In this document: one piece after another, positions 1-64,000 of the stretch
How positions within the stretch are numbered: the stretch's first letter is position 1
Layout of the letters: every line of letters begins with the position of its first letter
Origin: Utricularia gibba
Taxonomy: Eukaryota; Plantae; Magnoliophyta
Direction: 5' to 3'
DNA length: 64,000 nucleotides
Assembly: GCA_002189035.1 (NCBI GenBank)
Contig: NEEC01000017.1
Span: 62,001 to 126,000 of the forward strand
Notes under the pieces: generated by a model
Seen by the model: only the letters and a program-made list of their open reading frames with translations
Told to the model about the DNA's origin: nothing
Database searches by the model: none
Translations under genes and position numbers: made by a program

Positions 1-171
1 TAGTTCCGTCACGGTTGTACAATCTCCACCGTGTGACGGGTAGGTGGGATTCCGCGTAGAGTATTCAATCAACTATTTCAAGTGTTCATTTTTGACCCAT
101 CACAGCTGTGGGTAGCAGCAATGGAAGGAACGTAACCGGTACTCTCAAGTCTTGCCTATGCGGTGCATGCA

Positions 172-763
172 TCAATCATCGTCATCCTCCACACAGTTGA
201 CTCTTTCGCACTCATCCACCCACTCGCTGTATCTGTAGACAAGGTTTCGTAAATAACAAGATTAAACATGCGGTTTGTTTATTTATTTGTTAAAGCGACT
301 CCTTCGTCATGTAGCTGCAAGCACTTACATGTCTATAGCCTCAGAGAGTGCTGCAGAGAGAACGAGGAAGCAAGGTTATTCACTCAGGCAGCGTAATCAA
401 GAAACAAATATTAAATACTTTTGCTGCGGTGAAAGAGCAACAAAGAGAGAGACATGTGATGTTCATTTCAGCATACAGTTTACGGAGGTGCTGAAGCTTT
501 CTTGGCATATCCGACAGGACGCCTCCCCGATCAAGTTCTTCATGTCACTGAAATAAGAAGATCATATTATCATCATCATTTTCGAGCTCCAGGCACCATT
601 CTTTGCGCATGATATTATGGATATGTCAAGGTAATATGGGTACTAATTACATGCGGCATTCGACGCTGGTGGCGTGGCTACAAAAGGGGCAACGAAACAC
701 AGAATCAAGTTTGTTCATCCTCTTCTTGGGTAGTGGCTTAGCCCTTGACTTTCTCTTCCCCAT
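172..763 (-). CDS. ELF1: Transcription elongation factor 1 homolog (Elf1/ELOF1 Zn-ribbon), 4 coding exons, 88 aa
   Basis: Manual splicing of exons 763-651, 547-477, 350-329, 232-172 (all GT-AG, 267 nt) gives MGKRKSRAKPLPKKRMNKLDSVFRCPFCSHATSVECRIDMKNLIGEASCRICQESFSTSVNSLSEAIDIYSEWVDECERVNCVEDDDD*. The CPFC..C..C zinc ribbon and DIYSEWVDEC motifs are typical of Elf1. Missed by the ORF track. Confidence 0.95.
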
Positions 764-1128
764 GCTCTGCAAATCTAGGCATTAGCCATAACATGAATAT
801 ATGGTTAGCTGTTAAACGCAAATTTGATCCAAGCGATTTCTTAATATCTACGCTTCCACAGGCATGCGACGACAACCCCTAGCTACAAGAAAAAGGGGGC
901 GGTCGATATCATCATTAAAGAGGCTTGGGAGACGCACGTCCAGACGCCCATAACACACCTAACCTAAAAGAGATCAAGGGGAGAGAAATGAGGAAACCTA
1001 ATCCGAAGTTGATCGCAAGAAACCAGGGAGGAATGAAGCAGGATCTACGCCGGAGCATGAAAGAGAGGCCAGTATTACGTACATGGATCTCCGTTTTTTT
1101 AGCTATTGGACCAATGGCTTCTTAATTC

Positions 1129-1149
1129 GGCCCATAGGCATGAAGCCCA
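1129..1149. promoter_or_regulatory. Two site-II-like elements (GGCCCA, AGCCCA) in the divergent ELF1/kinase intergenic region
   Basis: GGCCCA at 1129-1134 and AGCCCA at 1144-1149 match the plant site II (TGGGCY) consensus. Short motifs, function unproven. Confidence 0.3.
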
Positions 1150-1868
1150 GCAGAGAGCATCTACGCGCATTTTTGTAATCATGGACGCGGAGCGCTAGCT
1201 AAAATTATTCAAAACAACCCAGCAGGCAGCAGATAAAGAGAATCTTGATTTTGTGCGTTGTTTCTTGAAAGGGAACGCTCTAAATCCTTGTCTTTCTTTT
1301 AAAATCCAAGTGTGTGGCGTGCGCGACTCTTTCATGGGTGAGCGAGCATATAGGAAGGATACCATCTAATAGGTAATACCAAGAAGGGTCAACCTTAACA
1401 GCTAAACAATCCAGTTGCTCTAGAAGAGTCGGATCCGGATCCGGAGCGGGAGCGGGTGCCTGTTAGAGAAAGAGAGAGGGACTGGGAGGGACCAAAAGGA
1501 ATCTTGTTGATGTGGGAGGCGGGCCCTCGTGTATTAAAAGGGGGGGCATCCGGTCTGCTTTCCATGTTTGAAGCCCATTAAAGTTACCACCAACTCTCAT
1601 CAAGACCCCATCCATCCATCTGCCTTCCACTTTCCTGTTTCCAGTCAGTCAGCCCCCCTCCCCTTAACTCGAGGTTTATTCCAATTCCAATTCCATTTTC
1701 CCATTCACATCACCCGCCGCTCTTTCAATGCCCACAAACGCCACCGCACTCATCGCTCCGCTTCGCACACCAACATCGAATTGGAACAAGAATCGTCGCA
1801 ACTGAAGCTTCATCTCTCCCATTCCCACTCTCCTCTCTCTCTGGGGTTTTTTTCATTCCTTTTGGTTC

Positions 1869-3245
1869 ATGGGTTGGTTTTCTTGCTCCGCTGAATCCGC
1901 CGTCGCAACCTGCGATTCCCAAAACTGGGAGCTTTTGATCGCCAGGAGCAGACAAGATGACAAACGACGCCCCTTCCAGATCACCGAATTCTCTTTTGCA
2001 GATCTTTGTTCCGCAACGGATGCCTTTTCCGCCAGGAATCTACTAGGGAAGGGCAGCCATGGCTCCGTTTACAGAGCTCAACTAGGAAGCCACCTAGTTG
2101 CCGCAGTGAAGAGGACGAAGCAGCAACCCCATCTCACTGAAACCGCTAATAACGAGGTAGACATTCTATCCAGAATTTATCATCCAGGGCTAGTCAACTT
2201 AATCGGTTTCGCCGTCGATCCCACCAACCGGAAACTCATCGTGGTGGAGCACATGCCCAATGGATCGCTGTACGATCTCCTGCACTGCCCCTCCGTTAAG
2301 CCTCCGGGATGGGTTAAGAGGGCTCGATTCGCGCTGCAGATTGCCAGGACTCTTAATTTTTTGCATTCATCCAGTCCGCCCGTCATTCACCGCGACATTA
2401 AATCCTCCAACGTTTTAATAGACTCCAGATACAACTCCCGAATCAGCGACTTCGGTTTGGCACTTAGAGGAAACGTGGAAGACGTGAGGATGAGGAGCAC
2501 TCCGCCGGCGGGAACGCTGGGATACCTCGATCCCGGCTACCTTGCGCCGGGGGATATCAGCACCAAATCCGACGTCTTTAGTTTCGGAATCCTCCTGCTG
2601 GAGATCATCAGTGGAAGGAACGCCATAGACCTCAACTACAGTCCACAGTCGGTGGTTGAATGGGCAGCGCCATTGATACAATCCGGTAATATCCCCTGGA
2701 TCTATGACCCTCGGTTGGCCCCCCCAGACGACGACGAGGCCCTCCAACAAATGGCAGTTCTGGCAGAAAGTTGCGTGATATCAAAGGCCGTGAATCGGCC
2801 GACGATGGCGGAGGTGGTGGCAACTCTGAACAAGTTGTACCAGCGCTTGAGAAGGCAATCCCAGTTGCGGAGGTGCGTGAGTTTCGGGAGGCGCGTTGAG
2901 AGCGTGGTGAAGGAATCTCGTGTGACCCAGTTCCATTACCAGCCACTCCCAGTCGAGGACGTGTCCCGTAAGTCAGGCGGTGGCCGGAGGAGCGGGAAAG
3001 TGTCATCCAGTACGAGGACTAGGGCAGAGTGCGACGCAGCTGGCGGTGGCTTTACTAGTGCGAGTATTGCAAGGTCCAAATCAACCGGGGCAGCGGGCAC
3101 CACATCGACACCTAGAAGCAATCAGGCGGCTCCCGCTGATCAACGGTGCATGGCCGTAGGTAGCAGCGAGAAGAATAAGATGACCAGAGCGACACTGCGT
3201 AAATCCAGGTCAACGGGGTTCTACATGGGAAGACGATACTACTAA
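1869..3245 (+). CDS. Receptor-like cytoplasmic Ser/Thr kinase (RD kinase, CR4-related/At3g51990-like), single exon, 458 aa
   Basis: Intact motifs GKGSHG, AAVKR, HRDIKSSN, DFGLA, PPAGTLGYLDP, DVFSFG. N-terminal MGWFSC suggests myristoylation/palmitoylation. No transmembrane or ectodomain; S/T/R-rich tail. Subfamily assignment from memory. Confidence 0.92.
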   Translation: MGWFSCSAESAVATCDSQNWELLIARSRQDDKRRPFQITEFSFADLCSATDAFSARNLLGKGSHGSVYRAQLGSHLVAAVKRTKQQPHLTETANNEVDILSRIYHPGLVNLIGFAVDPTNRKLIVVEHMPNGSLYDLLHCPSVKPPGWVKRARFALQIARTLNFLHSSSPPVIHRDIKSSNVLIDSRYNSRISDFGLALRGNVEDVRMRSTPPAGTLGYLDPGYLAPGDISTKSDVFSFGILLLEIISGRNAIDLNYSPQSVVEWAAPLIQSGNIPWIYDPRLAPPDDDEALQQMAVLAESCVISKAVNRPTMAEVVATLNKLYQRLRRQSQLRRCVSFGRRVESVVKESRVTQFHYQPLPVEDVSRKSGGGRRSGKVSSSTRTRAECDAAGGGFTSASIARSKSTGAAGTTSTPRSNQAAPADQRCMAVGSSEKNKMTRATLRKSRSTGFYMGRRYY

Positions 3246-3471
3246 CCGTCAACCGGGGTGGTGAGTCGACACCACTCACCCGTGGTTGAAATTTAAAAAA
3301 ATGTGGATTTTAGATCACAAACAATGAATATTGCTTTTAATCTGGTTGATGGTCAAGGGAAGATTAAACGCTCATCACATTCAACACTAATTGAAAACGC
3401 TTACAACAAATCCCTTCGACTTCAATAGTTGGAGTTGGGTTCCTGCGTGCCGTGCCGTGCCGTGACAGCGG

Positions 3472-5199
3472 TCATGATCCTTCAACAGCAGTCAGCTTTT
3501 TCTTACGCTGGCGATTTTTCCGCTTCTCCTTGAGCCTTGTCAAATCCTTTACATACTTTTCCCAGTGCATTCTGTTTTTATGGTAAAGCACCATAGCTGC
3601 GCGTGCATCTTGTATCTGAAATGAAATCAAATGATATGGTTTTGTTTTTAATACCCACCACCATCATCTAATCGAAGCAGAGTCCAGCAGAACAGTTCCA
3701 AACCAAGTAAAAAATTACCGGACAATGCTCGCCGATTTGGATGTCAACACCGAGGAACTCTGCAGCAAGATTCTTGAGAGAACGACTTCGCCCATTCCTA
3801 GCCATCGAAACATTTCACTATTTACAAAATCCAAATTCATCAGAAAGGCCAAATATGTGTGTACCTTAGGAACGGTGGGTACCCAGATGTATCTCGTATA
3901 TCCTTCTTGGGATGACTAAGCATCAGTGCCTAGCATCATCCATTAGCACAAACTGTAACACCTGATCAAAACGCTAACTCTTAACGTAAAGGTTGTGGAC
4001 ATTTGTAAAAGTACTTTAAGATCATTGTGCAGTGCATGGCCTACGAGGACCTTGCCCTTGATCATCTCGGACACTTTCTTCTGGACATGGCTAAACTTCA
4101 TAGCTGTCACCAACAATCCAGAGGGAATATTTAGGCTTGGAACACAATCAGGCACAGGTATTGTAGTTTTCTTTCGGGACTGTTGAGGAAAAATAGACAT
4201 TACTTACCCTTCCGTAAGTGCCGTGGTCGAATACCGCTAACTCCCGTGCGGAAGTCTACTACATCCTCCAGAGGCCGCACATATTCATCAATTAAGACAT
4301 TACCATATTTGTTTACCTGTGCAATGATGGGGAAAGTGAATTACTAACAGAATGCAAGATTGTCCAGACTCAAACACAGCAAGAAAATACAGGCCTTTTC
4401 AAAAAGCATACGTTATTTTTTCACAGTAACGAAGCAGAGGTCTGCTAGTTAGCTTAACAAAACACCATAAACGATGGCATCACCAAAGCGACAATACGTT
4501 ACACTGCAACAGCTTATTCAGACAGAGGGCATTATCACAACAAATTTGGCAAAGAGAATAGTAACAATATGAAGGCATACAAGTGCAATTCTCCCAAGAG
4601 CACTTTTGTTTCCAAGCGAGCTGACGCCAACCATCTCGCAGTCCATAGCAACAGTATCCGTGAGACTGCAAAATCCGTCACTAACTAAGAGTTCAAACTA
4701 TGTAGATAAAGGAATTCAACCTAGGGAGGCCAGAAAATGTAAAATCAAAGGCACTAAAGCAAACACTTGACTTAAGCCCACCTGCTGTCAGAACAAGTGG
4801 GGATCAGAGGATTTGGTTTCACTGCATCAGAATCCTCTTCTCGCATACATTTTCGTTTCCCTTTGGTTACGAAAATCGAATCAAGTAAAAGCCACAATAA
4901 CATTCAAATCAAAATTTTGGTTCAACGACAAAACGTGCACTCATAAGAGAATTATAAGCAAGTGCGACATATAACCTAATATGATTGAGTCAACGTTCAT
5001 CCCCACGTCATGCCGGGGACCCTGGCTCACGGAACCATTGCTCCTCAGTTTCTGCAGAGCAAGCATCTGATCAGAGATGACAACACGAGAAAACGCCTAC
5101 ATCATCCGTCATAAGCAACACGATTCCGGAGAGAACCTGATGAAGTTGAACCCAATTTGGGTTGAGACATTTTCTAGGGTTTTTTGCTTCGTTGGACAT
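3472..5199 (-). CDS. REX4: RNA exonuclease 4 (DEDDh 3'-5' exonuclease), 9 exons, 262 aa
   Basis: Exons 5199-5137, 5051-4976, 4860-4782, 4665-4581, 4316-4208, 4103-4015, 3929-3865, 3797-3719, 3615-3472 (789 nt, phases consistent, GT-AG). Motifs AMDCEMVG, DFRTGVSGI, LVGHALHNDLK, EHCPIQDARAAM. Confidence 0.93.
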
Positions 5200-5420
5200 C
5201 CTTGCGACGGCTGTCTGGCATCCGGCGGCGTCCTCTCCTCTGTGTAACGGGCTTGATGTTATAAAACACTGGAGAGTCATATATGGGCTTCACGGATCTT
5301 GTCGTGTGGGGAACACACGTGTACGGTTGTAGACAGTACAGTATTATGATTTTGTTAAGGGGATTTTAATGACAAAATTATCATTTTATTCTTTGAAATT
5401 ACTATGTTTTTCATTTCTTT

Positions 5421-6560
5421 TGATGTTGATTCTGCAAGTGCACAAAAATCATCGAAGTAATAAAATAAGATCGTATTCATAGGGAATTATTATTAGAATT
5501 CTCTTTTCAAAACAAAGACTTAAAAAAGTTGAAAACAAAAAAAGATTTGGTTTTTGAAAACAATAAGAAAAGTGGATTTGGATCTAAAATCCATCTTACT
5601 TGAAATTCGCCATTTCATATGTGCAAACCTTGAAAACTGACTTGCTTGCGCAAGTTTTGAGGGTGTTATACTACAATATTGCTACTCGGTGACCATTATG
5701 GCACCGTCCCTTGTTTTGTGGGATTATAGAATCAATCACGCCACCAGAGTCATTTCACCTCTTGTGATAACCCATGTTTTCCCCACACCTAAATCTAACC
5801 CCTACACCTCACACCTCGTAGACAGATTAGACAGAATGTGCCTTACCAACGATATCCGATTGAGCCATTCTCCTTAGATGCTAAAAATCATGTTGGTAAA
5901 GAAAACGTTGCGAAAAACAGAATCAGAACTGAAATTAAATGTTAAAAAACATAGTAAGACAGTCACACGCGCAGAACTTGCATAAGCAAGGTTTCACAAC
6001 AGATCCTCAGCCGCAAGCACTCACATGCGCATGTTCGACTCTAAACAACAAAAGTTGATGGAAAACGAAAGTAAAGGAATCCAAAACATGCTAGACTCGA
6101 TTCTAAACCCTAAATTGACTCTCTGGTCATCCACCTTGACTAACTTTTGATCTTCACGTTTGGATCTTTATATAATGGTGGAGACTGATCGGGCTTTCTT
6201 AATGGGCTCACATCAAATCTTCTATTCGGATCTTCTAAGATTTGATACAAATCTTCTAGGATAAGATCCAACTTTTCTAAGATAAAATGCGAATCTTATC
6301 TTATCCGAGAATCTTTGACCGAATGTTCATCCAGATAGACCGAATCTTTGCCTCCATCAAAGTAGCTCGAAAATCCCCCAAATTATGCCAAAATTATCAT
6401 GAAAAATCACAAAACACACTTTCCCTCCAAAAAGATCAAAATTGTATGAAAGATATAAAATTCTTCTAAAAACATAAGAAAAGTAGGATAAAAAGAATGC
6501 AAAACCCATTTAAGTGAGTCTTAAAAAGCAAAAATATAAATGATACAAAATCACTTATCA
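5421..6560 (-). repeat. 3' LTR of Athila element A
   Basis: Direct repeat of ~13959-15120 with scattered substitutions and a ~55-bp indel (present at ~14403-14457 only). Abuts the PPT (GTGTGGGGGAGT on the minus strand). Confidence 0.93.
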
Positions 6561-6572
6561 ACTCCCCCACAC
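6561..6572 (-). promoter_or_regulatory. Polypurine tract (3' PPT); a second, internal PPT lies at ~7782-7795
   Basis: Plus-strand actcccccacac directly next to the LTR; ttcccccccacacttaaa-type copy just downstream of integrase. Confidence 0.85.
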
Positions 6573-7904
6573 TTAAATGTTTGCTTGTCCTCAAGCAATT
6601 GTTCAAGGCATTTTCCTTCAAAATAGTAACTTGCAAATATAGTTAAGGCAACAATATGCCTAAGTTGTTCAATGGCATACCATACCCTAGCCCCCCTTGC
6701 ACGTAGCTACTCTTCACATGTGTCACTCAATACGCTCAAGAAGAGAAATCCATAAGAGGGTAAGATTAAAAAGGTTCACTCAATACCTGAATGTAGGCGA
6801 GTCAGTGAACTTGCGCAAGTGATCTACCAGTTTCAGCAGGCTTGTGCAATCATGAGGTCTTTTTTTTTCGGGTTGTAGCGCGCAGGAGATTGAGACAGGT
6901 GGGAAATTCGGTTGGAGGCTTCATTTCATGGGTAATAAGGAGTGAACATCCATCAAACAGTTCTGCCATGCTTGTCCTTTGATTTTCGTACTCCAATAAA
7001 CTCCTCTTTCAGTTTTATGGCTTGTTCCAATCTTTCACTCTCTTTTCTCTCTTCTTCTCATCTTCTTCTTCTCTTTTTCTTTTTTTTTCTTCTCTTTTTT
7101 TTTTTAAATCAACTCTCTTTTGAACAAGATGTTATTGAAAATCCTTTCATAAATTGTTGAGCTAGAGCTTGATCAGTGAATTAAAAATTGCTCTCAACTT
7201 TTCTTCTTTGTAATAGAGCTCCTGGTTCTACAACTTGCGCAAGCAAACGAATAGAACTATTTTCCAGATGCTCATTCCTTGGGTCAAGAGAAATTGATGT
7301 AGGCTATAATTGACAAAACGGATTTGGCTTCTAATGTGGGGATCCAAATAAAAGCTTTTAGGCCAAGCGGGTCTCACTAAGTGGATTCATGGTGGGATAT
7401 TGGGATAAAACAAGGCAAATCCTAGTGCCTCAATCCTTTTGCACAAGACCTGTAGAATAACTCAGCAGTATGCACAAGAACAAGTCTATGATCATTCTAC
7501 ATTCAAGTCACTCATAATGAAAAGAGAATGATCTTCTCACCAAGAAACTAGGGCTATGTAGCTTGCGCAAGGAACACAAAGTAATCAGCATGCCAAGAAA
7601 CAACATAGCAACAAGCATACCAAAATTCTAATTTACAGCAATTATCTCGAAAAAATAATACCAAAAATAGATGTCTAAGTTCCAGCAAAACATAAAATGC
7701 AAGGAGTTGATCAATGAAATATATGCCAAATTTCAAAAAAAAATTTAAAGGTATAAAAAAAACAATCTAAAAAGTAAACTATTCCCCCCACACTTAAATA
7801 ACATCTTGTTCTCAAGATGGGCAGAAACACTTACCTTTCGTCAGGTGCTCTGATGTATCTAATAGTGTGGAATTTTTCATCAAAAGTATCCATTGCACCT
7901 GTGA

Positions 7905-10900
7905 TTATTGAAGAGAAGGAAGAAAAGAAAAACAATGCAAGAGAAAATCGAAAATAAAATAACTAAAAGGGAAATCGCTTGTTTTTGTGTGGCAAGAAGC
8001 AAACCATAGGTCTTTTTCATGAAGGTGGGGGTGGTTAGAGAGATCCACTGGAACATGCAATGTGTCCATGGAAGATTTTACCCCTTCATGAAACCGTTTC
8101 AATCTCTGAATATTTACTGTAAATTCTCCATGATCAGGATGAGTGATGAGGACTGCTCCACTGCGGTAGATTTTCTTGATGGTGTATGATCCACGCCATC
8201 TGGACTTGAGCTTTCCTGGAAATAAACGAAAACGAGAATTAAATAACAAAACTGTGTCACCTTCTGCCAAGCCTTCGTTTGTTCCTTGTACAGTTTTGCA
8301 TTTTCGTAGGCACTCATCCTTAGCTCGTCCAACTCTTGGAGTTGCAAGATCCTTTGCTCTTCAGTAGCCTTGGCATCCAAATTTAATTCTTTGATAGCCT
8401 AATATGCCTTTTGCTCTAATTCCACAGGCAAGTGACAAGCTTTCCCATAAACCAAACGATAAGGGGAGGTCCCTTAGGGAGTCTTATACGCTGTGCGATA
8501 AGCCCATAAAGCATCAGTTAATTTGATTGCCCAATCCTTGCAGGTTTTGCCCACCGTACGCTCCAGAATCCCGTTCAATTCCCTGTTAGTTACCTCCACT
8601 TGTCCGTAGGTTTGTGGGTGATATGGGGTTGATGCCCTGTGTCCTACTCCATACTTGCGCAAGAGCTTCCGGAATTCTCTTTCAATGAATTGTTTTCCTC
8701 CATCACTTATGACATATCTTGGCGCACCAAACCTGGGTAGAATGATCTTTTCGAAGAGCTTAATTACAGCTCTTGTATCAGCTGCTGGAACCACGATAGC
8801 TTCTGCCTATTTTGAGACATAATCCACCACCACAAGAATTTGAGTGTTGCCATATGAAGATGGAAAGGGTCCCATAAAATCCAGCCCCCAAACATCGAAA
8901 ATTTCCACCTCCAGGATATATGTCATGGGTCCTTCATCTCTCCTGAAAATAAAACCCGCATGCTGACATGGTTCGCATGCTTGAACAAATGCCCTCACAT
9001 CATGATTCATGGTGGGCCAATAAAATCCAAATTCAAGAATTTTGAAGAGTGTTTTTGATGCTGCTAGATGCCCTCTATATGGTGATGAATGGTAATGCCA
9101 AATAACATCCCTTACCTCCTCTGGTGGTAGGCATCTTCTGATAATCCCATTAGCACAACGTTTGAAAAGCAGAGGTTCTTCCCAGAAATAATGCCTCGCT
9201 TGCGCAAGGAAGCGCCTCCGCTGGTTGAAGTTTAGATTCTGGGGCAAGACTCCTCCAACGAGATAATTGACAAAATCATCATACCATGGTAGATTGCCGT
9301 CTTGGATAACAAGGATACGTTCTGTGGGGAAAGAATCATTAATGGGCAACTCCCCACACTTGTTTCAAGCTATAGGCATGACAAATGATCAGCTACTCCA
9401 TTTTCCTTGCCCTTCTTGTCACGAATTTCAAAATCAAATTCTTGGAGAAGTAGTATCCATCTTATCAACCTGGGTTTCGATTCCTGCTTGCTCAAAAGAT
9501 ATTTTAAGGCAGCATGATCCGTGTGAACAATTACCTTTGCACTCAGCAAGTAGGACTTGAATTTTTCAATGGCAAACACAATTGCCAGCAACTCCTTTTT
9601 TGTGGTTTTGTAGTTCATTTAGGCTATATTGAGAGTTTTGTTGGCATAATAAATCACATGAATTACCTTGTCTTTTTTCTGTCCAAGAACAGCCCCTACA
9701 GCACAATCACTTGCATCACACATCAGTTCAAATGGCAAGGTCCAATCTGGTGGTTGAAGAATGAGTTCAGTGATAAGAGCTTGCTTCAGCGTGTTGAAGT
9801 CATGCACACATTCTGCATCAAAACAAAAATTCGTGTCTTGTGCAAGTAGCGCTGTTAGTGAGCGAGAAATGTGAGAAAAATTAACCATAAATCTCCTATA
9901 AAATCCTACATGCCCCACGAAGATTTTGATCCCTTTTACCGTAGTTGGTGCTGGTAATTTTTCAATCACCTCGATTTTTGCTGGATCTACTTGAATGCCT
10001 TTAGAAGAAATGTGATGTCCAAGCACAATGCCTTCTTCAATCATAAAATGACATTTCTCCCAATTGAGTACCAAGTTGCACTCAATACACCTTTCCAAAA
10101 TGATGCCTAAGTACTGCAAACATGAATCTAAATCAGTCCCATAAATAGATATATCATTCATAAATACCTCGATGATCTTCTCCACGTGTTCTGAAAAAAA
10201 TGACTGTCATGCATGTTGAAGAGTTCTAGGAGCATTGCACAAACTGAATGGCATTCTCTTGTATGCAAAGGTGCCAAAAGGACAAGTAAATGTGGTCTTG
10301 TGTTGATCTTCCGAATGAATTGGAATCTGAAAATATCTGAAATAACCATCAAGGAAACAATAGAAAGCTTGGTTACTTAACCTTTCCAGAATTTGATCAA
10401 TAAATGGCAATGGGTAATGATCCTTTCTAGTGGCATCATTGACTTTCCGAAAATCTATACACATCCTCCAGCCAGTGACCTTGCGCAAGGGGATGAGGTC
10501 TCCCTTCTCGTTTTGTGTCACTGTCATGCCTCCTTTTTTTGGTACGTAGTGTATTGGGCTAACCCATTGGCTATATGAAATAGAGTAGATGATCTCAGCA
10601 TCTAGTAATTTTAGAATTTTTTTTTTAATCACCTCCTTTAGCATAGGATTTGCCTGCCTTTGTGGTTGCACAATTGGTCTTGCCTCAGCTTCCAAATAAA
10701 TCCGATGAGTGCAGAATTGAGGGTGAAGCCCTTTCAAGTCATCCAAGGTGTACCCAATGGTTTGTCGGCGCTTGCGCAAGACATCCAGCAGCATTTGGGT
10801 GTGGTATTCACTCAATCCTGCGTTCACAATCACTGGGTAAGTGTGATATTCCTCAAGAAATTCGTACCTCAATGATGGTGGCAGCTTCTTCAACTCAATT

Positions 10901-13754
10901 TTGCTTCCAGCATCAAGTTCCTTCTTTGTTAGTGGAGCCATCATTGGTGTGTCATCTGGAGTGTCTTCTTTTTCATCCTGCAGAAGATTTACATCCTGAA
11001 TTTCATGCAAAAAAACTGCTTGTGCATGCTCCTGCATAACAGCATCTTTCGCTTCCCCTTGCGCAAGCTCGTCACAGTCAAATCGTTTCATTGCGTGATC
11101 AACATTGAACTCCAGTTCTTCTTCTCCGAATCTGAGTGTCAATTTCCCTATTCTAAAATCAATGAAGGCTCCTGTGGTTGCCATAAAGGGTCTCCCAAAA
11201 ATAATTGGTACCTCCACATCAAGTGCCATATCCAAAACAACAAAATCACAAGAAACAAAATATTTTCCAATTTTTACCGGCACGTTTTCTACTACGCCTT
11301 CAGGATTCTTCATAGATTTATCAGCAAATACCAGCTGAATTTTTGTGGTTCTCAGCTCCTCAAGATTCAATGCTTTGAATAAAGAATAAGACATCAAGCT
11401 GATACTTGACCCAATATCATACAAGCACTTCTCAAAATTGCTTCTTCCAATGATACAAGGGACTGAAAAAATTCCAGAATTTGCATGCTTTTGAATCAGC
11501 CCATCACATCTGTGAATGGAATTTCGCATAAGTGGGCATTTGCAACATCACATCAGTGAATGGAATGTTCACATGGAGAGTTTTCAGCATCTCCAGAAAC
11601 TTGGAATATTGTTGATCCACTGACGATTTGACATGTCTCTGTGGATAAGGGATTAGAGGATTATAAAAAGGTGGAGATATGTATACTAGAACATCCAGCA
11701 ATTCGTCTGCTTGCACAGGGGCTGCTATTGCACTCTGCATTCCACTCCTCGTTGCCACAGCTTTGCATTCAGCATGATTTTTCTCTGGCTGAATTGGGAG
11801 CCTTGAAGCCTTGTGGGTTTGAGCAACATTATTCATCCGACTGTCTAGAATGCGAGTTGTTATCCCGAGTTGCTCTAGACGCTCATTCATTTCATTCACC
11901 CTTGTCTTTTGGTCTGAAATTTCTCCTCTTATTTGCTTAAGTTGTTCAGCCACCAATCCATTTACTTGTTTGATTTGCTCCAGCATTCCTTGGTTAAGCC
12001 CTTCCTGTTTCTCCATGAATTGATTGAGCGTATCTCGTAAGAATGGTCGTTGGGGCTGCTGCTGGTTCTGATTCTGGTTCTGCCAAGTGTTGCCTCGATT
12101 TCCCCAATTGTTCCCTTGCGCAGGCATAGAAGCTCCTTGCACAAGTTTTCCCTGAAAAATTCACAAAATTAACATTCTTACCTTCCTCTTCTGGCTCACT
12201 CTCTATCTTCTCTGAGGCTGCTTGGACTTGAGCAATGACAGGCTGGAGTTTGCTGATTTTATCGTCTAATTTTTGCAATGTTTCGGAAATCTTTGAGACG
12301 GTAGTGTCACATGGGTTGTCCCGAACTCCAGTTTTCAAATTCCTTACTGGTTGAGACCATCGTGCCTGTCGTTTTGCAAACTCATCAATTAGTTCCCAAG
12401 CTCTTCTAGGACTTACCTGGTCTAGGGGTCCAACACCCGCATTCAACAGTCCCTTTGCTTGCACAGTGAGTCCATCATGAAAGCACATGATCATAGCAGC
12501 GGGGCTGAGTCCATGCTTAATCGTGACTTGTGTAATTTCCTTAAATCTCTCCCAAGCTGCTGCTATTCCTTCTCCTTCATCCTGTGAAAAATTGGTGATC
12601 TCAAACCTGGTGTTCGAGTACTTCGTGGGTTCAAAATATTTGTCCAAAAATGCATCCTCCAATTCTTGCCAAGTGTAAATAGAGTTGGGTGGCAAAGAGT
12701 CTAACCACCTCCTTGCTAATTCCCATAACGAAAATGGAAATAAACTTTACTTGATCGCATCGTCAGAGACTCCTCGTTCCACCACCATGTCACAATACCT
12801 GAGAAAAATTACAATGTGTTCTTCGGGAGCCTCTCCAGGTTCTCCATGAAATGGGCTTTGTTGCACCATGGTGATCAATGAAGGCTAGAGTTGGAATCTT
12901 CACACGTTGATGGCTGGTGCTGAAAATGGACCAAGCTTCCTCATGTGTCAAAAATTATCACCTAGAGGAACTTCATCCTAAGGATCAACAGCAAATCTGT
13001 TAGCATTCTGCTCCCTGCGCACGTACCTGTCTTTTCCTGGGCGATGATTTCTGGCTTGTGCAGGTTGTTCCCTGCGTGCTGGTTCTGGTCCTTCCTCTTT
13101 GCTAGATGCTTCTTCAGTACACACATTCCTCTTGGGTATCTGCCTTTGTCTTTCATGATTTTCCCTTTCAGGATTTCCTATAAATTCATACCTCTGCTCG
13201 TGATGAGGATTTTGGTTGTCACGTCGGTTTGATCCATTGTAACCCCAATGGTCTTCTCCTTCCCACCTTGGAGGAGAGTTCACTCCTCGCCTTGGAGTTC
13301 GTGGGTTGCTGTTCTGCTCATCATGATGTTGAGGTTCAAAAGCCTTGTTTTCCTACCATCCTTGCACAAATGTTGATTGCCAACGGTTTTCATTTGTGCC
13401 TGCGTGCCTAGGCCTTCCTAAACCACGTTCCAGCACCCTGTTGGTTCGTCCTGGGCCTGATAATGCGCCTGTGGGCCCTTCTCGGAGAGGTTCCATGCCT
13501 CGATTTCTTCCCAATCTTGCTGTTGTTCGTTCTTGTGCAGGCTATTGATCAGATCCATCGCTACGCCTTCGATATACCCCTACACAATTAGTAGTCGATC
13601 TGCATATACCTGTTCTTTCATTTGTCATCAAGGCTGATCTAGTGGCCCTATTTGGCTGGTGTCTGGGCGTTCGTGCTCGTTCGCTATCTGGTTCGGACAT
13701 CACCAGATAGCCCTCCTCATGTCTAGAATGCCTTCTAGACAGGTTTCCCTGCAT
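7905..13754 (-). pseudogene. Athila gag-pol polyprotein, disrupted by stops and frameshifts
   Basis: Gag (TWQELEDAFLDKYF), protease (CLYDIGSSISLM), RT (WRMCIDFRKVN, FLDGYFRYFQI, VFMND with the catalytic DD changed to ND), RNase H (ELMCDASDCAVGAVL), integrase (WGLDFMGPFP, VISDGG, GQVEVTNRE) across several ORF fragments. Confidence 0.93.
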
Positions 13755-13958
13755 TGTGCTTGCGCTTGACGATTTTCCAACCTACTTCTTTGACAGGTCT
13801 GGTCAATTTGTAGGTCTAGCGGGTACAGCTCGGTTGAAGCCTTGTGCTTGCGCATGCAACACTCATTAAAAGCAACGGCTTGCGCAAGTGCACTAAATAG
13901 AATGTCTCAAAAATAAAAGAAAAATAAGAAATAATCATAAAAGAAATTCCAAAGGAAT

Positions 13959-15120
13959 ACATAGAAATCGTCGAAATAATAAAATAAGATCGTATCCACA
14001 GGGAATTGTTATTGGAATTCTCTATTCAAAACAAAGACTTAAAAGAGGTTGAAAACAAAAGAAAGATTTGGTTTTTGAAAACAATAAGAAAAATGGCCTT
14101 GGATCTAAGATCCATCCTACTTGAAACTCGCCCTTTCGTGTGTGCAAACCTTGAGAACTGACCTGCTTATGTAAGCTTTGGGGTGTGATGCTAAAATAGT
14201 GCTACTCGGTGACCGTTATGACACCGTCCCTTGTTTTGTGAGATTATGGAATCAACCACGCCACCAGAGCCATTTCACCTCTTGTGATAATCCATGTTTT
14301 CCCCACACCCAAATCTAACCCCTACACCTCACACCTCGTAGATAGATTAGACAAAATGTGCCTTACCAACGATGTTCGATTGAGCCCTTCTCCTTAGATG
14401 CTTGAGGCCAACCTTTAATTCTCCCATACTCCCTTAGAGCTATATGGTACTAAAGATCACGTTGGTAAAGAAAACGTTGCGAAAAACAGAATCAGAACTC
14501 AAATTAAATGCTAAAAAACATAGTAACACAGTCACATGCACAGAACTTGCGTAAGCAAGGCTTCACAACAGATCCTCAGCCGCAAGCGCTCACACGCGTA
14601 TGCTCGACTCTAAACAACAAAAGTTCATGGAAAACGAAAGCAAAGGAATCCAAAACATGCTAGACTCGACTCTAAACCCTAAATTGACTCTCTAGTCATC
14701 CACCTTGACTAACTTCTTTGATCTTCGCGTTTGGATCTTTATATAATCTGGGAAATTGTCGAGCTTTTTTAATGGGCTCACATCAAATCTTCTATTCGGA
14801 TCTTCTAAGATTTGATACAAATCTTCTAGGATAAGATCCAACTTTTCTAAGATAAAATACGAATCTTATCTTATCCGAGAATCTTTAACCGAGTCTTCAT
14901 CTGGATAGACCGAATCTTTGCCTCAACTCGAAAATCCTCCAAATTATTACAAATTCGTCCTGAAAAATCAAAAAACACACTTTATCTCCAAAAAGATCAA
15001 AGTGATATGAAAGATATAAATTCTTCTAAAAACATAAGGAAAGTGGGATAAAAAGAATACAAAATCAATCTAGGTGAGTCTCAAAAATCACAAATATAAA
15101 TGACATAAAATCAATTATCA
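13959..15120 (-). repeat. 5' LTR of Athila element A, with its 3' ~25 bp and the PBS missing
   Basis: Homology to the 3' LTR begins at ~13959; the TGATGTTGATTCT end and the tRNA-Asp PBS are absent. Confidence 0.85.
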
Positions 15121-15229
15121 TCTTTCTACGGACAATCAAAAAAAACCAAAGGTAATATTCACACAAAAGAAAGATATTCTACTAAAAAAGATTAATAATC
15201 ATTACCCCAAACAATGTAAAATGGCTTTC

Positions 15230-15414
15230 AATATTCTTGAATCGTTCAGAAAACAATTAACTTATTGACAAATCTTGTCTTTAGATATTTTGTATTGAAT
15301 ATTGATTGAATTTATATCAATGATAAAATTCGCTATTTGATCTATAAGTATTTTCAAGTTAAAAATTCTCCGTTTAAAGTATTTGTGAAATGAGGATATC
15401 ATAAGTATGGATAA
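15230..15414 (+). repeat. Fragment of Angela-like copia LTR
   Basis: Similar to 47960-48140 (tttatatca.tgataa.att..ctatttgatctata; ttcaagttaaaaattctc; gtgaaatgag..tat). Confidence 0.55.
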
Positions 15415-17747
15415 TGATGACACACGTTTTCTTTGCATTTTGTAATGCAAAATTGTTATGTTTTACTTAGGTTTAGGTTGGATTTGTGTGGTTTTCCATG
15501 TTTTATATGTTGTTTATGTTAATTTTATGTTGAAAAGTAGACAATCCTGATTTAATCCACCACCTTTGTTATTAATGTTTAATTAAATTCAGCAGGAAGA
15601 CTAGTATCAAATCAGACTCAAAGACATATGAATAAAGTTAAAGGGGCGCAACAGCCAAAAGGAGACAAAGAGCACTGTCTTACTGCCTGCAGTCTGCAAG
15701 TTCTAACCAAAAACAGCGCTGGTGTCAGGAACAATGCATTGAAGTAAAGGAGGGGAGATATTTTTCGAAAAAGAGAGCAGAAGCTTCATGAACAAAGCGA
15801 GCACACGAGAGGACTTCTCCTGCAACACGGAGAACACTGACGAGAAGAGAAGAGGGGCTTCATTCTCAAGAACATCCCTGATAAACGAAAACTATTGCAC
15901 ATCGTTAAAATGCAAATTTCTCCTATTAAATAAATTTATAACCTAATACACATTTAAGGATAATACAATTATGAGTATAGTGATTAGGGTCGAACACGAA
16001 GAGCAAGTGCTTGCGATGTGAAAGTCAATGCATGCAATCAGTGTCACGTTGATAGATTTGGTCTTAACTAGGATTAAGACAGAGTTGCGATAAAATACAT
16101 TAAAGAAAAGTAACAGATTTTTGAACTCGGTTGTTTCTAAGATGAAATGGGTGATGCCTTGGGATTCCTAGGGGATGTATGCTTATCATTAAACATACTC
16201 ACACAAAACATAAATAAAAAAACTAACAAACAAAGTCTAGGTTTACCCGGACTCTTTTTTCCCCTAATCTTTGGTCTACCTCTAATTAGGGTTATTAAGA
16301 TTGGTTTATCCTGGTTTCTTAAGGAAGTGGCATGACTTATGGTTGATTAGGTCTAAAAAATGATTAGCATATTTCTCCCCCAAGGCACCCCTAAGTGCTT
16401 AGTCACTTATGCTTAAGGTAAATGAAAATAAAAAAGAAAACATCATCCACATCGTACTCATCTCACAGCCACATACCAGAAAATAAACTAGCAAGGAATT
16501 AAAAAAGTTCAACATAAAGCTAGAATTGTCACATGCTACTCTTAGCTAAGAGTAATGCTCCTAAAAACATAAAGTTAATCTTCAAATTTCAATTTCGTTC
16601 TTTGTTCATCTTCCTCCTTCTTTCCCCAGAAATCTTCTCCAGAAAGCTGTGTCGTATGTCTCCAATGGGAGAGATATTTTTCTCCCTCCATCTTCCCCCC
16701 TTTTTTATCCACAATCCTCCTTTTTCTCTTCCATGGATTTTATGTACTCCTTTTCAAACTTTTGTCTCATCCTCTGCCACTACACTGTTCATATCTGGCT
16801 CCTTGGAATTCATGTTGCCGACATGTGCTTCATTGCTCAAAGAAAATATGTGTTATCACATTATAATACAACGACACTAGACTTGTCCTCAAGTCCTAAC
16901 TAAGACTAACAGGAGGTAAGCAATTGAGGGATTTCCAAACAGCCATAGAGAGACTTGACATTTAGGTTCAAAATGCCGGAATTGAAAGAGTGCCAATGTG
17001 CAAGACAGGTAATCACTCAAGTATACATATGAATTTCATCAAAATAAATGCCTTCAAAAATTAAATAAGCTAACATGACATAGTTAGACTTTCAATGGGA
17101 GACTCGTGGTCTCTTTTCATTTCTTCCTCTCTTCTTTTTTTTTTCTTTCATTTTGTACAGAGATCAAGATTAGGGAAGGTTCCAAGCTTAACTCAGGCAA
17201 TTGTTGCTCCCCTCCTTTGTATATGGAGTGTGGGCTAAGCACTTCTCTCGTTATTCCTCCTGAGGGTTTTCTACTCCTCTGAGTCATTCCAATAACCTCC
17301 CTTCTCTCTTTACTTTGTTGTCTACACAAGCTTTTTAATTGTGTGTCGCTTTTCAAGACATGAGATCTTATCGCTTTTCTTATGATGATGCTTTTCTGAC
17401 CCCCTCTTTTTCTTCATCTCTCTATAAGCCTTTCAACCACTAATATTCATGAAAGAACCAAATATGTTAGTTTGCAAAAAAAAAAAAAAATCTCAAATGC
17501 ACAAATCAGAATCCATTACACATGGTGCTACCTCATGAAGATAAGCAGGCTAAAAGTCATGCTTAAAAGTGTACAAATAGTTAAAGCAAAATTCATGCAT
17601 CTTGTACTTCATGAAAAGCACCACGCATGCATATGGAAATTGTTCAAATAGCTTGCAAAATTCTCTTGATTTTAGTACCCAACTACTAAATTATGCCTAA
17701 CTTAGACTAACAACTTAAAAATAAAAATAAGAGCAATGACAGCAAAC

Positions 17748-19026
17748 TTACTTGATCCGGGAGTAGTCCTTCACTCCCTGTTTCAATTCTTTTACTTCGC
17801 GCAACAAATTCCCAAGCCTATCATATATCATGTCGATCCTCTCCTTGCAGCAACAATCTTTTTGACTTCTTTGACTTGAAACTATCTGATCAGAAGTTTC
17901 TCCCTTTTCCTTCATTGAAGGTGCGTCCCCACAAAGTCTTGCAATTTTAGGAACAAATCCACCCTCTCGTGCCTGAATTAGTCCAATAGTTTTAAGAAAA
18001 TGAGCATTAAGAGGGGCCAGTTTCTCTTCTACATGCAAGAATTCCAGCTCAAAAATTTTCTTAGAGCATAACCTTTGAGCAAGAAAAGTGACAACACTAC
18101 CGAACCCAAGATGCTTTATGGTATTCATCCGATATTCCCTGTTCATTTTTTCTGCTAAAATCGCCCCTAAATTCAAAGGTTTCCTGTGCAACAAGCACCA
18201 CATGACAAACAAATCACGTTTTTATAGAGAATTAAATCCTAAGGCCCTACCAACAGCAGAAACAAGCAAGTGGACATATCGCATAGCAGGGTCTATAAAT
18301 AAATCAGCTTTCATCCCTTTGGATTTAAATTCTATCACATGTTGATCAGTTAAAATTTCATACACCTCTTTAGCATCAAAATCATCAGGATAATCAAACA
18401 ATGAGGTAGAAAATTCATGGGACTCAACATGTTGTTCTATACAAAAACCTAAAGCTACATTCCATTCATCAATTGATAATAAGAAATTCTTTCCTAGCAA
18501 TTTAAACGTGATGGCTGATGATGCAAACACAGTTTCTGATTTCTCATAACAAAAGGTACAAGCAAATTCATACATTAATTCAACATAAGAAGGACGGTTC
18601 AAATCACATAAAGCAAGCAGCGCAGAATCCTCTAAATTGAATGAACTTCTGTAACTATGCCCAATTCCACCAATATTTCGAAATCTATGATCCGACAAGG
18701 CAGCACCCTTGCCCATTTTACCTCATTGTACCTGGCTGTAATTTCTTCTTCATCAAAGTGTAGGTACGTGAGGTTGACCATTTGTACATGTTGCTTGAAG
18801 TAGGGGATGCCTTTGCTGGTCATTTTTCACTGTGATTTACCTTTCTCTACCTCTTCAACCCTACATGAACTCAAGAACAGTGGAACAAGGTTAGGTAAGA
18901 ATTTTTCTCGTTTCGTTTGTACCTCATGTCCTCCTCGCTGGCATTTTTCTGCAACTCCTTTACTGTTTGTTTAGGTTCCTTTTGCTTCCTTGTTTTGCTC
19001 CTTGTCCTCTTTGCAATTAAGGCCAT
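17748..19026 (-). pseudogene. Athila env-like/ORF-1-type accessory ORF, frameshifted
   Basis: ATG at 19026 (MALIAKRTRSK..), followed by fragments SYVELMYEFACTF..FKLLGKNFLLSIDEWNVALG and LNLGAILAEKM..FGSVVTFLAQRL. Position 3' of where pol would lie and motif pattern match Athila accessory ORFs as recalled from memory. Confidence 0.6.
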
Positions 19027-19989
19027 ATTTTTTTTTTACTTCTACTTCTCAAAAAAATCAGAAGTACAAATAAATCAGAACAATACATAATTTTACTTAT
19101 TACTTCTTACTTTTTAACTACTTCTACTTGTTTTAACTTTGAGTTACTTCTTACTTCTTACTTCTTATTCTTACTTCTCATTGTGAATTTACAAATTTAT
19201 CCTTCATTATAAAAATATATTAAATATTTCATCCTATTTCCATGAATTCTATTCCCTTCGACAATGCTCTAAGGTTTGGAGATTTCACACAATTGTGATT
19301 TCAATTTCCGGAATTGAATAACATGTTTTTTAGGAGTAATATTTGCTGGAAGTTCTTTATAATTCCTAAGGTAATGCCTTTTTTGTTACTCCAGTTTTGT
19401 TTCATTTTTTCCGATAGTAATCGCAATCTAAATTGGATACTTGCTTCTTAATCAATGTGGAGAGAAATACGTGAGTTGTGGGTGAGATTTTCTTTTTAAT
19501 TACATTTAATGTTGTGGTTGAGTTGATGCTACTTTTGTTGCATTTAATGGTTGAATTTGGACTGGAACTTCGTTGTATCAATTTTGTTTCATTTTTTTAA
19601 TAGTAATGGCAGTCTGAATTGGTTCCTTTCTTCTTAACCAAGGTGGAGAGAAATACGTGAATTTTGACTGAGCTTTTTTTTAATTGCATTTAATGTTGTG
19701 AGTTTTGGCTGAACTTTTTCACTATGAGATTGGAAACGTTGCACTATTTTGCTCAAAAAAAATTATGGGTTGTAAAAATATTAATACCTTATCAGATACA
19801 TTGAGGTATTAATTTATGACTTACTCTGCGTTTTAACGTTGCAGTAATTTTTCATGCTTAATGGTTTATTTTTTTTCTGTTACTTTATTAATATAGATAT
19901 GTTTTCAACTGATCCTAGTATATTTCTTAAATTTTTTCTTTTGTTTTTGACTTTGTAACATAGTGATGTACAAGGGGAAAAAAGTGCTG

Positions 19990-20735
19990 GAGGTAATGAA
20001 ACTAACAGAAAGGTAGTGCGAAATGGGAGCAGATTTCTGGATGAGTTTTTTTATTTCTCGAGATTTGCCTAGCTGAAATTCGTGGTGGGAATCAACCTAA
20101 TACCTCATTCAACAAGATTGGTTGGTTGAATATTCTCAATAAACTAACTAGTCAAATTGAAGATGAGTATTCAATGAAACAAATCAAGAATAAGTGGTGT
20201 GATCTTCGAGCATTATGGACTTTGTGGATTCGACTTGTGAATTGGACTGGTGTAGGTTGGGATACGACAAAAAACACAATACTTGCTAATGATGAATGGT
20301 GAGTAGAAAGGATTACGGTAATTTATTCTTTAAGTTTGTTCATTCTATTTTAATGCTTTACATTATAGGTTTTAGTAGTATTTGATGCTTTGTATGGTGA
20401 TTATTTGGGTTTTGTTGTTTAATTTTCTTGCTTATAAAAGAATAAGGAAGCTAAAAAATTTTATGATGGAAGAACTTTTCGATGGTATTATTGCCACTGG
20501 TCAAGATAGCTACACCCCAAGCTCTAGAATTCTACTAGCAGAAATGGATGATGAAGTTGAATGTGTCCCTGAGACAGAGGATAATACTTTTGATTGGACT
20601 TATGAACCTGTGGTTAATGACTTTGGTACACCACCTTAAGGTCAGAGTGTTAGTCGTATATCTGGCAACAGTTTATGAAAAGAACAACCAAGGAAACAAA
20701 AGAGTAGAAAGGGAAGTAACTCAGACATTATCGCG
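19990..20735 (+). pseudogene. PIF/Harbinger Myb/SANT-like DNA-binding ORF fragment
   Basis: Translation FLEICLAEIRGGNQPNTSFNKIGWLNILNKLT..MKQIKNKWCDLRALWTLWIRLVNWTGVGWD.TKNTILANDEW*; later exon EELFDGIIATG. Homologous to the Myb ORF at 39420-39740. No TIRs found. Confidence 0.75.
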
Positions 20736-21809
20736 AAGTTCAATAGAAAGCTAGAATTGTCACAGGTTACTCTTGGCTAAGAGTAATGCTCCTAAAAAAA
20801 GAAAGTTAATCTTCAAATTTCAACTTCATTCTTTGTTCATCTTCCTCCTTCTTCCCCCAAAAATCTTCTCTAGAAAGCTGTGTCGTATGTCTCCAATGGG
20901 GGAGATCTTTTTCTCCCTCCATCATGCCCCCTTTTTTGTCCACAATCCTTCGTTTTCTCTTCCTTGGATTTTGTGTACTCCTTTTCAGACTTTTGCCTCA
21001 TCCTCTACCATTACATTGTTCATATCCGGCTCCTTGGAATTTGTATTGCCGACATGTGCTGCATTGCTCAAAGAAAACTATTAGAAGTAAGGTTGGAACT
21101 AAATCATAGATTTAGTCTCAACTAAGACTAAAATAACACAACTATGGTACTATGCGCAAAAATATAGAACTAAGTAGTAAAACTTAAGTTTTGTAGAAAA
21201 ATATGAGTCATTTCCCTATATTCAATTACTCAAAAATATGTGTTATCAAGCCCTAGAGCCCAGTCCAGCGCTACTATTCTGAGTCGTGAACAGTAGCTAA
21301 CGGGCATTAAAACAATCTTTATTTCCTTTTGATTTACTAAACGCTTTGAGTTTTTGTATCTGACTTATTTACAATGTTATTTTCACTACATTATCTAAAT
21401 GAAATCATGTTTTATCTTTCAAGTATGCGTAGCTAGAATCTTAGGGATGCCTTAAGGTGAAATATGGTGATGTGGGTCTAGGGTTAATAATATAATTCAT
21501 GTTTGTTTCTTAGTTATTGTTTTTATCATTCCATGGGTAGATTTAAGGAGGAGAACAAGTGGCTTTGCAACTCAAATACTTGATTTAGAGGTAGACCAAC
21601 AAATCAAAATGGGAGCAATAGGTAATAGTCTAGAGTAGAACCAGTACAACTGGGTAGAACTAGTTATATGCACTTTGCATGCGCCTAGATCTAATTGCAA
21701 TATTGGTGATGATATTAGGGATTCACTTAGCCAAAAATATGATGAATGACCTGGGTAGACTTAAATTATTTAGAGTTGTGAGTATAGGAACATGGTAAAT
21801 TAAATTAGC

Positions 21810-22765
21810 CATTCTATGGCAATTCCCGCAAGGCATATTCTTGGCTTGGAATAAAAAGAGTTCCTTCATCATCTCAAACATAGCTGCCACATTTTTCGTC
21901 AGCTCATTTTCTGATGACTTTGGCTTGCATTCCAGCTCATATACTCTTCTATTCGAGGCCTGCTTTCTGATTATGTGCCTGGAATGCTCAGCCAACTTCT
22001 CAAGTAGCGCAAGAGCTTCTGTGGGAGTTTTTTTTCTAAAAAACCCACCTGCTGCAGAATCCACCATGGCCCTATCCGTGCATAGAAGACCATCATAAAA
22101 ATACTTGACCAATGTATTGGTCTGAAATCCGTGGTGTGGACAGGAGCCTAGCAGGTGATTAAACCGCTCCCAATATTCATGTAGAGATTCTCCACTTGTT
22201 TGCTCAATGTCACTGATCTCCTTTCGTATCCCTTCAGCCTTGGAAGCAGGGAAATACTTGCTGAGAAACACCTTCTTCATCCTTGATCAATCCGTGATAC
22301 TTCCAGGCTTCAAAGAGTTGAACCACGTTTTTGCACTCCCTTCCAGTGTAAATTGGAATGCCTTCAAGCAGATGGCATCCTCAGTCATCCCAGCACTCTT
22401 AAAAGAGGTGCAAACAGCAGTAACATTATCAAGATGTTCATGTGGGTTCTCACCCACTTTTCCATAATACTTTGGCAGAAAATTAATCATAGCTGGCTTC
22501 AATTCGTTGGTTGTGTCATCGAGAACCTAATACACAGCCCTATGTACATGTGGTCAGCTGCATCAAGCTCATTCAGGGTCTTCTCCTGTTCTGCCATATT
22601 GAAATTAGCTTGAGTAACAGCAGGGAGTCTGCTCAACCTTACTGCTTCTCTCACTCTTGTGCGGTTCTTGCTGATAGTTCTCTCGATTTCTGGGTGGAAA
22701 ACAAGATCTCCTGCACAAGAAGAACGCAAATGCATCAACCGAATCACAAAACAATTAAACACCAC
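21810..22765 (-). pseudogene. Athila gag fragment (family C)
   Basis: DLVFHPEIERT, PKYYGKVGENPHEHL, AFQFTLEGSAKTWF, FLSKYFPASK, ESLHEYWERF, with stops; truncated at ~21810. Confidence 0.88.
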
Positions 22766-22783
22766 TCCCCGGAAATGGCGCCA
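22766..22783 (-). promoter_or_regulatory. Primer-binding site, tRNA-Asp type
   Basis: Minus-strand TGGCGCCATTTCCGGGGA 3 nt inside the LTR end (..GTTTATCA at 22787); near the Athila PBS TGGCGCCGTTGCCGGGGA. Confidence 0.85.
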
Positions 22784-22786
22784 ATT

Positions 22787-23495
22787 TGATAAACAAAAAA
22801 TTTACACGTCGTAAATGTAAATCTTGCTATCAAATAAATTTACAACCTAATACACATTAAAAACAATACAATTATGAGCATAGTGATTAGTGTCGAACAC
22901 GAAGAGCAAGTGCTTGCTATGTGAAAGTTGATGCATGAAACTAGTGTCACGTTGGTAAAATTGATCTTAGCTAGGACTAAGGCAGAACTAAAACGAAATA
23001 CAGTAAAGAAAAGTAATAAGTTCTGGAGCTCGGTTGTTTCTGGAATGAAATGGGTGATGCCTTAGGACTCCTAGGGGATGTATGCTCATCATTAAACAAG
23101 CTCATACAAATCACAAATCATACAACTAACTCAAAAGGTCTAGGTCTACCCGAACTCTTGTTTTCCCGCCTAATCGTTGGTCTATCTCTAATTAGGGTTG
23201 TTAAGCTGGGTTTCACTACTTCCCCCTCCTGGATCTATCTTGGTTTGTTAAGGAAGTGGCGTGATTTATGGCTGTTTAGATCTAAAGATTGATTAACATG
23301 TTTCTCCCCTTTTCACCCCAAGGCACCCCCTAAGTACTTAGCCACTCATATTTGAGACAAACGAAAATAGAAAAGAAAACATCATCCACAATGCATTCAT
23401 GTCTCAGTCGACTACTAGAAGATAAACAAGCAGGAAACTGAAATGTTCGATAGAAAGCTAGAAAACGTTGCTAGCTAATCTTAGCTAGGAGTAAT
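22787..23495 (-). repeat. Partial 5' LTR, family C
   Basis: Co-linear with 51814-52525 and 15879-16555. Confidence 0.85.
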
Positions 23496-23599
23496 AATAT
23501 GATATTTTTCTTGAATGCAAAATTAATTGAAAATCCTTTCTTAAATTCAGTAGTCACTCCTCATGCAAATCGGAGGTGGTTATCAATTATGTATGCAGT

Positions 23600-24240
23600 C
23601 CTATAACTACACCTACAATAGCAGGAAACAAATATTATGTAATATTCATATATGAATATTCCAAGTACATGTGAATATACCTTATGAAGCGTAAGGCTGA
23701 GGTATTACGATACTTTGAAATTTTCAAAGCTCTTGCTGAAGTACAAAGCAATTGCAAAAATCTCACCCTCCAATTTGATAATGGAGGCGAGTACAAGTCA
23801 ATTGAACTAAAGAGTTTATGTGGTATTGTCCAACAGTTTATCACTCCATATATACCTGAACAACAAAATGAGATTTGCGAGCAGAAAAATCAAACTATAG
23901 TTAAAATGGTTAGTTGTCTCTTGTATCAAAAAAGGTTACCTAAAGTGTTGTGGAGAGAAGCAACAAACACTGCAGCGTACTTGCTTAATTGTACCTACGG
24001 AAGGCACAAAAGATAACAAGACTCCCTAGCTCTTGTATAACGAAGTTCTTGCTTTGGACAAAATTTTTTGGCTCATCTTGCTATATTCATATTCTTAAAG
24101 AAAAGAGAACAAAATGGGATATAAAATCAAAAACTAAAATATTTTTTGGATATGCATATGCAAATAAAGTGTACAGAATACTAAACCTACAAAAAAATGA
24201 AGTTGAAGTTATCTGAGACATGATAGTGGACGAGAACATT
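23600..24240 (+). pseudogene. Ty1/copia integrase fragment
   Basis: FEIFKALAEVQ..LQFDNGGEY..TPYIPEQQNEICEQKNQT..LPKVLWREATNTAAYLLN and FGSSCYIHI..KRTKWDIKS..IFFGY. Confidence 0.85.
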
Positions 24241-25169
24241 ATCTATGATTGGAGCAATAATTCATCACTAACTAAGAATCACTCCTCTTACTCTAGAATA
24301 ATTTTGCGTTTGTTTCCCTCAATGAATCTGGAAGATAATCCTAAAAATAATATTTTGATCCTCCCGAATAAATAAATCAAAGCAGTGAACACAATTCAAG
24401 AAATGGAGTTCTAAGAAGAAAATATCTCAATGATTAAGTCAAGTCAAATGTAGACTAAAATAGCATCCAGGAGGAACATTCAACCAAGAACATGATATGC
24501 CACAAGTCCAAAGTACACAACTTCAAACTTCAAAACCTAAACCAACACTCAAGAAACCAGCCCACTCAGATAGACCTTGCTGCAACAAGACATAATAACA
24601 ACTAGTTCTATGACCCACAAAAACAAATGCTTGTAATATGTAGAAATGATTTTTTCATCAACACACCGGGGAATCAAAAAGGCTCATCAATGTTTTTCAA
24701 TACCTTCCAAAGTCTTCAATATTTTAAAATTTTTCAGCTTCTTACCCGAGTATGGAAGCACTAACAAAGGGTACCTGGACGGATGTTGCTTCTTAGCAAC
24801 AAAATGCCTTCGTTGCTAGAGGTGGACACTGGCCCTTATATCCCTTGTAGTCGTTGTGCAATCTTTTCTCGGATGTTACTAATATACAACCATTTCCCCC
24901 GTCAAAATGGTATTGCATGGTCGGATGTCAGGTTATTGGGTATTCACTAAAAAACAAAAAACATTCCGATAGTAAATGTATTTGGGGCCAGGCACAGCTC
25001 ACCTGCGGTGGATGGATTTGTTTGCCGATAGGGACACCAGTTGACGCAATCCTCCAAGGTTGACAAGTCTCGAGTATGCTGCCGTACGAAACTTACCTCG
25101 TCAATGGAGGATACTATACAACATCCCATCTGCAATCTCTAATCCGCACTCCTCATCCTAAAACCCGAC

Positions 25170-27992
25170 ATGAAACCAGCTCAACTTCTCCCTGCTTTTC
25201 TTCTTCTCATTTTATTGTTTGTTTTGACTCCGGGCGGCGCCTCTCGCCTGTTGTCTTCCGAGCTTGTCCCCGATGCTAATCGGCTCCCATTTAGAATTAG
25301 TAATCAAAAAGGTTTTATTTGGGGTGTTGATGAACGCGGAGGGGAGGAATCCTGCGAGGAGGTGTTCGGTTTTGTGCCGTGTTCCAAGACGATGATGGGG
25401 CACTTGTTCCTCATTCTGGTCTACGAATACTTACTGTTCCACGCTGAGTCATATGTAGCTTCAGGAGGACAAAGAATATTCCAGATCCTCGGCCCTGGAG
25501 TGTTTGGTGCCAGTGTGTTCCAGGTTATTGGTTCTCTACCAGAAGCCCTGATACTTCTAGGTGTGTCCACACAGCTTGTTTTCCAGATAAATGAATATCA
25601 TATGTAATCTATTATTTGATCTCAAAGAGATTGCTGATCTTCTGTAGCCTCTGGATTATTCAGTAGCAAGGAAGTTGCAGAGGAATGTGTCATAACCGGA
25701 ATCGGTTTATTGGCCGGATCATCAATCTTGCTTCTCACCATTCTATGGGGAAACTGTGTTATTCTAGCAAGTCGGCGCTTCTCAGATCACTTGAATGATA
25801 ATCTTTTTGAGCATCGGGACTACAACCCTCTGGAAAAATTCTTCTTTTCCCTATGGCCTGGTTTGTCTTTATTTTTCTCAATCATCTTCTCGGATCTAGC
25901 ATTGTCCGGCTTAGTTTATCTTTGCTTCTTCGCATTTTGGCAGGTTCGGGTATCATCACGGACTTAGAAACAAGCTACACTGCCAGAATTATGCTCATTT
26001 CCGTGATACCATTAGCCTTGATCCAACTACCTCGGATATTGAATCTATCTAGCCATGGAGAACTTATTTTTATGGGGACTATGATAGCTGTCTCGCTGTT
26101 GTTCCTGATTTCTTACTTCTTGTACCAGGTGCCTCCGTCGTGTGCATTTCCTATTATCATCAGTTTGCTTTTCTTTCTTTTTATGGGCTTCGTGGTGGAA
26201 TTGCAGTTCTTTCAACCATGGATTCAAAGGCGGCGCCTACTTTATATAAAACATGAGCATCTGGTGCTAGACATTCTGAGACATTTTCAGAACGAGACAA
26301 TGGGAAAGCTGTTGACTGAAACCGGATCCCCAAGTGCCACAGCCATAAAAAGGTGGGGAATGAGCTTGCTCTCTCTGTTATTGCAGAAGATACTCCACAT
26401 CACATCTGTTTTCATGCAATTATGCAGACTGTTCGATGAGAAGGACCGTGATGGAGACAAGGTTATCAATATCGCTGAACTCAGAGAGTTTCTGAATGAG
26501 ATTCAATTCAGAAGGGTCCACGAAGAAAAGGACTCCATCATTGCGCAGATAGTGGCCGAGTTCGATGCTGATAATGACCAGAAAATTACCACTGACGAAT
26601 TTGAGTGTGATGAGGAAATGGCTTGCAGAGGTGAAGACAGGAATGGACAGGAGATACCATTCCGTTAAATCTCTCAAGGACATGTACGAGGTACTCCTGT
26701 AGTCTAGTCGAGATTTAGGACTAGACAGCTCTTTCTGCATGTGTATATATGCGAAGAGAAGTGACACGACACCACCGTCTCCCACAGGTTCTTAAACCAT
26801 GGATTCGCAAGAAGATGGCAGAGCATGAAATGATGACACGTCTTATGCCCGCTGTGGTGGAAAATATTCAGAACTATTCTGTGTATGGGAACTTGGTGTT
26901 AGAGGACGGAACACCAGATGTCCCTGCAATAAAGAGGTGCATTGCATGGTCACTCGGTAATGCACACTGCCTATTGGTACGATAAATGAATTTGAGTTCC
27001 GCAGGTTGTTTAAGAGCATTGATCGTGACGAAGACGACTCCATATCAACCTTTGAATTGAAAACGCTGCTAAATGAAATCAACTTGGGCATATCCCCATA
27101 TGATGAGGACGTGGCAACGTCTACCATAATTGAGGAGCTCGATTTGAATGGTGATCAGTTAATTGATGAAGAGGAGTTTATTAAGGGATTGTGTGAGTGC
27201 CTGAACGCGATGAACTGCGATTCAGAGCTTGAGGAAGATGAGAAACATCATGTATCGTTTATAAGGATCTCTTATCCATCTCCTTTCCTTTACATATGGT
27301 AATGATATGAGCTCAGATGAACAAACCAAATTTCTCTTTTATTTGGTTGTTTCAGGATACTTGGGAGCAAATAGACAAAGTTGCCGAGGATAAGTTGACG
27401 GATAAGTCGGTCTTGGCCTGGACCAAAGCGCTATTCCTTTCGGTTATTGGAATCGGTATGCTTGGAATTCTCGCTGAACCCCTGTCTAAAAGCGTTCGTG
27501 ATTTCTCCAGGGCCGCCAAAATTCCATCGTTTTACGTAGCATTCGTACTTGTTCCGGTGGCTACCAATGCTCGGATAGCGGTTTCCGCTGTCTCTGAGGC
27601 TCGAAGGAAGAAACTTACCACCATTTCTTTAACATTGTCTGAGGTACATTGCTCCCTCTCCGTTGCGCATTATTCTGTTTTCGGCAGCTAGGAAAATGTT
27701 GGTTTTGTTTTGAGAAATGCAGATATATGGGACAGTTTTCATGAACAACATCCTGGGGTTATTTGTTCTTCTTTCACTAAGCCACTTCCGCGGGATATCA
27801 TGGAAGTTGTCATCAGATATTCTGGTGGTGCTGCTGGTATCCGCCATTACCGGTTGCGCGACAAGCTTCAACACAGTTTTCCCTGTATGGACATCCATCG
27901 TGGCTTTTCTCCTGTATCCTTTGTCATTGCTACTGGTCTACGCTCTTACGGATTTTGAAAACATGATTGGACCGGAGATCCAACAGATGTAG
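25170..27992 (+). CDS. NCL2-like Na+/Ca2+ exchanger-like protein with 4 EF-hands, 9 exons (~717 aa if corrected); carries an apparent 2-nt frameshift at ~26603
   Basis: Exons 25170-25560, 25648-25860, 25944-26128, 26207-26352, 26428-26690, 26788-26936, 27005-27251, 27356-27643, 27723-27992. Motifs SCEEVFGFVPC, GSLPEALIL, QPWIQRRRL; EF loops DRDGDKVINIAE, DADNDQKITTDE, DRDEDDSISTFE, DLNGDQLIDEEE. Exon 5 is 2 nt short of frame. Confidence 0.85.
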
Positions 27993-28980
27993 ACCCAAGC
28001 GCGGGGCACCCTACAGTTTTTTCAGTTGATGATGTATACACAACACAACAGACATTCTTTCTTAACTTTTATTGGTTATGTACACTCCTGAAGCGATGGC
28101 TGGGCAGGCCCTCAAAAGCTCTAATTAACCAGATGCATTGAACCACTATACTATTCAGTACTGATTTACGAAGACGTGGGGGTAGTTGCATTAGTATACA
28201 TATTTGTTAGGCTTCAACTTCAAAATCAACTCAAATGTGGAGGCTTTTCTCCCAGGTTCTCCTTGAGGGTCGCCGTCTCCTCCATCATCCGTACACAACA
28301 TGGTTATTGGTGTAGGATCCAACTATGATGTTCATCGGTGCATTCACTGATCAGCAGCGGTGATGGTTTGCCAAGTGTGCTTGTGAATGCATTCACGCAA
28401 TTGCTAAGCAGAGTGTTCAATAACAAAGATCAGAAACCAAGACAATTACGAATTCAGAACAACGACGAATTAAACAGCATTGCAACAACCAATACGAAAA
28501 AACTGGAAAGTTGGGCAAGTTGATCAGGTGATCATATCCACGTTTCACGTTCGTGGGTAATTTTGCGTCCAGCACTGCCTTGTCCTGCACTTCTGCTGAC
28601 ATGGTTTCATAATCTATCTGGCATGATGTGCTTACTGATGCTGGCTTGCCTTCAATTCAAGAAGCAGTAGAAGTAGAAGAAGAAGATACCAACAAATAAT
28701 ACACTTTTTCATCCACTGGGAAGTGGAATTCGATACCATCCCGACGCTTGAAGTTTTCCATAGATAGGATTCTTATGTCTTTTCTGTCGGCTCCATATTC
28801 AGCTCCCTGACTCACAACTCCAATTCACGATCCACTAATTCGTGCTTACGGAAGAATTCCAGGCTTCGCAATGTTTTTTTTCTTCTTTTCTTCTTTTTGT
28901 TTTTTCCTTTTCCTTTTTCTCTCTTCATAAGTCGTGCAACACTGCTGCAACTGGACTGGGGTTTGCGTCGTCGCCCCGCC

Positions 28981-31035
28981 ATGAGCTGCCGATGGATTTC
29001 CCTGTGGCTTCTCACCTCTGCCTTGTTCCTTACTTCATGCGGTTCCGTTTCCCTGGGATCGGTCGCCCTGCCGCGCCACCACCTTGAGAGTAATAATAGA
29101 AGTAGTAGCTGCGACCAAACGTACGGATTCATGCCGTGTACCTCCACCCTGATCGGAAATCTGTTTTTGATTTTGGTCTACGGTTACTTTATGTACCTAG
29201 CCGCAACCTTTCTCTCCTCTGGCAGTGAGCTCTTACTTGAAATCCTCGGCCCCGGAATTGTGGGCGGTCTTTTCCTCCCAATTCTCGGTGCCCTTCCCGA
29301 CGCCATGCTTGTCCTTGGTACAATACATACAAACACCCGTTTGCTATTTAGTCCTTGGTACCAAACAAACTTGTTGTAACTTGTCATGCTCTCCTTGCTT
29401 CAGTTTCTGGGCTTTCCGGGAGCAGGGAAATTGCTCAAAGCCAGGTCTCTGTAGGAATGGGACTTCTTGCTGGATCTACCGTGATGCTACTCACTGTAAT
29501 ATGGGGTACCTGTGTTATAGTTGGCAAGTGTAATATCCACGACAATGTTGCCGTTGACTCTCAGGACACCAATGGCTTCAGCTTAACTGGTTTTCTCGTA
29601 CTTCCGTGCTTTCCTTTTTACCTCTTTTTCTGGTATAATCTGGGATTCTCCTAATCATGCAGGCTCTGGCGTTAGTACTGACGTGTGGACGCGGTATGCA
29701 GCCATGATCATGGCGGTGTCTTTGATCCCATTTCTTGTTGTCCAACTACCGCAACTTTTGCGTTCGAACTCTGGAAGACATTTGGCTGTCTTGATCGCTC
29801 TTCTTGTTTCTCTTACGCTTCTTGTGGCATACTGTGTTTACCAGATTTTCCAGCCATGGATTCAGAGAAGACGACTTGCTTATGCCAAGCATAAGCATTT
29901 GATATCTGGCATACTCAAGCATTTCAAAATGCGCAGCCTAGGGAAGCTTTTAACTGCAGATGGAAAGCCTAACCGAGAAGTTCTTCTAAAGTAAGTTCTT
30001 TGTTCTTGCTTGTGGGTCCCCCAATTGGAATTGTCTTCCAGTTCTGACAGTTATCTTCTGATATTGACCATGGAAGGCTCTTCGAAACCATTGATGAGGA
30101 TGAAGATGGATACCTGTCACACTCGGAGTTACGAGCTCTGATCGTTGGAATTGAGCTTGAGAAGATGAATTTCGACTGTGATGATGCTGTAGAGAAGGTG
30201 ATGAAGGATTTTGATGTCACCCTCGACAGTAGAGTTGACTCAGAAGAGTTCATTGCTGGAGTTGGAAAGTGGCTTGGTGAGGCCAAGGGTAGAAGAGTTC
30301 ATACTGATTCCATGGAGTACATAGATGAATTTCACAGGGTATTGAGTTACCACCCCTGTTGTTACGCTGTGCGACATGAATCATTCTCACACTTGCTTTT
30401 GCAGCAAACAAGGAGAGATCATGATCGGCTGGGAGCACAGGCTGATGAAGAAACTGAAGGCATCCAGAATCCACGGTGGTATATAACAAAAGCTGTAATT
30501 CTACTGATTCTTGGATCAGCCATCGCAGCTGCATTTGCAGAGCCTTTAGTTGATGCAGTTCATAATTTCTCTGTCGCTTCAAAGATTCCCACCTTCTTCA
30601 TATCTTTTATTGCTCTTCCACTGGCCACTAACTCAAGTGAAGCAGTTTCCGCTATTATCTTTGCAAGTAGGAAGAAGCTGAGGACCGCATCCCTGACATT
30701 TTCAGAGGTAAGCAGAATGACTCTGCTAGCAACTTATATCCCACGCTTACTAACTCGGACTGAGTCTAGACAACTCGCTGGTGCAGTTGTATGGAGCGGT
30801 CACCATGAACAACGTCCTCTGCCTTTCAGTTTTCCTTGCTCTCGTCTACACCCGTGGATTGAAATGGAATTTCTCATCAGAAGTGCTCGTCATCCTCATT
30901 GTCTGCATCGTCATGGGGGCGCTGGCAAGTTCTCGGACAACTTTCCCTCTCTGGAGTTGCTCAGTATCTTTTTTCTTATACCCATTTTCTCTCGGACTTG
31001 TTTACCTTCTTGACTATCACTTCGGATGGTCTTGA
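28981..31035 (+). CDS. NCL: Na+/Ca2+ exchanger-like protein NCL, 6 exons, 554 aa
   Basis: Exons 28981-29317, 29404-29589, 29663-29990, 30077-30338, 30405-30707, 30787-31035 (1665 nt, in frame). Motifs CDQTYGFMPC, LGALPDAMLVL, QPWIQRRRL, EF loop DEDEDGYLSHSE, LPLATNSSEAVSA, YGAVTMNN. Confidence 0.93.
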
Positions 31036-31252
31036 ACGGTTTAGTCCTCTGATACTAGGTTCCAGTTTCTTTCACCATCAGAGTTTGGCACATAAGAATT
31101 GCTAAACAGTAAAAACCGAAATCATCAAACAACAAGCTTCAAAATTAAAGAAAACATTCAGCCACATGATTGATTACAAAGAGCCACAAAGTAGACAAAG
31201 GTGCTAACTTGCACCCCATCTCATCGGGAGAACAGAAACGAAAGCTATCAAT

Positions 31253-31944
31253 CTAAAACAGCCTTCTTTTCCTTATCTTGAAACTGGATGAGCGAATCAC
31301 ATTGTCGTCTGCTAGAAGTGTTTCTGTAAGAAGGGAAATGGACTCAGGTTTGGTGAAATAGGTGAAGAGAAGATATATACCATCCAAGTAGGTGTTGCTT
31401 TCTCCAGCCTTGTTCTTCTTCCTGATGCCGTAGGCAAGAGGGATCACCCCCCTATTGAAAACCTCCACATACATTCCTCCACCAGCGATTAGCAACTGAA
31501 TCACTTAACACCCAACATTAGGAATCATTAGCGAATCTCAAATAAAGGAAAGATTTTTTTTACCTCTTCATACTTCTGGGTTAACGAAAGACGCTCGTCT
31601 TCAGACATGTCGGGCCTTAGAACCATCATCGTTTCGTACTTCCGGAGGCCAGGGGGACATGGTGGCTCCTCTTGCTTATCGTCCAATTCCGGAAAGTCGG
31701 CAGCAGAAATCTGCGAATCCCGCGACTCACTACTTCCTTCCAAATCTCTTTCGAAGAGCCCTATGTCAAATTCTGCTTTCACAGACAGCGCCGTTCCCCT
31801 AGAGCTTTCTCCTTTTCTTGATCTGAACATCAAAATTCTCCGAGGGCTACAGAATGTGCAGGGGGACGCTAGCAGGAGCGAAGACGGGCGAGGCTGTTGG
31901 GATGGGAAAAGTGGCTTCGCGACCGCAAGAGCGTTGGACGCCAT
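31253..31944 (-). CDS. PRPS6: Plastid 30S ribosomal protein S6 with transit peptide, 2 exons, 207 aa
   Basis: Exons 31944-31564 and 31495-31253. Ser/Ala/Arg-rich N-terminus, then CPPGLRKYETMMVLRPDMSEDERL..LLIAGGGMYVEVFNRGVIPLAY.I..DDNVIRSSSFK. Confidence 0.94.
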
Positions 31945-34900
31945 GGATGCTATCGCACTTCACCAGCAGCTACCCTGATTCCGATTAGATAGGGACGGAA
32001 GAAACGGTGGTTTGGAGGATGCGCTTTACAGGCCCTCAAAAGCGACTTCAGTATATTAGTTTTTTGGAATTAAAAAATAAACAAGGCGGCAGTGGGTAAA
32101 TTGAGTGCAAAAGCACAACCCAGCGCTAGACCTGGGTAAGGATGTTTCAGCATTTTGGTGTCATGATTCAGACTCCAAATGTCACTGCTAAACATATACA
32201 TGGAAGATCCATGAGGGTACTTTAAGCTTGCATATGTTATTTTCATTTGATATTTAAAGCAACGTGAGTAGAAGAATGGATATTTAATTTAATTTGTAAG
32301 GATTTGAGACCTTACAAACTTGGTGAGGAAGATAGGCATTCAGACTCACAAAGTTGCACCAACCTGATGATTGAGGATTATGCTATGTTCTAACACAAAG
32401 GAAACACATAGAAAGTCATGATCCACAAAACATGAGTATGCTGGTCAAAAAATAAAAATCCATTATGGTTAGAGAGTCACATTGGATTTAAAAAAAAAAG
32501 TGTCAAGAAAGAAGCCTAAGGTTTCTTCTCCATAGGAGTCCCATTAGACTCAAGGAATTTATTCGAGAGAGAAGTCTCTTAATATTTAGATGGTGTTTGA
32601 TAATTGATTTAAGATTTTAAGTATATGATTTAAGATAAAATATATTTTTATGAATTTAGAGATGTTATATTTTGTAATGAAAATATGGTTAGATTGTAAT
32701 TTTAAATAATTGGTTTTATACCTATTTTGAAATGAAAAAGAAAAAAAGATAGATTAGTAATAAATATGGGGTTTAATATTAAGCATACTATCTTCCTGAT
32801 TTTCAATAAAGATATATATGTCATTTTAATTATCTATTTTAAAATAAATCAAAACCAATGATTTATTTATAGCTTCATACTAAACCTATATCTTAAAATA
32901 ATGAGAAAATTTCAAATTTACCATTAATGTTTACTCTAAAATTCATTTTTGTCTTTAAAAATATTGAAAAACTGGTTCAATTAAAAAACCGTTCATTAAT
33001 TAAATAAAAATAATGGCCTCCATGAACATTAGGGTTTAGAGACCTCGTGTAAATCAAAACTCCCGCTTGGTTGTAAACTAATTCATCTCTCTCAACAAAT
33101 GAGTGACGACAATTCAAGGAAACAAGAGAGACAAGGTGGGTATTTAGTCACCAAAAGAGATGAAAACATTGAATAGTGTGTTTTGAGACTACATTATGGT
33201 GGTGGGCTCGATTCTTCTACCCAAAAGTATGTCAACGTCTCTGAAAAATTGTTGGAAATTGGGTATGTTTCAGAATTTTCGTATGAATTCTTATTTGGAG
33301 TAGTTTCAATTCTTGGTATAAGTGAAAACTTTCGTGTATTTTTTAAGTATTCGAGTGATTTACAGAATGAAATACATGAGTTGAGCAAGAATGATGATTT
33401 TAACTTAATAAGACACTTGCTTCTTCAGCTTGACCATGTTGATATTTTCATTGATTCAGGTTTTGCTAGGAGAGATCTGACTTTAGTTTGTGAGGCTGAA
33501 TTTGGTAGAGTCTCAACACTGGAGAGTGAAATGGATGGTCGTGACATTCGTATAGAGATGAGTAAAGATTCTGAAAATTGGGCAAGCTTGGATGATCTTG
33601 TACTTGTTGAAAATATTGCTGAAAGTCAAAAAAAATGTTTCAGAAATTCTTGTTGAAAATGATGAAAAGGTTGTTGAAGTTGATGCTTGTTTTTTCATGG
33701 ACAATGTTAATGAAAGTGGCATTGGAAATGGTTCTAAAGAAAGTGAAGATAAATCTATTTGTGACTCTCACTGCAGTGATGAAGAATTTTGGTGTGAAGA
33801 AGATCATGATTTTACAAGAAAGGATGAGGTTTTTAAGAAGTGTGTAGATCCATGTGTAGAATCTAGAATTAATGCTGAAAATATTGTGAGTGTTTATAAG
33901 AGCTTGAGAGATAATATTCGTTTTGAAGGTAATATGGATGATATAGACTCAAGTTTTGATTTGAGAAGTCTCCAAGAGTTGGATGAAGAAGAAATAAGCA
34001 AGACTTCTCTTTATAATCCTAAGAGTGATGCTGAAGATCCCAGTTTGGTTAACGACTTGGTTTTTAACTCTAAAGAAGAAGCAAGATTTTCCATTCATAC
34101 ATATGGAATGAAACATGGCAAAGATTTGGTGTTTCACATTGACAACAAAAGAGTGATTGCAACATGTAGAGCCAATGGATGTCCATGGTGCACCTATGTT
34201 TCCAAAACAAAAAATGACAAAGGTTGGCTCATAAAAAGTTTCAATAATGACCATCAAGGATGTGCTAGAAGCAGAGTAAATATTGGTTTAAGAAGCAACT
34301 ATCTAGCAAAGAAAAATTTACGAACTGAAATTTCGAAATCAAAGGCCTTTAGAGCAAGGAAAAAAGCATTATATATTTTGAACAAGACTGATTCTGAACA
34401 ATGGAGTTTGATTCGATATTATGTTGTTGAGCTATTAAGATCAAATCTTGGGTCTACAGTGCATTTGCAGCTCTCTAATTCTGAGAAACCAGAATACAAG
34501 AGATTCAAGAGCTTGTATGTTTGCTTGGCCACTTTAAAAGAAAACTTTAAATCCGGTTGTAGGAAAGTTGTGGGAGTTGACAGATGTTTTCTTAAAGGAG
34601 GCTTTAATGGCCAATTACTAACTGCTGTTGTAATAGATGCTAATAATGGAATTTTTCCGATAGCATATGCGGCTGTAGAAATTGAAAAATCAATGGAGTT
34701 GGAAGGAGTTTCTTGAAGTACTTAAGGAAGATCTTGAGGTTGTAGATGAACTTGAATGGACATTTATTTCTGACAAACAAAAGGGGTTGTTGGAGGCTTT
34801 TGAACAATTGATGCCACATGTTGAAAATAGGTTTTGTGTTAGACACTTGCACTCTAACCTGAAGACTGCTGGTCACAATGGCATTAAACTAAAAAATCTT

Positions 34901-34975
34901 CTTTGAGCAGCTGCAAGAGCAATGAAACCTGAGGTTTTTGCTGCACATATGGAGGAGCTGAAAAAAACAGACTTA

Positions 34976-35965
34976 GGGCGCGTTTGATTGCTGGGTTGCG
35001 GCATGGGTTGCGGCGTGGGTTGCGGCGTGGGTTTAGACATAAACCCACGTTTGGTTCGTGGGTTTCAAGTAGATAAAAATAAACCCACCTTTTGACCATA
35101 AACAAGGCGGGAACCCATGGAGCTGGGTTTAGCTAAACCCAAGGGGGGGGGGGTCGGTTTAGCTAAACCCAGCTCGGCGCTTCCATTTTTGCCGTCACGT
35201 GAACCATATTTGAACGTAGATTTATCAGAAACCAGATGCACAGATCTATTTACCAATTTTTTTGAATGTTAAAATTCCTACATATCTGTAGCATATTTAT
35301 TCAGATCTATAACAGATTTGTTCAGATCTGTAACAGATTTGTTCAGATCTGTTCAAATCTGTTGAAGAAGAAGAAGAAGAAGAAGAAAAAGAAGAAGAAG
35401 AAAAAGAAGAAGAAGAAGAGAAATAAGAAGAAGAAGAGAAAGAACAAGAAGAAGAAAATAAAGAAGAAAAAGATGAAAACAAAGAAAAAGATAAAGATAA
35501 AAATAATAACAACATGTCTAATATTCTGGGTTTTCATTTTTGGTGCTGAATGTGAGTTTTCGTTTTGAAGACGAGCACTGCGTCTATTATTATCCGGTGC
35601 TTGCTGTAAATGTGAATTTTCGTTTTGAAGACAAGCACCGTGTCTATTATTACTCAGTGCTTGTTATAAAATAAAATTTCAACTAAGCATCGTAATTTAT
35701 GCTATGCAGTGCTCGATTGAACTTATAAAATGATATAGAAAAATAAAATATATGATAATTTATTTTAATTAATCAAAAGGGTATATTGGTAATTTCATAT
35801 GAAAATCATTACAAACCCAATTTTAAACCCACGTACCAAACGTGTATTCATCCTAAACACATCAACCAAACACGGATTACACCCTTTAAACCCATGAAAT
35901 CGGGTTATCTAAACCCAAATAAACTAAACCTGGGTTTAAACCAAACCCAGCAACCAAATGCGCCC
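34976..35965. mobile_element. Tourist-like (PIF/Harbinger) MITE 1, 990 bp
   Basis: TIR GGGCGCGTTTGATTGCTGGGTT / AACCCAGCAACCAAATGCGCCC with TTA on both sides; no coding capacity. Confidence 0.9.
35363..35510. repeat. (GAA)n-derived purine-rich microsatellite inside MITE 1
   Basis: gaagaagaag.. run degenerating to aagaaaa/aagataaa; source of the poly-K/F/S ORFs. Confidence 0.9.
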
Positions 35966-35968
35966 TTA

Positions 35969-36136
35969 GAGTCTGTTTGGTACAGCTTCTGCTTCAGTAG
36001 AAGCACTTCTAGAAGCTGAAATAATGAAGTGCTTCAATTTTTTTAGAAGCTGGGGTACCCTTGCTCCAAAAAAAACTGAAGCGCTTCTAGAATCACTTCT
36101 TTGAAGTTGTTTTTTGAAGCAATACCAAATAGACCC
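35969..36136. mobile_element. Tourist-like MITE 2, 168 bp
   Basis: TIR GAGTCTGTTTGGTA / TACCAAATAGACCC flanked by TTA; interior matches the right subterminal region of the adjacent large Harbinger (40020-40143 plus 41560-41603). Confidence 0.88.
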
Positions 36137-36474
36137 TTAGAGCCTGTTTGGAACCGTTTCTAAAATTAACTTAAAAAAAAGTGATTCTGTAGAAGTACTT
36201 TTTTTGAAGCAATTTGTGTTTGGTCCATCAACTCCAAACAGATAAAAACAAAACGTGTTTGGTATAATTTGCTTCATATGTAGTTTTTTTTTTGTATTGA
36301 TATTACTAATATACCCTTAATGAATTTTTTTTCAATTACTCTCTTAAATTCATACCTACCTCTACTACTACATACACTTGTTTTTCATCTTCTTGATTTC
36401 TTTTGTTCACGAATGACAATACACATCCATGGCTTTTGAGATGGAGTATTCATTGTCTCCTTTGAAGTCATACA

Positions 36475-37879
36475 TGGATGATGATCAATCTGCAAGAAGA
36501 AATAAAGAAGTTTAAAAAATGGTGGTTAGTGTTGTATCTTTGATTGGTAGTTATTATGCTAATCGGGTGCATAAATTTCCATGTAAGAATAGGAAGTTTA
36601 CGGGTGTAGAATTGTTGAAGGAGATGTTAGAAGGCAATCCAATTAAGTGTTATGATAAGTTAAGGATGAGAACTCATGTTTTTTATCAACTTTGTGAATT
36701 ATTGAGTGAGTCTAATGGGTTGAAACCTATTGGGGGTGTCTCCATTCGGTAACAACTTGCTCACTTTTTTCAATATGTTGGCCAAGGTCACAATCAACGT
36801 CATCTTGCAAAAGAGTATCAACATTCAAGTATGATGTTTTTTAGTTTTGTATCATCTATGTTTTTTTGCTAATATACTTTTGTATGGTAATGTTGTGTTT
36901 TGCATAATACCGTAGCATGGACAATCCATAGATCGATACGTGCAGTTCTTAAAGCTTGTTTGAAGATGTCTAAAGATTGGATTTGTTTATTTCGACCTCA
37001 CAATGTTACTCCTCCAAAGATCCAATTTGACGATCGATACTCACGTTATTTTAAGGTTGTATATCTTATATATTAGTCTATCCATTCTCTTAATTTATTG
37101 ACTAATCATTATTGGATGATTTTTTACACTTTAGGATTGCATTGGAGCCATAGATGGTACCCACATTGATGCAATTCTGCCACCAAAAAAGCAAATTCCA
37201 TTTATCGAAAGGAAGGGGAAACCAACACAAAACATATTGGCTGCTTGCGATTTTAATTTATGTTTCACTTTTGTGGCTGCTAGTTGGGAAGGGGCAGCAC
37301 ATGATTCACGTGTGTTATGTGCTGCCATTAATGATCAAAATTCTACGTTTCAAATGCCATCCCAAGGTGCTTACTCATAGTTGTTTAATGTGTTAATTCA
37401 AATGTGTTACTCATCATTATTCACTGATCTTGTTTTGTATTAGGAAAGTACTACCTCGTTGACTCTGGTTATGCAAATAGGAATGGGTTTATGGCCCCAT
37501 ACAGGAGGGAGAGATATCATCTTCCAGATTTTCATCGAAATCCATCTATCAGAGATGGAAAGGAATTATTCAATTTCAAGCATTCATCCTTGAGATGCGC
37601 AATTGAAAGATCATTTGGAATTTGGAAGAAGAAATTCAAGCTAGTGACTGCTTCCCTTCTCCATTGGCTTGGAAGATACAAATTAGGCTTGTAATTGTGA
37701 CGATAGCACTGCACAATTACATTAGAATTATGAACAATGATGACCCACATTTCTTAGAAGAAGTGCAAGAATATGATTCACAAGATCCACTGATTGATTC
37801 GGAAGGTGCAGGGGACAATGACATGGATGCCATAAGAGACTCTATTAGGGTGAAAATGGAAGCAGATAGACATTTATGA
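36475..37879 (+). pseudogene. Harbinger DDE nuclease (transposase), multi-exon, with stops and a frameshift
   Basis: DCIGAIDGTHI, TQNILAACDF, WEGAAHDSRVL, KYYLVDSGY, FNFKHSSLRCAIERSFGIWK, ALHNYIR; in-frame stops near 36512 and 36750. Confidence 0.9.
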
Positions 37880-37991
37880 ATGTTTGATTTGACAGTTAAC
37901 TATAATTCAGTGTGATTAGTATATATTTGGAAGAAGTCGAGCACATGGACGTGGGTTATGTACAAACAACACCCATGTGTATCTCACATTA

Positions 37992-38327
37992 GCTCCCACT
38001 TCTCTTATATGGGTGTCTCGGAAGTAGTATTTGAGACAGTTTTCCAGGCACCCACTTCCCTCATGTGGGTGTCTCAAGAGAGTGTCTGGAAAGAGAGTTG
38101 GACGGCACCTACAAAACAATACATTGTGCGGGTGTCCGAGAAGAGTGTGTAAGACCATTTCCAGGCACCCACTTCCCTCATGTGGATGCCTCGGAGGGTG
38201 TTTGGAAAGGGATATGTGAAACAGTTTTCCAGACACCCACTTCCTTCATGTGGGTGCCTCGGGAGGGTGTTTGTGAGTCTGCAACCAAATTCCAGGCACC
38301 CACCTTTGCTCATGTGGGTGCCTGGAA
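37992..38327. repeat. Array of ~6 palindromic repeats (TTTCCAGGCACCCAC-N9/10-GTGGGTGCCTCGG), period ~57-68 bp
   Basis: Copies near 37992, 38041, 38104, 38158, 38226, 38290; the last has a perfect 14-bp stem. Confidence 0.9.
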
Positions 38328-38731
38328 CCGAATATATCCAAACGTTTCGATATGAACTGTGGTTCCGGTTTGAACTGAACCCACCTTTACCCATGTGTAT
38401 CCTGTATTAATGCTATCTATGAAATAAGTAATTTTGTAGAAATCCAATACACGAACATAGGTTATGCATAAACCATGCTTGTGTGTATCTCACATTAATG
38501 ACACCTACGAAATAAGTAATATGTTAGGAGTCCAACACATTTGTGTATTGGACTCCTACCAAATTACTTATTTCGCAGGTAGCATTAATATAAAATATGT
38601 TAAAACAGAATAACAAAAATTCAGAAAATATGATAACGTCCAACTCATTATTTTGTCTTTAACACAACAACCTCAAATCTAAATGAAATAGACAACATCA
38701 AGATAATCTACTTTTGCAAATAACACCAACT

Positions 38732-39736
38732 TTATGGGACATTCTTCCCCATTTTGTGGCAATGAATTTGATAATCATATTTGAGATAAGCTACTCTTGC
38801 ATCATCATTTTTTGCCAATAACCAAAGATCGCGCTTGGTTTCTGATGCAAACATCGCCATGGCATGTACATATATCTCATCACCAAATGTTATGCCACTG
38901 CAGTTGTCCAAAAAGTCGAAACAGGTTTTTATTTCAGCCTTTTCATGGTCTACAAGACACTGCTCCCGTGAAGGTCCAACAGCTTCTGCCACCTTTTCCA
39001 ATGCCTGAGCAATTATGTTGCTGTCATTTGTCCTAGCACACTTTCTTGTGCTTGTTAGTGCTTTTCGCACCGGTGTTCATATGCTAGATTGACAACCTAT
39101 CAACCATATGGAGAGTTCTGAACTTGTGTAGCAACTTGATAGCCTTCAATATTATCTTGAATGTCATTTGCATCTTCAAAAGAAGGCGATGAGTGTTGTC
39201 CACCTGTCGAATAATGCACTGATTCTCCTATGACTAAGATATCACTAAACATTACCTCTTGCTCTTCTAAAAAAATTGGTATTGCATTCTTATAATAACG
39301 TGCAGCTTTGTTATCCTACAAGTATATAATATCACTTACGATGAAACATTGCAGAAACATAAAAAAACAAGCATTTGTATTATAAAAAATTGAATCTTGA
39401 AACAAATATAATGTACCTTTAAGTAGTCACTCCGGAAGGAATCAGGCATATCTACAACACCATTAGGCTTAAATCCAATTCCGGTTTGCTTCGTCAATTT
39501 AACCCATACATCCCAAGCTTTTTTCATCTTATCCCATTTGTTTTTCAATTGAGCTCGAGAATAATTCTTACCTGTCAAAGAATTAAAATTCCTAACCACA
39601 TTCTCCCATCCCAATCTATTGAAGTGGCTGTTCGGTCTATTTCCCGCATGGACCTCTGTTGTACAAACTCGAATAAAGGTCTCTACCAGGTTAGGATCAA
39701 CCCATCTTGCTTGTGAGCTATCTCCTCCTTCCATAT
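38732..39736 (-). pseudogene. Harbinger Myb/SANT-like DNA-binding protein ORF, multi-exon
   Basis: MEGGDSSQARWVDPNLVETFIRVCTTEVHAGNRPNSHFNRLGWENV..RAQLKNKWDKMKKAW..TGIGF; C-terminal exon 39070-38732. Intactness not established. Confidence 0.85.
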
Positions 39737-40143
39737 ATCTACAGAAAATGGTGAAATAATGAAAGATAAAAAATGCAACAAAAACTAAAGAAGATGTAGG
39801 CAAATGAAGCAAATGAAACAAAGAAAACTGAAGAAGATCTATTTCATTCGAATGAGATCTGAAGATAGAGACCAAATTTGGAGGAATCGCACCTACTTTT
39901 CACGCTGCATTCGAGTGGGAATAGTTGTAATTTTGAAGCAACGACTTTAACCCTAGATGAAGTGGAAGGGTAATTTATTGAAATTTTGAAATGAAGTAAG
40001 GGTAAAATAGGTATATATATTTGAGAAGTGCTTCAATTTTTATTGAAGCACGGGTCCCTCAGCTTCTCAAAAAAAGTGGAGCGCTTTACTACTCCAACTC
40101 CCGGTGGAGCAGAAGTAGCACGTGTTTTGTTCAGGAATCACTT

Positions 40144-41554
40144 TGATAACACACAAATTTTCATGTTTTAGGATAAGAAAAATCATAGATTTTAATTATG
40201 TTTAAGTGTTAATTTTATAGTTTTAATTATTTTTATTTGATTAGAGAAAATATGATTTTTGGTGTGATTAGTGGGCTAAATCCTTTGATTTAGCCCACCC
40301 CATGTCTAACCTGATTTTGGAGTCTAGCAACATCCCAAGAATGAAGGAAAAATCTGGATTTCGTGCAAGTCACCAGGGTGCAGGGGGCAATGAGTACACT
40401 GCCATGACGACAATCTATAAGTTAGGGCCTGGAGCAGCAGATCTGTCAGAGAATGTACTTGCCTTGGGAAGTGGGAGGCAAGAGAAAGCTGAGGAGAGAG
40501 AATCGCAAAAAAAGAAAAGGGAGTTCACCCCAGAATTTGGAGAGGGCACACACGAGGAGGTTTCTCCCCCAACCCCAACTCAAACACGAAGAACACGAAA
40601 GGAGAAGGAGGAAGAAAAGGGATTTTTCTGGAGAAGAACCTCCAACTTGAAGGAAGAAGATCAAGACCCAGTTCAGCGCTACTGTTCCGGTCCAGGAACA
40701 TGAGCAGACGGAAACCAGACTTCTTATTGCTTTCTTTTACTTTGTTGATGTCTTTAGTTTCTGCACTAAACTTCTGCACGATGTTCTCAACATTTTCTTT
40801 ATCTTATGTTAATGCCATTACATTTTACCTTCAAAGCATGAGTAGCTAAACCCTAGGAGTGCCTTAAGGTGAAGCATGATGGTGTGGGTCTAGGAATCTT
40901 AATAAAATTGATCATTGTTTCTTAGCTCTTGTTTCTATCAAACCATGGGTAGACCTAAGGAGGGGAACAAGTAGCTTTACAACTTAGATGCTTGATTTAG
41001 AGGTAGACCAACAAATCAAGACGGGAGCAGTAGGTGTTAGTCTGGGGTAGAACCGGGTAGACATAGTTCTATATGCTTTGCATGTGGGTAGACCTAATTG
41101 TAAGGTTGGTGATGATATGGAGGACTAGCTTAGCCGAAAATATGGTGAATGACCCTGGAAGACTTAGGTTATTTGAAGTTGTGAGTATAGGAACATGGTA
41201 GATTAAATTAGGAATTTTGGCACCACACCACTTGTAGATCCTTAAGGCACGTTAGTTTTATTCTGAGTTAGAACCACTACCTGTTACCGTAGCGTTAACA
41301 CCTGATATTGTTTAATGATCTTGTTTACCGAACTTGTTTACCACTGTTAGTCCGAGCTTAGACTAAGGCCTACTGTTATCCGAAATTATGCATGTACTAA
41401 AACACTTAGCAAGCACAAGCTCTTCGTGATTGACCCCGATATCCACTATACAAGTTTTCCAAATTTGTATTTTGTGTAGATTAGGGATTATAAATTTATT
41501 TGATACGGATTTTCTATTTTTAATTGCAACGATATTAGGAATTTCCGTTTATTA
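40144..41554 (+). mobile_element. Solo LTR, Athila-like family B
   Basis: TGATAACAC..GTTTATTA (CA mutated to TA), exact TSD CACTT (40139-40143, 41555-41559); homologous to 56881-58037. Confidence 0.9.
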
Positions 41555-42582
41555 CACTTCTAAAAGCGATTTTTTTGAAGCTGAAGCTGCATCAAACAGA
41601 CCCTTAGAAGCTTACAAATGGTTGAAAAAGAGGCCTGCAAACCAATGGAGTAGAGCGTTTTTTAGGACAACCAATAAGTGTGATGCATTGCTAAACAATG
41701 CATGTGAATGCTTCAATAGTGTGATTGTTGAAGCTAGAGAGAAACCAATTCTTGGTTTATTAGAAGGAATTCGTAATTATCTCATGACAAGAGTGGCAAC
41801 AAATCTTGAAACTGTGCAAAAGTTGAAAGACACCATTTGTCCTAGAATTCGCAAAATTTTTGAAAAAATCATGAAAGAAGCTAGAAATATGAGGTCTGAC
41901 AGAAATAGTTATCAAATCATGGGACCATTTGAACAGCACACAATGAATATGGAAACAAGACTTTGCACTTGCAGGAAGTGGGAGTTGATAAGAATTCCTT
42001 GCAAAGATTCCGTATCAGCCATGTGGGCAAGGAAGGAGAGGTCGGAAGACTATATAGCTGAATGCTACACTATTTCAGAATACATATAGTGCTATACACA
42101 TGCTATAATGGGAATCTCTAGTTCCACTTTTTGACCTGAACTTAATCTTCCACCACCTATCCCTACAATGTTTGAAAAAAAAAATTGGAGGCCAAAAAAA
42201 CTGAGGAAATAGCAAATGCATGAACCTCCTACTAATCCTCACAGGCTTTCTACAAAGAGATCTAATAATCAGTCTAGCCGTTGTAATGAAACTGAACACA
42301 ATTCCAAAAGTTGCAAGATGGCACCTGCAATGCAACTTGAAGATGAAGGACAGCAGGTTGTTTCTAATCTCAAAATAAAATCAAATAAAAAATGTGATGA
42401 ATTGTATATTTCAATTATAAATTACATGTTTTTATTGTCCACTATTTTTTTTTCTTTGAAATAGTCTAAGAAGCAAGGAGGAGATAATGCAAGAAGAGGG
42501 CACGGGGAGAGGTGGAGGTCGACGGAGCAGTGAGCATTTAAGGCTGAGAGATAATGCCATGGCGCACCTAGCCAAAGGAAAA

Positions 42583-45135
42583 TGACAAAGGTATTTTGTT
42601 AAGTGTCATTTTCTAGTTATTATTTAGGTATTATTATATATTAATCTAGTGCTAAGTTGTCCAATTAGGAATTATATTGATAAGTAATTGAATTTCCTTA
42701 GAAAATTCCTATTTTCCTATTTTGTATATATTTTTTGTCTTCTTTCTCACACTTTGATCGAGACATGTCAGTAGACTGTTGTGGAGTGTTGCAGGAGTAT
42801 TGTAGGTGGTCAGACTCTAAGTTTTCGTGCCTTGTACGCGACTTGGAACAATTGTCGGCGGAAGACTGACATTCGTCAAGGCCCCTGATGCATGTCGTTT
42901 CCACAACAAATTTTAATATTTCTAAAACTCGTAAAACACAAAAGTGTAGTATGGGTGTCGAACGTAGGGAGTTGTTTTTCGAGTGAAAGGTGAGTTACCC
43001 CAAATACAACTATCACGATTCGTAAACGGTTTTGAAAGTAAAAGGTGCGAGAAACGTTAGTGATGAAGCTTGAATAAGGGAATAAGAGGGGTTTTGAATA
43101 GACAACTGAAAGAAACATAAGCAATGAACCTTAAATAAAGTACATGTTCCTGGGTTTGAAATCCTGTCCAACTATGTTTGTTGTGTCTTCACTCTTCTCT
43201 GGTCTTCTCGTAGGAGTAAGGAATTGCCTACCCTCCCTTACACTCTCTTGCAAGAAGGCACGAGAATAGCCTGATGTTGCTCCTTCTTGGACGAACGTGA
43301 GAATAAGAGGTCCTGCCAGTGTACCCTCACGCCCAAATTGTGCGCGTGTGCCCGAGTGTTGCCAATGACCTAATGAGTCCAAATACGTGGTCACTACCTG
43401 TCCAATGATCCTGAGGTACGGCCATAGACAAAACGTTGTCTTCCTCCTGCCAAAGGGGCATGAGTTAGTGCTTTCCACCTTGCTCTTCTCCAAAACTCGC
43501 GGGTAGTGATAAGCTAACAATGAATCTTGAATAAGGGGACTGTTACAGAAAGACTGCAACATAGTCGCGCGAAGACATACGAAACCCGTTCGGATTCAAA
43601 GAAGAGATGAAGATAAGCTAACGAAACATAGGACTGGGGGTGTTCAAACCCAGAAACAGAAGTTTCTAGCCGCGAACAGCCATACAAGCTAAAGGAAATG
43701 AAAACAAAGTTCTAGAGAGAAGCTAGAGGAAAATCCTCTATAGAGTGAAAACAAAAGTCTAAACTAAGCTAACTACTGATTGTCTAACATCTGAACAGAA
43801 TTGAACTTCAATGAGAGTCTGAGATTTCGTGTCCTCTTGGTTCTGCTGAACTTGGGATGACTTGCAAGCAAAACATCTGCTCTGACACTGGTACGCTAAT
43901 GATGCCACCTGTTAGAGACTCCCGCATGTCAAGGCTCATGATTAGGCGTCTGCTGTCTTCCTGAAATCAAGGGAATGTCAGCTCGGGAAGATCCAATTTG
44001 TCGCCATCAGATGCATTCTTTCTCTCACTTCCTGTCACGTGTACACCTCTAGAAAAACTCAATTGAAACTAGTAAAATTAATAGATAAAATACAAGATTT
44101 AGGATAATTACCCTAAACTAGATAAAAACCTAAATCTCATATTAGAGATTCCTAATTAGACACTTCTAATCACATTTAGACATAAAAACAACCTAAGAAA
44201 ATAATAAGAAAATGACACTTAATAGCCTCTGACTTACGGCATGCTAGAGTCTGCAGCAATGATTGGGCGCTAACTTGCACGCAAAGGAAGTCTGCTGGCG
44301 CACGCAAGACATAAGGAATGATGGGAAGGAGACCCAGAGGAGTTAATGCACGTGGGGAGTGATATAAAAGTCACTTGGAGCACTTAGTTTCGAACTTTTA
44401 ATGCCCTTTCGGGTTAAAACTCTTTAGTTTCTGGGATGTAGATGAAGTTTCCTTCCAAGTCCTGAGCAATACACTCGGTTCTTTGTTGAGTTCACTCCGG
44501 ATTCTTCATACTTCCACGCATCTTGTTGCAGTCTTTCCGTAACGACTCTTAGTCAAGGTCCATGAGTAGCATGCCACTCATCGCGGATTTTGGTGAAAAT
44601 CAAGGTGAAGAGCACCAACTCCAACCCTACCATTTCGAGCACCAACTCCTCGCGATAGTGGACAAGTTGTGACCTCGGACCTGCCAATGGCCATTGGCAA
44701 TAGCTGGGAACACGAGCACAATTCGGTTTGGATGGCAATCGAAGGCAATCCTCTTGTCTTCCTAATTGTCCAAGGGGGAATCACATGAGGTTTTTCCCGT
44801 GCCTCCTTGCCAATCAGAGTGTAAGAGACAGTAGGCTATTCCTTTCTCCTTTAACCAGCTATTCAGAAGAAATCAGTGAAAACAGAGGCAAGGACGGACA
44901 AAGGAAGGAGATGGAATCTCATTCCCAGAAACTGCGTACCATAGTCAAGGCCCATCACTTAGGTTGTAACTTTTATTTCTGCGCGTTAAAAACCCCCTTT
45001 TGTAAAGCCGTGACATTTTGAAAGTTTCTTACAAACACTTTTCACGAAAAACAACTCCCAGAGATCGATACTCGTAATACGCTTTTTGTGTTTTACGTTT
45101 TATAAATATTTAAAATTTGTTGAGGAAACGATAAA
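42583..45135. mobile_element. Nested gypsy-type LTRs of family D: an older + copy (~42583-42885 and ~44234-45135) interrupted by a - copy (42886-~44233)
   Basis: 42886 begins TGATGCATGTCG (LTR end, also seen at 61095 and 62242). 44800-45135 is a diverged + strand homolog; the shared ttaagtgtcattttct and ctgacattc motifs align the pieces. No TSD found. Confidence 0.6.
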
Positions 45136-45338
45136 TTTAAAACTGTGTGATTTTTTGGTATTTATAGAAAATCAATTTTATTGTTATTTATAGAAAACCA
45201 AAATCCCACTAGTACGTGGAAAAAAAAAACAAGGAACTTCTACTATTTTTAAATTTTCCCTCTCCCATATCTATATCAGATTGATAAAGAACGATCACAC
45301 AAACCCCAACATATTTTACATCTCCTCTTCTTCCCTAA

Positions 45339-47899
45339 GGCTGTGTTTGGTAATAAGGATAACATGGGATATCCTAATATGCGGGATAATAATAACGTGT
45401 TTGGTAAGCGGAAATAAATTTTTCTGGGATACTTTTTTCCTTTCTATAAGTCATAAAAGTATCCCCATCAAAACCCCTCTTTAATTTTATACCTTACACA
45501 TGGATAACTTTTTGATTATGAAAAGTCTAAAATACCTATAAATACATCTACATCTTGTCTTTAATTAAATGTAAGGGAAAATTATTTTTCAACCCTATGA
45601 TTCTGTTTCCCCTCAACCTACGAATTTCTTCCTCTATCTATAGATTTTCTTCCTCAACCTGTGAATATTTTCTACACCGACTTGCAAAATTTGGATCATA
45701 GACCCATTGTTGGGTCTCAAATTCATGTAATTGAGGTCCATGTTTTGACTGTTCGGTGGCACAACAAAGTATTCATTCGGTGTCCCACCCATTTGTAGAC
45801 ATCAAAATCGAAGGTTAGTAGCCAAGATGAATGAATAAATTCTTTAATAATGCAAACATATTCATTTTGTATTTTCTGATTGTTTGCTTTGTTCAAGATT
45901 TGTGTACGCATAAGCATGTAGTCTCTCTTGCATTAATTATTATATGTGATGAATTAATTGAAGGAACCCAAATTATTTTTTTGGATGGAATCAATTGATG
46001 AGAATGCTCAGTTATTGTTATTGGCTTATTTGTTGCAAAGGAATTTCGAAATTGCTCATATTATTGTGCTTATTGTGCTGCTCCGACTACGTTCTCATGG
46101 TTCAAGACGGCAATGCCGATACTGATATACATCGAAAATGCCAAGACAAATTGAACATCTCCATGAATTAGTTAGCAACATGAACAACACAGCTTTGGAG
46201 GAATTGAGGATGAATCGAGATTCCTTTGGACGATTGTATTGTCTACTTTGTGATTATGCAGGGCTTCGTGACTCGAAGTATGTAACTATTAGTGAGAAAG
46301 TCTGTATTTTCTTAAGTATTTTAGACCATCATAAGAAGATGTGAGTTCAAAAGTCATCCTTCAAAAGATCGACTTGGACAATTAGCTGTCACTTCAAGGC
46401 CGTTCTTGTAGCTGTTTTATGTCTGTATGATAAGCTGTTAGTTAAGGGTGAACCTGTTACTATTACCATTGCCACATCAAGGTTCTGTTTCTTTGAGGTA
46501 CTATTTCTTTTTTTGGTTATGCAATGTTTATCTTAATAACTATTAATTGTTGAATGTTTGTAATATGTGTAGAATTGTTTAGGTGCTTTAGATGGGTCCT
46601 ATATTGAGGCACGGGTGCCTGAGTGTGATAAGTCAAAATATCGAATCCGAAAAGGTACAATAGCCTTCAATGTCTTGGGTGTATGTGATCAAAATATGAA
46701 TTTTATTTACATGCTTGCTGGTTGGGAAGGATTGGCTGCTGACAGCCGTATACTTAAAAGTGCTTTGTTGAAGGAAGTTGGTGGTCTACGAGTACGTAGA
46801 GGTTAGTTGTGAAGTTAGTAAGATTTTTAAAGGTTTTTCCATGCATGAATTTCCATTGTTTCAGGCTGTTTTCAGAAACATTTTACTATACAAATGCATG
46901 TTGTGATTGTAGGTTGCTATTATCTATGCGATAATGGCTACACCAATTGTGATGGCTTCCTAGTTCTATATCAGAATGTGCAGCTGCCTTCCTTGAAAAA
47001 CATTTTTATATTTCAGTTGAACTAGATTCAGTATTTTATTTTGGATTGGGTAAGAATATTCATTTTGAATACTTCATGCTGATGAAATCAATTATTTGGA
47101 CATTCAATTGCTCTAATCAAGATAGTAAGTCCTGTGAAAAAAATCAATTGAAATATAGTGGAATCCATTGGGGCAAAAATGAAGGTCATATGGTGACACT
47201 TGATTGCCATGTAGTTCAGGCGTCAGTAAGAAATCTATGGAGAAGAAGCCATAGAAATTCATAAACTAATAAAAGTAGGAACTTTCCTAGAAAATACCAA
47301 TTCATCTCATATCTCGTCCGGTGTTTCTAACATCCTTGTTGTGCTATTCCACCCTTTTCCCGATCGAGAAAGAATGTCCATAATCATGTAGTATTCCTTT
47401 TTCTAGATCTTGATTTTCGAAGAAATGTGTGGAATAGCTGTCAAAGTTGAAGTGGGTTTGCGTTTCTTCATCATCTTCTCAAGAGCTACATAATACCCAT
47501 TTCTAAAACTATTTTCACTCTTCCACCCACTGTCAATAATATCCTTGAAAGCGATAACAAGAAGACGTGCTTCTTCAACGCTCCACCCGAGTTTCGATTT
47601 CGATTTACCATTGTTGTTCTCTGTGTGGGACGTGCTCATTTCGCACAGAAAATTGGAGAATGATTGAAGAGCCGAAGCCAAGAACCCTACCAAAATAAAA
47701 AAAATGTAGAAGGGAAAAAATGTCTTTGTTCAAAATCTGTAAAAAGTAATCCAATATATGTCTACCAAACAAGACATGGGATATCTTATTCCAACCCATA
47801 AATTCTATACTAGCAAACATAATGTGTACTTATAGGAGGGATAATTTTTATCTGGTATAAATTATACTAGTATTACTAAAACTACTATCAAACATGGCT
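45339..47899 (+). mobile_element. Internally deleted PIF/Harbinger element (nuclease fragment +, Myb fragment -)
   Basis: TAA TSD (45336-45338, 47900-47902); imperfect TIR GGCTGTGTTTGG / TCAAACATGGCT. Nuclease CLGALDGSYI, WEGLAADSRIL, YYLCDNGY at ~45970-46980; Myb GWSVEEARLL..GWKSENSFRNGY at ~47330-47650. Confidence 0.85.
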
Positions 47900-47911
47900 T
47901 AAGGCACCACA

Positions 47912-49410
47912 TGTTGGTATATATGTTTTAGAGACAATTAGCATATTGGCAAGTCATATCTTTTTATATTTATTTTGAATTGTGATCAAATTTATATCAC
48001 TGATAAGATTCTCTATTTGATCTATATGCAGTAAAAATTATGATAAGATCATAATATGAGATTTTTCAAACGTTTATATTCAAGTTAAAAATTCTCTGGC
48101 TAACGTAATTGTGAAATGAGAATATTACAAATATGGATAAGTTGGCACACATTGAGTTCCCTAAATTGTTTACGCAATGGTTCTTACCATTAATATAATG
48201 AAATTAATAGAACCAATGTGTGGGTGTCAATTAGAGAATTGATTCATTGAATGACTCATTTTCAAGATACTACAATGGGAAGCTAACCAAGTGTCACTAG
48301 TAAGATCTCGAATATGACAACTGTGCAAGTAAGCTTAAACTTGAATCAATAAAGTCATCTTAATCTTAATCTTATACTTTCATCCATTACTAATGAGAGT
48401 TTAACCATGACTTGCCTAGTATAGATGAGAATGGATACGACTCCTTAAGGTTAGAGATAGTTGATTGATCAATAAAAAATTCATCACTCATGTTAGTTAT
48501 GAGATCTTATCTCAATAAATTTCATCAAAGCCTTACAGTAAATCTTAGGCCTAGGATAATGACACTCGAGGAGGTTGATTAAGTCATTGAATGTTAGTGC
48601 TTAAATGCAATTATAAGTTCGATACATAAAAAAGACACACACTCATGTTTTGGTATCGAATGAGATATAAATATAATGAAAGTTGTTCTTTGTATAATGG
48701 CTAGTCATAGAAAAGTTCAATCAGTTCATCTGATTATTTTTACATCTTTGGAATCATGATATGTTGCTAGACATCACTCACGATCGGAATGATGGATTTA
48801 ATTAATTAAGAGTTAATTAATAAATTCATTATTATGACCTCAATTGAAGAAGTCTATATGATCACACATAATAGTGGAGTCACTCATTAATATAAAATAA
48901 AATGATATAATTACATGAGATTTAATTGGTAAAATAGATAAATTAAATAAATTATTATTTTGAGATTAATATTGATTAAATTCAAAATAAAAGATCTGAT
49001 ACATATAAGACTTAGGAACATATATATCTATTAGATTTTCATGAGATAAGATCTTTATGAAGATTTGATTAGATATATTACCAAATATCTATATCAAATA
49101 GTCAGAAAGATTTGATCCGTGGAGATTTTTCATATCTTCATTCCATTTGAGATTTATCTGGAAGAGTCAATTTTTTCTATTAGCATCTGAGGAGATTGGC
49201 CATCATTCAATAGCTTTGAGAAGGTTGTTGACGGAGTGCTTCACGTGGGATACCATAGAGGCCATCTATTGTTGGTGGATGATGAACAATGGAGTGCATT
49301 GAAAGGTATTTTTAGAATCCTTTTATCTGATGTATGTATTCGAAGATCTGCAATTTGGAATTCTCAAACATTTTTAAATTCTATTACTTCTCTGATATAC
49401 AAACCTAACA
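47912..49410 (+). mobile_element. Solo LTR, Angela/BARE-like Ty1/copia
   Basis: Starts TGTTGGTATATATGTTTTAGAGACAAT (Angela-type start), ends ..CCTAACA; flanks CCACA/CGACA look like a TSD with one mismatch. Confidence 0.7.
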
Positions 49411-51615
49411 CGACAAACACCTTAGCCATGCATACTCAAACTAAACAATACAAATTCATAAAGCGAACGTATAGGATTAAATGTTCATTCTCATAGTCAC
49501 ATTAATAAAATGATAAGCAGAAGTAAAATGATCAAATGTAAAAAATATTAGTAGAGCCTAATTTAATGACATTATTCCTAGCTAAGAGAAATGTCTACTT
49601 AGAATTGGCTTTCATGTTCTTCAATTAAAAGAAAAAAATTCTTTGTCATCCTCCACCTTGTCTATATGTGTCTAATATATAAGATCACTCTATTATATAG
49701 ATCATACTAAATTAGGGAGAAGGAGATTTTCTATGATTGTTTTGATCCAATTCTGGAAAAAAATAGCTCTCCCCTCATAGTGTTTGATACAACCCTCCAA
49801 ACAATAAGTGTTTGACAAACTAGATCTTAGATTTTAAATGAAGCAATTCTTGAAAAAAAAATGACTCTCGTTCTCCTTATGTTAGTGTAAGGAATAAGCT
49901 TAATTATTTAGTAGGGGATTTTTCCATAGGGAACTCTTGCAATATGGATATTGATATCCTATCATATAGGCATCTTGACAACTCTTGTCCTTTTGTTCAT
50001 AACGCATCATATCCCTGGATTTTCATACATAATGATCGAAAATCGTAATCGACCCTAGATGCCTTGGTAACAAATAAATTATTAACCATCATATGCATCG
50101 ATAATTCGTGCAAAGGTCAACATGCCCCACGACTACACACATATAAACCATCATCATGCTACGCATACACACGTATGATATGTGTCTCAAAAGCATCAAT
50201 CATGAATCGAATTTTTCACATCATAAGGCAGCAAAACAATACAACATAATGAGATTTCATGCATCACATGCTTTTACATAATCAGATTTCGTGCATCACA
50301 TGCTATTACGTAATCAGATTTCGTGCATCACATGCTATTACGATGATCGCCGCCAAGGCGACTTATAAGAACATCTCACAAAATCAGCAATGATTCTAAC
50401 ATATACACGTATTCTGTAATATTCAGTGCAGTGGAATTTGAAAATTTTTGAGAAACTCCAAACACAGATCTTGGAATATGGTATACGTCAAATAAAGGGA
50501 TATTGCAAATACCTTTCAGTGGACTCCGATGTTCACCAACTGACAACAGTAGATGGCCTCTATGGTATCCACATATGCAGCACTTTGTCGATAACCTTCT
50601 CAAGGCTATAGAATGTTGGTCAATCTCCTCAGGTGCTAGTAGAGAAAATCACCCCTTTGTGGATCAATCTCAGAGAGAACGAAGATGTGAAAAATCTGCA
50701 AATCAAATCTTGCTAATAGATATTTGGTAACATATCAAATCAAATATCCATAAAGATCTTATCTTATGGAGATAGATATATGTTCCAAATCTAATCTATA
50801 TAAGATCTTTTATTTTGAGTTTAATCAATATTAATATCAAAATAACTCTCTATTTAATTTATCCACTTTACCAATTACATCTCATGTAATTGTGTCATTC
50901 TATTTTATATCGATGAGTGACTCCACTATTATGTGTGACCCTATAGGCTTATTCAATCAAGACTGTAATAACGGATTTATTAATTAACTATGAATTAATC
51001 AAATCTATCATTTTTTATCATGAATGATGTCTAGCAACATATTATGATCCCTAAGATGTAAGAATAATTAGGTGAATTGATTGAACTTTTCCATGAGCAG
51101 TCCCCATACAATGAATAGCTTTCATCATACTTATATCCTATTCGATACCAGAACATGGGTGTGCGTCTTTCTGATGTGTCGAACTTATAATTGCATTCAA
51201 GCACTAATATTCAATAACCTACTCAAACACTTCGAGTGTCATTACCTTGGGCCAAGGACTTAATGTTAGGCTTTGATACAATTACTTGAGATATGATCTT
51301 ATAGGTAACATGAGTGATGAATCATTTATTGATCAATCAACTATCTCCAACCTTAAGAAGTCACATCCCTTCTCATCCATACTAAGCAAGCCATGGTTAG
51401 ACTTCCATTAGTAATGAGCGAAAATGCGAGCTTAAGATGAAGATAACTTTGATAACCTCAAGTCTAAGCTTACTTGCTACTGACATTTGGTTAACTTCCC
51501 ATAGTAGCATCTCGAAGACGAGTCATCCAGTAAATCGATTATCTAATCGACACCCATAGGTTCTAATAATCTCATTACATCAATTGTGAGAATCATTGTC
51601 TCAAGAACACTAACA
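49411..51615 (-). mobile_element. Second Angela-like LTR (~50415-51615) plus adjacent internal leader sequence
   Basis: Inverted homolog of 48170-49400 (shared gtggataccatagaggccatcta, atgggaag.taaccaa.tgtca); minus-strand start TGTTAGTGTTCTTGAGACAAT. Confidence 0.7.
50247..50342. repeat. 3 x 32-bp tandem repeat
   Basis: Unit taatcagatttcgtgcatcacatgctattacg; two exact copies and one diverged copy. Confidence 0.9.
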
Positions 51616-51810
51616 GCAAGTGTGCTAAAATCCTTGACAAAGTGACGGTAGAAACTAGCCAATCCATGGAAACTACGTACTTCTCTAATCATTGTAGGAT
51701 TTGGTCATCCCCTAATTGCCTTCACATTTTCTTCATCCACTAAAATTTCTGAACCTTTTACAATGTTGCCAGGAAAAGAGATTTGGTAGTAGAAGCTATC
51801 TTTAGTTGAT
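51616..51810 (-). pseudogene. CRM-like chromovirus RT/RNase H junction fragment
   Basis: Manual translation VDEENVKAIRG*PNPTMIREVRSFHGLASFYRHFVKDFSTLA; SFHGLASFYR is typical of the CRM clade. Not in the ORF track. Confidence 0.8.
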
Positions 51811-51813
51811 CTT

Positions 51814-53760
51814 TGATAAACGAAAAATTCACATGTCGTAAATGTAAACTTTCCTATCAAATAAATTTATAACCTAATACACCTTCAAGCATAAAATAAT
51901 TATGAGCATAGTGATTAGGGTCGAACACGAGGAGCTAGGTGCTTGCTATGTGAAGGTCAATACAAGGAATCAATGTCACGTTGGTAAAATTGGTCTTAGC
52001 TAGGACAAAGGCAGAACTAAAACGAAATACAGTAAAGAAAAGTAATAAGTTCTAGAGCTCGGTTCTTTTTGGAAGGGAATGGGTGATGCCTTGGGACTCC
52101 TAGGGGATGTATGCTCATCACTAAGCAAACTCATCTAAACCACAAATCATACAACTAACTCACAAGATCTAGGTCTACCCGGATTCTTGTTTTTCCCGCT
52201 AATCTTTGGTCTACCTCTAATTAGGGTTGTTAAGTTGGGTTTCACTACTTCCCCCTCCTGGATCTATCCTGGTTTGTTAAGGAAGTGGCGTGACTCATGG
52301 CTGTTTAGATCTAAAGATTGATTAACATGTTTCTCCCCTTTTTACCCCAAGGCACCCCCCTAAGTACTTAGCCACTCATGCTTAAGATAAATGAAAGTGG
52401 AAAAGAAAACATCACCCACAGTGTGCTCATTTCACAGTCAAATACCAGAAAGCAAACAAGCAAGTAATGTGAAGTGTCAACAAAAAAACTGAAAAACATC
52501 ACTAGCTACTCTTAGCTAGGAGTAATGTTCTTCGAAGAGAGAAAATAATCTTGAACTTCAGCTTCGTTCCTGTTTGTCTTCCTTCTTCTTCCTCCCCAGA
52601 AAACCTTCGCAGAAAATGTGTTTGTGAGTCTCCAAGGGGATCTACCTTCTCTCCCTACCTTAGTTTCTTTTTTATCCAAAATCTTCCTTTTTCACCTCCT
52701 TGGACTTTGTGTGTACTCTTTTTCAGACTTCTGTCACCTTTTCTGCTACCACACTGTTCATACTCGGCTCCTTGGGGTTTGTGTTGCGACCGATGCTGCA
52801 TTGCTCGAAGGGAACTATTAGAAAGTTGGGACTACATCGCAGATTTAGTACCAACTAAGACTAAAAGTGCACTCCTACGGTACTTATGTGCAAAAATATA
52901 GAAACATGCAATTAAGCTTAATTTTTGTAGCACAAAATGAGTAAATTCCATGCATTGAGCCACTAAAAAATATGTGCTATCACATTATGCTACAACGATA
53001 CTAGACTTGTCTTCAAGTCCTAACTAAGACTAATAGGAGGTAATTAGTCAATGAATTTCCTACAGAGCGATGTGGATGCTTAGCATTCAGCCAAAAACGC
53101 ATGAGTTGTAGGGGTGCTCGTGTGCATGTGAGGGTGTCACTCAAGCATACATGACAATTTCATCCTGAAAGGTGCATTTGAAGATTATATGAGCAAAAAT
53201 GGCATGTGCTTACCTCCAAAGAGTGCTGATTGTCACTACTATTTTTTTTTTTCTTTTCTTCTTCTCCCTTTTTTTTTCCACAGAGATCGAGACCAGGGAG
53301 AATTTAGAGTTCAACTCAGGTAAACTGTTGCTTCCCCTCTTTGTTTGTGAGTGTGGGCTATGCACTTTCCTCCTTATTCCTCCAGGGATCCCTTCTACTC
53401 CTCTGAGTTGTTCTCATAACCCCCCCCCCCTGTGCTCTTTACTCTGTCGTCTATACACGCTCTTTTGTTGTGTGTTGCTTTTCAAGACGTGGGTCTCATC
53501 GCTTTTCTGGTGATGATGCTTTTCTTGACCCATTTTTTTTTGCTGTCTACAGATTTCGTGACAACCAGTCCTCCATGAAAAATCAACACATGCCATTCCG
53601 ACTACACTGAACATGTTGCTGTCTCACAAAAATAATCAAGGGAAAACATGCTCACTGGTTCATAATAGGCCATAACAAAATTCATGCATTCCGTGCATCA
53701 TGAAAAACATCTCATGCTCTTAAGGAAATTCCTCAACCGTTCACAAAATTCTCTTGACAA
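51814..53760 (-). mobile_element. Family C 3' LTR (51814-52982) plus 3' UTR, truncated
   Basis: LTR ends match the other C copies; 52983-53760 is homologous to 16859-17660. Confidence 0.85.
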
Positions 53761-53778
53761 TAACGTCTCACTACTAAA

Positions 53779-56700
53779 TTTACTAGCTATTTCTTCTTCT
53801 ATCCAACATCCAAATTCTGTGTCTAACATCTTGGTATCAGAGCAAATGGATGAAATCAAGGAGATGCTAGTCAATATGATGATTGACTTCAAAAAAGACG
53901 TTCTTGCAGATCTCAAGAACCAGTTGAACACTAAGCTATCAGAACTAGAAATCTGAGTAGAAAAGGCAGAATCAGTGGTTGAGAGTTCTCAAATGGGAGC
54001 AAAACCTAGTATGGGAAATCTCAAACTCGTTGAAAGGCATAGCACAAGATTCGTTTATTTCGTTGAAGCAAAATCAACCAAAAATTACATAGTCGGACTT
54101 GAAGACCTACTACAATCTACAATTTGGACCAAGGAATCGAGCCTCTAACACGGCGAGATTGGAAAAATTACATATGGGAAGTGATTTGGAAGACTATCAT
54201 GCTCAATTCTTAGCGGTGGTCATTACAGTAAAGGATTTTACACCTGAAAATGAAATGCAGATTTATTTAAGTGGGTTACCAGAAGAATTTCCTAGCCAGA
54301 TTTCTTTACAACATCCAAGCAGCACAATGGATGCCATGAGCTTCGCATTAATGCTTCATAAGGGAGAAAGAGGAGGTCCTAAAATCAGCAGCAAATCTGA
54401 ACCGTGGAGAGGAAAGCAAATCAAGGCCTTGAGAAAAAGAGAGAACTTCAGATTGCCACCAAGAAGACAATGATGTTGAAACGGCTTCCACAGAAAGAAT
54501 TTGAGGAACGAAAGGCTAAGAATCTATGCTTTCATTGTGATGAGAAATTTGTTCCAAGGCATAAATGCAAGAAGCTTTTCTTTATTGGATTTGTGGAAGG
54601 AGATTCAGACATTGAAGAAGATCAAGATATTCATATATCAGTCAATGTAATCATAGGAGGCAAGGAAACATCAATTGAAGGGAGACTTATGCTTATTGAA
54701 GCCAAAATCATGGAACAAACCAACCTATTCCTTCTAGACTTAGGAAGCTCCCATAGTTTCATGCATGAGAAGATGCTATCTAAACTTCCATTGGATGTAA
54801 CTCAAAGGAAGGGTTTATGTGCACTTGTGGCTCATAGAGAATCTATTAGTTGCATTGGAGTTTGTAAAAATGTAGAGCTCAATATTAGAAATTTCACTTG
54901 TAGGCAAACACTCTATGTCTTCCTGTTAGGCAACTTTGATGGAATTCTAGGATATGATTGGCTCACAACAATCGGACCTATATCTTGGGATTTTGGAATA
55001 CCGCAAATATCCTTTATTCAGAATGGAGATACATATGAGATCAAGGGTTACCATACAAGCCAACCATCTACAGCGAGTCTCAATATCTCCATAGAGCTTG
55101 ATAATTCTTCCCCATTATACAAACATATTCTACACAGCATGTTGACCTCTAACCACCATGTTTTTGAAGAACTAAGGGGATTACCACCTAAAAAGAGACA
55201 TGAGCATCAGATACATCTAGTAGCAGGGGCTGATCCATCCACACGAATACCTTATCATTATCCTTACAAGCAACGAGGCAAGATCGAAAATCAGGTGCAA
55301 GAACTATTAAAGAAGGGGTGGATCCATCCCAGCACGTCACCCTTCTCAGCTCTTGTACTCTTGGTTGCTAAAAAGGATGGAGGTTGGCGATTATGTATAG
55401 ATTATCGTGCGCTCAACAACATCACAGTTAAGGTCAAATTCCCTATACCTACTTTAGAAGAATTAATAGGTGAATTGCATCGTGCTCAAATTTTTTCAAA
55501 GTTAGATCTAAGCACTGGATACCACCAGATCAGGATGCATGAGGAGTCGATTGTTACAACAGCCTTCCAAACAACAAAAGGGCATTATGAGTTCAGTCTT
55601 TCAAGCTTACTTATGGAAATTTGTGTTTGTTTTTTTTTATGATATCTTAATCTACAGGAGAACTATGGAAGATCATATGCGACATCTACAACTTGTTTTC
55701 CAGTTGCTACATGATCAACAATTATATGTCAAAGCTTTCAAATGCTTCTCTTGTAAGTCGCAGATTAAGTACCTAGGACATTTAATAGGAGTAAAAGGGA
55801 TTTTAGGTAGATGAAAAAAAGGTGGAAGCAATCCTCAATTGGTCAAAACCAAAGAACATTAGAGAGCTGCGTGGGTTCCTTAGCCTAGCCAATTATTATC
55901 AGTGCTTCATTGCCAAATTCAGCACCATAGCAACTCCCCTCACTGCCATGCTTAAGAAGGATGGTTTTTGATGGACAGAAACAAGGGAGAAAGCTTTCAT
56001 CCAATTGAAAGAAGCCCTTATAGTTACACCGGTACTTGCCACTCCAAACTTTGATGAATTATGTATATTAGAATATGATGCTTCAGATGGAGTAATGAGA
56101 GCAATTTTGCATCAAGATGGCCACCCCATTGCATATTTCAGCAAAGGATTGGTGGATAGACACAAGAACCTTGAAGCCTCGATAAAGCATTGGAGTCAAT
56201 ATTTATGGGGAAGACATTTTACAGTGAGAACGGATCATAAAAGTTTACAATATCTAGGACATCAAAAAATGGAAACTTCTTTCCAAATAAAATGGATGAG
56301 TAAGCTTTTGGGTTATGACTTCAACATTAAGTATTGAGCTTGAAAAGAGAACAAGGTAGCCGATGCTTTCACGCATGGATCCAGACACAATGCTACAGGT
56401 ACTTGTTGTTTCTATTCCTCAACTTGACTTATTTGACCAGGTGCGATATCACAATCAGCAAAGTCTAAAGATGATGGAAATCTTGAAAGCAATTGAGGAA
56501 AAAAAACCAACAAGCTGGAGCATTACAAAAATAGAGTATATATCGATGAAAAATCAGAATTGCCCTCACTTATTATGATTGCTATCCATGGCACATTTCA
56601 TGAGGGTGCTCTCAAAACACTACAGAGAGTTAGAGCTGATTTTTATTGGAAGAACATGGCAGAGCAAATACAATCTTTTACAAATGAATGTATTGTTTGC

Positions 56701-59285
56701 CAAAGAAGTAAGTCAGAGCAAGTTCATCCTAGTGGGTTATTACAACCTTTGAAGATTCCAGAAAGAATATGGGCGGAAATATCACTTGATTTTATTGAAG
56801 GATTACCACTTTCCAAAGGCAAGAAGGTCATCTTAGTGGTGGTAGACTAGTTAAGTAAGTATGCTCATTTCATACCACTATGATGAAACACATTTTCCCT
56901 GAATTTTATAATACAAAATAGTTATATTTTATTGTGGTTTAGGTTAGATAAATGTGTTTTTTTTATTTTATGTGTGTTTAAGTTAATTTTATGTGTTTGT
57001 GTTAAAAAGAGGACTAAATCCTTTGATTTAGTCCACAATCTTTGTTAATAATATTTCAGTAAGTTCAGCAGGGAGTTTAGTAGAGAAATCGGACTTGCAA
57101 ACGTGTGGAACAAGTGAAGGGCGCAAAATCCGGAGAAGGACAAAGAACACTGTTCAGCTGCCACCTGCAGTCTGCAAGTTCAGGCTGGGAACAGTGCTGG
57201 CGGTCAGGAACAGTGCAATGGAGTGAAGGAAAGGGGAAATTTATTTCGAAAAGGAGCCAATGGGGTACAGCGAACAAGCAACAACGAGGAGATGCAAGGA
57301 GGCTTCTTCCCCAACGCAAAAAACATAAACCAGAAGAGGGGAAGAAGGCCCAAATCATCAAGAGCAACACCGGAGCCCAGTCTAGCATTACTGTTCCGGG
57401 CTGTGAGCGGTAGCAACCAGGCGACAGAACAGTCTTTATTTGCTTTTCGTTTTCTGAACATTTCGAGTTTCTGCATTTGACTTGTTTACAATGTTTCTGC
57501 CATTTTGGCCAACTTATATGAATGTAATCAGTAGAATCAGGTAGACCTAGTTCTATATGCTTTGCATGCAGGTAGACCTAATTGCAATGTTGGTTATGAT
57601 ATTAGGGACTAGCTTAGCAAAAAATATGATGAATGACCTGGGCAGACTTACGTTATTTGAAGTTGTCAGTATATGAAGATGGTAAATTACGTTAGGAACC
57701 TCAGCATAACACCACCTACAGATCCTTAAGGCGTCTTCGTATTATTCTAAGTTAGAACCAGTACCTGTCACCTTTAGCGTTGAGACCTGATATTGCTTAG
57801 CTATCTTGTTTACTCAACTTGTTTGCCACTATTAGTCCGAACTTAGACTAAGACCTACTGTTATCCGAAATTATGCATTTGCTAAAACACTTAGCAAGCA
57901 CAAGCTCTTCGTGATCGACACCGATATCCACTATACAAGTTTTCTAAAATTGTATTTTGAGTGGATTAGGGACTATAAATTTATTTGATAACGAAATTTT
58001 ATTTTTGCAACGACATTAGGAAAATTTCCGTTTATCACACTAGCTCATCCTTATAATACTATTTCTATTGCTAAGGCCTTCCTTGAGAATATCTTCAAGC
58101 TTCATGGATTAGCGGAGGCAATTGTTTCAATTGTCAGGGCCGAAATTGTGCTTCACCACATCATATCATCCACAAGCTGATGGCAAAGTTGAAGCTATTA
58201 ATAAAATTTTAGAAACATATTTACGATGTTTCACTAGTGATCGACTGAACCACTTGTGAGTGGCAAGCATGGGTGGAATATGCTTGTAATACAAGTTATC
58301 AAAGTTCAATTGGGATGACACCCTTTGAGTTGGTTTATGGGCATCTTCCTCCCTTGTTATTTTGCTATGAAGGAGGTGTAAACGTGGCAGCTGTGGAATT
58401 ACAGTTAGGGGATCGAGATGAAGTACTCAAATTAGCAAAAGCAAATCTTCAGAAGAGTCAACAAATTATGACAAGATACTATAATAATAAACTCAAGAAA
58501 ATGGAATTTCAAGTTGGAGAATCCATATGGCTCAAATTGGCTCTTCCTCAACAAAATGGTCTTAAGGGGAAGCGATATTCTAAATTACACCCCAAGTATT
58601 TTGGACGTTTTCGGATCAAACACAAGATTGAGGAACTTGCATATGAATTAGAACTACCTCCAAGCACTCTATTACATCCGGTCTTTCATGTTTCCAGGTT
58701 GAAGCAATTTAAGGGTGACCTTACTAACATCCAGCCATTGCCAATTATACCACAAGGAAATGAGGTAAGTCCACTGGCTATTTTGGAGAATCGTGGCTTG
58801 AGGGAACATCCCCAACTATTGGTGCATTGAACCGGATATTCTCCTGCTGAAGCAACATGGGAGGATTTGGCCACTCTCCAAGCATGATTTCCCAACTTCT
58901 TCGAAGGAGCGGAAGTGTGGTGGAATGTCAAGGAAGCCCACACCCACGACCAAGAGGCAGCAATGTCAATAACTGCACATGGGTTAGGGGAGGAAAGAAC
59001 GGCTGATCAAATGTTGAAAGGAACAGCACAACCAACACATGGGACATTGTGTACACAAGAAGACCAAGACAACCGCATGCAAGACCTCTCTTTTAAAACC
59101 TTTCGCTTTGTATTCTAACTTTTCAGTTTTGAACCTTCTAGCTTTTGTGTTTTCTCTTGAAGAAAGTATAGCTCCAAGGAGACAAAGCTAGCGACTCATC
59201 AACTCCCAGAGGAGCTTGGTGATTGCTTTTGGAAGTTTACCAGCTATTTCTACTTCTATCTAACATCCAAATTTTGTGCCTAACA
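53779..59285 (+). mobile_element. Ty3/gypsy chromovirus (Reina-like): 5' LTR remnant 53779-53828, PBS-Met 53832-53843, degenerate gag-pol, 3' LTR ~58926-59285
   Basis: TGGTATCAGAGC PBS. Gag from ATG 53846, CFHCDEKF, protease LLDLGSSHSF, RT WRLCIDYRALN (FFYDIL), RH EYDASD, INT ISLDFIEGLP, chromodomain-like QLLVH*TG..EATWED. The last 50 bp of both LTRs match. Confidence 0.9.
56881..58037 (+). mobile_element. Solo LTR, Athila-like family B, inside the chromovirus integrase
   Basis: TGATGA..GTTTATCA with exact TSD CACTA (56876-56880, 58038-58042); integrase reads YAHFIPL|AHPY across it. Confidence 0.95.
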
Positions 59286-59289
59286 CTTA

Positions 59290-59765
59290 TATGGATGTGG
59301 ATGTTTTAAAGTAGGAAGTTAGAGTTTATCTATTGTGAGAGAACTAGGAACATTTGTGCAATTTCCTCCATCGATTATTAGGCTGCAAACCTTTCTATTC
59401 ACAAACCATTGTGTATGGAATAAGTTCTCTCATTATTCATTCGTAGGCTTAGCATCCATGCCCGAAGTACTTTTGGTCACAAACTTTCACCTAGAGTAGG
59501 TTGTTGTTCCTCATTATCCTTCTCATCTATTTTACTTCCACTTTTACTCTCAATTTCTGATTCAGTATCTCTAGAATCTTAATCATCGTCCTCTTATTGG
59601 GGCACTCTAAAGCAATATGACCATGGTCAAGACATTTGAAGCACTTGATATTACATGTTTATCCAGAAGACTTAAATTCCTTTCTCCTAGTTCCTATCAT
59701 CAGGGATTCCTTCTTTCTTCGATCTAAACTGTTCGGCTGGTAGCTCCCTCTTTGGACAGGCCAAA
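59290..59765 (-). pseudogene. CRM-like gag zinc knuckle and protease fragment
   Basis: Manual translation NIKCFKCLDHGHIALECPNKRTM and ENLFHTQWFVNRKVCSLIIDGGNCTNV. Not in the ORF track. Confidence 0.8.
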
Positions 59766-59769
59766 GTCA

Positions 59770-60525
59770 TATTGGACCCAGACCAAAGTCTAACCTTACA
59801 TTTCTCCGCCTTAAAGCCCAAATGTTGGAGGCTATAAAAGGACAAGCAAGTACGACCGTTAAGTCAATTTTTCTTCTTCACAGAACAATAGAGGAACACC
59901 TAGGGGGATCCTGGAGATTGTGGGTTTGTTTCCCATGTGCATTTCATCTAGGTGGCCCTGCGATTGGGTATTGCAGAAGGCGAGAAGAAGACTCTCGAAG
60001 AGGAATCAAGCAATTATTACTGATTTTCTTGTTTCCCGATTCATGGGGGGAAGCTTGACCGATGGAGCCTTATTCTTGTGGAACTATTCTTGCTCCTGTA
60101 TCTAAACTCGAGTAATAGTGGAGAGAGACTTCAAATCTGGTGTGATCAGCACCTGCGGTTTTACCAATTGGGTTTCCACGTTAAAATCTTGTGCTGTTCC
60201 TTTATTTTGATTGCAATAATCACATCAGTCGAAGGCTCTAAGTAATGAAACACCCAAAAAACTAGTATCAAAGCAGCGTTGCGGATTCTTGGAATACTTG
60301 TTGGTGCGGCAGCCTCAATCTGCCTGTGCTAATCAACCATTGTTCTCTCAAGAAACTGAAAATGGAAGAAACAGTTTCTATGACCAAACTGAACTCCTAA
60401 AACTATGCAATATGGAAGTCTACGATGAAAGCTCTCCTTGTGTGCAAGGACCTATGGAAACTTGTTGTACTAGGGAAAGCAAAGCCTGAAAAGTTTCATG
60501 TGGATGACTGGAATAAATTGCATAC
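59770..60525 (+). mobile_element. Ty1/copia 5' end: LTR (~59770-60260), degenerate PBS (ctagtatcaaagc ~60263-60275), gag N-terminus from 60362
   Basis: MEETVSMTKLNS*NYAIWKSTMKALLVCKDLWKLV..DDWNKLH; LTR boundaries approximate. Confidence 0.7.
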
Positions 60526-60555
60526 TTTTATATAAGTTTCCACATGAAACTTTTA

Positions 60556-62595
60556 GCACAAAAGAAGACATTTTAGCACCCTAAGCAACATTTAACCCTA
60601 TAAAACACACTTAAACACATATATAAAAACACAACAAAAACAGTGTTATCAAGTATGCTAGCAGGACCTCTTATTCTCATGTTCATCCAAGGTGGAGCAA
60701 CATCGGGCTATTCCCGTGCCTTCTTGCAAGAGAGTGTAAGCGAGGGTAGGCAATTCCTTACTCCTATAATCGAGTACTCAAGCTGGAAGAGTGAAGATGC
60801 AACGAACATAGCTGGACAGGATTCCAAACCCAAGAACATTTACTTTATTTAAGGTTCATCGCTTACGTTTATTTCAGTTGTCTGTTCAAAACCCTCTTAT
60901 TCCCTTACTCAAGCTTCATCACCAACGTTTCTCAAACCTTTTACCTTCAAAACCGTTTACAAATTGTGATAGTTGTATTCGAGGTGCCTCACCTTTCACT
61001 CAAATGCAACTCCCTGTGTTCGATACCCGTACTACGCTTTTGTGTTTTACGAGTTTTAAAAGTATTAAATTTTTTTGTGGAAACGACATGCATCAATAGT
61101 TGTTTTATATAATGTTCCTTCAAGCCACCCCTCACCAACTATGGTAGATCCTTTCAACAATTTCCAACATCCATCAGAGAAGGTGCTGTTGTAACCAGTT
61201 TTGTCCAAGTTATTCACAGACATGAGGTTCATATGTATGTCAAGTACATGTCTTACAATTTCCAACAAAAGGTTATAGCCTCTGTTCATCCTTAGCAGCA
61301 GTTCTCCCAGGCCTAAAATTTTAGCTTATGTGTAGTTCCTCATTTTTACTACTCCAAGGTTTCCTTTTCGGTAATTTATTAGGTGATCCTTTGAAGGAGT
61401 GGCATCATAGCTTGCTGCCGAATCTACGATCCATAGTTCTTCATCAGGGGCATTGCCACTATCCGTAGTTAGCAACACCATCAATTTCTCTTTCTCCGAG
61501 TCCTGCTCAATCAAAGTCAAGAGTTCTTCTTCTACTTCAATAGTGCAGACATCATCCTCTGTTTTGCATTTATTTTTATTGCCTTCCTTTTCAGGTTGAA
61601 GTGTGTGCAGCTAGTATCTACATTCTTTCTTGAGATGTCCTGATTTTTTGCAATAAAAACAACATCTAGTCTCTTTTTGCCCATCTCCTTTTGAATCTGT
61701 GGATCATTCCTTGTGGTTTTGGCCACTTTGTTTTTGTTCCTTCTTATATATGTTGTGACTCTTTTTTCTGAAGTTCCCTTTATGTTCTGTAACTGCAAAA
61801 GTCCTTTTTGAGTGTGATCCATTAGAGAGGCACCAATCTTCTTCTTGCAACAGAGCATTAGCTACTCTTTCAAATTCTAGTTTATCCATGACATTGTTGC
61901 TCAGAGTGATAACCATCGTTTCCCAACTGGAAGGTAGTGAGTCTTGCAATTTAATAGCTTGAGTTTCATCATCAAACGACATACCAGAAGCCAACATAAG
62001 ATCTGCAATCTCTTGGAAGTTACTGAGATGTTCAGCCATGGAGCCTCCATCCTTAAACTTTAGGTTGGAAAGCCTTTTATCCATCATCATTTTATTTTGG
62101 GGATTGCTTGGTTGATAGATTTCTTCCAATTTATTCCAGAGTTGTTGAGCGTCTTCCAATCTGGAAATCCGATGTTGAATTGTCCTACATGCAACAAGAT
62201 GTAGTTTTATTCCAGTCATCCACATTATATAAAACAACTATTGATGCATGTCGTTTCCACAAAAAAATTTAATAAGGAGTAAATTTAAGCGATGAACCTT
62301 AAATAAAGTAAATGTTCTTGGGTTTGGAATCCTGTCCAGCTATGTTCGTTGCATCTTCACTCTTCCAGCTTGAGTACTCGATTATAGGAGTAAGGAATTG
62401 CCTACCCTCGCTTACACTCTCTTGCAAGAAGGCACGGGAATAGCCCGATGTTGCTCCACCTTGGATGAACATGAGAATAAGAGGTCCTGCTAGCATACTT
62501 GATAACACTGTTTTTGTTGTGTTTTTATATATGTGTTTAAGTGTGTTTTATAGGGTTAAATGTTGCTTAGGGTGCTAAAATGTCTTCTTTTGTGC
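60556..62595. repeat. Identical inverted repeats: 60556-60865 / 62286-62595 (310 bp) and 61063-61115 / 62222-62274 (53 bp)
   Basis: Reverse-complement identity read directly; it produces the identical 69-aa ORFs at 60643(+) and 62508(-). Confidence 0.93.
61096..62225 (-). pseudogene. Inverted continuation of the same copia gag-protease
   Basis: DAQQLWNKLEEIY..LSNLKFKDGGSMAEHLSNF..LQDSLPSSWET, WIVDSAAS, VRHVLDIHMNLMSV, GTLYKT; shares a 20-bp overlap (atgtggatgactggaataaa) with 60498-60517. Confidence 0.85.
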
Positions 62596-63637
62596 ATTCA
62601 GTCTGTTAAAATGTGTTTATTGTGAAAATAGGCTCAATTGGCAACAATTGAGCCGAAGATTCTAATATTTCGTCTAGTCTGTGTTTTAAGTCTTACCAGG
62701 GTAAGAGCTAGTGCTGCAGCAACGTACTTTCCGCGTTGAGAAGTCAAAAAGGGACAGAAAATCTGTGCAAAAGCCACTTTCCACCGAAAGTAGCCACCCT
62801 TTTGAAGAGATAAGATATGGACCAGAGATCTCCCTTCTAGAGGACTGAGGAAAGGACAATGCTACCCTTAATTTTGAGCTGCAAAAGGGAAAAGGAAGGG
62901 AGAGAAGAACAGAAGTACATTGTGCACGCAGAGTGCACTGACATCAAACAGGAGCAAGCGGGAGTGAGGAGAACGTTGTTTCTCCGGCGCAAGTCTCTGG
63001 CGACCTCCAGATCTGCGTGTCTACACCACCGTTCCGGCCAGAACTTCAATTTCCAACAGATCTCCAGCCCACAGAAGCATCCTGCAACTTTCATTTATAG
63101 ATTTCTGCACTCCCTTTTCTACGTGAACTTGAAACTGTTATTGCTGTCGTTTTTATGCTTTCTGATGCTTTTCGGTACCTTGCTGTGAACTGGAAACTCG
63201 TTGTAGACCTTGCCTTAGTTTCTAAACATGTTTCTGTTTAAGCTTTCCATGTTTGCCTTTAAGTTTCACGCGCTTTTACTGTTCCTGCGAACCATGCTCT
63301 GTTTCTGCAAACTATTACTCTGTTTTCAAGCGTTCCAAGTTGGGTTTAAGCCTAAGGGCTGTGTTGAGTGACACACGAGCTAAACCCTGGTGTAAAACCC
63401 AGCCAAATTACTTTTATTTTATGTTTTATGCACCTTCACGTTAATTTCAGTCCCTCTTCATCCCTGCAACTCGTTTATTCCAGTAACTGTTATTTTACGT
63501 CTTACCCGCATTAGACTTAAATCCCAAGAAACCCCCCCTGCTTCTGTAAATGTGTTAATCTTCACAAAAATGCAACCATTCCTTGTGGATTCTACCCTTG
63601 CTTGCCACGCTACATTAATTCTTATGATTTGTGTAGT
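62500..63637 (+). mobile_element. Athila-like LTR family E inserted into a family D LTR; 3' end interrupted
   Basis: Starts TGATAACACTG; ends with the typical gtggattctaccctt..tac region just before the C insertion. Confidence 0.7.
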
Positions 63638-64000
63638 TGATAACACATATTTTTAAGTGATTGAGTGCATGGAAAAGATTCATATTGTGCTACAAAAATT
63701 TAGTTTTACTACCTAATTTTATATTTTTGCGCATAAGTACCGCAATTGTGTTATTTTAGTCTTAGTTGGGACTAAATCTACGATTTAGTCTCAACCTTCT
63801 AATAGTTTTACTCGAGCAATGCAGTGCAGGTTGCAACACGAATCCCAAGGAGCCGAATATGCACAGTTTAGTGGCAGAAGATGAGTCCAAATGTCTGAAA
63901 AGTGGTACACACAAAATCCAAGGAGGAAAAAGGAAGATTTTGGACAAAAAGGGAGGAAAGGTGGAGAGAGAAGCAGATCTCCCTTTGGAGACTCAAGACA
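63638..64000 (+). mobile_element. Family C LTR, 5' part; runs off the window
   Basis: TGATAACACATATTTTT start; reverse complement of 52620-52982 and 20900-21248. Confidence 0.88.

Follow-up and report, generated by a model that had tools for sequence, protein, structure and literature searches.

The window, that is, the whole 64-kb stretch of DNA that was analysed, contains an old and degenerate LTR retrotransposon on its minus strand (Table 1). Features of Ty3/gypsy membership are present, namely two LTRs, a target-site duplication and a polypurine tract, and the domain order on the minus strand according to Pfam (gag-PR-RT-RNaseH-INT) is that of Ty3/gypsy elements. The LTR pair has diverged by 9.3% (78 transitions and 26 transversions), and comparison with long homologues by tblastn, used for counts only, gave at least four frame changes and at least three in-frame stops in gag-pol. 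A 10-mer of the polypurine tract is found again at 7786-7795 and 9352-9361. No chromodomain after the integrase was detected in the Pfam search or in the reading frames of the element. No env-like frame was found between the integrase and the 3' LTR, where 1.3 kb hold only short frames without family matches; such a frame may have been lost through degeneration. The original prediction had assigned the element to Athila, and this stands in part: the RT has an Athila/Tat-type signature, but no env-like frame remains. The closest homologues have the same extended RT segment around the motif site described below, and none of the matches is named Athila. The element has neither a VANC-like gene nor any other extra DNA-binding gene, and no frame beyond gag-pol has a domain match.

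Table 1. Features of the retrotransposon and positions of the palindromic motif within it.
Feature	Position	Strand	Location or evidence
Whole LTR retrotransposon, Ty3/gypsy, Athila/Tat-type, old and degenerate	5421..15120	-	LTR pair, domain order, ends
Target-site duplication, 3' side, AAAGA on minus strand	5416..5420	-	same five bases at 15121-15125
Target-site duplication, 5' side, AAAGA on minus strand	15121..15125	-	
3' LTR	5421..6560	-	alignment and blastn; starts TGATAA at 6560; motif exact at 5645, decayed at 5977
5' LTR, inner end approximate	13940..15120	-	decayed motif copies at 14166 and 14546
Polypurine tract adjoining 3' LTR	6562..6574	-	
gag-pol, broken	7905..13283	-	Pfam matches; tblastn with long homologues
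gag, capsid-like	~12465-12692	-	Pfam, approximate
Protease	~11164-11430	-	Pfam, approximate
RT	~10009-10630	-	Pfam, approximate
RNase H	~9400-9820	-	Pfam, approximate
Integrase zinc domain	~8957-9127	-	Pfam, approximate
Integrase core	~8615-8920	-	Pfam, approximate
Exact motif	5645..5654		3' LTR; aligns to CTTATGTAAG at 14166 of the other LTR, three transitions apart
Exact motif	6810..6819		non-coding, between integrase and 3' LTR
Exact motif	7234..7243		non-coding 3' region
Exact motif	7562..7571		non-coding 3' region
Exact motif	8654..8663		integrase core, frame gives L-R-K
Exact motif	9199..9208		integrase N-terminal region, frame gives L-A-Q
Exact motif	10480..10489		RT, L-R-K where conserved T-R-L/T is usual
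Exact motif	10771..10780		upstream of RT core, frame gives L-R-K
Exact motif	11058..11067		variable linker after protease, frame gives L-A-Q
Exact motif	13879..13888		5' leader, just inside 5' LTR
One-mismatch copy, central CG to TG	9837..9846		RNase H region
One-mismatch copy	12115..12124		gag
One-mismatch copy, central CG to CA	12136..12145		gag
One-mismatch copy	13847..13856		5' leader, 32 bases from the exact copy at 13879
One-mismatch copy	14546..14555		5' LTR; 3' LTR partner at 5977 has one further transition

A perfect 10-bp palindrome, CTTGCGCAAG, occurs ten times in the window, and all ten exact copies lie inside this one element, at the positions originally predicted and with no further copy in the 64 kb. 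Shuffles of the window gave a mean of 0.02 exact copies and a maximum of 1, and the palindrome is the most over-represented 10-mer of the element. The five copies with a single mismatch also lie within the element, which bears out the claim that the motif is specific to it within the window. Copies with two mismatches number 14 in the 9.7 kb of the element, where approximately 3 are expected, versus 17 in the remaining 54.3 kb, and 17 of the 19 matches to the transition-degenerate pattern YTTRYRYAAR in the window (7.8 expected) fall in the element. Overall, about 15 decayed copies are spread along the whole element beside the ten exact ones. The variants listed in the original prediction were mostly recovered, although the one given at 14547 starts at 14546 and nothing motif-like is present at 13035, the nearby variants being located at 13014 and 13055; those at 13361 and 13532 have two mismatches.

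Alignments of proteins and of LTRs are gap-free at the motif sites, and the copies therefore arose by substitution and not by insertion. Nor do they constitute a repeat, since the sequences that flank them share no similarity and no tandem array found by TRF contains the motif. Their spacing is irregular, in line with the earlier view that this is not a tandem repeat.

The two LTRs offer two pairs of sites, 5645 with 14166 and 5977 with 14546. Because a copy in one LTR is matched in the other by a copy decayed through transitions, the motif was present before the element inserted, with an estimated 17 to 26 sites at that time. Variants inside the element show 20 transitions versus 13 transversions, mostly at the central CpG, whereas near-matches outside show 10 versus 24, which is the chance ratio. 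This agrees with the decay of methylated cytosines that had been proposed for the variants. The CpG has been lost at approximately 10 of 26 inferred motif sites, against about 19% of CpGs per LTR copy. The rate of decay at motif CpGs was thus no lower than that at the remaining CpGs, which gives no sign of methylation protection in this copy.

The gag-pol region contains five exact and several decayed copies. The exact ones fall within reading frames of pol and encode L-R-K in three cases and L-A-Q in two, as had been claimed, and non-coding sites are used as well as these two frames; the motif is not a codon artefact of one peptide. The frames used are the only two that avoid Cys-Ala. Comparison with 61 to 269 homologues revealed rare or absent residues at four of the five coding sites. 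At the RT site (10480), where the motif was thought to replace the usual residues, L-R-K is found in 0 of 269 homologues and T-R-L or T-R-T dominate; relative to the related fragment L124, 8 of the 10 motif bases differ versus 4 of 23 flanking bases. Likewise, L-R-K at the integrase core site (8654) occurs in none of 61 homologues, L-K-K being the commonest, and L-A-Q at the integrase N-terminal site (9199) occurs in 1 of 114, where F/L-x-D is usual. At 10771, L-R-K is present in 34 of 254 homologues (13%) and L-K-S is the commonest. Across homologues, L-R-K and L-A-Q have densities of 0.17 and 0.10 per 1000 residues, respectively. Conserved R, L or K residues are retained at the coding sites, where the homologues already encode part of the motif. 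These partly pre-encoded sites, together with the frames free of Cys-Ala, fit a stepwise gain in a lineage whose proteins were still needed.

The motif is absent from relatives of the element. It has zero copies in seven control sequences (three other transposon regions in the window, the related loci L121-L123 and fragment L124). When the longest pol frame and a piece of the integrase were used as protein queries, the best identities were 55-69%. A scan of metagenomes for pairs of motif copies separated by about 280 bases returned 120 stretches, none related to the element and most of them tandem repeats in which the string happens to occur, and scans of viral and prokaryotic genome collections returned only two small contaminant fragments, both without the motif. 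The related element L121 holds four copies of a different 10-mer palindrome, in its LTRs and in an LTR-like duplicated segment. As in the present case, a palindromic 10-mer recurs in an element of this clade, but it is found in LTR-type sequence only, with conserved flanks and with no copy in coding sequence. Transcription-factor sites in LTR promoters are an ordinary feature. A clade-wide habit of dispersed palindromes was rejected, given this confinement in L121 and the lack of such palindromes in L122 and L123.

The homologue counts at the RT site (0/269) and at the two integrase sites (0/61 and 1/114), together with the clustering of the substitutions, point to selection at the nucleotide level acting against protein conservation. 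Selection on the nucleotide sequence of the motif in this lineage is well supported. As to what reads the motif, our first choice, a tentative one drawn from one element copy, is a cis-acting signal recognised by a sequence-specific protein that binds double-stranded DNA as a homodimer, with RNA self-pairing as the second. The classical site of a homodimer has the form seen here, a perfect palindrome made up of two 5-bp halves. Moreover, the 8-bp core of the motif is the canonical animal C/EBP bZIP palindrome (PMC9630826, PMC6144830), as was originally recognised. The outer C and G are retained at 10 of 10 exact sites, and since C is an unfavourable 5' flanking base for mammalian C/EBP-beta (PMC6144830), the reader would not be C/EBP-like in the strict sense. 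No plant factor for the 10-mer was found in the searchable literature.

Under this preferred reading, active ancestors would have gained the palindrome site by site through point substitutions, and the signal would have spread over the LTRs, leader, gag, pol and 3' non-coding region. The reader would occupy two adjoining 5-bp half-sites as a homodimer, the simplest candidate being a host factor of the bZIP-like kind. With a site every few hundred bases, this factor could be held along the whole integrated copy or the cDNA, where it may affect chromatin state or transcription through activation, anti-silencing or tethering. Since insertion, the sites would have decayed like ordinary methylated DNA. 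Several observations count against a dimeric protein: identity over ten bases at many sites is stricter than in most sets of transcription-factor sites and would suit base-pairing equally, the element has no extra DNA-binding domain, the basis is a single decayed copy, and this copy gives no sign of methylation protection. The idea that the motif is read by an extra protein of the element, with a plant mobile domain or of another kind, was rejected because the element has no such frame. By the same token, the proposed retrotransposon counterpart of VANC did not hold beyond analogy, the element having no VANC-like gene.

The second reading, which we regard as unlikely, is that the copies, each self-complementary in the genomic transcript and thus able to pair with any other, pair within or between genomic RNAs, zipping two RNAs together or compacting them for packaging. 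In principle, RNA self-pairing fits the palindrome equally well. It would expand on the palindromes that start dimerisation in retroviruses and yeast Ty1, and the leader is the usual place of dimerisation and packaging signals. The predicted energy of the motif paired with itself over 10 base pairs is -15.3 kcal/mol, the requirement for all ten bases fits base-pairing, adjacent copies pair together in predicted folds, and the density of copies is highest in the leader adjoining the 5' LTR (13879 and 13847, with variants at 13759, 13532 and 13361). Ty1 RNA dimerisation needs palindromes in the 5' region (PMC6844567). However, local folds around paired sites are no stabler than those of shuffles (z from -0.04 to -1.14), the majority of the copies are distant from the leader, and known dimerisation signals comprise one to three sites and not about twenty. 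Abundant intramolecular pairing could also impede translation and reverse transcription, and an Rfam search gave no family match. The idea that paired sites form conserved hairpins or are helically phased was considered and rejected, with 7 close pairs versus approximately 4 expected and folds that are not significant.

It is very improbable that the motif has no function and is the by-product of mutational bias, short-patch conversion, or chance combined with peptide or codon bias. A single copy of the family was seen, and the tripeptide at 10771, one of the five coding sites, is shared with 13% of the homologues. This reading has to account for ten copies where 0.02 are expected, for sites in two reading frames and in non-coding sequence, for several substitutions toward the same 10-mer at each site, and for the scarcity of L-R-K and L-A-Q in homologues. 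It would need a mutational process that writes one fixed 10-mer at unrelated places, and we know of none. An assembly or polishing error, an adapter remnant or a planted sequence is hardly credible, unusual as ten exact copies are, given that the copies are in frame and gap-free, that decayed copies show the transition pattern of the element itself, that the two LTRs hold matching intact and decayed copies, and that, at the coding sites, part of the motif is already encoded in homologues.

In transposons, short motifs bound by proteins have been described in promoters, in leaders and in arrays outside coding sequence. In the present case a strict 10-mer is found in every part of a retrotransposon and is paid for by unusual enzyme residues. 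Its presence throughout the element at a cost in residues implies a signal that is needed along the full length of the DNA or RNA. A bolder proposal, rather unlikely in our estimation, is that this lineage recoded its whole body, conserved RT and integrase residues included, with about twenty copies to serve as a landing pad for an anti-silencing dimeric factor or as a zipper of two genomic RNAs. In either case, the strategy would be one so far undescribed for a retrotransposon. Confirmation in family copies would provide a sequence handle on the chromatin interaction or RNA packaging of a retrotransposon lineage, and the proposal is testable in existing plant data, namely genome assemblies, methylomes, accessibility maps and binding-specificity catalogues.

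Among known systems, the Drosophila gypsy element carries an array of Su(Hw) binding sites in its 5' untranslated region. It is likewise a Ty3/gypsy element with many copies of one short motif, and the density in the leader is the highest here too. However, the Su(Hw) sites are not palindromic 10-mers and cluster within a short part of the non-coding leader, a few hundred bases long, whereas the present copies are mostly dispersed across 9.7 kb, gag and pol included. The VANC anti-silencing proteins bind short motifs in the VANDAL21 DNA transposons of Arabidopsis. That system, mentioned in 10.1101/2024.09.27.615353, shares with the present one an element-specific short motif accumulating in one transposon lineage. 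It differs in that VANDAL is a DNA transposon that encodes the binder and in which the motifs pile up in non-coding parts, while the present element is a retrotransposon without a binder gene and with motif sites also in coding sequence.

The resemblance to C/EBP-type palindromes consists of identical central eight bases and of two 5-bp half-sites that meet at a CpG; the outer C and G not favoured by C/EBP-beta, the plant host and the lack of a known plant factor for the string set the motif apart. The RNA dimerisation palindromes of retroviruses and Ty1 (PMC6844567) are also short self-complementary sequences in the RNA of a retroelement, and several of the present copies lie in the 5' leader. 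These are, however, one to three sites in defined structures near the 5' end, in contrast with the roughly twenty sites here, which are dispersed and lack significant local structure; in the present element the leader holds two near-exact copies, most copies lie elsewhere and local folds are not better than those of shuffles. Finally, according to PMC8754650, ZEBRA of Epstein-Barr virus is a viral bZIP protein that binds CpG-containing sites in a methylation-dependent manner. The likeness lies in a bZIP-type site centred on a CpG, within a genome silenced through methylation by its host, and the difference in an animal virus that encodes its own factor and in a methylation-dependence that is not indicated here. 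The parallel with ZEBRA offers a conceptual route by which such sites may counter silencing.

The motif-bearing interval is a single LTR retrotransposon on the minus strand (5421-15120), flanked by a 5-bp target duplication, with a polypurine tract adjoining the 3' LTR. Pfam matches follow the Ty3/gypsy order (gag, protease, RT, RNase H, integrase). The RT has the extended segment that its closest homologues also show, and no chromodomain was found in the element; given these two features, the Athila/Tat group fits. The original prediction had called the element Athila; the RT signature supports this at the level of the Athila/Tat group, but membership in Athila proper is unproven, as none of the matches is given that name by any source and the sequence downstream of the integrase retains no env-like frame. 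This is an old copy: its LTRs diverge at 9.3% of aligned sites (78 transitions, 26 transversions), CpG loss is ∼19% per LTR copy, the CpG observed/expected ratio is 0.45 to 0.52, and gag-pol is disrupted, with at least four changes of frame and three or more in-frame stops (counts only).

Features of the window and of the motif-bearing element (window positions; coding motif sites named by start coordinate)
Feature	Position	Strand	Description	Homologues with tripeptide	Usual state
Protein kinase gene	1869-3245	plus	intact, single exon, 458 codons; 2.2 kb from element
3' LTR	5421-6560	minus	∼1.14 kb
Palindrome CATGCGCATG	6024-6033		in 3' LTR
Polypurine-tract 10-mer	6565-6574	minus
Pyrimidine-rich tract	7031-7121		non-coding 3' region
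Polypurine 10-mer, exact recurrence	7786-7795	minus
Polypurine 10-mer, exact recurrence	9352-9361	minus
Motif site	8654		integrase core, L-R-K	0/61	L-K-K
Motif site	9199		integrase N-terminal, L-A-Q	1/114	F/L-x-D
Motif site	10480		RT, L-R-K	0/269	T-R-L or T-R-T
Motif site	10771		upstream of RT core, L-R-K	34/254	L-K-S
Motif site	11058		linker after protease, L-A-Q		variable region, no dominant state
5' LTR	∼13940-15120	minus	∼1.14 kb, approximate inner boundary
LTR-retrotransposon-like region	15954-23443		adjoins element; internal direct repeats, minus-strand gag frame; no motif copy
EF-hand and sodium/calcium-exchanger frames	25853-31013	plus
MuDR-type transposase fragment	33592-34716	plus
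Second Ty3/gypsy element	54404-58830	plus	Tf2-type SH3 integrase tail
copia-type gag	61704-62237	minus

The window is rich in transposons. The best matches of the kinase gene are Lamiales proteins with only 60 to 64% identity, which places the host among the lamiids, and the EF-hand and exchanger frames are possibly exons of one host gene. Within the element, the polypurine 10-mers that recur inside it may be extra internal polypurine tracts; the one at 7786 partly shares ∼18 more upstream bases. The pyrimidine-rich tract, purine-rich on the element sense strand, is long and contains degenerate short repeats. The second perfect 10-bp palindrome has the same six central bases as the motif, and its counterpart in the 5' LTR is decayed.

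The motif, CTTGCGCAAG, occurs in 10 exact copies in the 64-kb window, all within 5645 to 13888 and all where the original prediction had placed them, versus a mean of 0.02 in dinucleotide-preserving shuffles. No 10-mer is more frequent in the element, and the 8-bp core of the motif does not occur elsewhere in the window. All five one-mismatch copies (9837, 12115, 12136, 13847, and 14546) lie inside the element, as do 17 of the 19 window matches to a transitions-only degenerate pattern. Two-mismatch copies number 14 in the element's 9.7 kb (∼3 expected) versus 17 in the other 54.3 kb. The earlier variant list needed two corrections, 14547 being 14546 and 13035 being empty, with variants nearby at 13014 and 13055. 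Copy density peaks in the leader. The bases flanking the exact copies show no mutual relation, spacing is irregular, and no motif-containing tandem repeat was found, in agreement with the original view that the motif is not a tandem repeat.

Protein and LTR alignments have no gaps across motif sites, which indicates that the copies arose by substitution and not by insertion. In the LTR alignment, the exact copy at 5645 is paired with CTTATGTAAG at 14166, three transitions away, and the pair 5977/14546 shows decay of the same kind. The motif is therefore older than the insertion of the element. Variants inside the element carry 20 transitions and 13 transversions relative to the motif, with the central CpG taking 13 of the 33 mismatches, versus 10 to 24 for near-matches outside, which is the chance ratio; the proposed methyl-C decay is thus supported. 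With ∼19% CpG loss and ∼4.7% other change per copy, the predicted survival of a perfect 10-mer is roughly 55 to 60%. From the 10 survivors we infer ∼17 to 18 perfect sites at insertion, or up to ∼26 counting the excess variants. Motif CpGs have decayed no more slowly than other CpGs, and therefore there is no sign of methylation protection in this dead copy; for active copies nothing follows from this.

Five of the exact copies fall within pol, in the two frames originally reported (three L-R-K and two L-A-Q); the third frame (Cys-Ala) is used by none of the five. The suggested replacement of the usual RT residues was borne out by the homologues. At this site, 8 of the 10 motif bases differ from those of L124, a related 60%-identical fragment, versus 4 of 23 bases in the flanks. 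The alignable coding sites each keep one or more conserved residues (R, L, or K), so that the motif arose where it was already partly encoded. This fits a stepwise gain of sites while the lineage still depended on its proteins, and argues against random overwriting or an artefact. The one decayed copy studied shows the motif to be a selected, lineage-specific nucleotide signal across the entire element.

A perfect palindrome has two candidate readers, a homodimeric protein or RNA self-pairing. We tentatively rank first a homodimeric protein, which would read the motif on double-stranded DNA. The motif consists of two abutting 5-bp half-sites, an architecture documented for the C/EBP family (PMC6144830), and the 8 bp at its centre are identical to the canonical C/EBP bZIP site (PMC9630826), in agreement with the likeness noted originally. 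Mammalian C/EBP-beta does not favour the conserved outer C and G as flanks (PMC6144830), and a different plant factor would therefore be needed. Ranked second, and rather unlikely, is pairing between RNA copies of the motif. The predicted self-duplex, calculated for the motif alone, has −15.3 kcal/mol, the leader is densest in copies, and Ty1 and retroviruses dimerise their genomes via palindromes (PMC6844567); however, local folds around the copies are no better than shuffles, and ∼twenty sites far from the leader are without precedent. That the copies are a by-product of mutation is improbable given their origin by substitution, their decay, and the evidence of selection at coding sites. Least credible is an artefact, which the pre-insertion LTR partners, the decay pattern, and the partly pre-encoded coding sites oppose.

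Seven control sequences were searched, namely, three other transposon regions of the window, the related loci L121 to L123 of another plant assembly, and L124. None of the seven contains the motif or its 8-bp core, and no 10-mer palindrome reaches five copies in any of them. In L121, another 10-bp palindrome occurs four times, confined to the LTRs and an LTR-like segment and with conserved flanks, which is an ordinary promoter case. No description of the exact 10-mer as a plant or transposon motif was found in the searchable literature.

The related element in L121 (1114-14611; ENA ERZ26165887) has ∼12 kb between LTR starts, with palindrome pairs in each LTR and in the internal LTR-like segment; the two LTRs do not differ over the compared 300-base stretch, which makes the insertion a young one. 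L124 (Streptomyces assembly BMQF01000181.1) and protein P0491 (labelled Salmonella) are plant retrotransposon fragments under bacterial names, most likely through contamination of those assemblies. Two metagenome contigs also carry the 10-mer. L092 (1-1970), small and plasmid-like with a RepB-type replication protein and a helix-turn-helix protein, has six exact copies and several variants, whose flanks are unrelated and which lie around the rep gene and upstream of it; this looks like a set of protein-binding sites in a replicon unrelated to the element. L112 (1-600; 60% G+C) has 10 irregularly repeated copies in 600 bases.

Among known systems, the VANC motifs of VANDAL21, a DNA transposon, need an element-encoded binder and sit in non-coding sequence; none of the VANC membership features tested was found in the element, which leaves the VANC counterpart originally suggested as an analogy. 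The Su(Hw) sites of Drosophila gypsy form a clustered array in the non-coding leader, whereas the motif is dispersed through coding sequence too. LTR promoter sites of the L121 type are restricted to LTRs, while the motif also occurs in pol, and RNA dimerisation palindromes are few and leader-located, in contrast with copies spread along the element's length. The copies can be placed among the motif arrays known from mobile elements, and their array differs from all of these nearest analogues in its dispersal through coding sequence.
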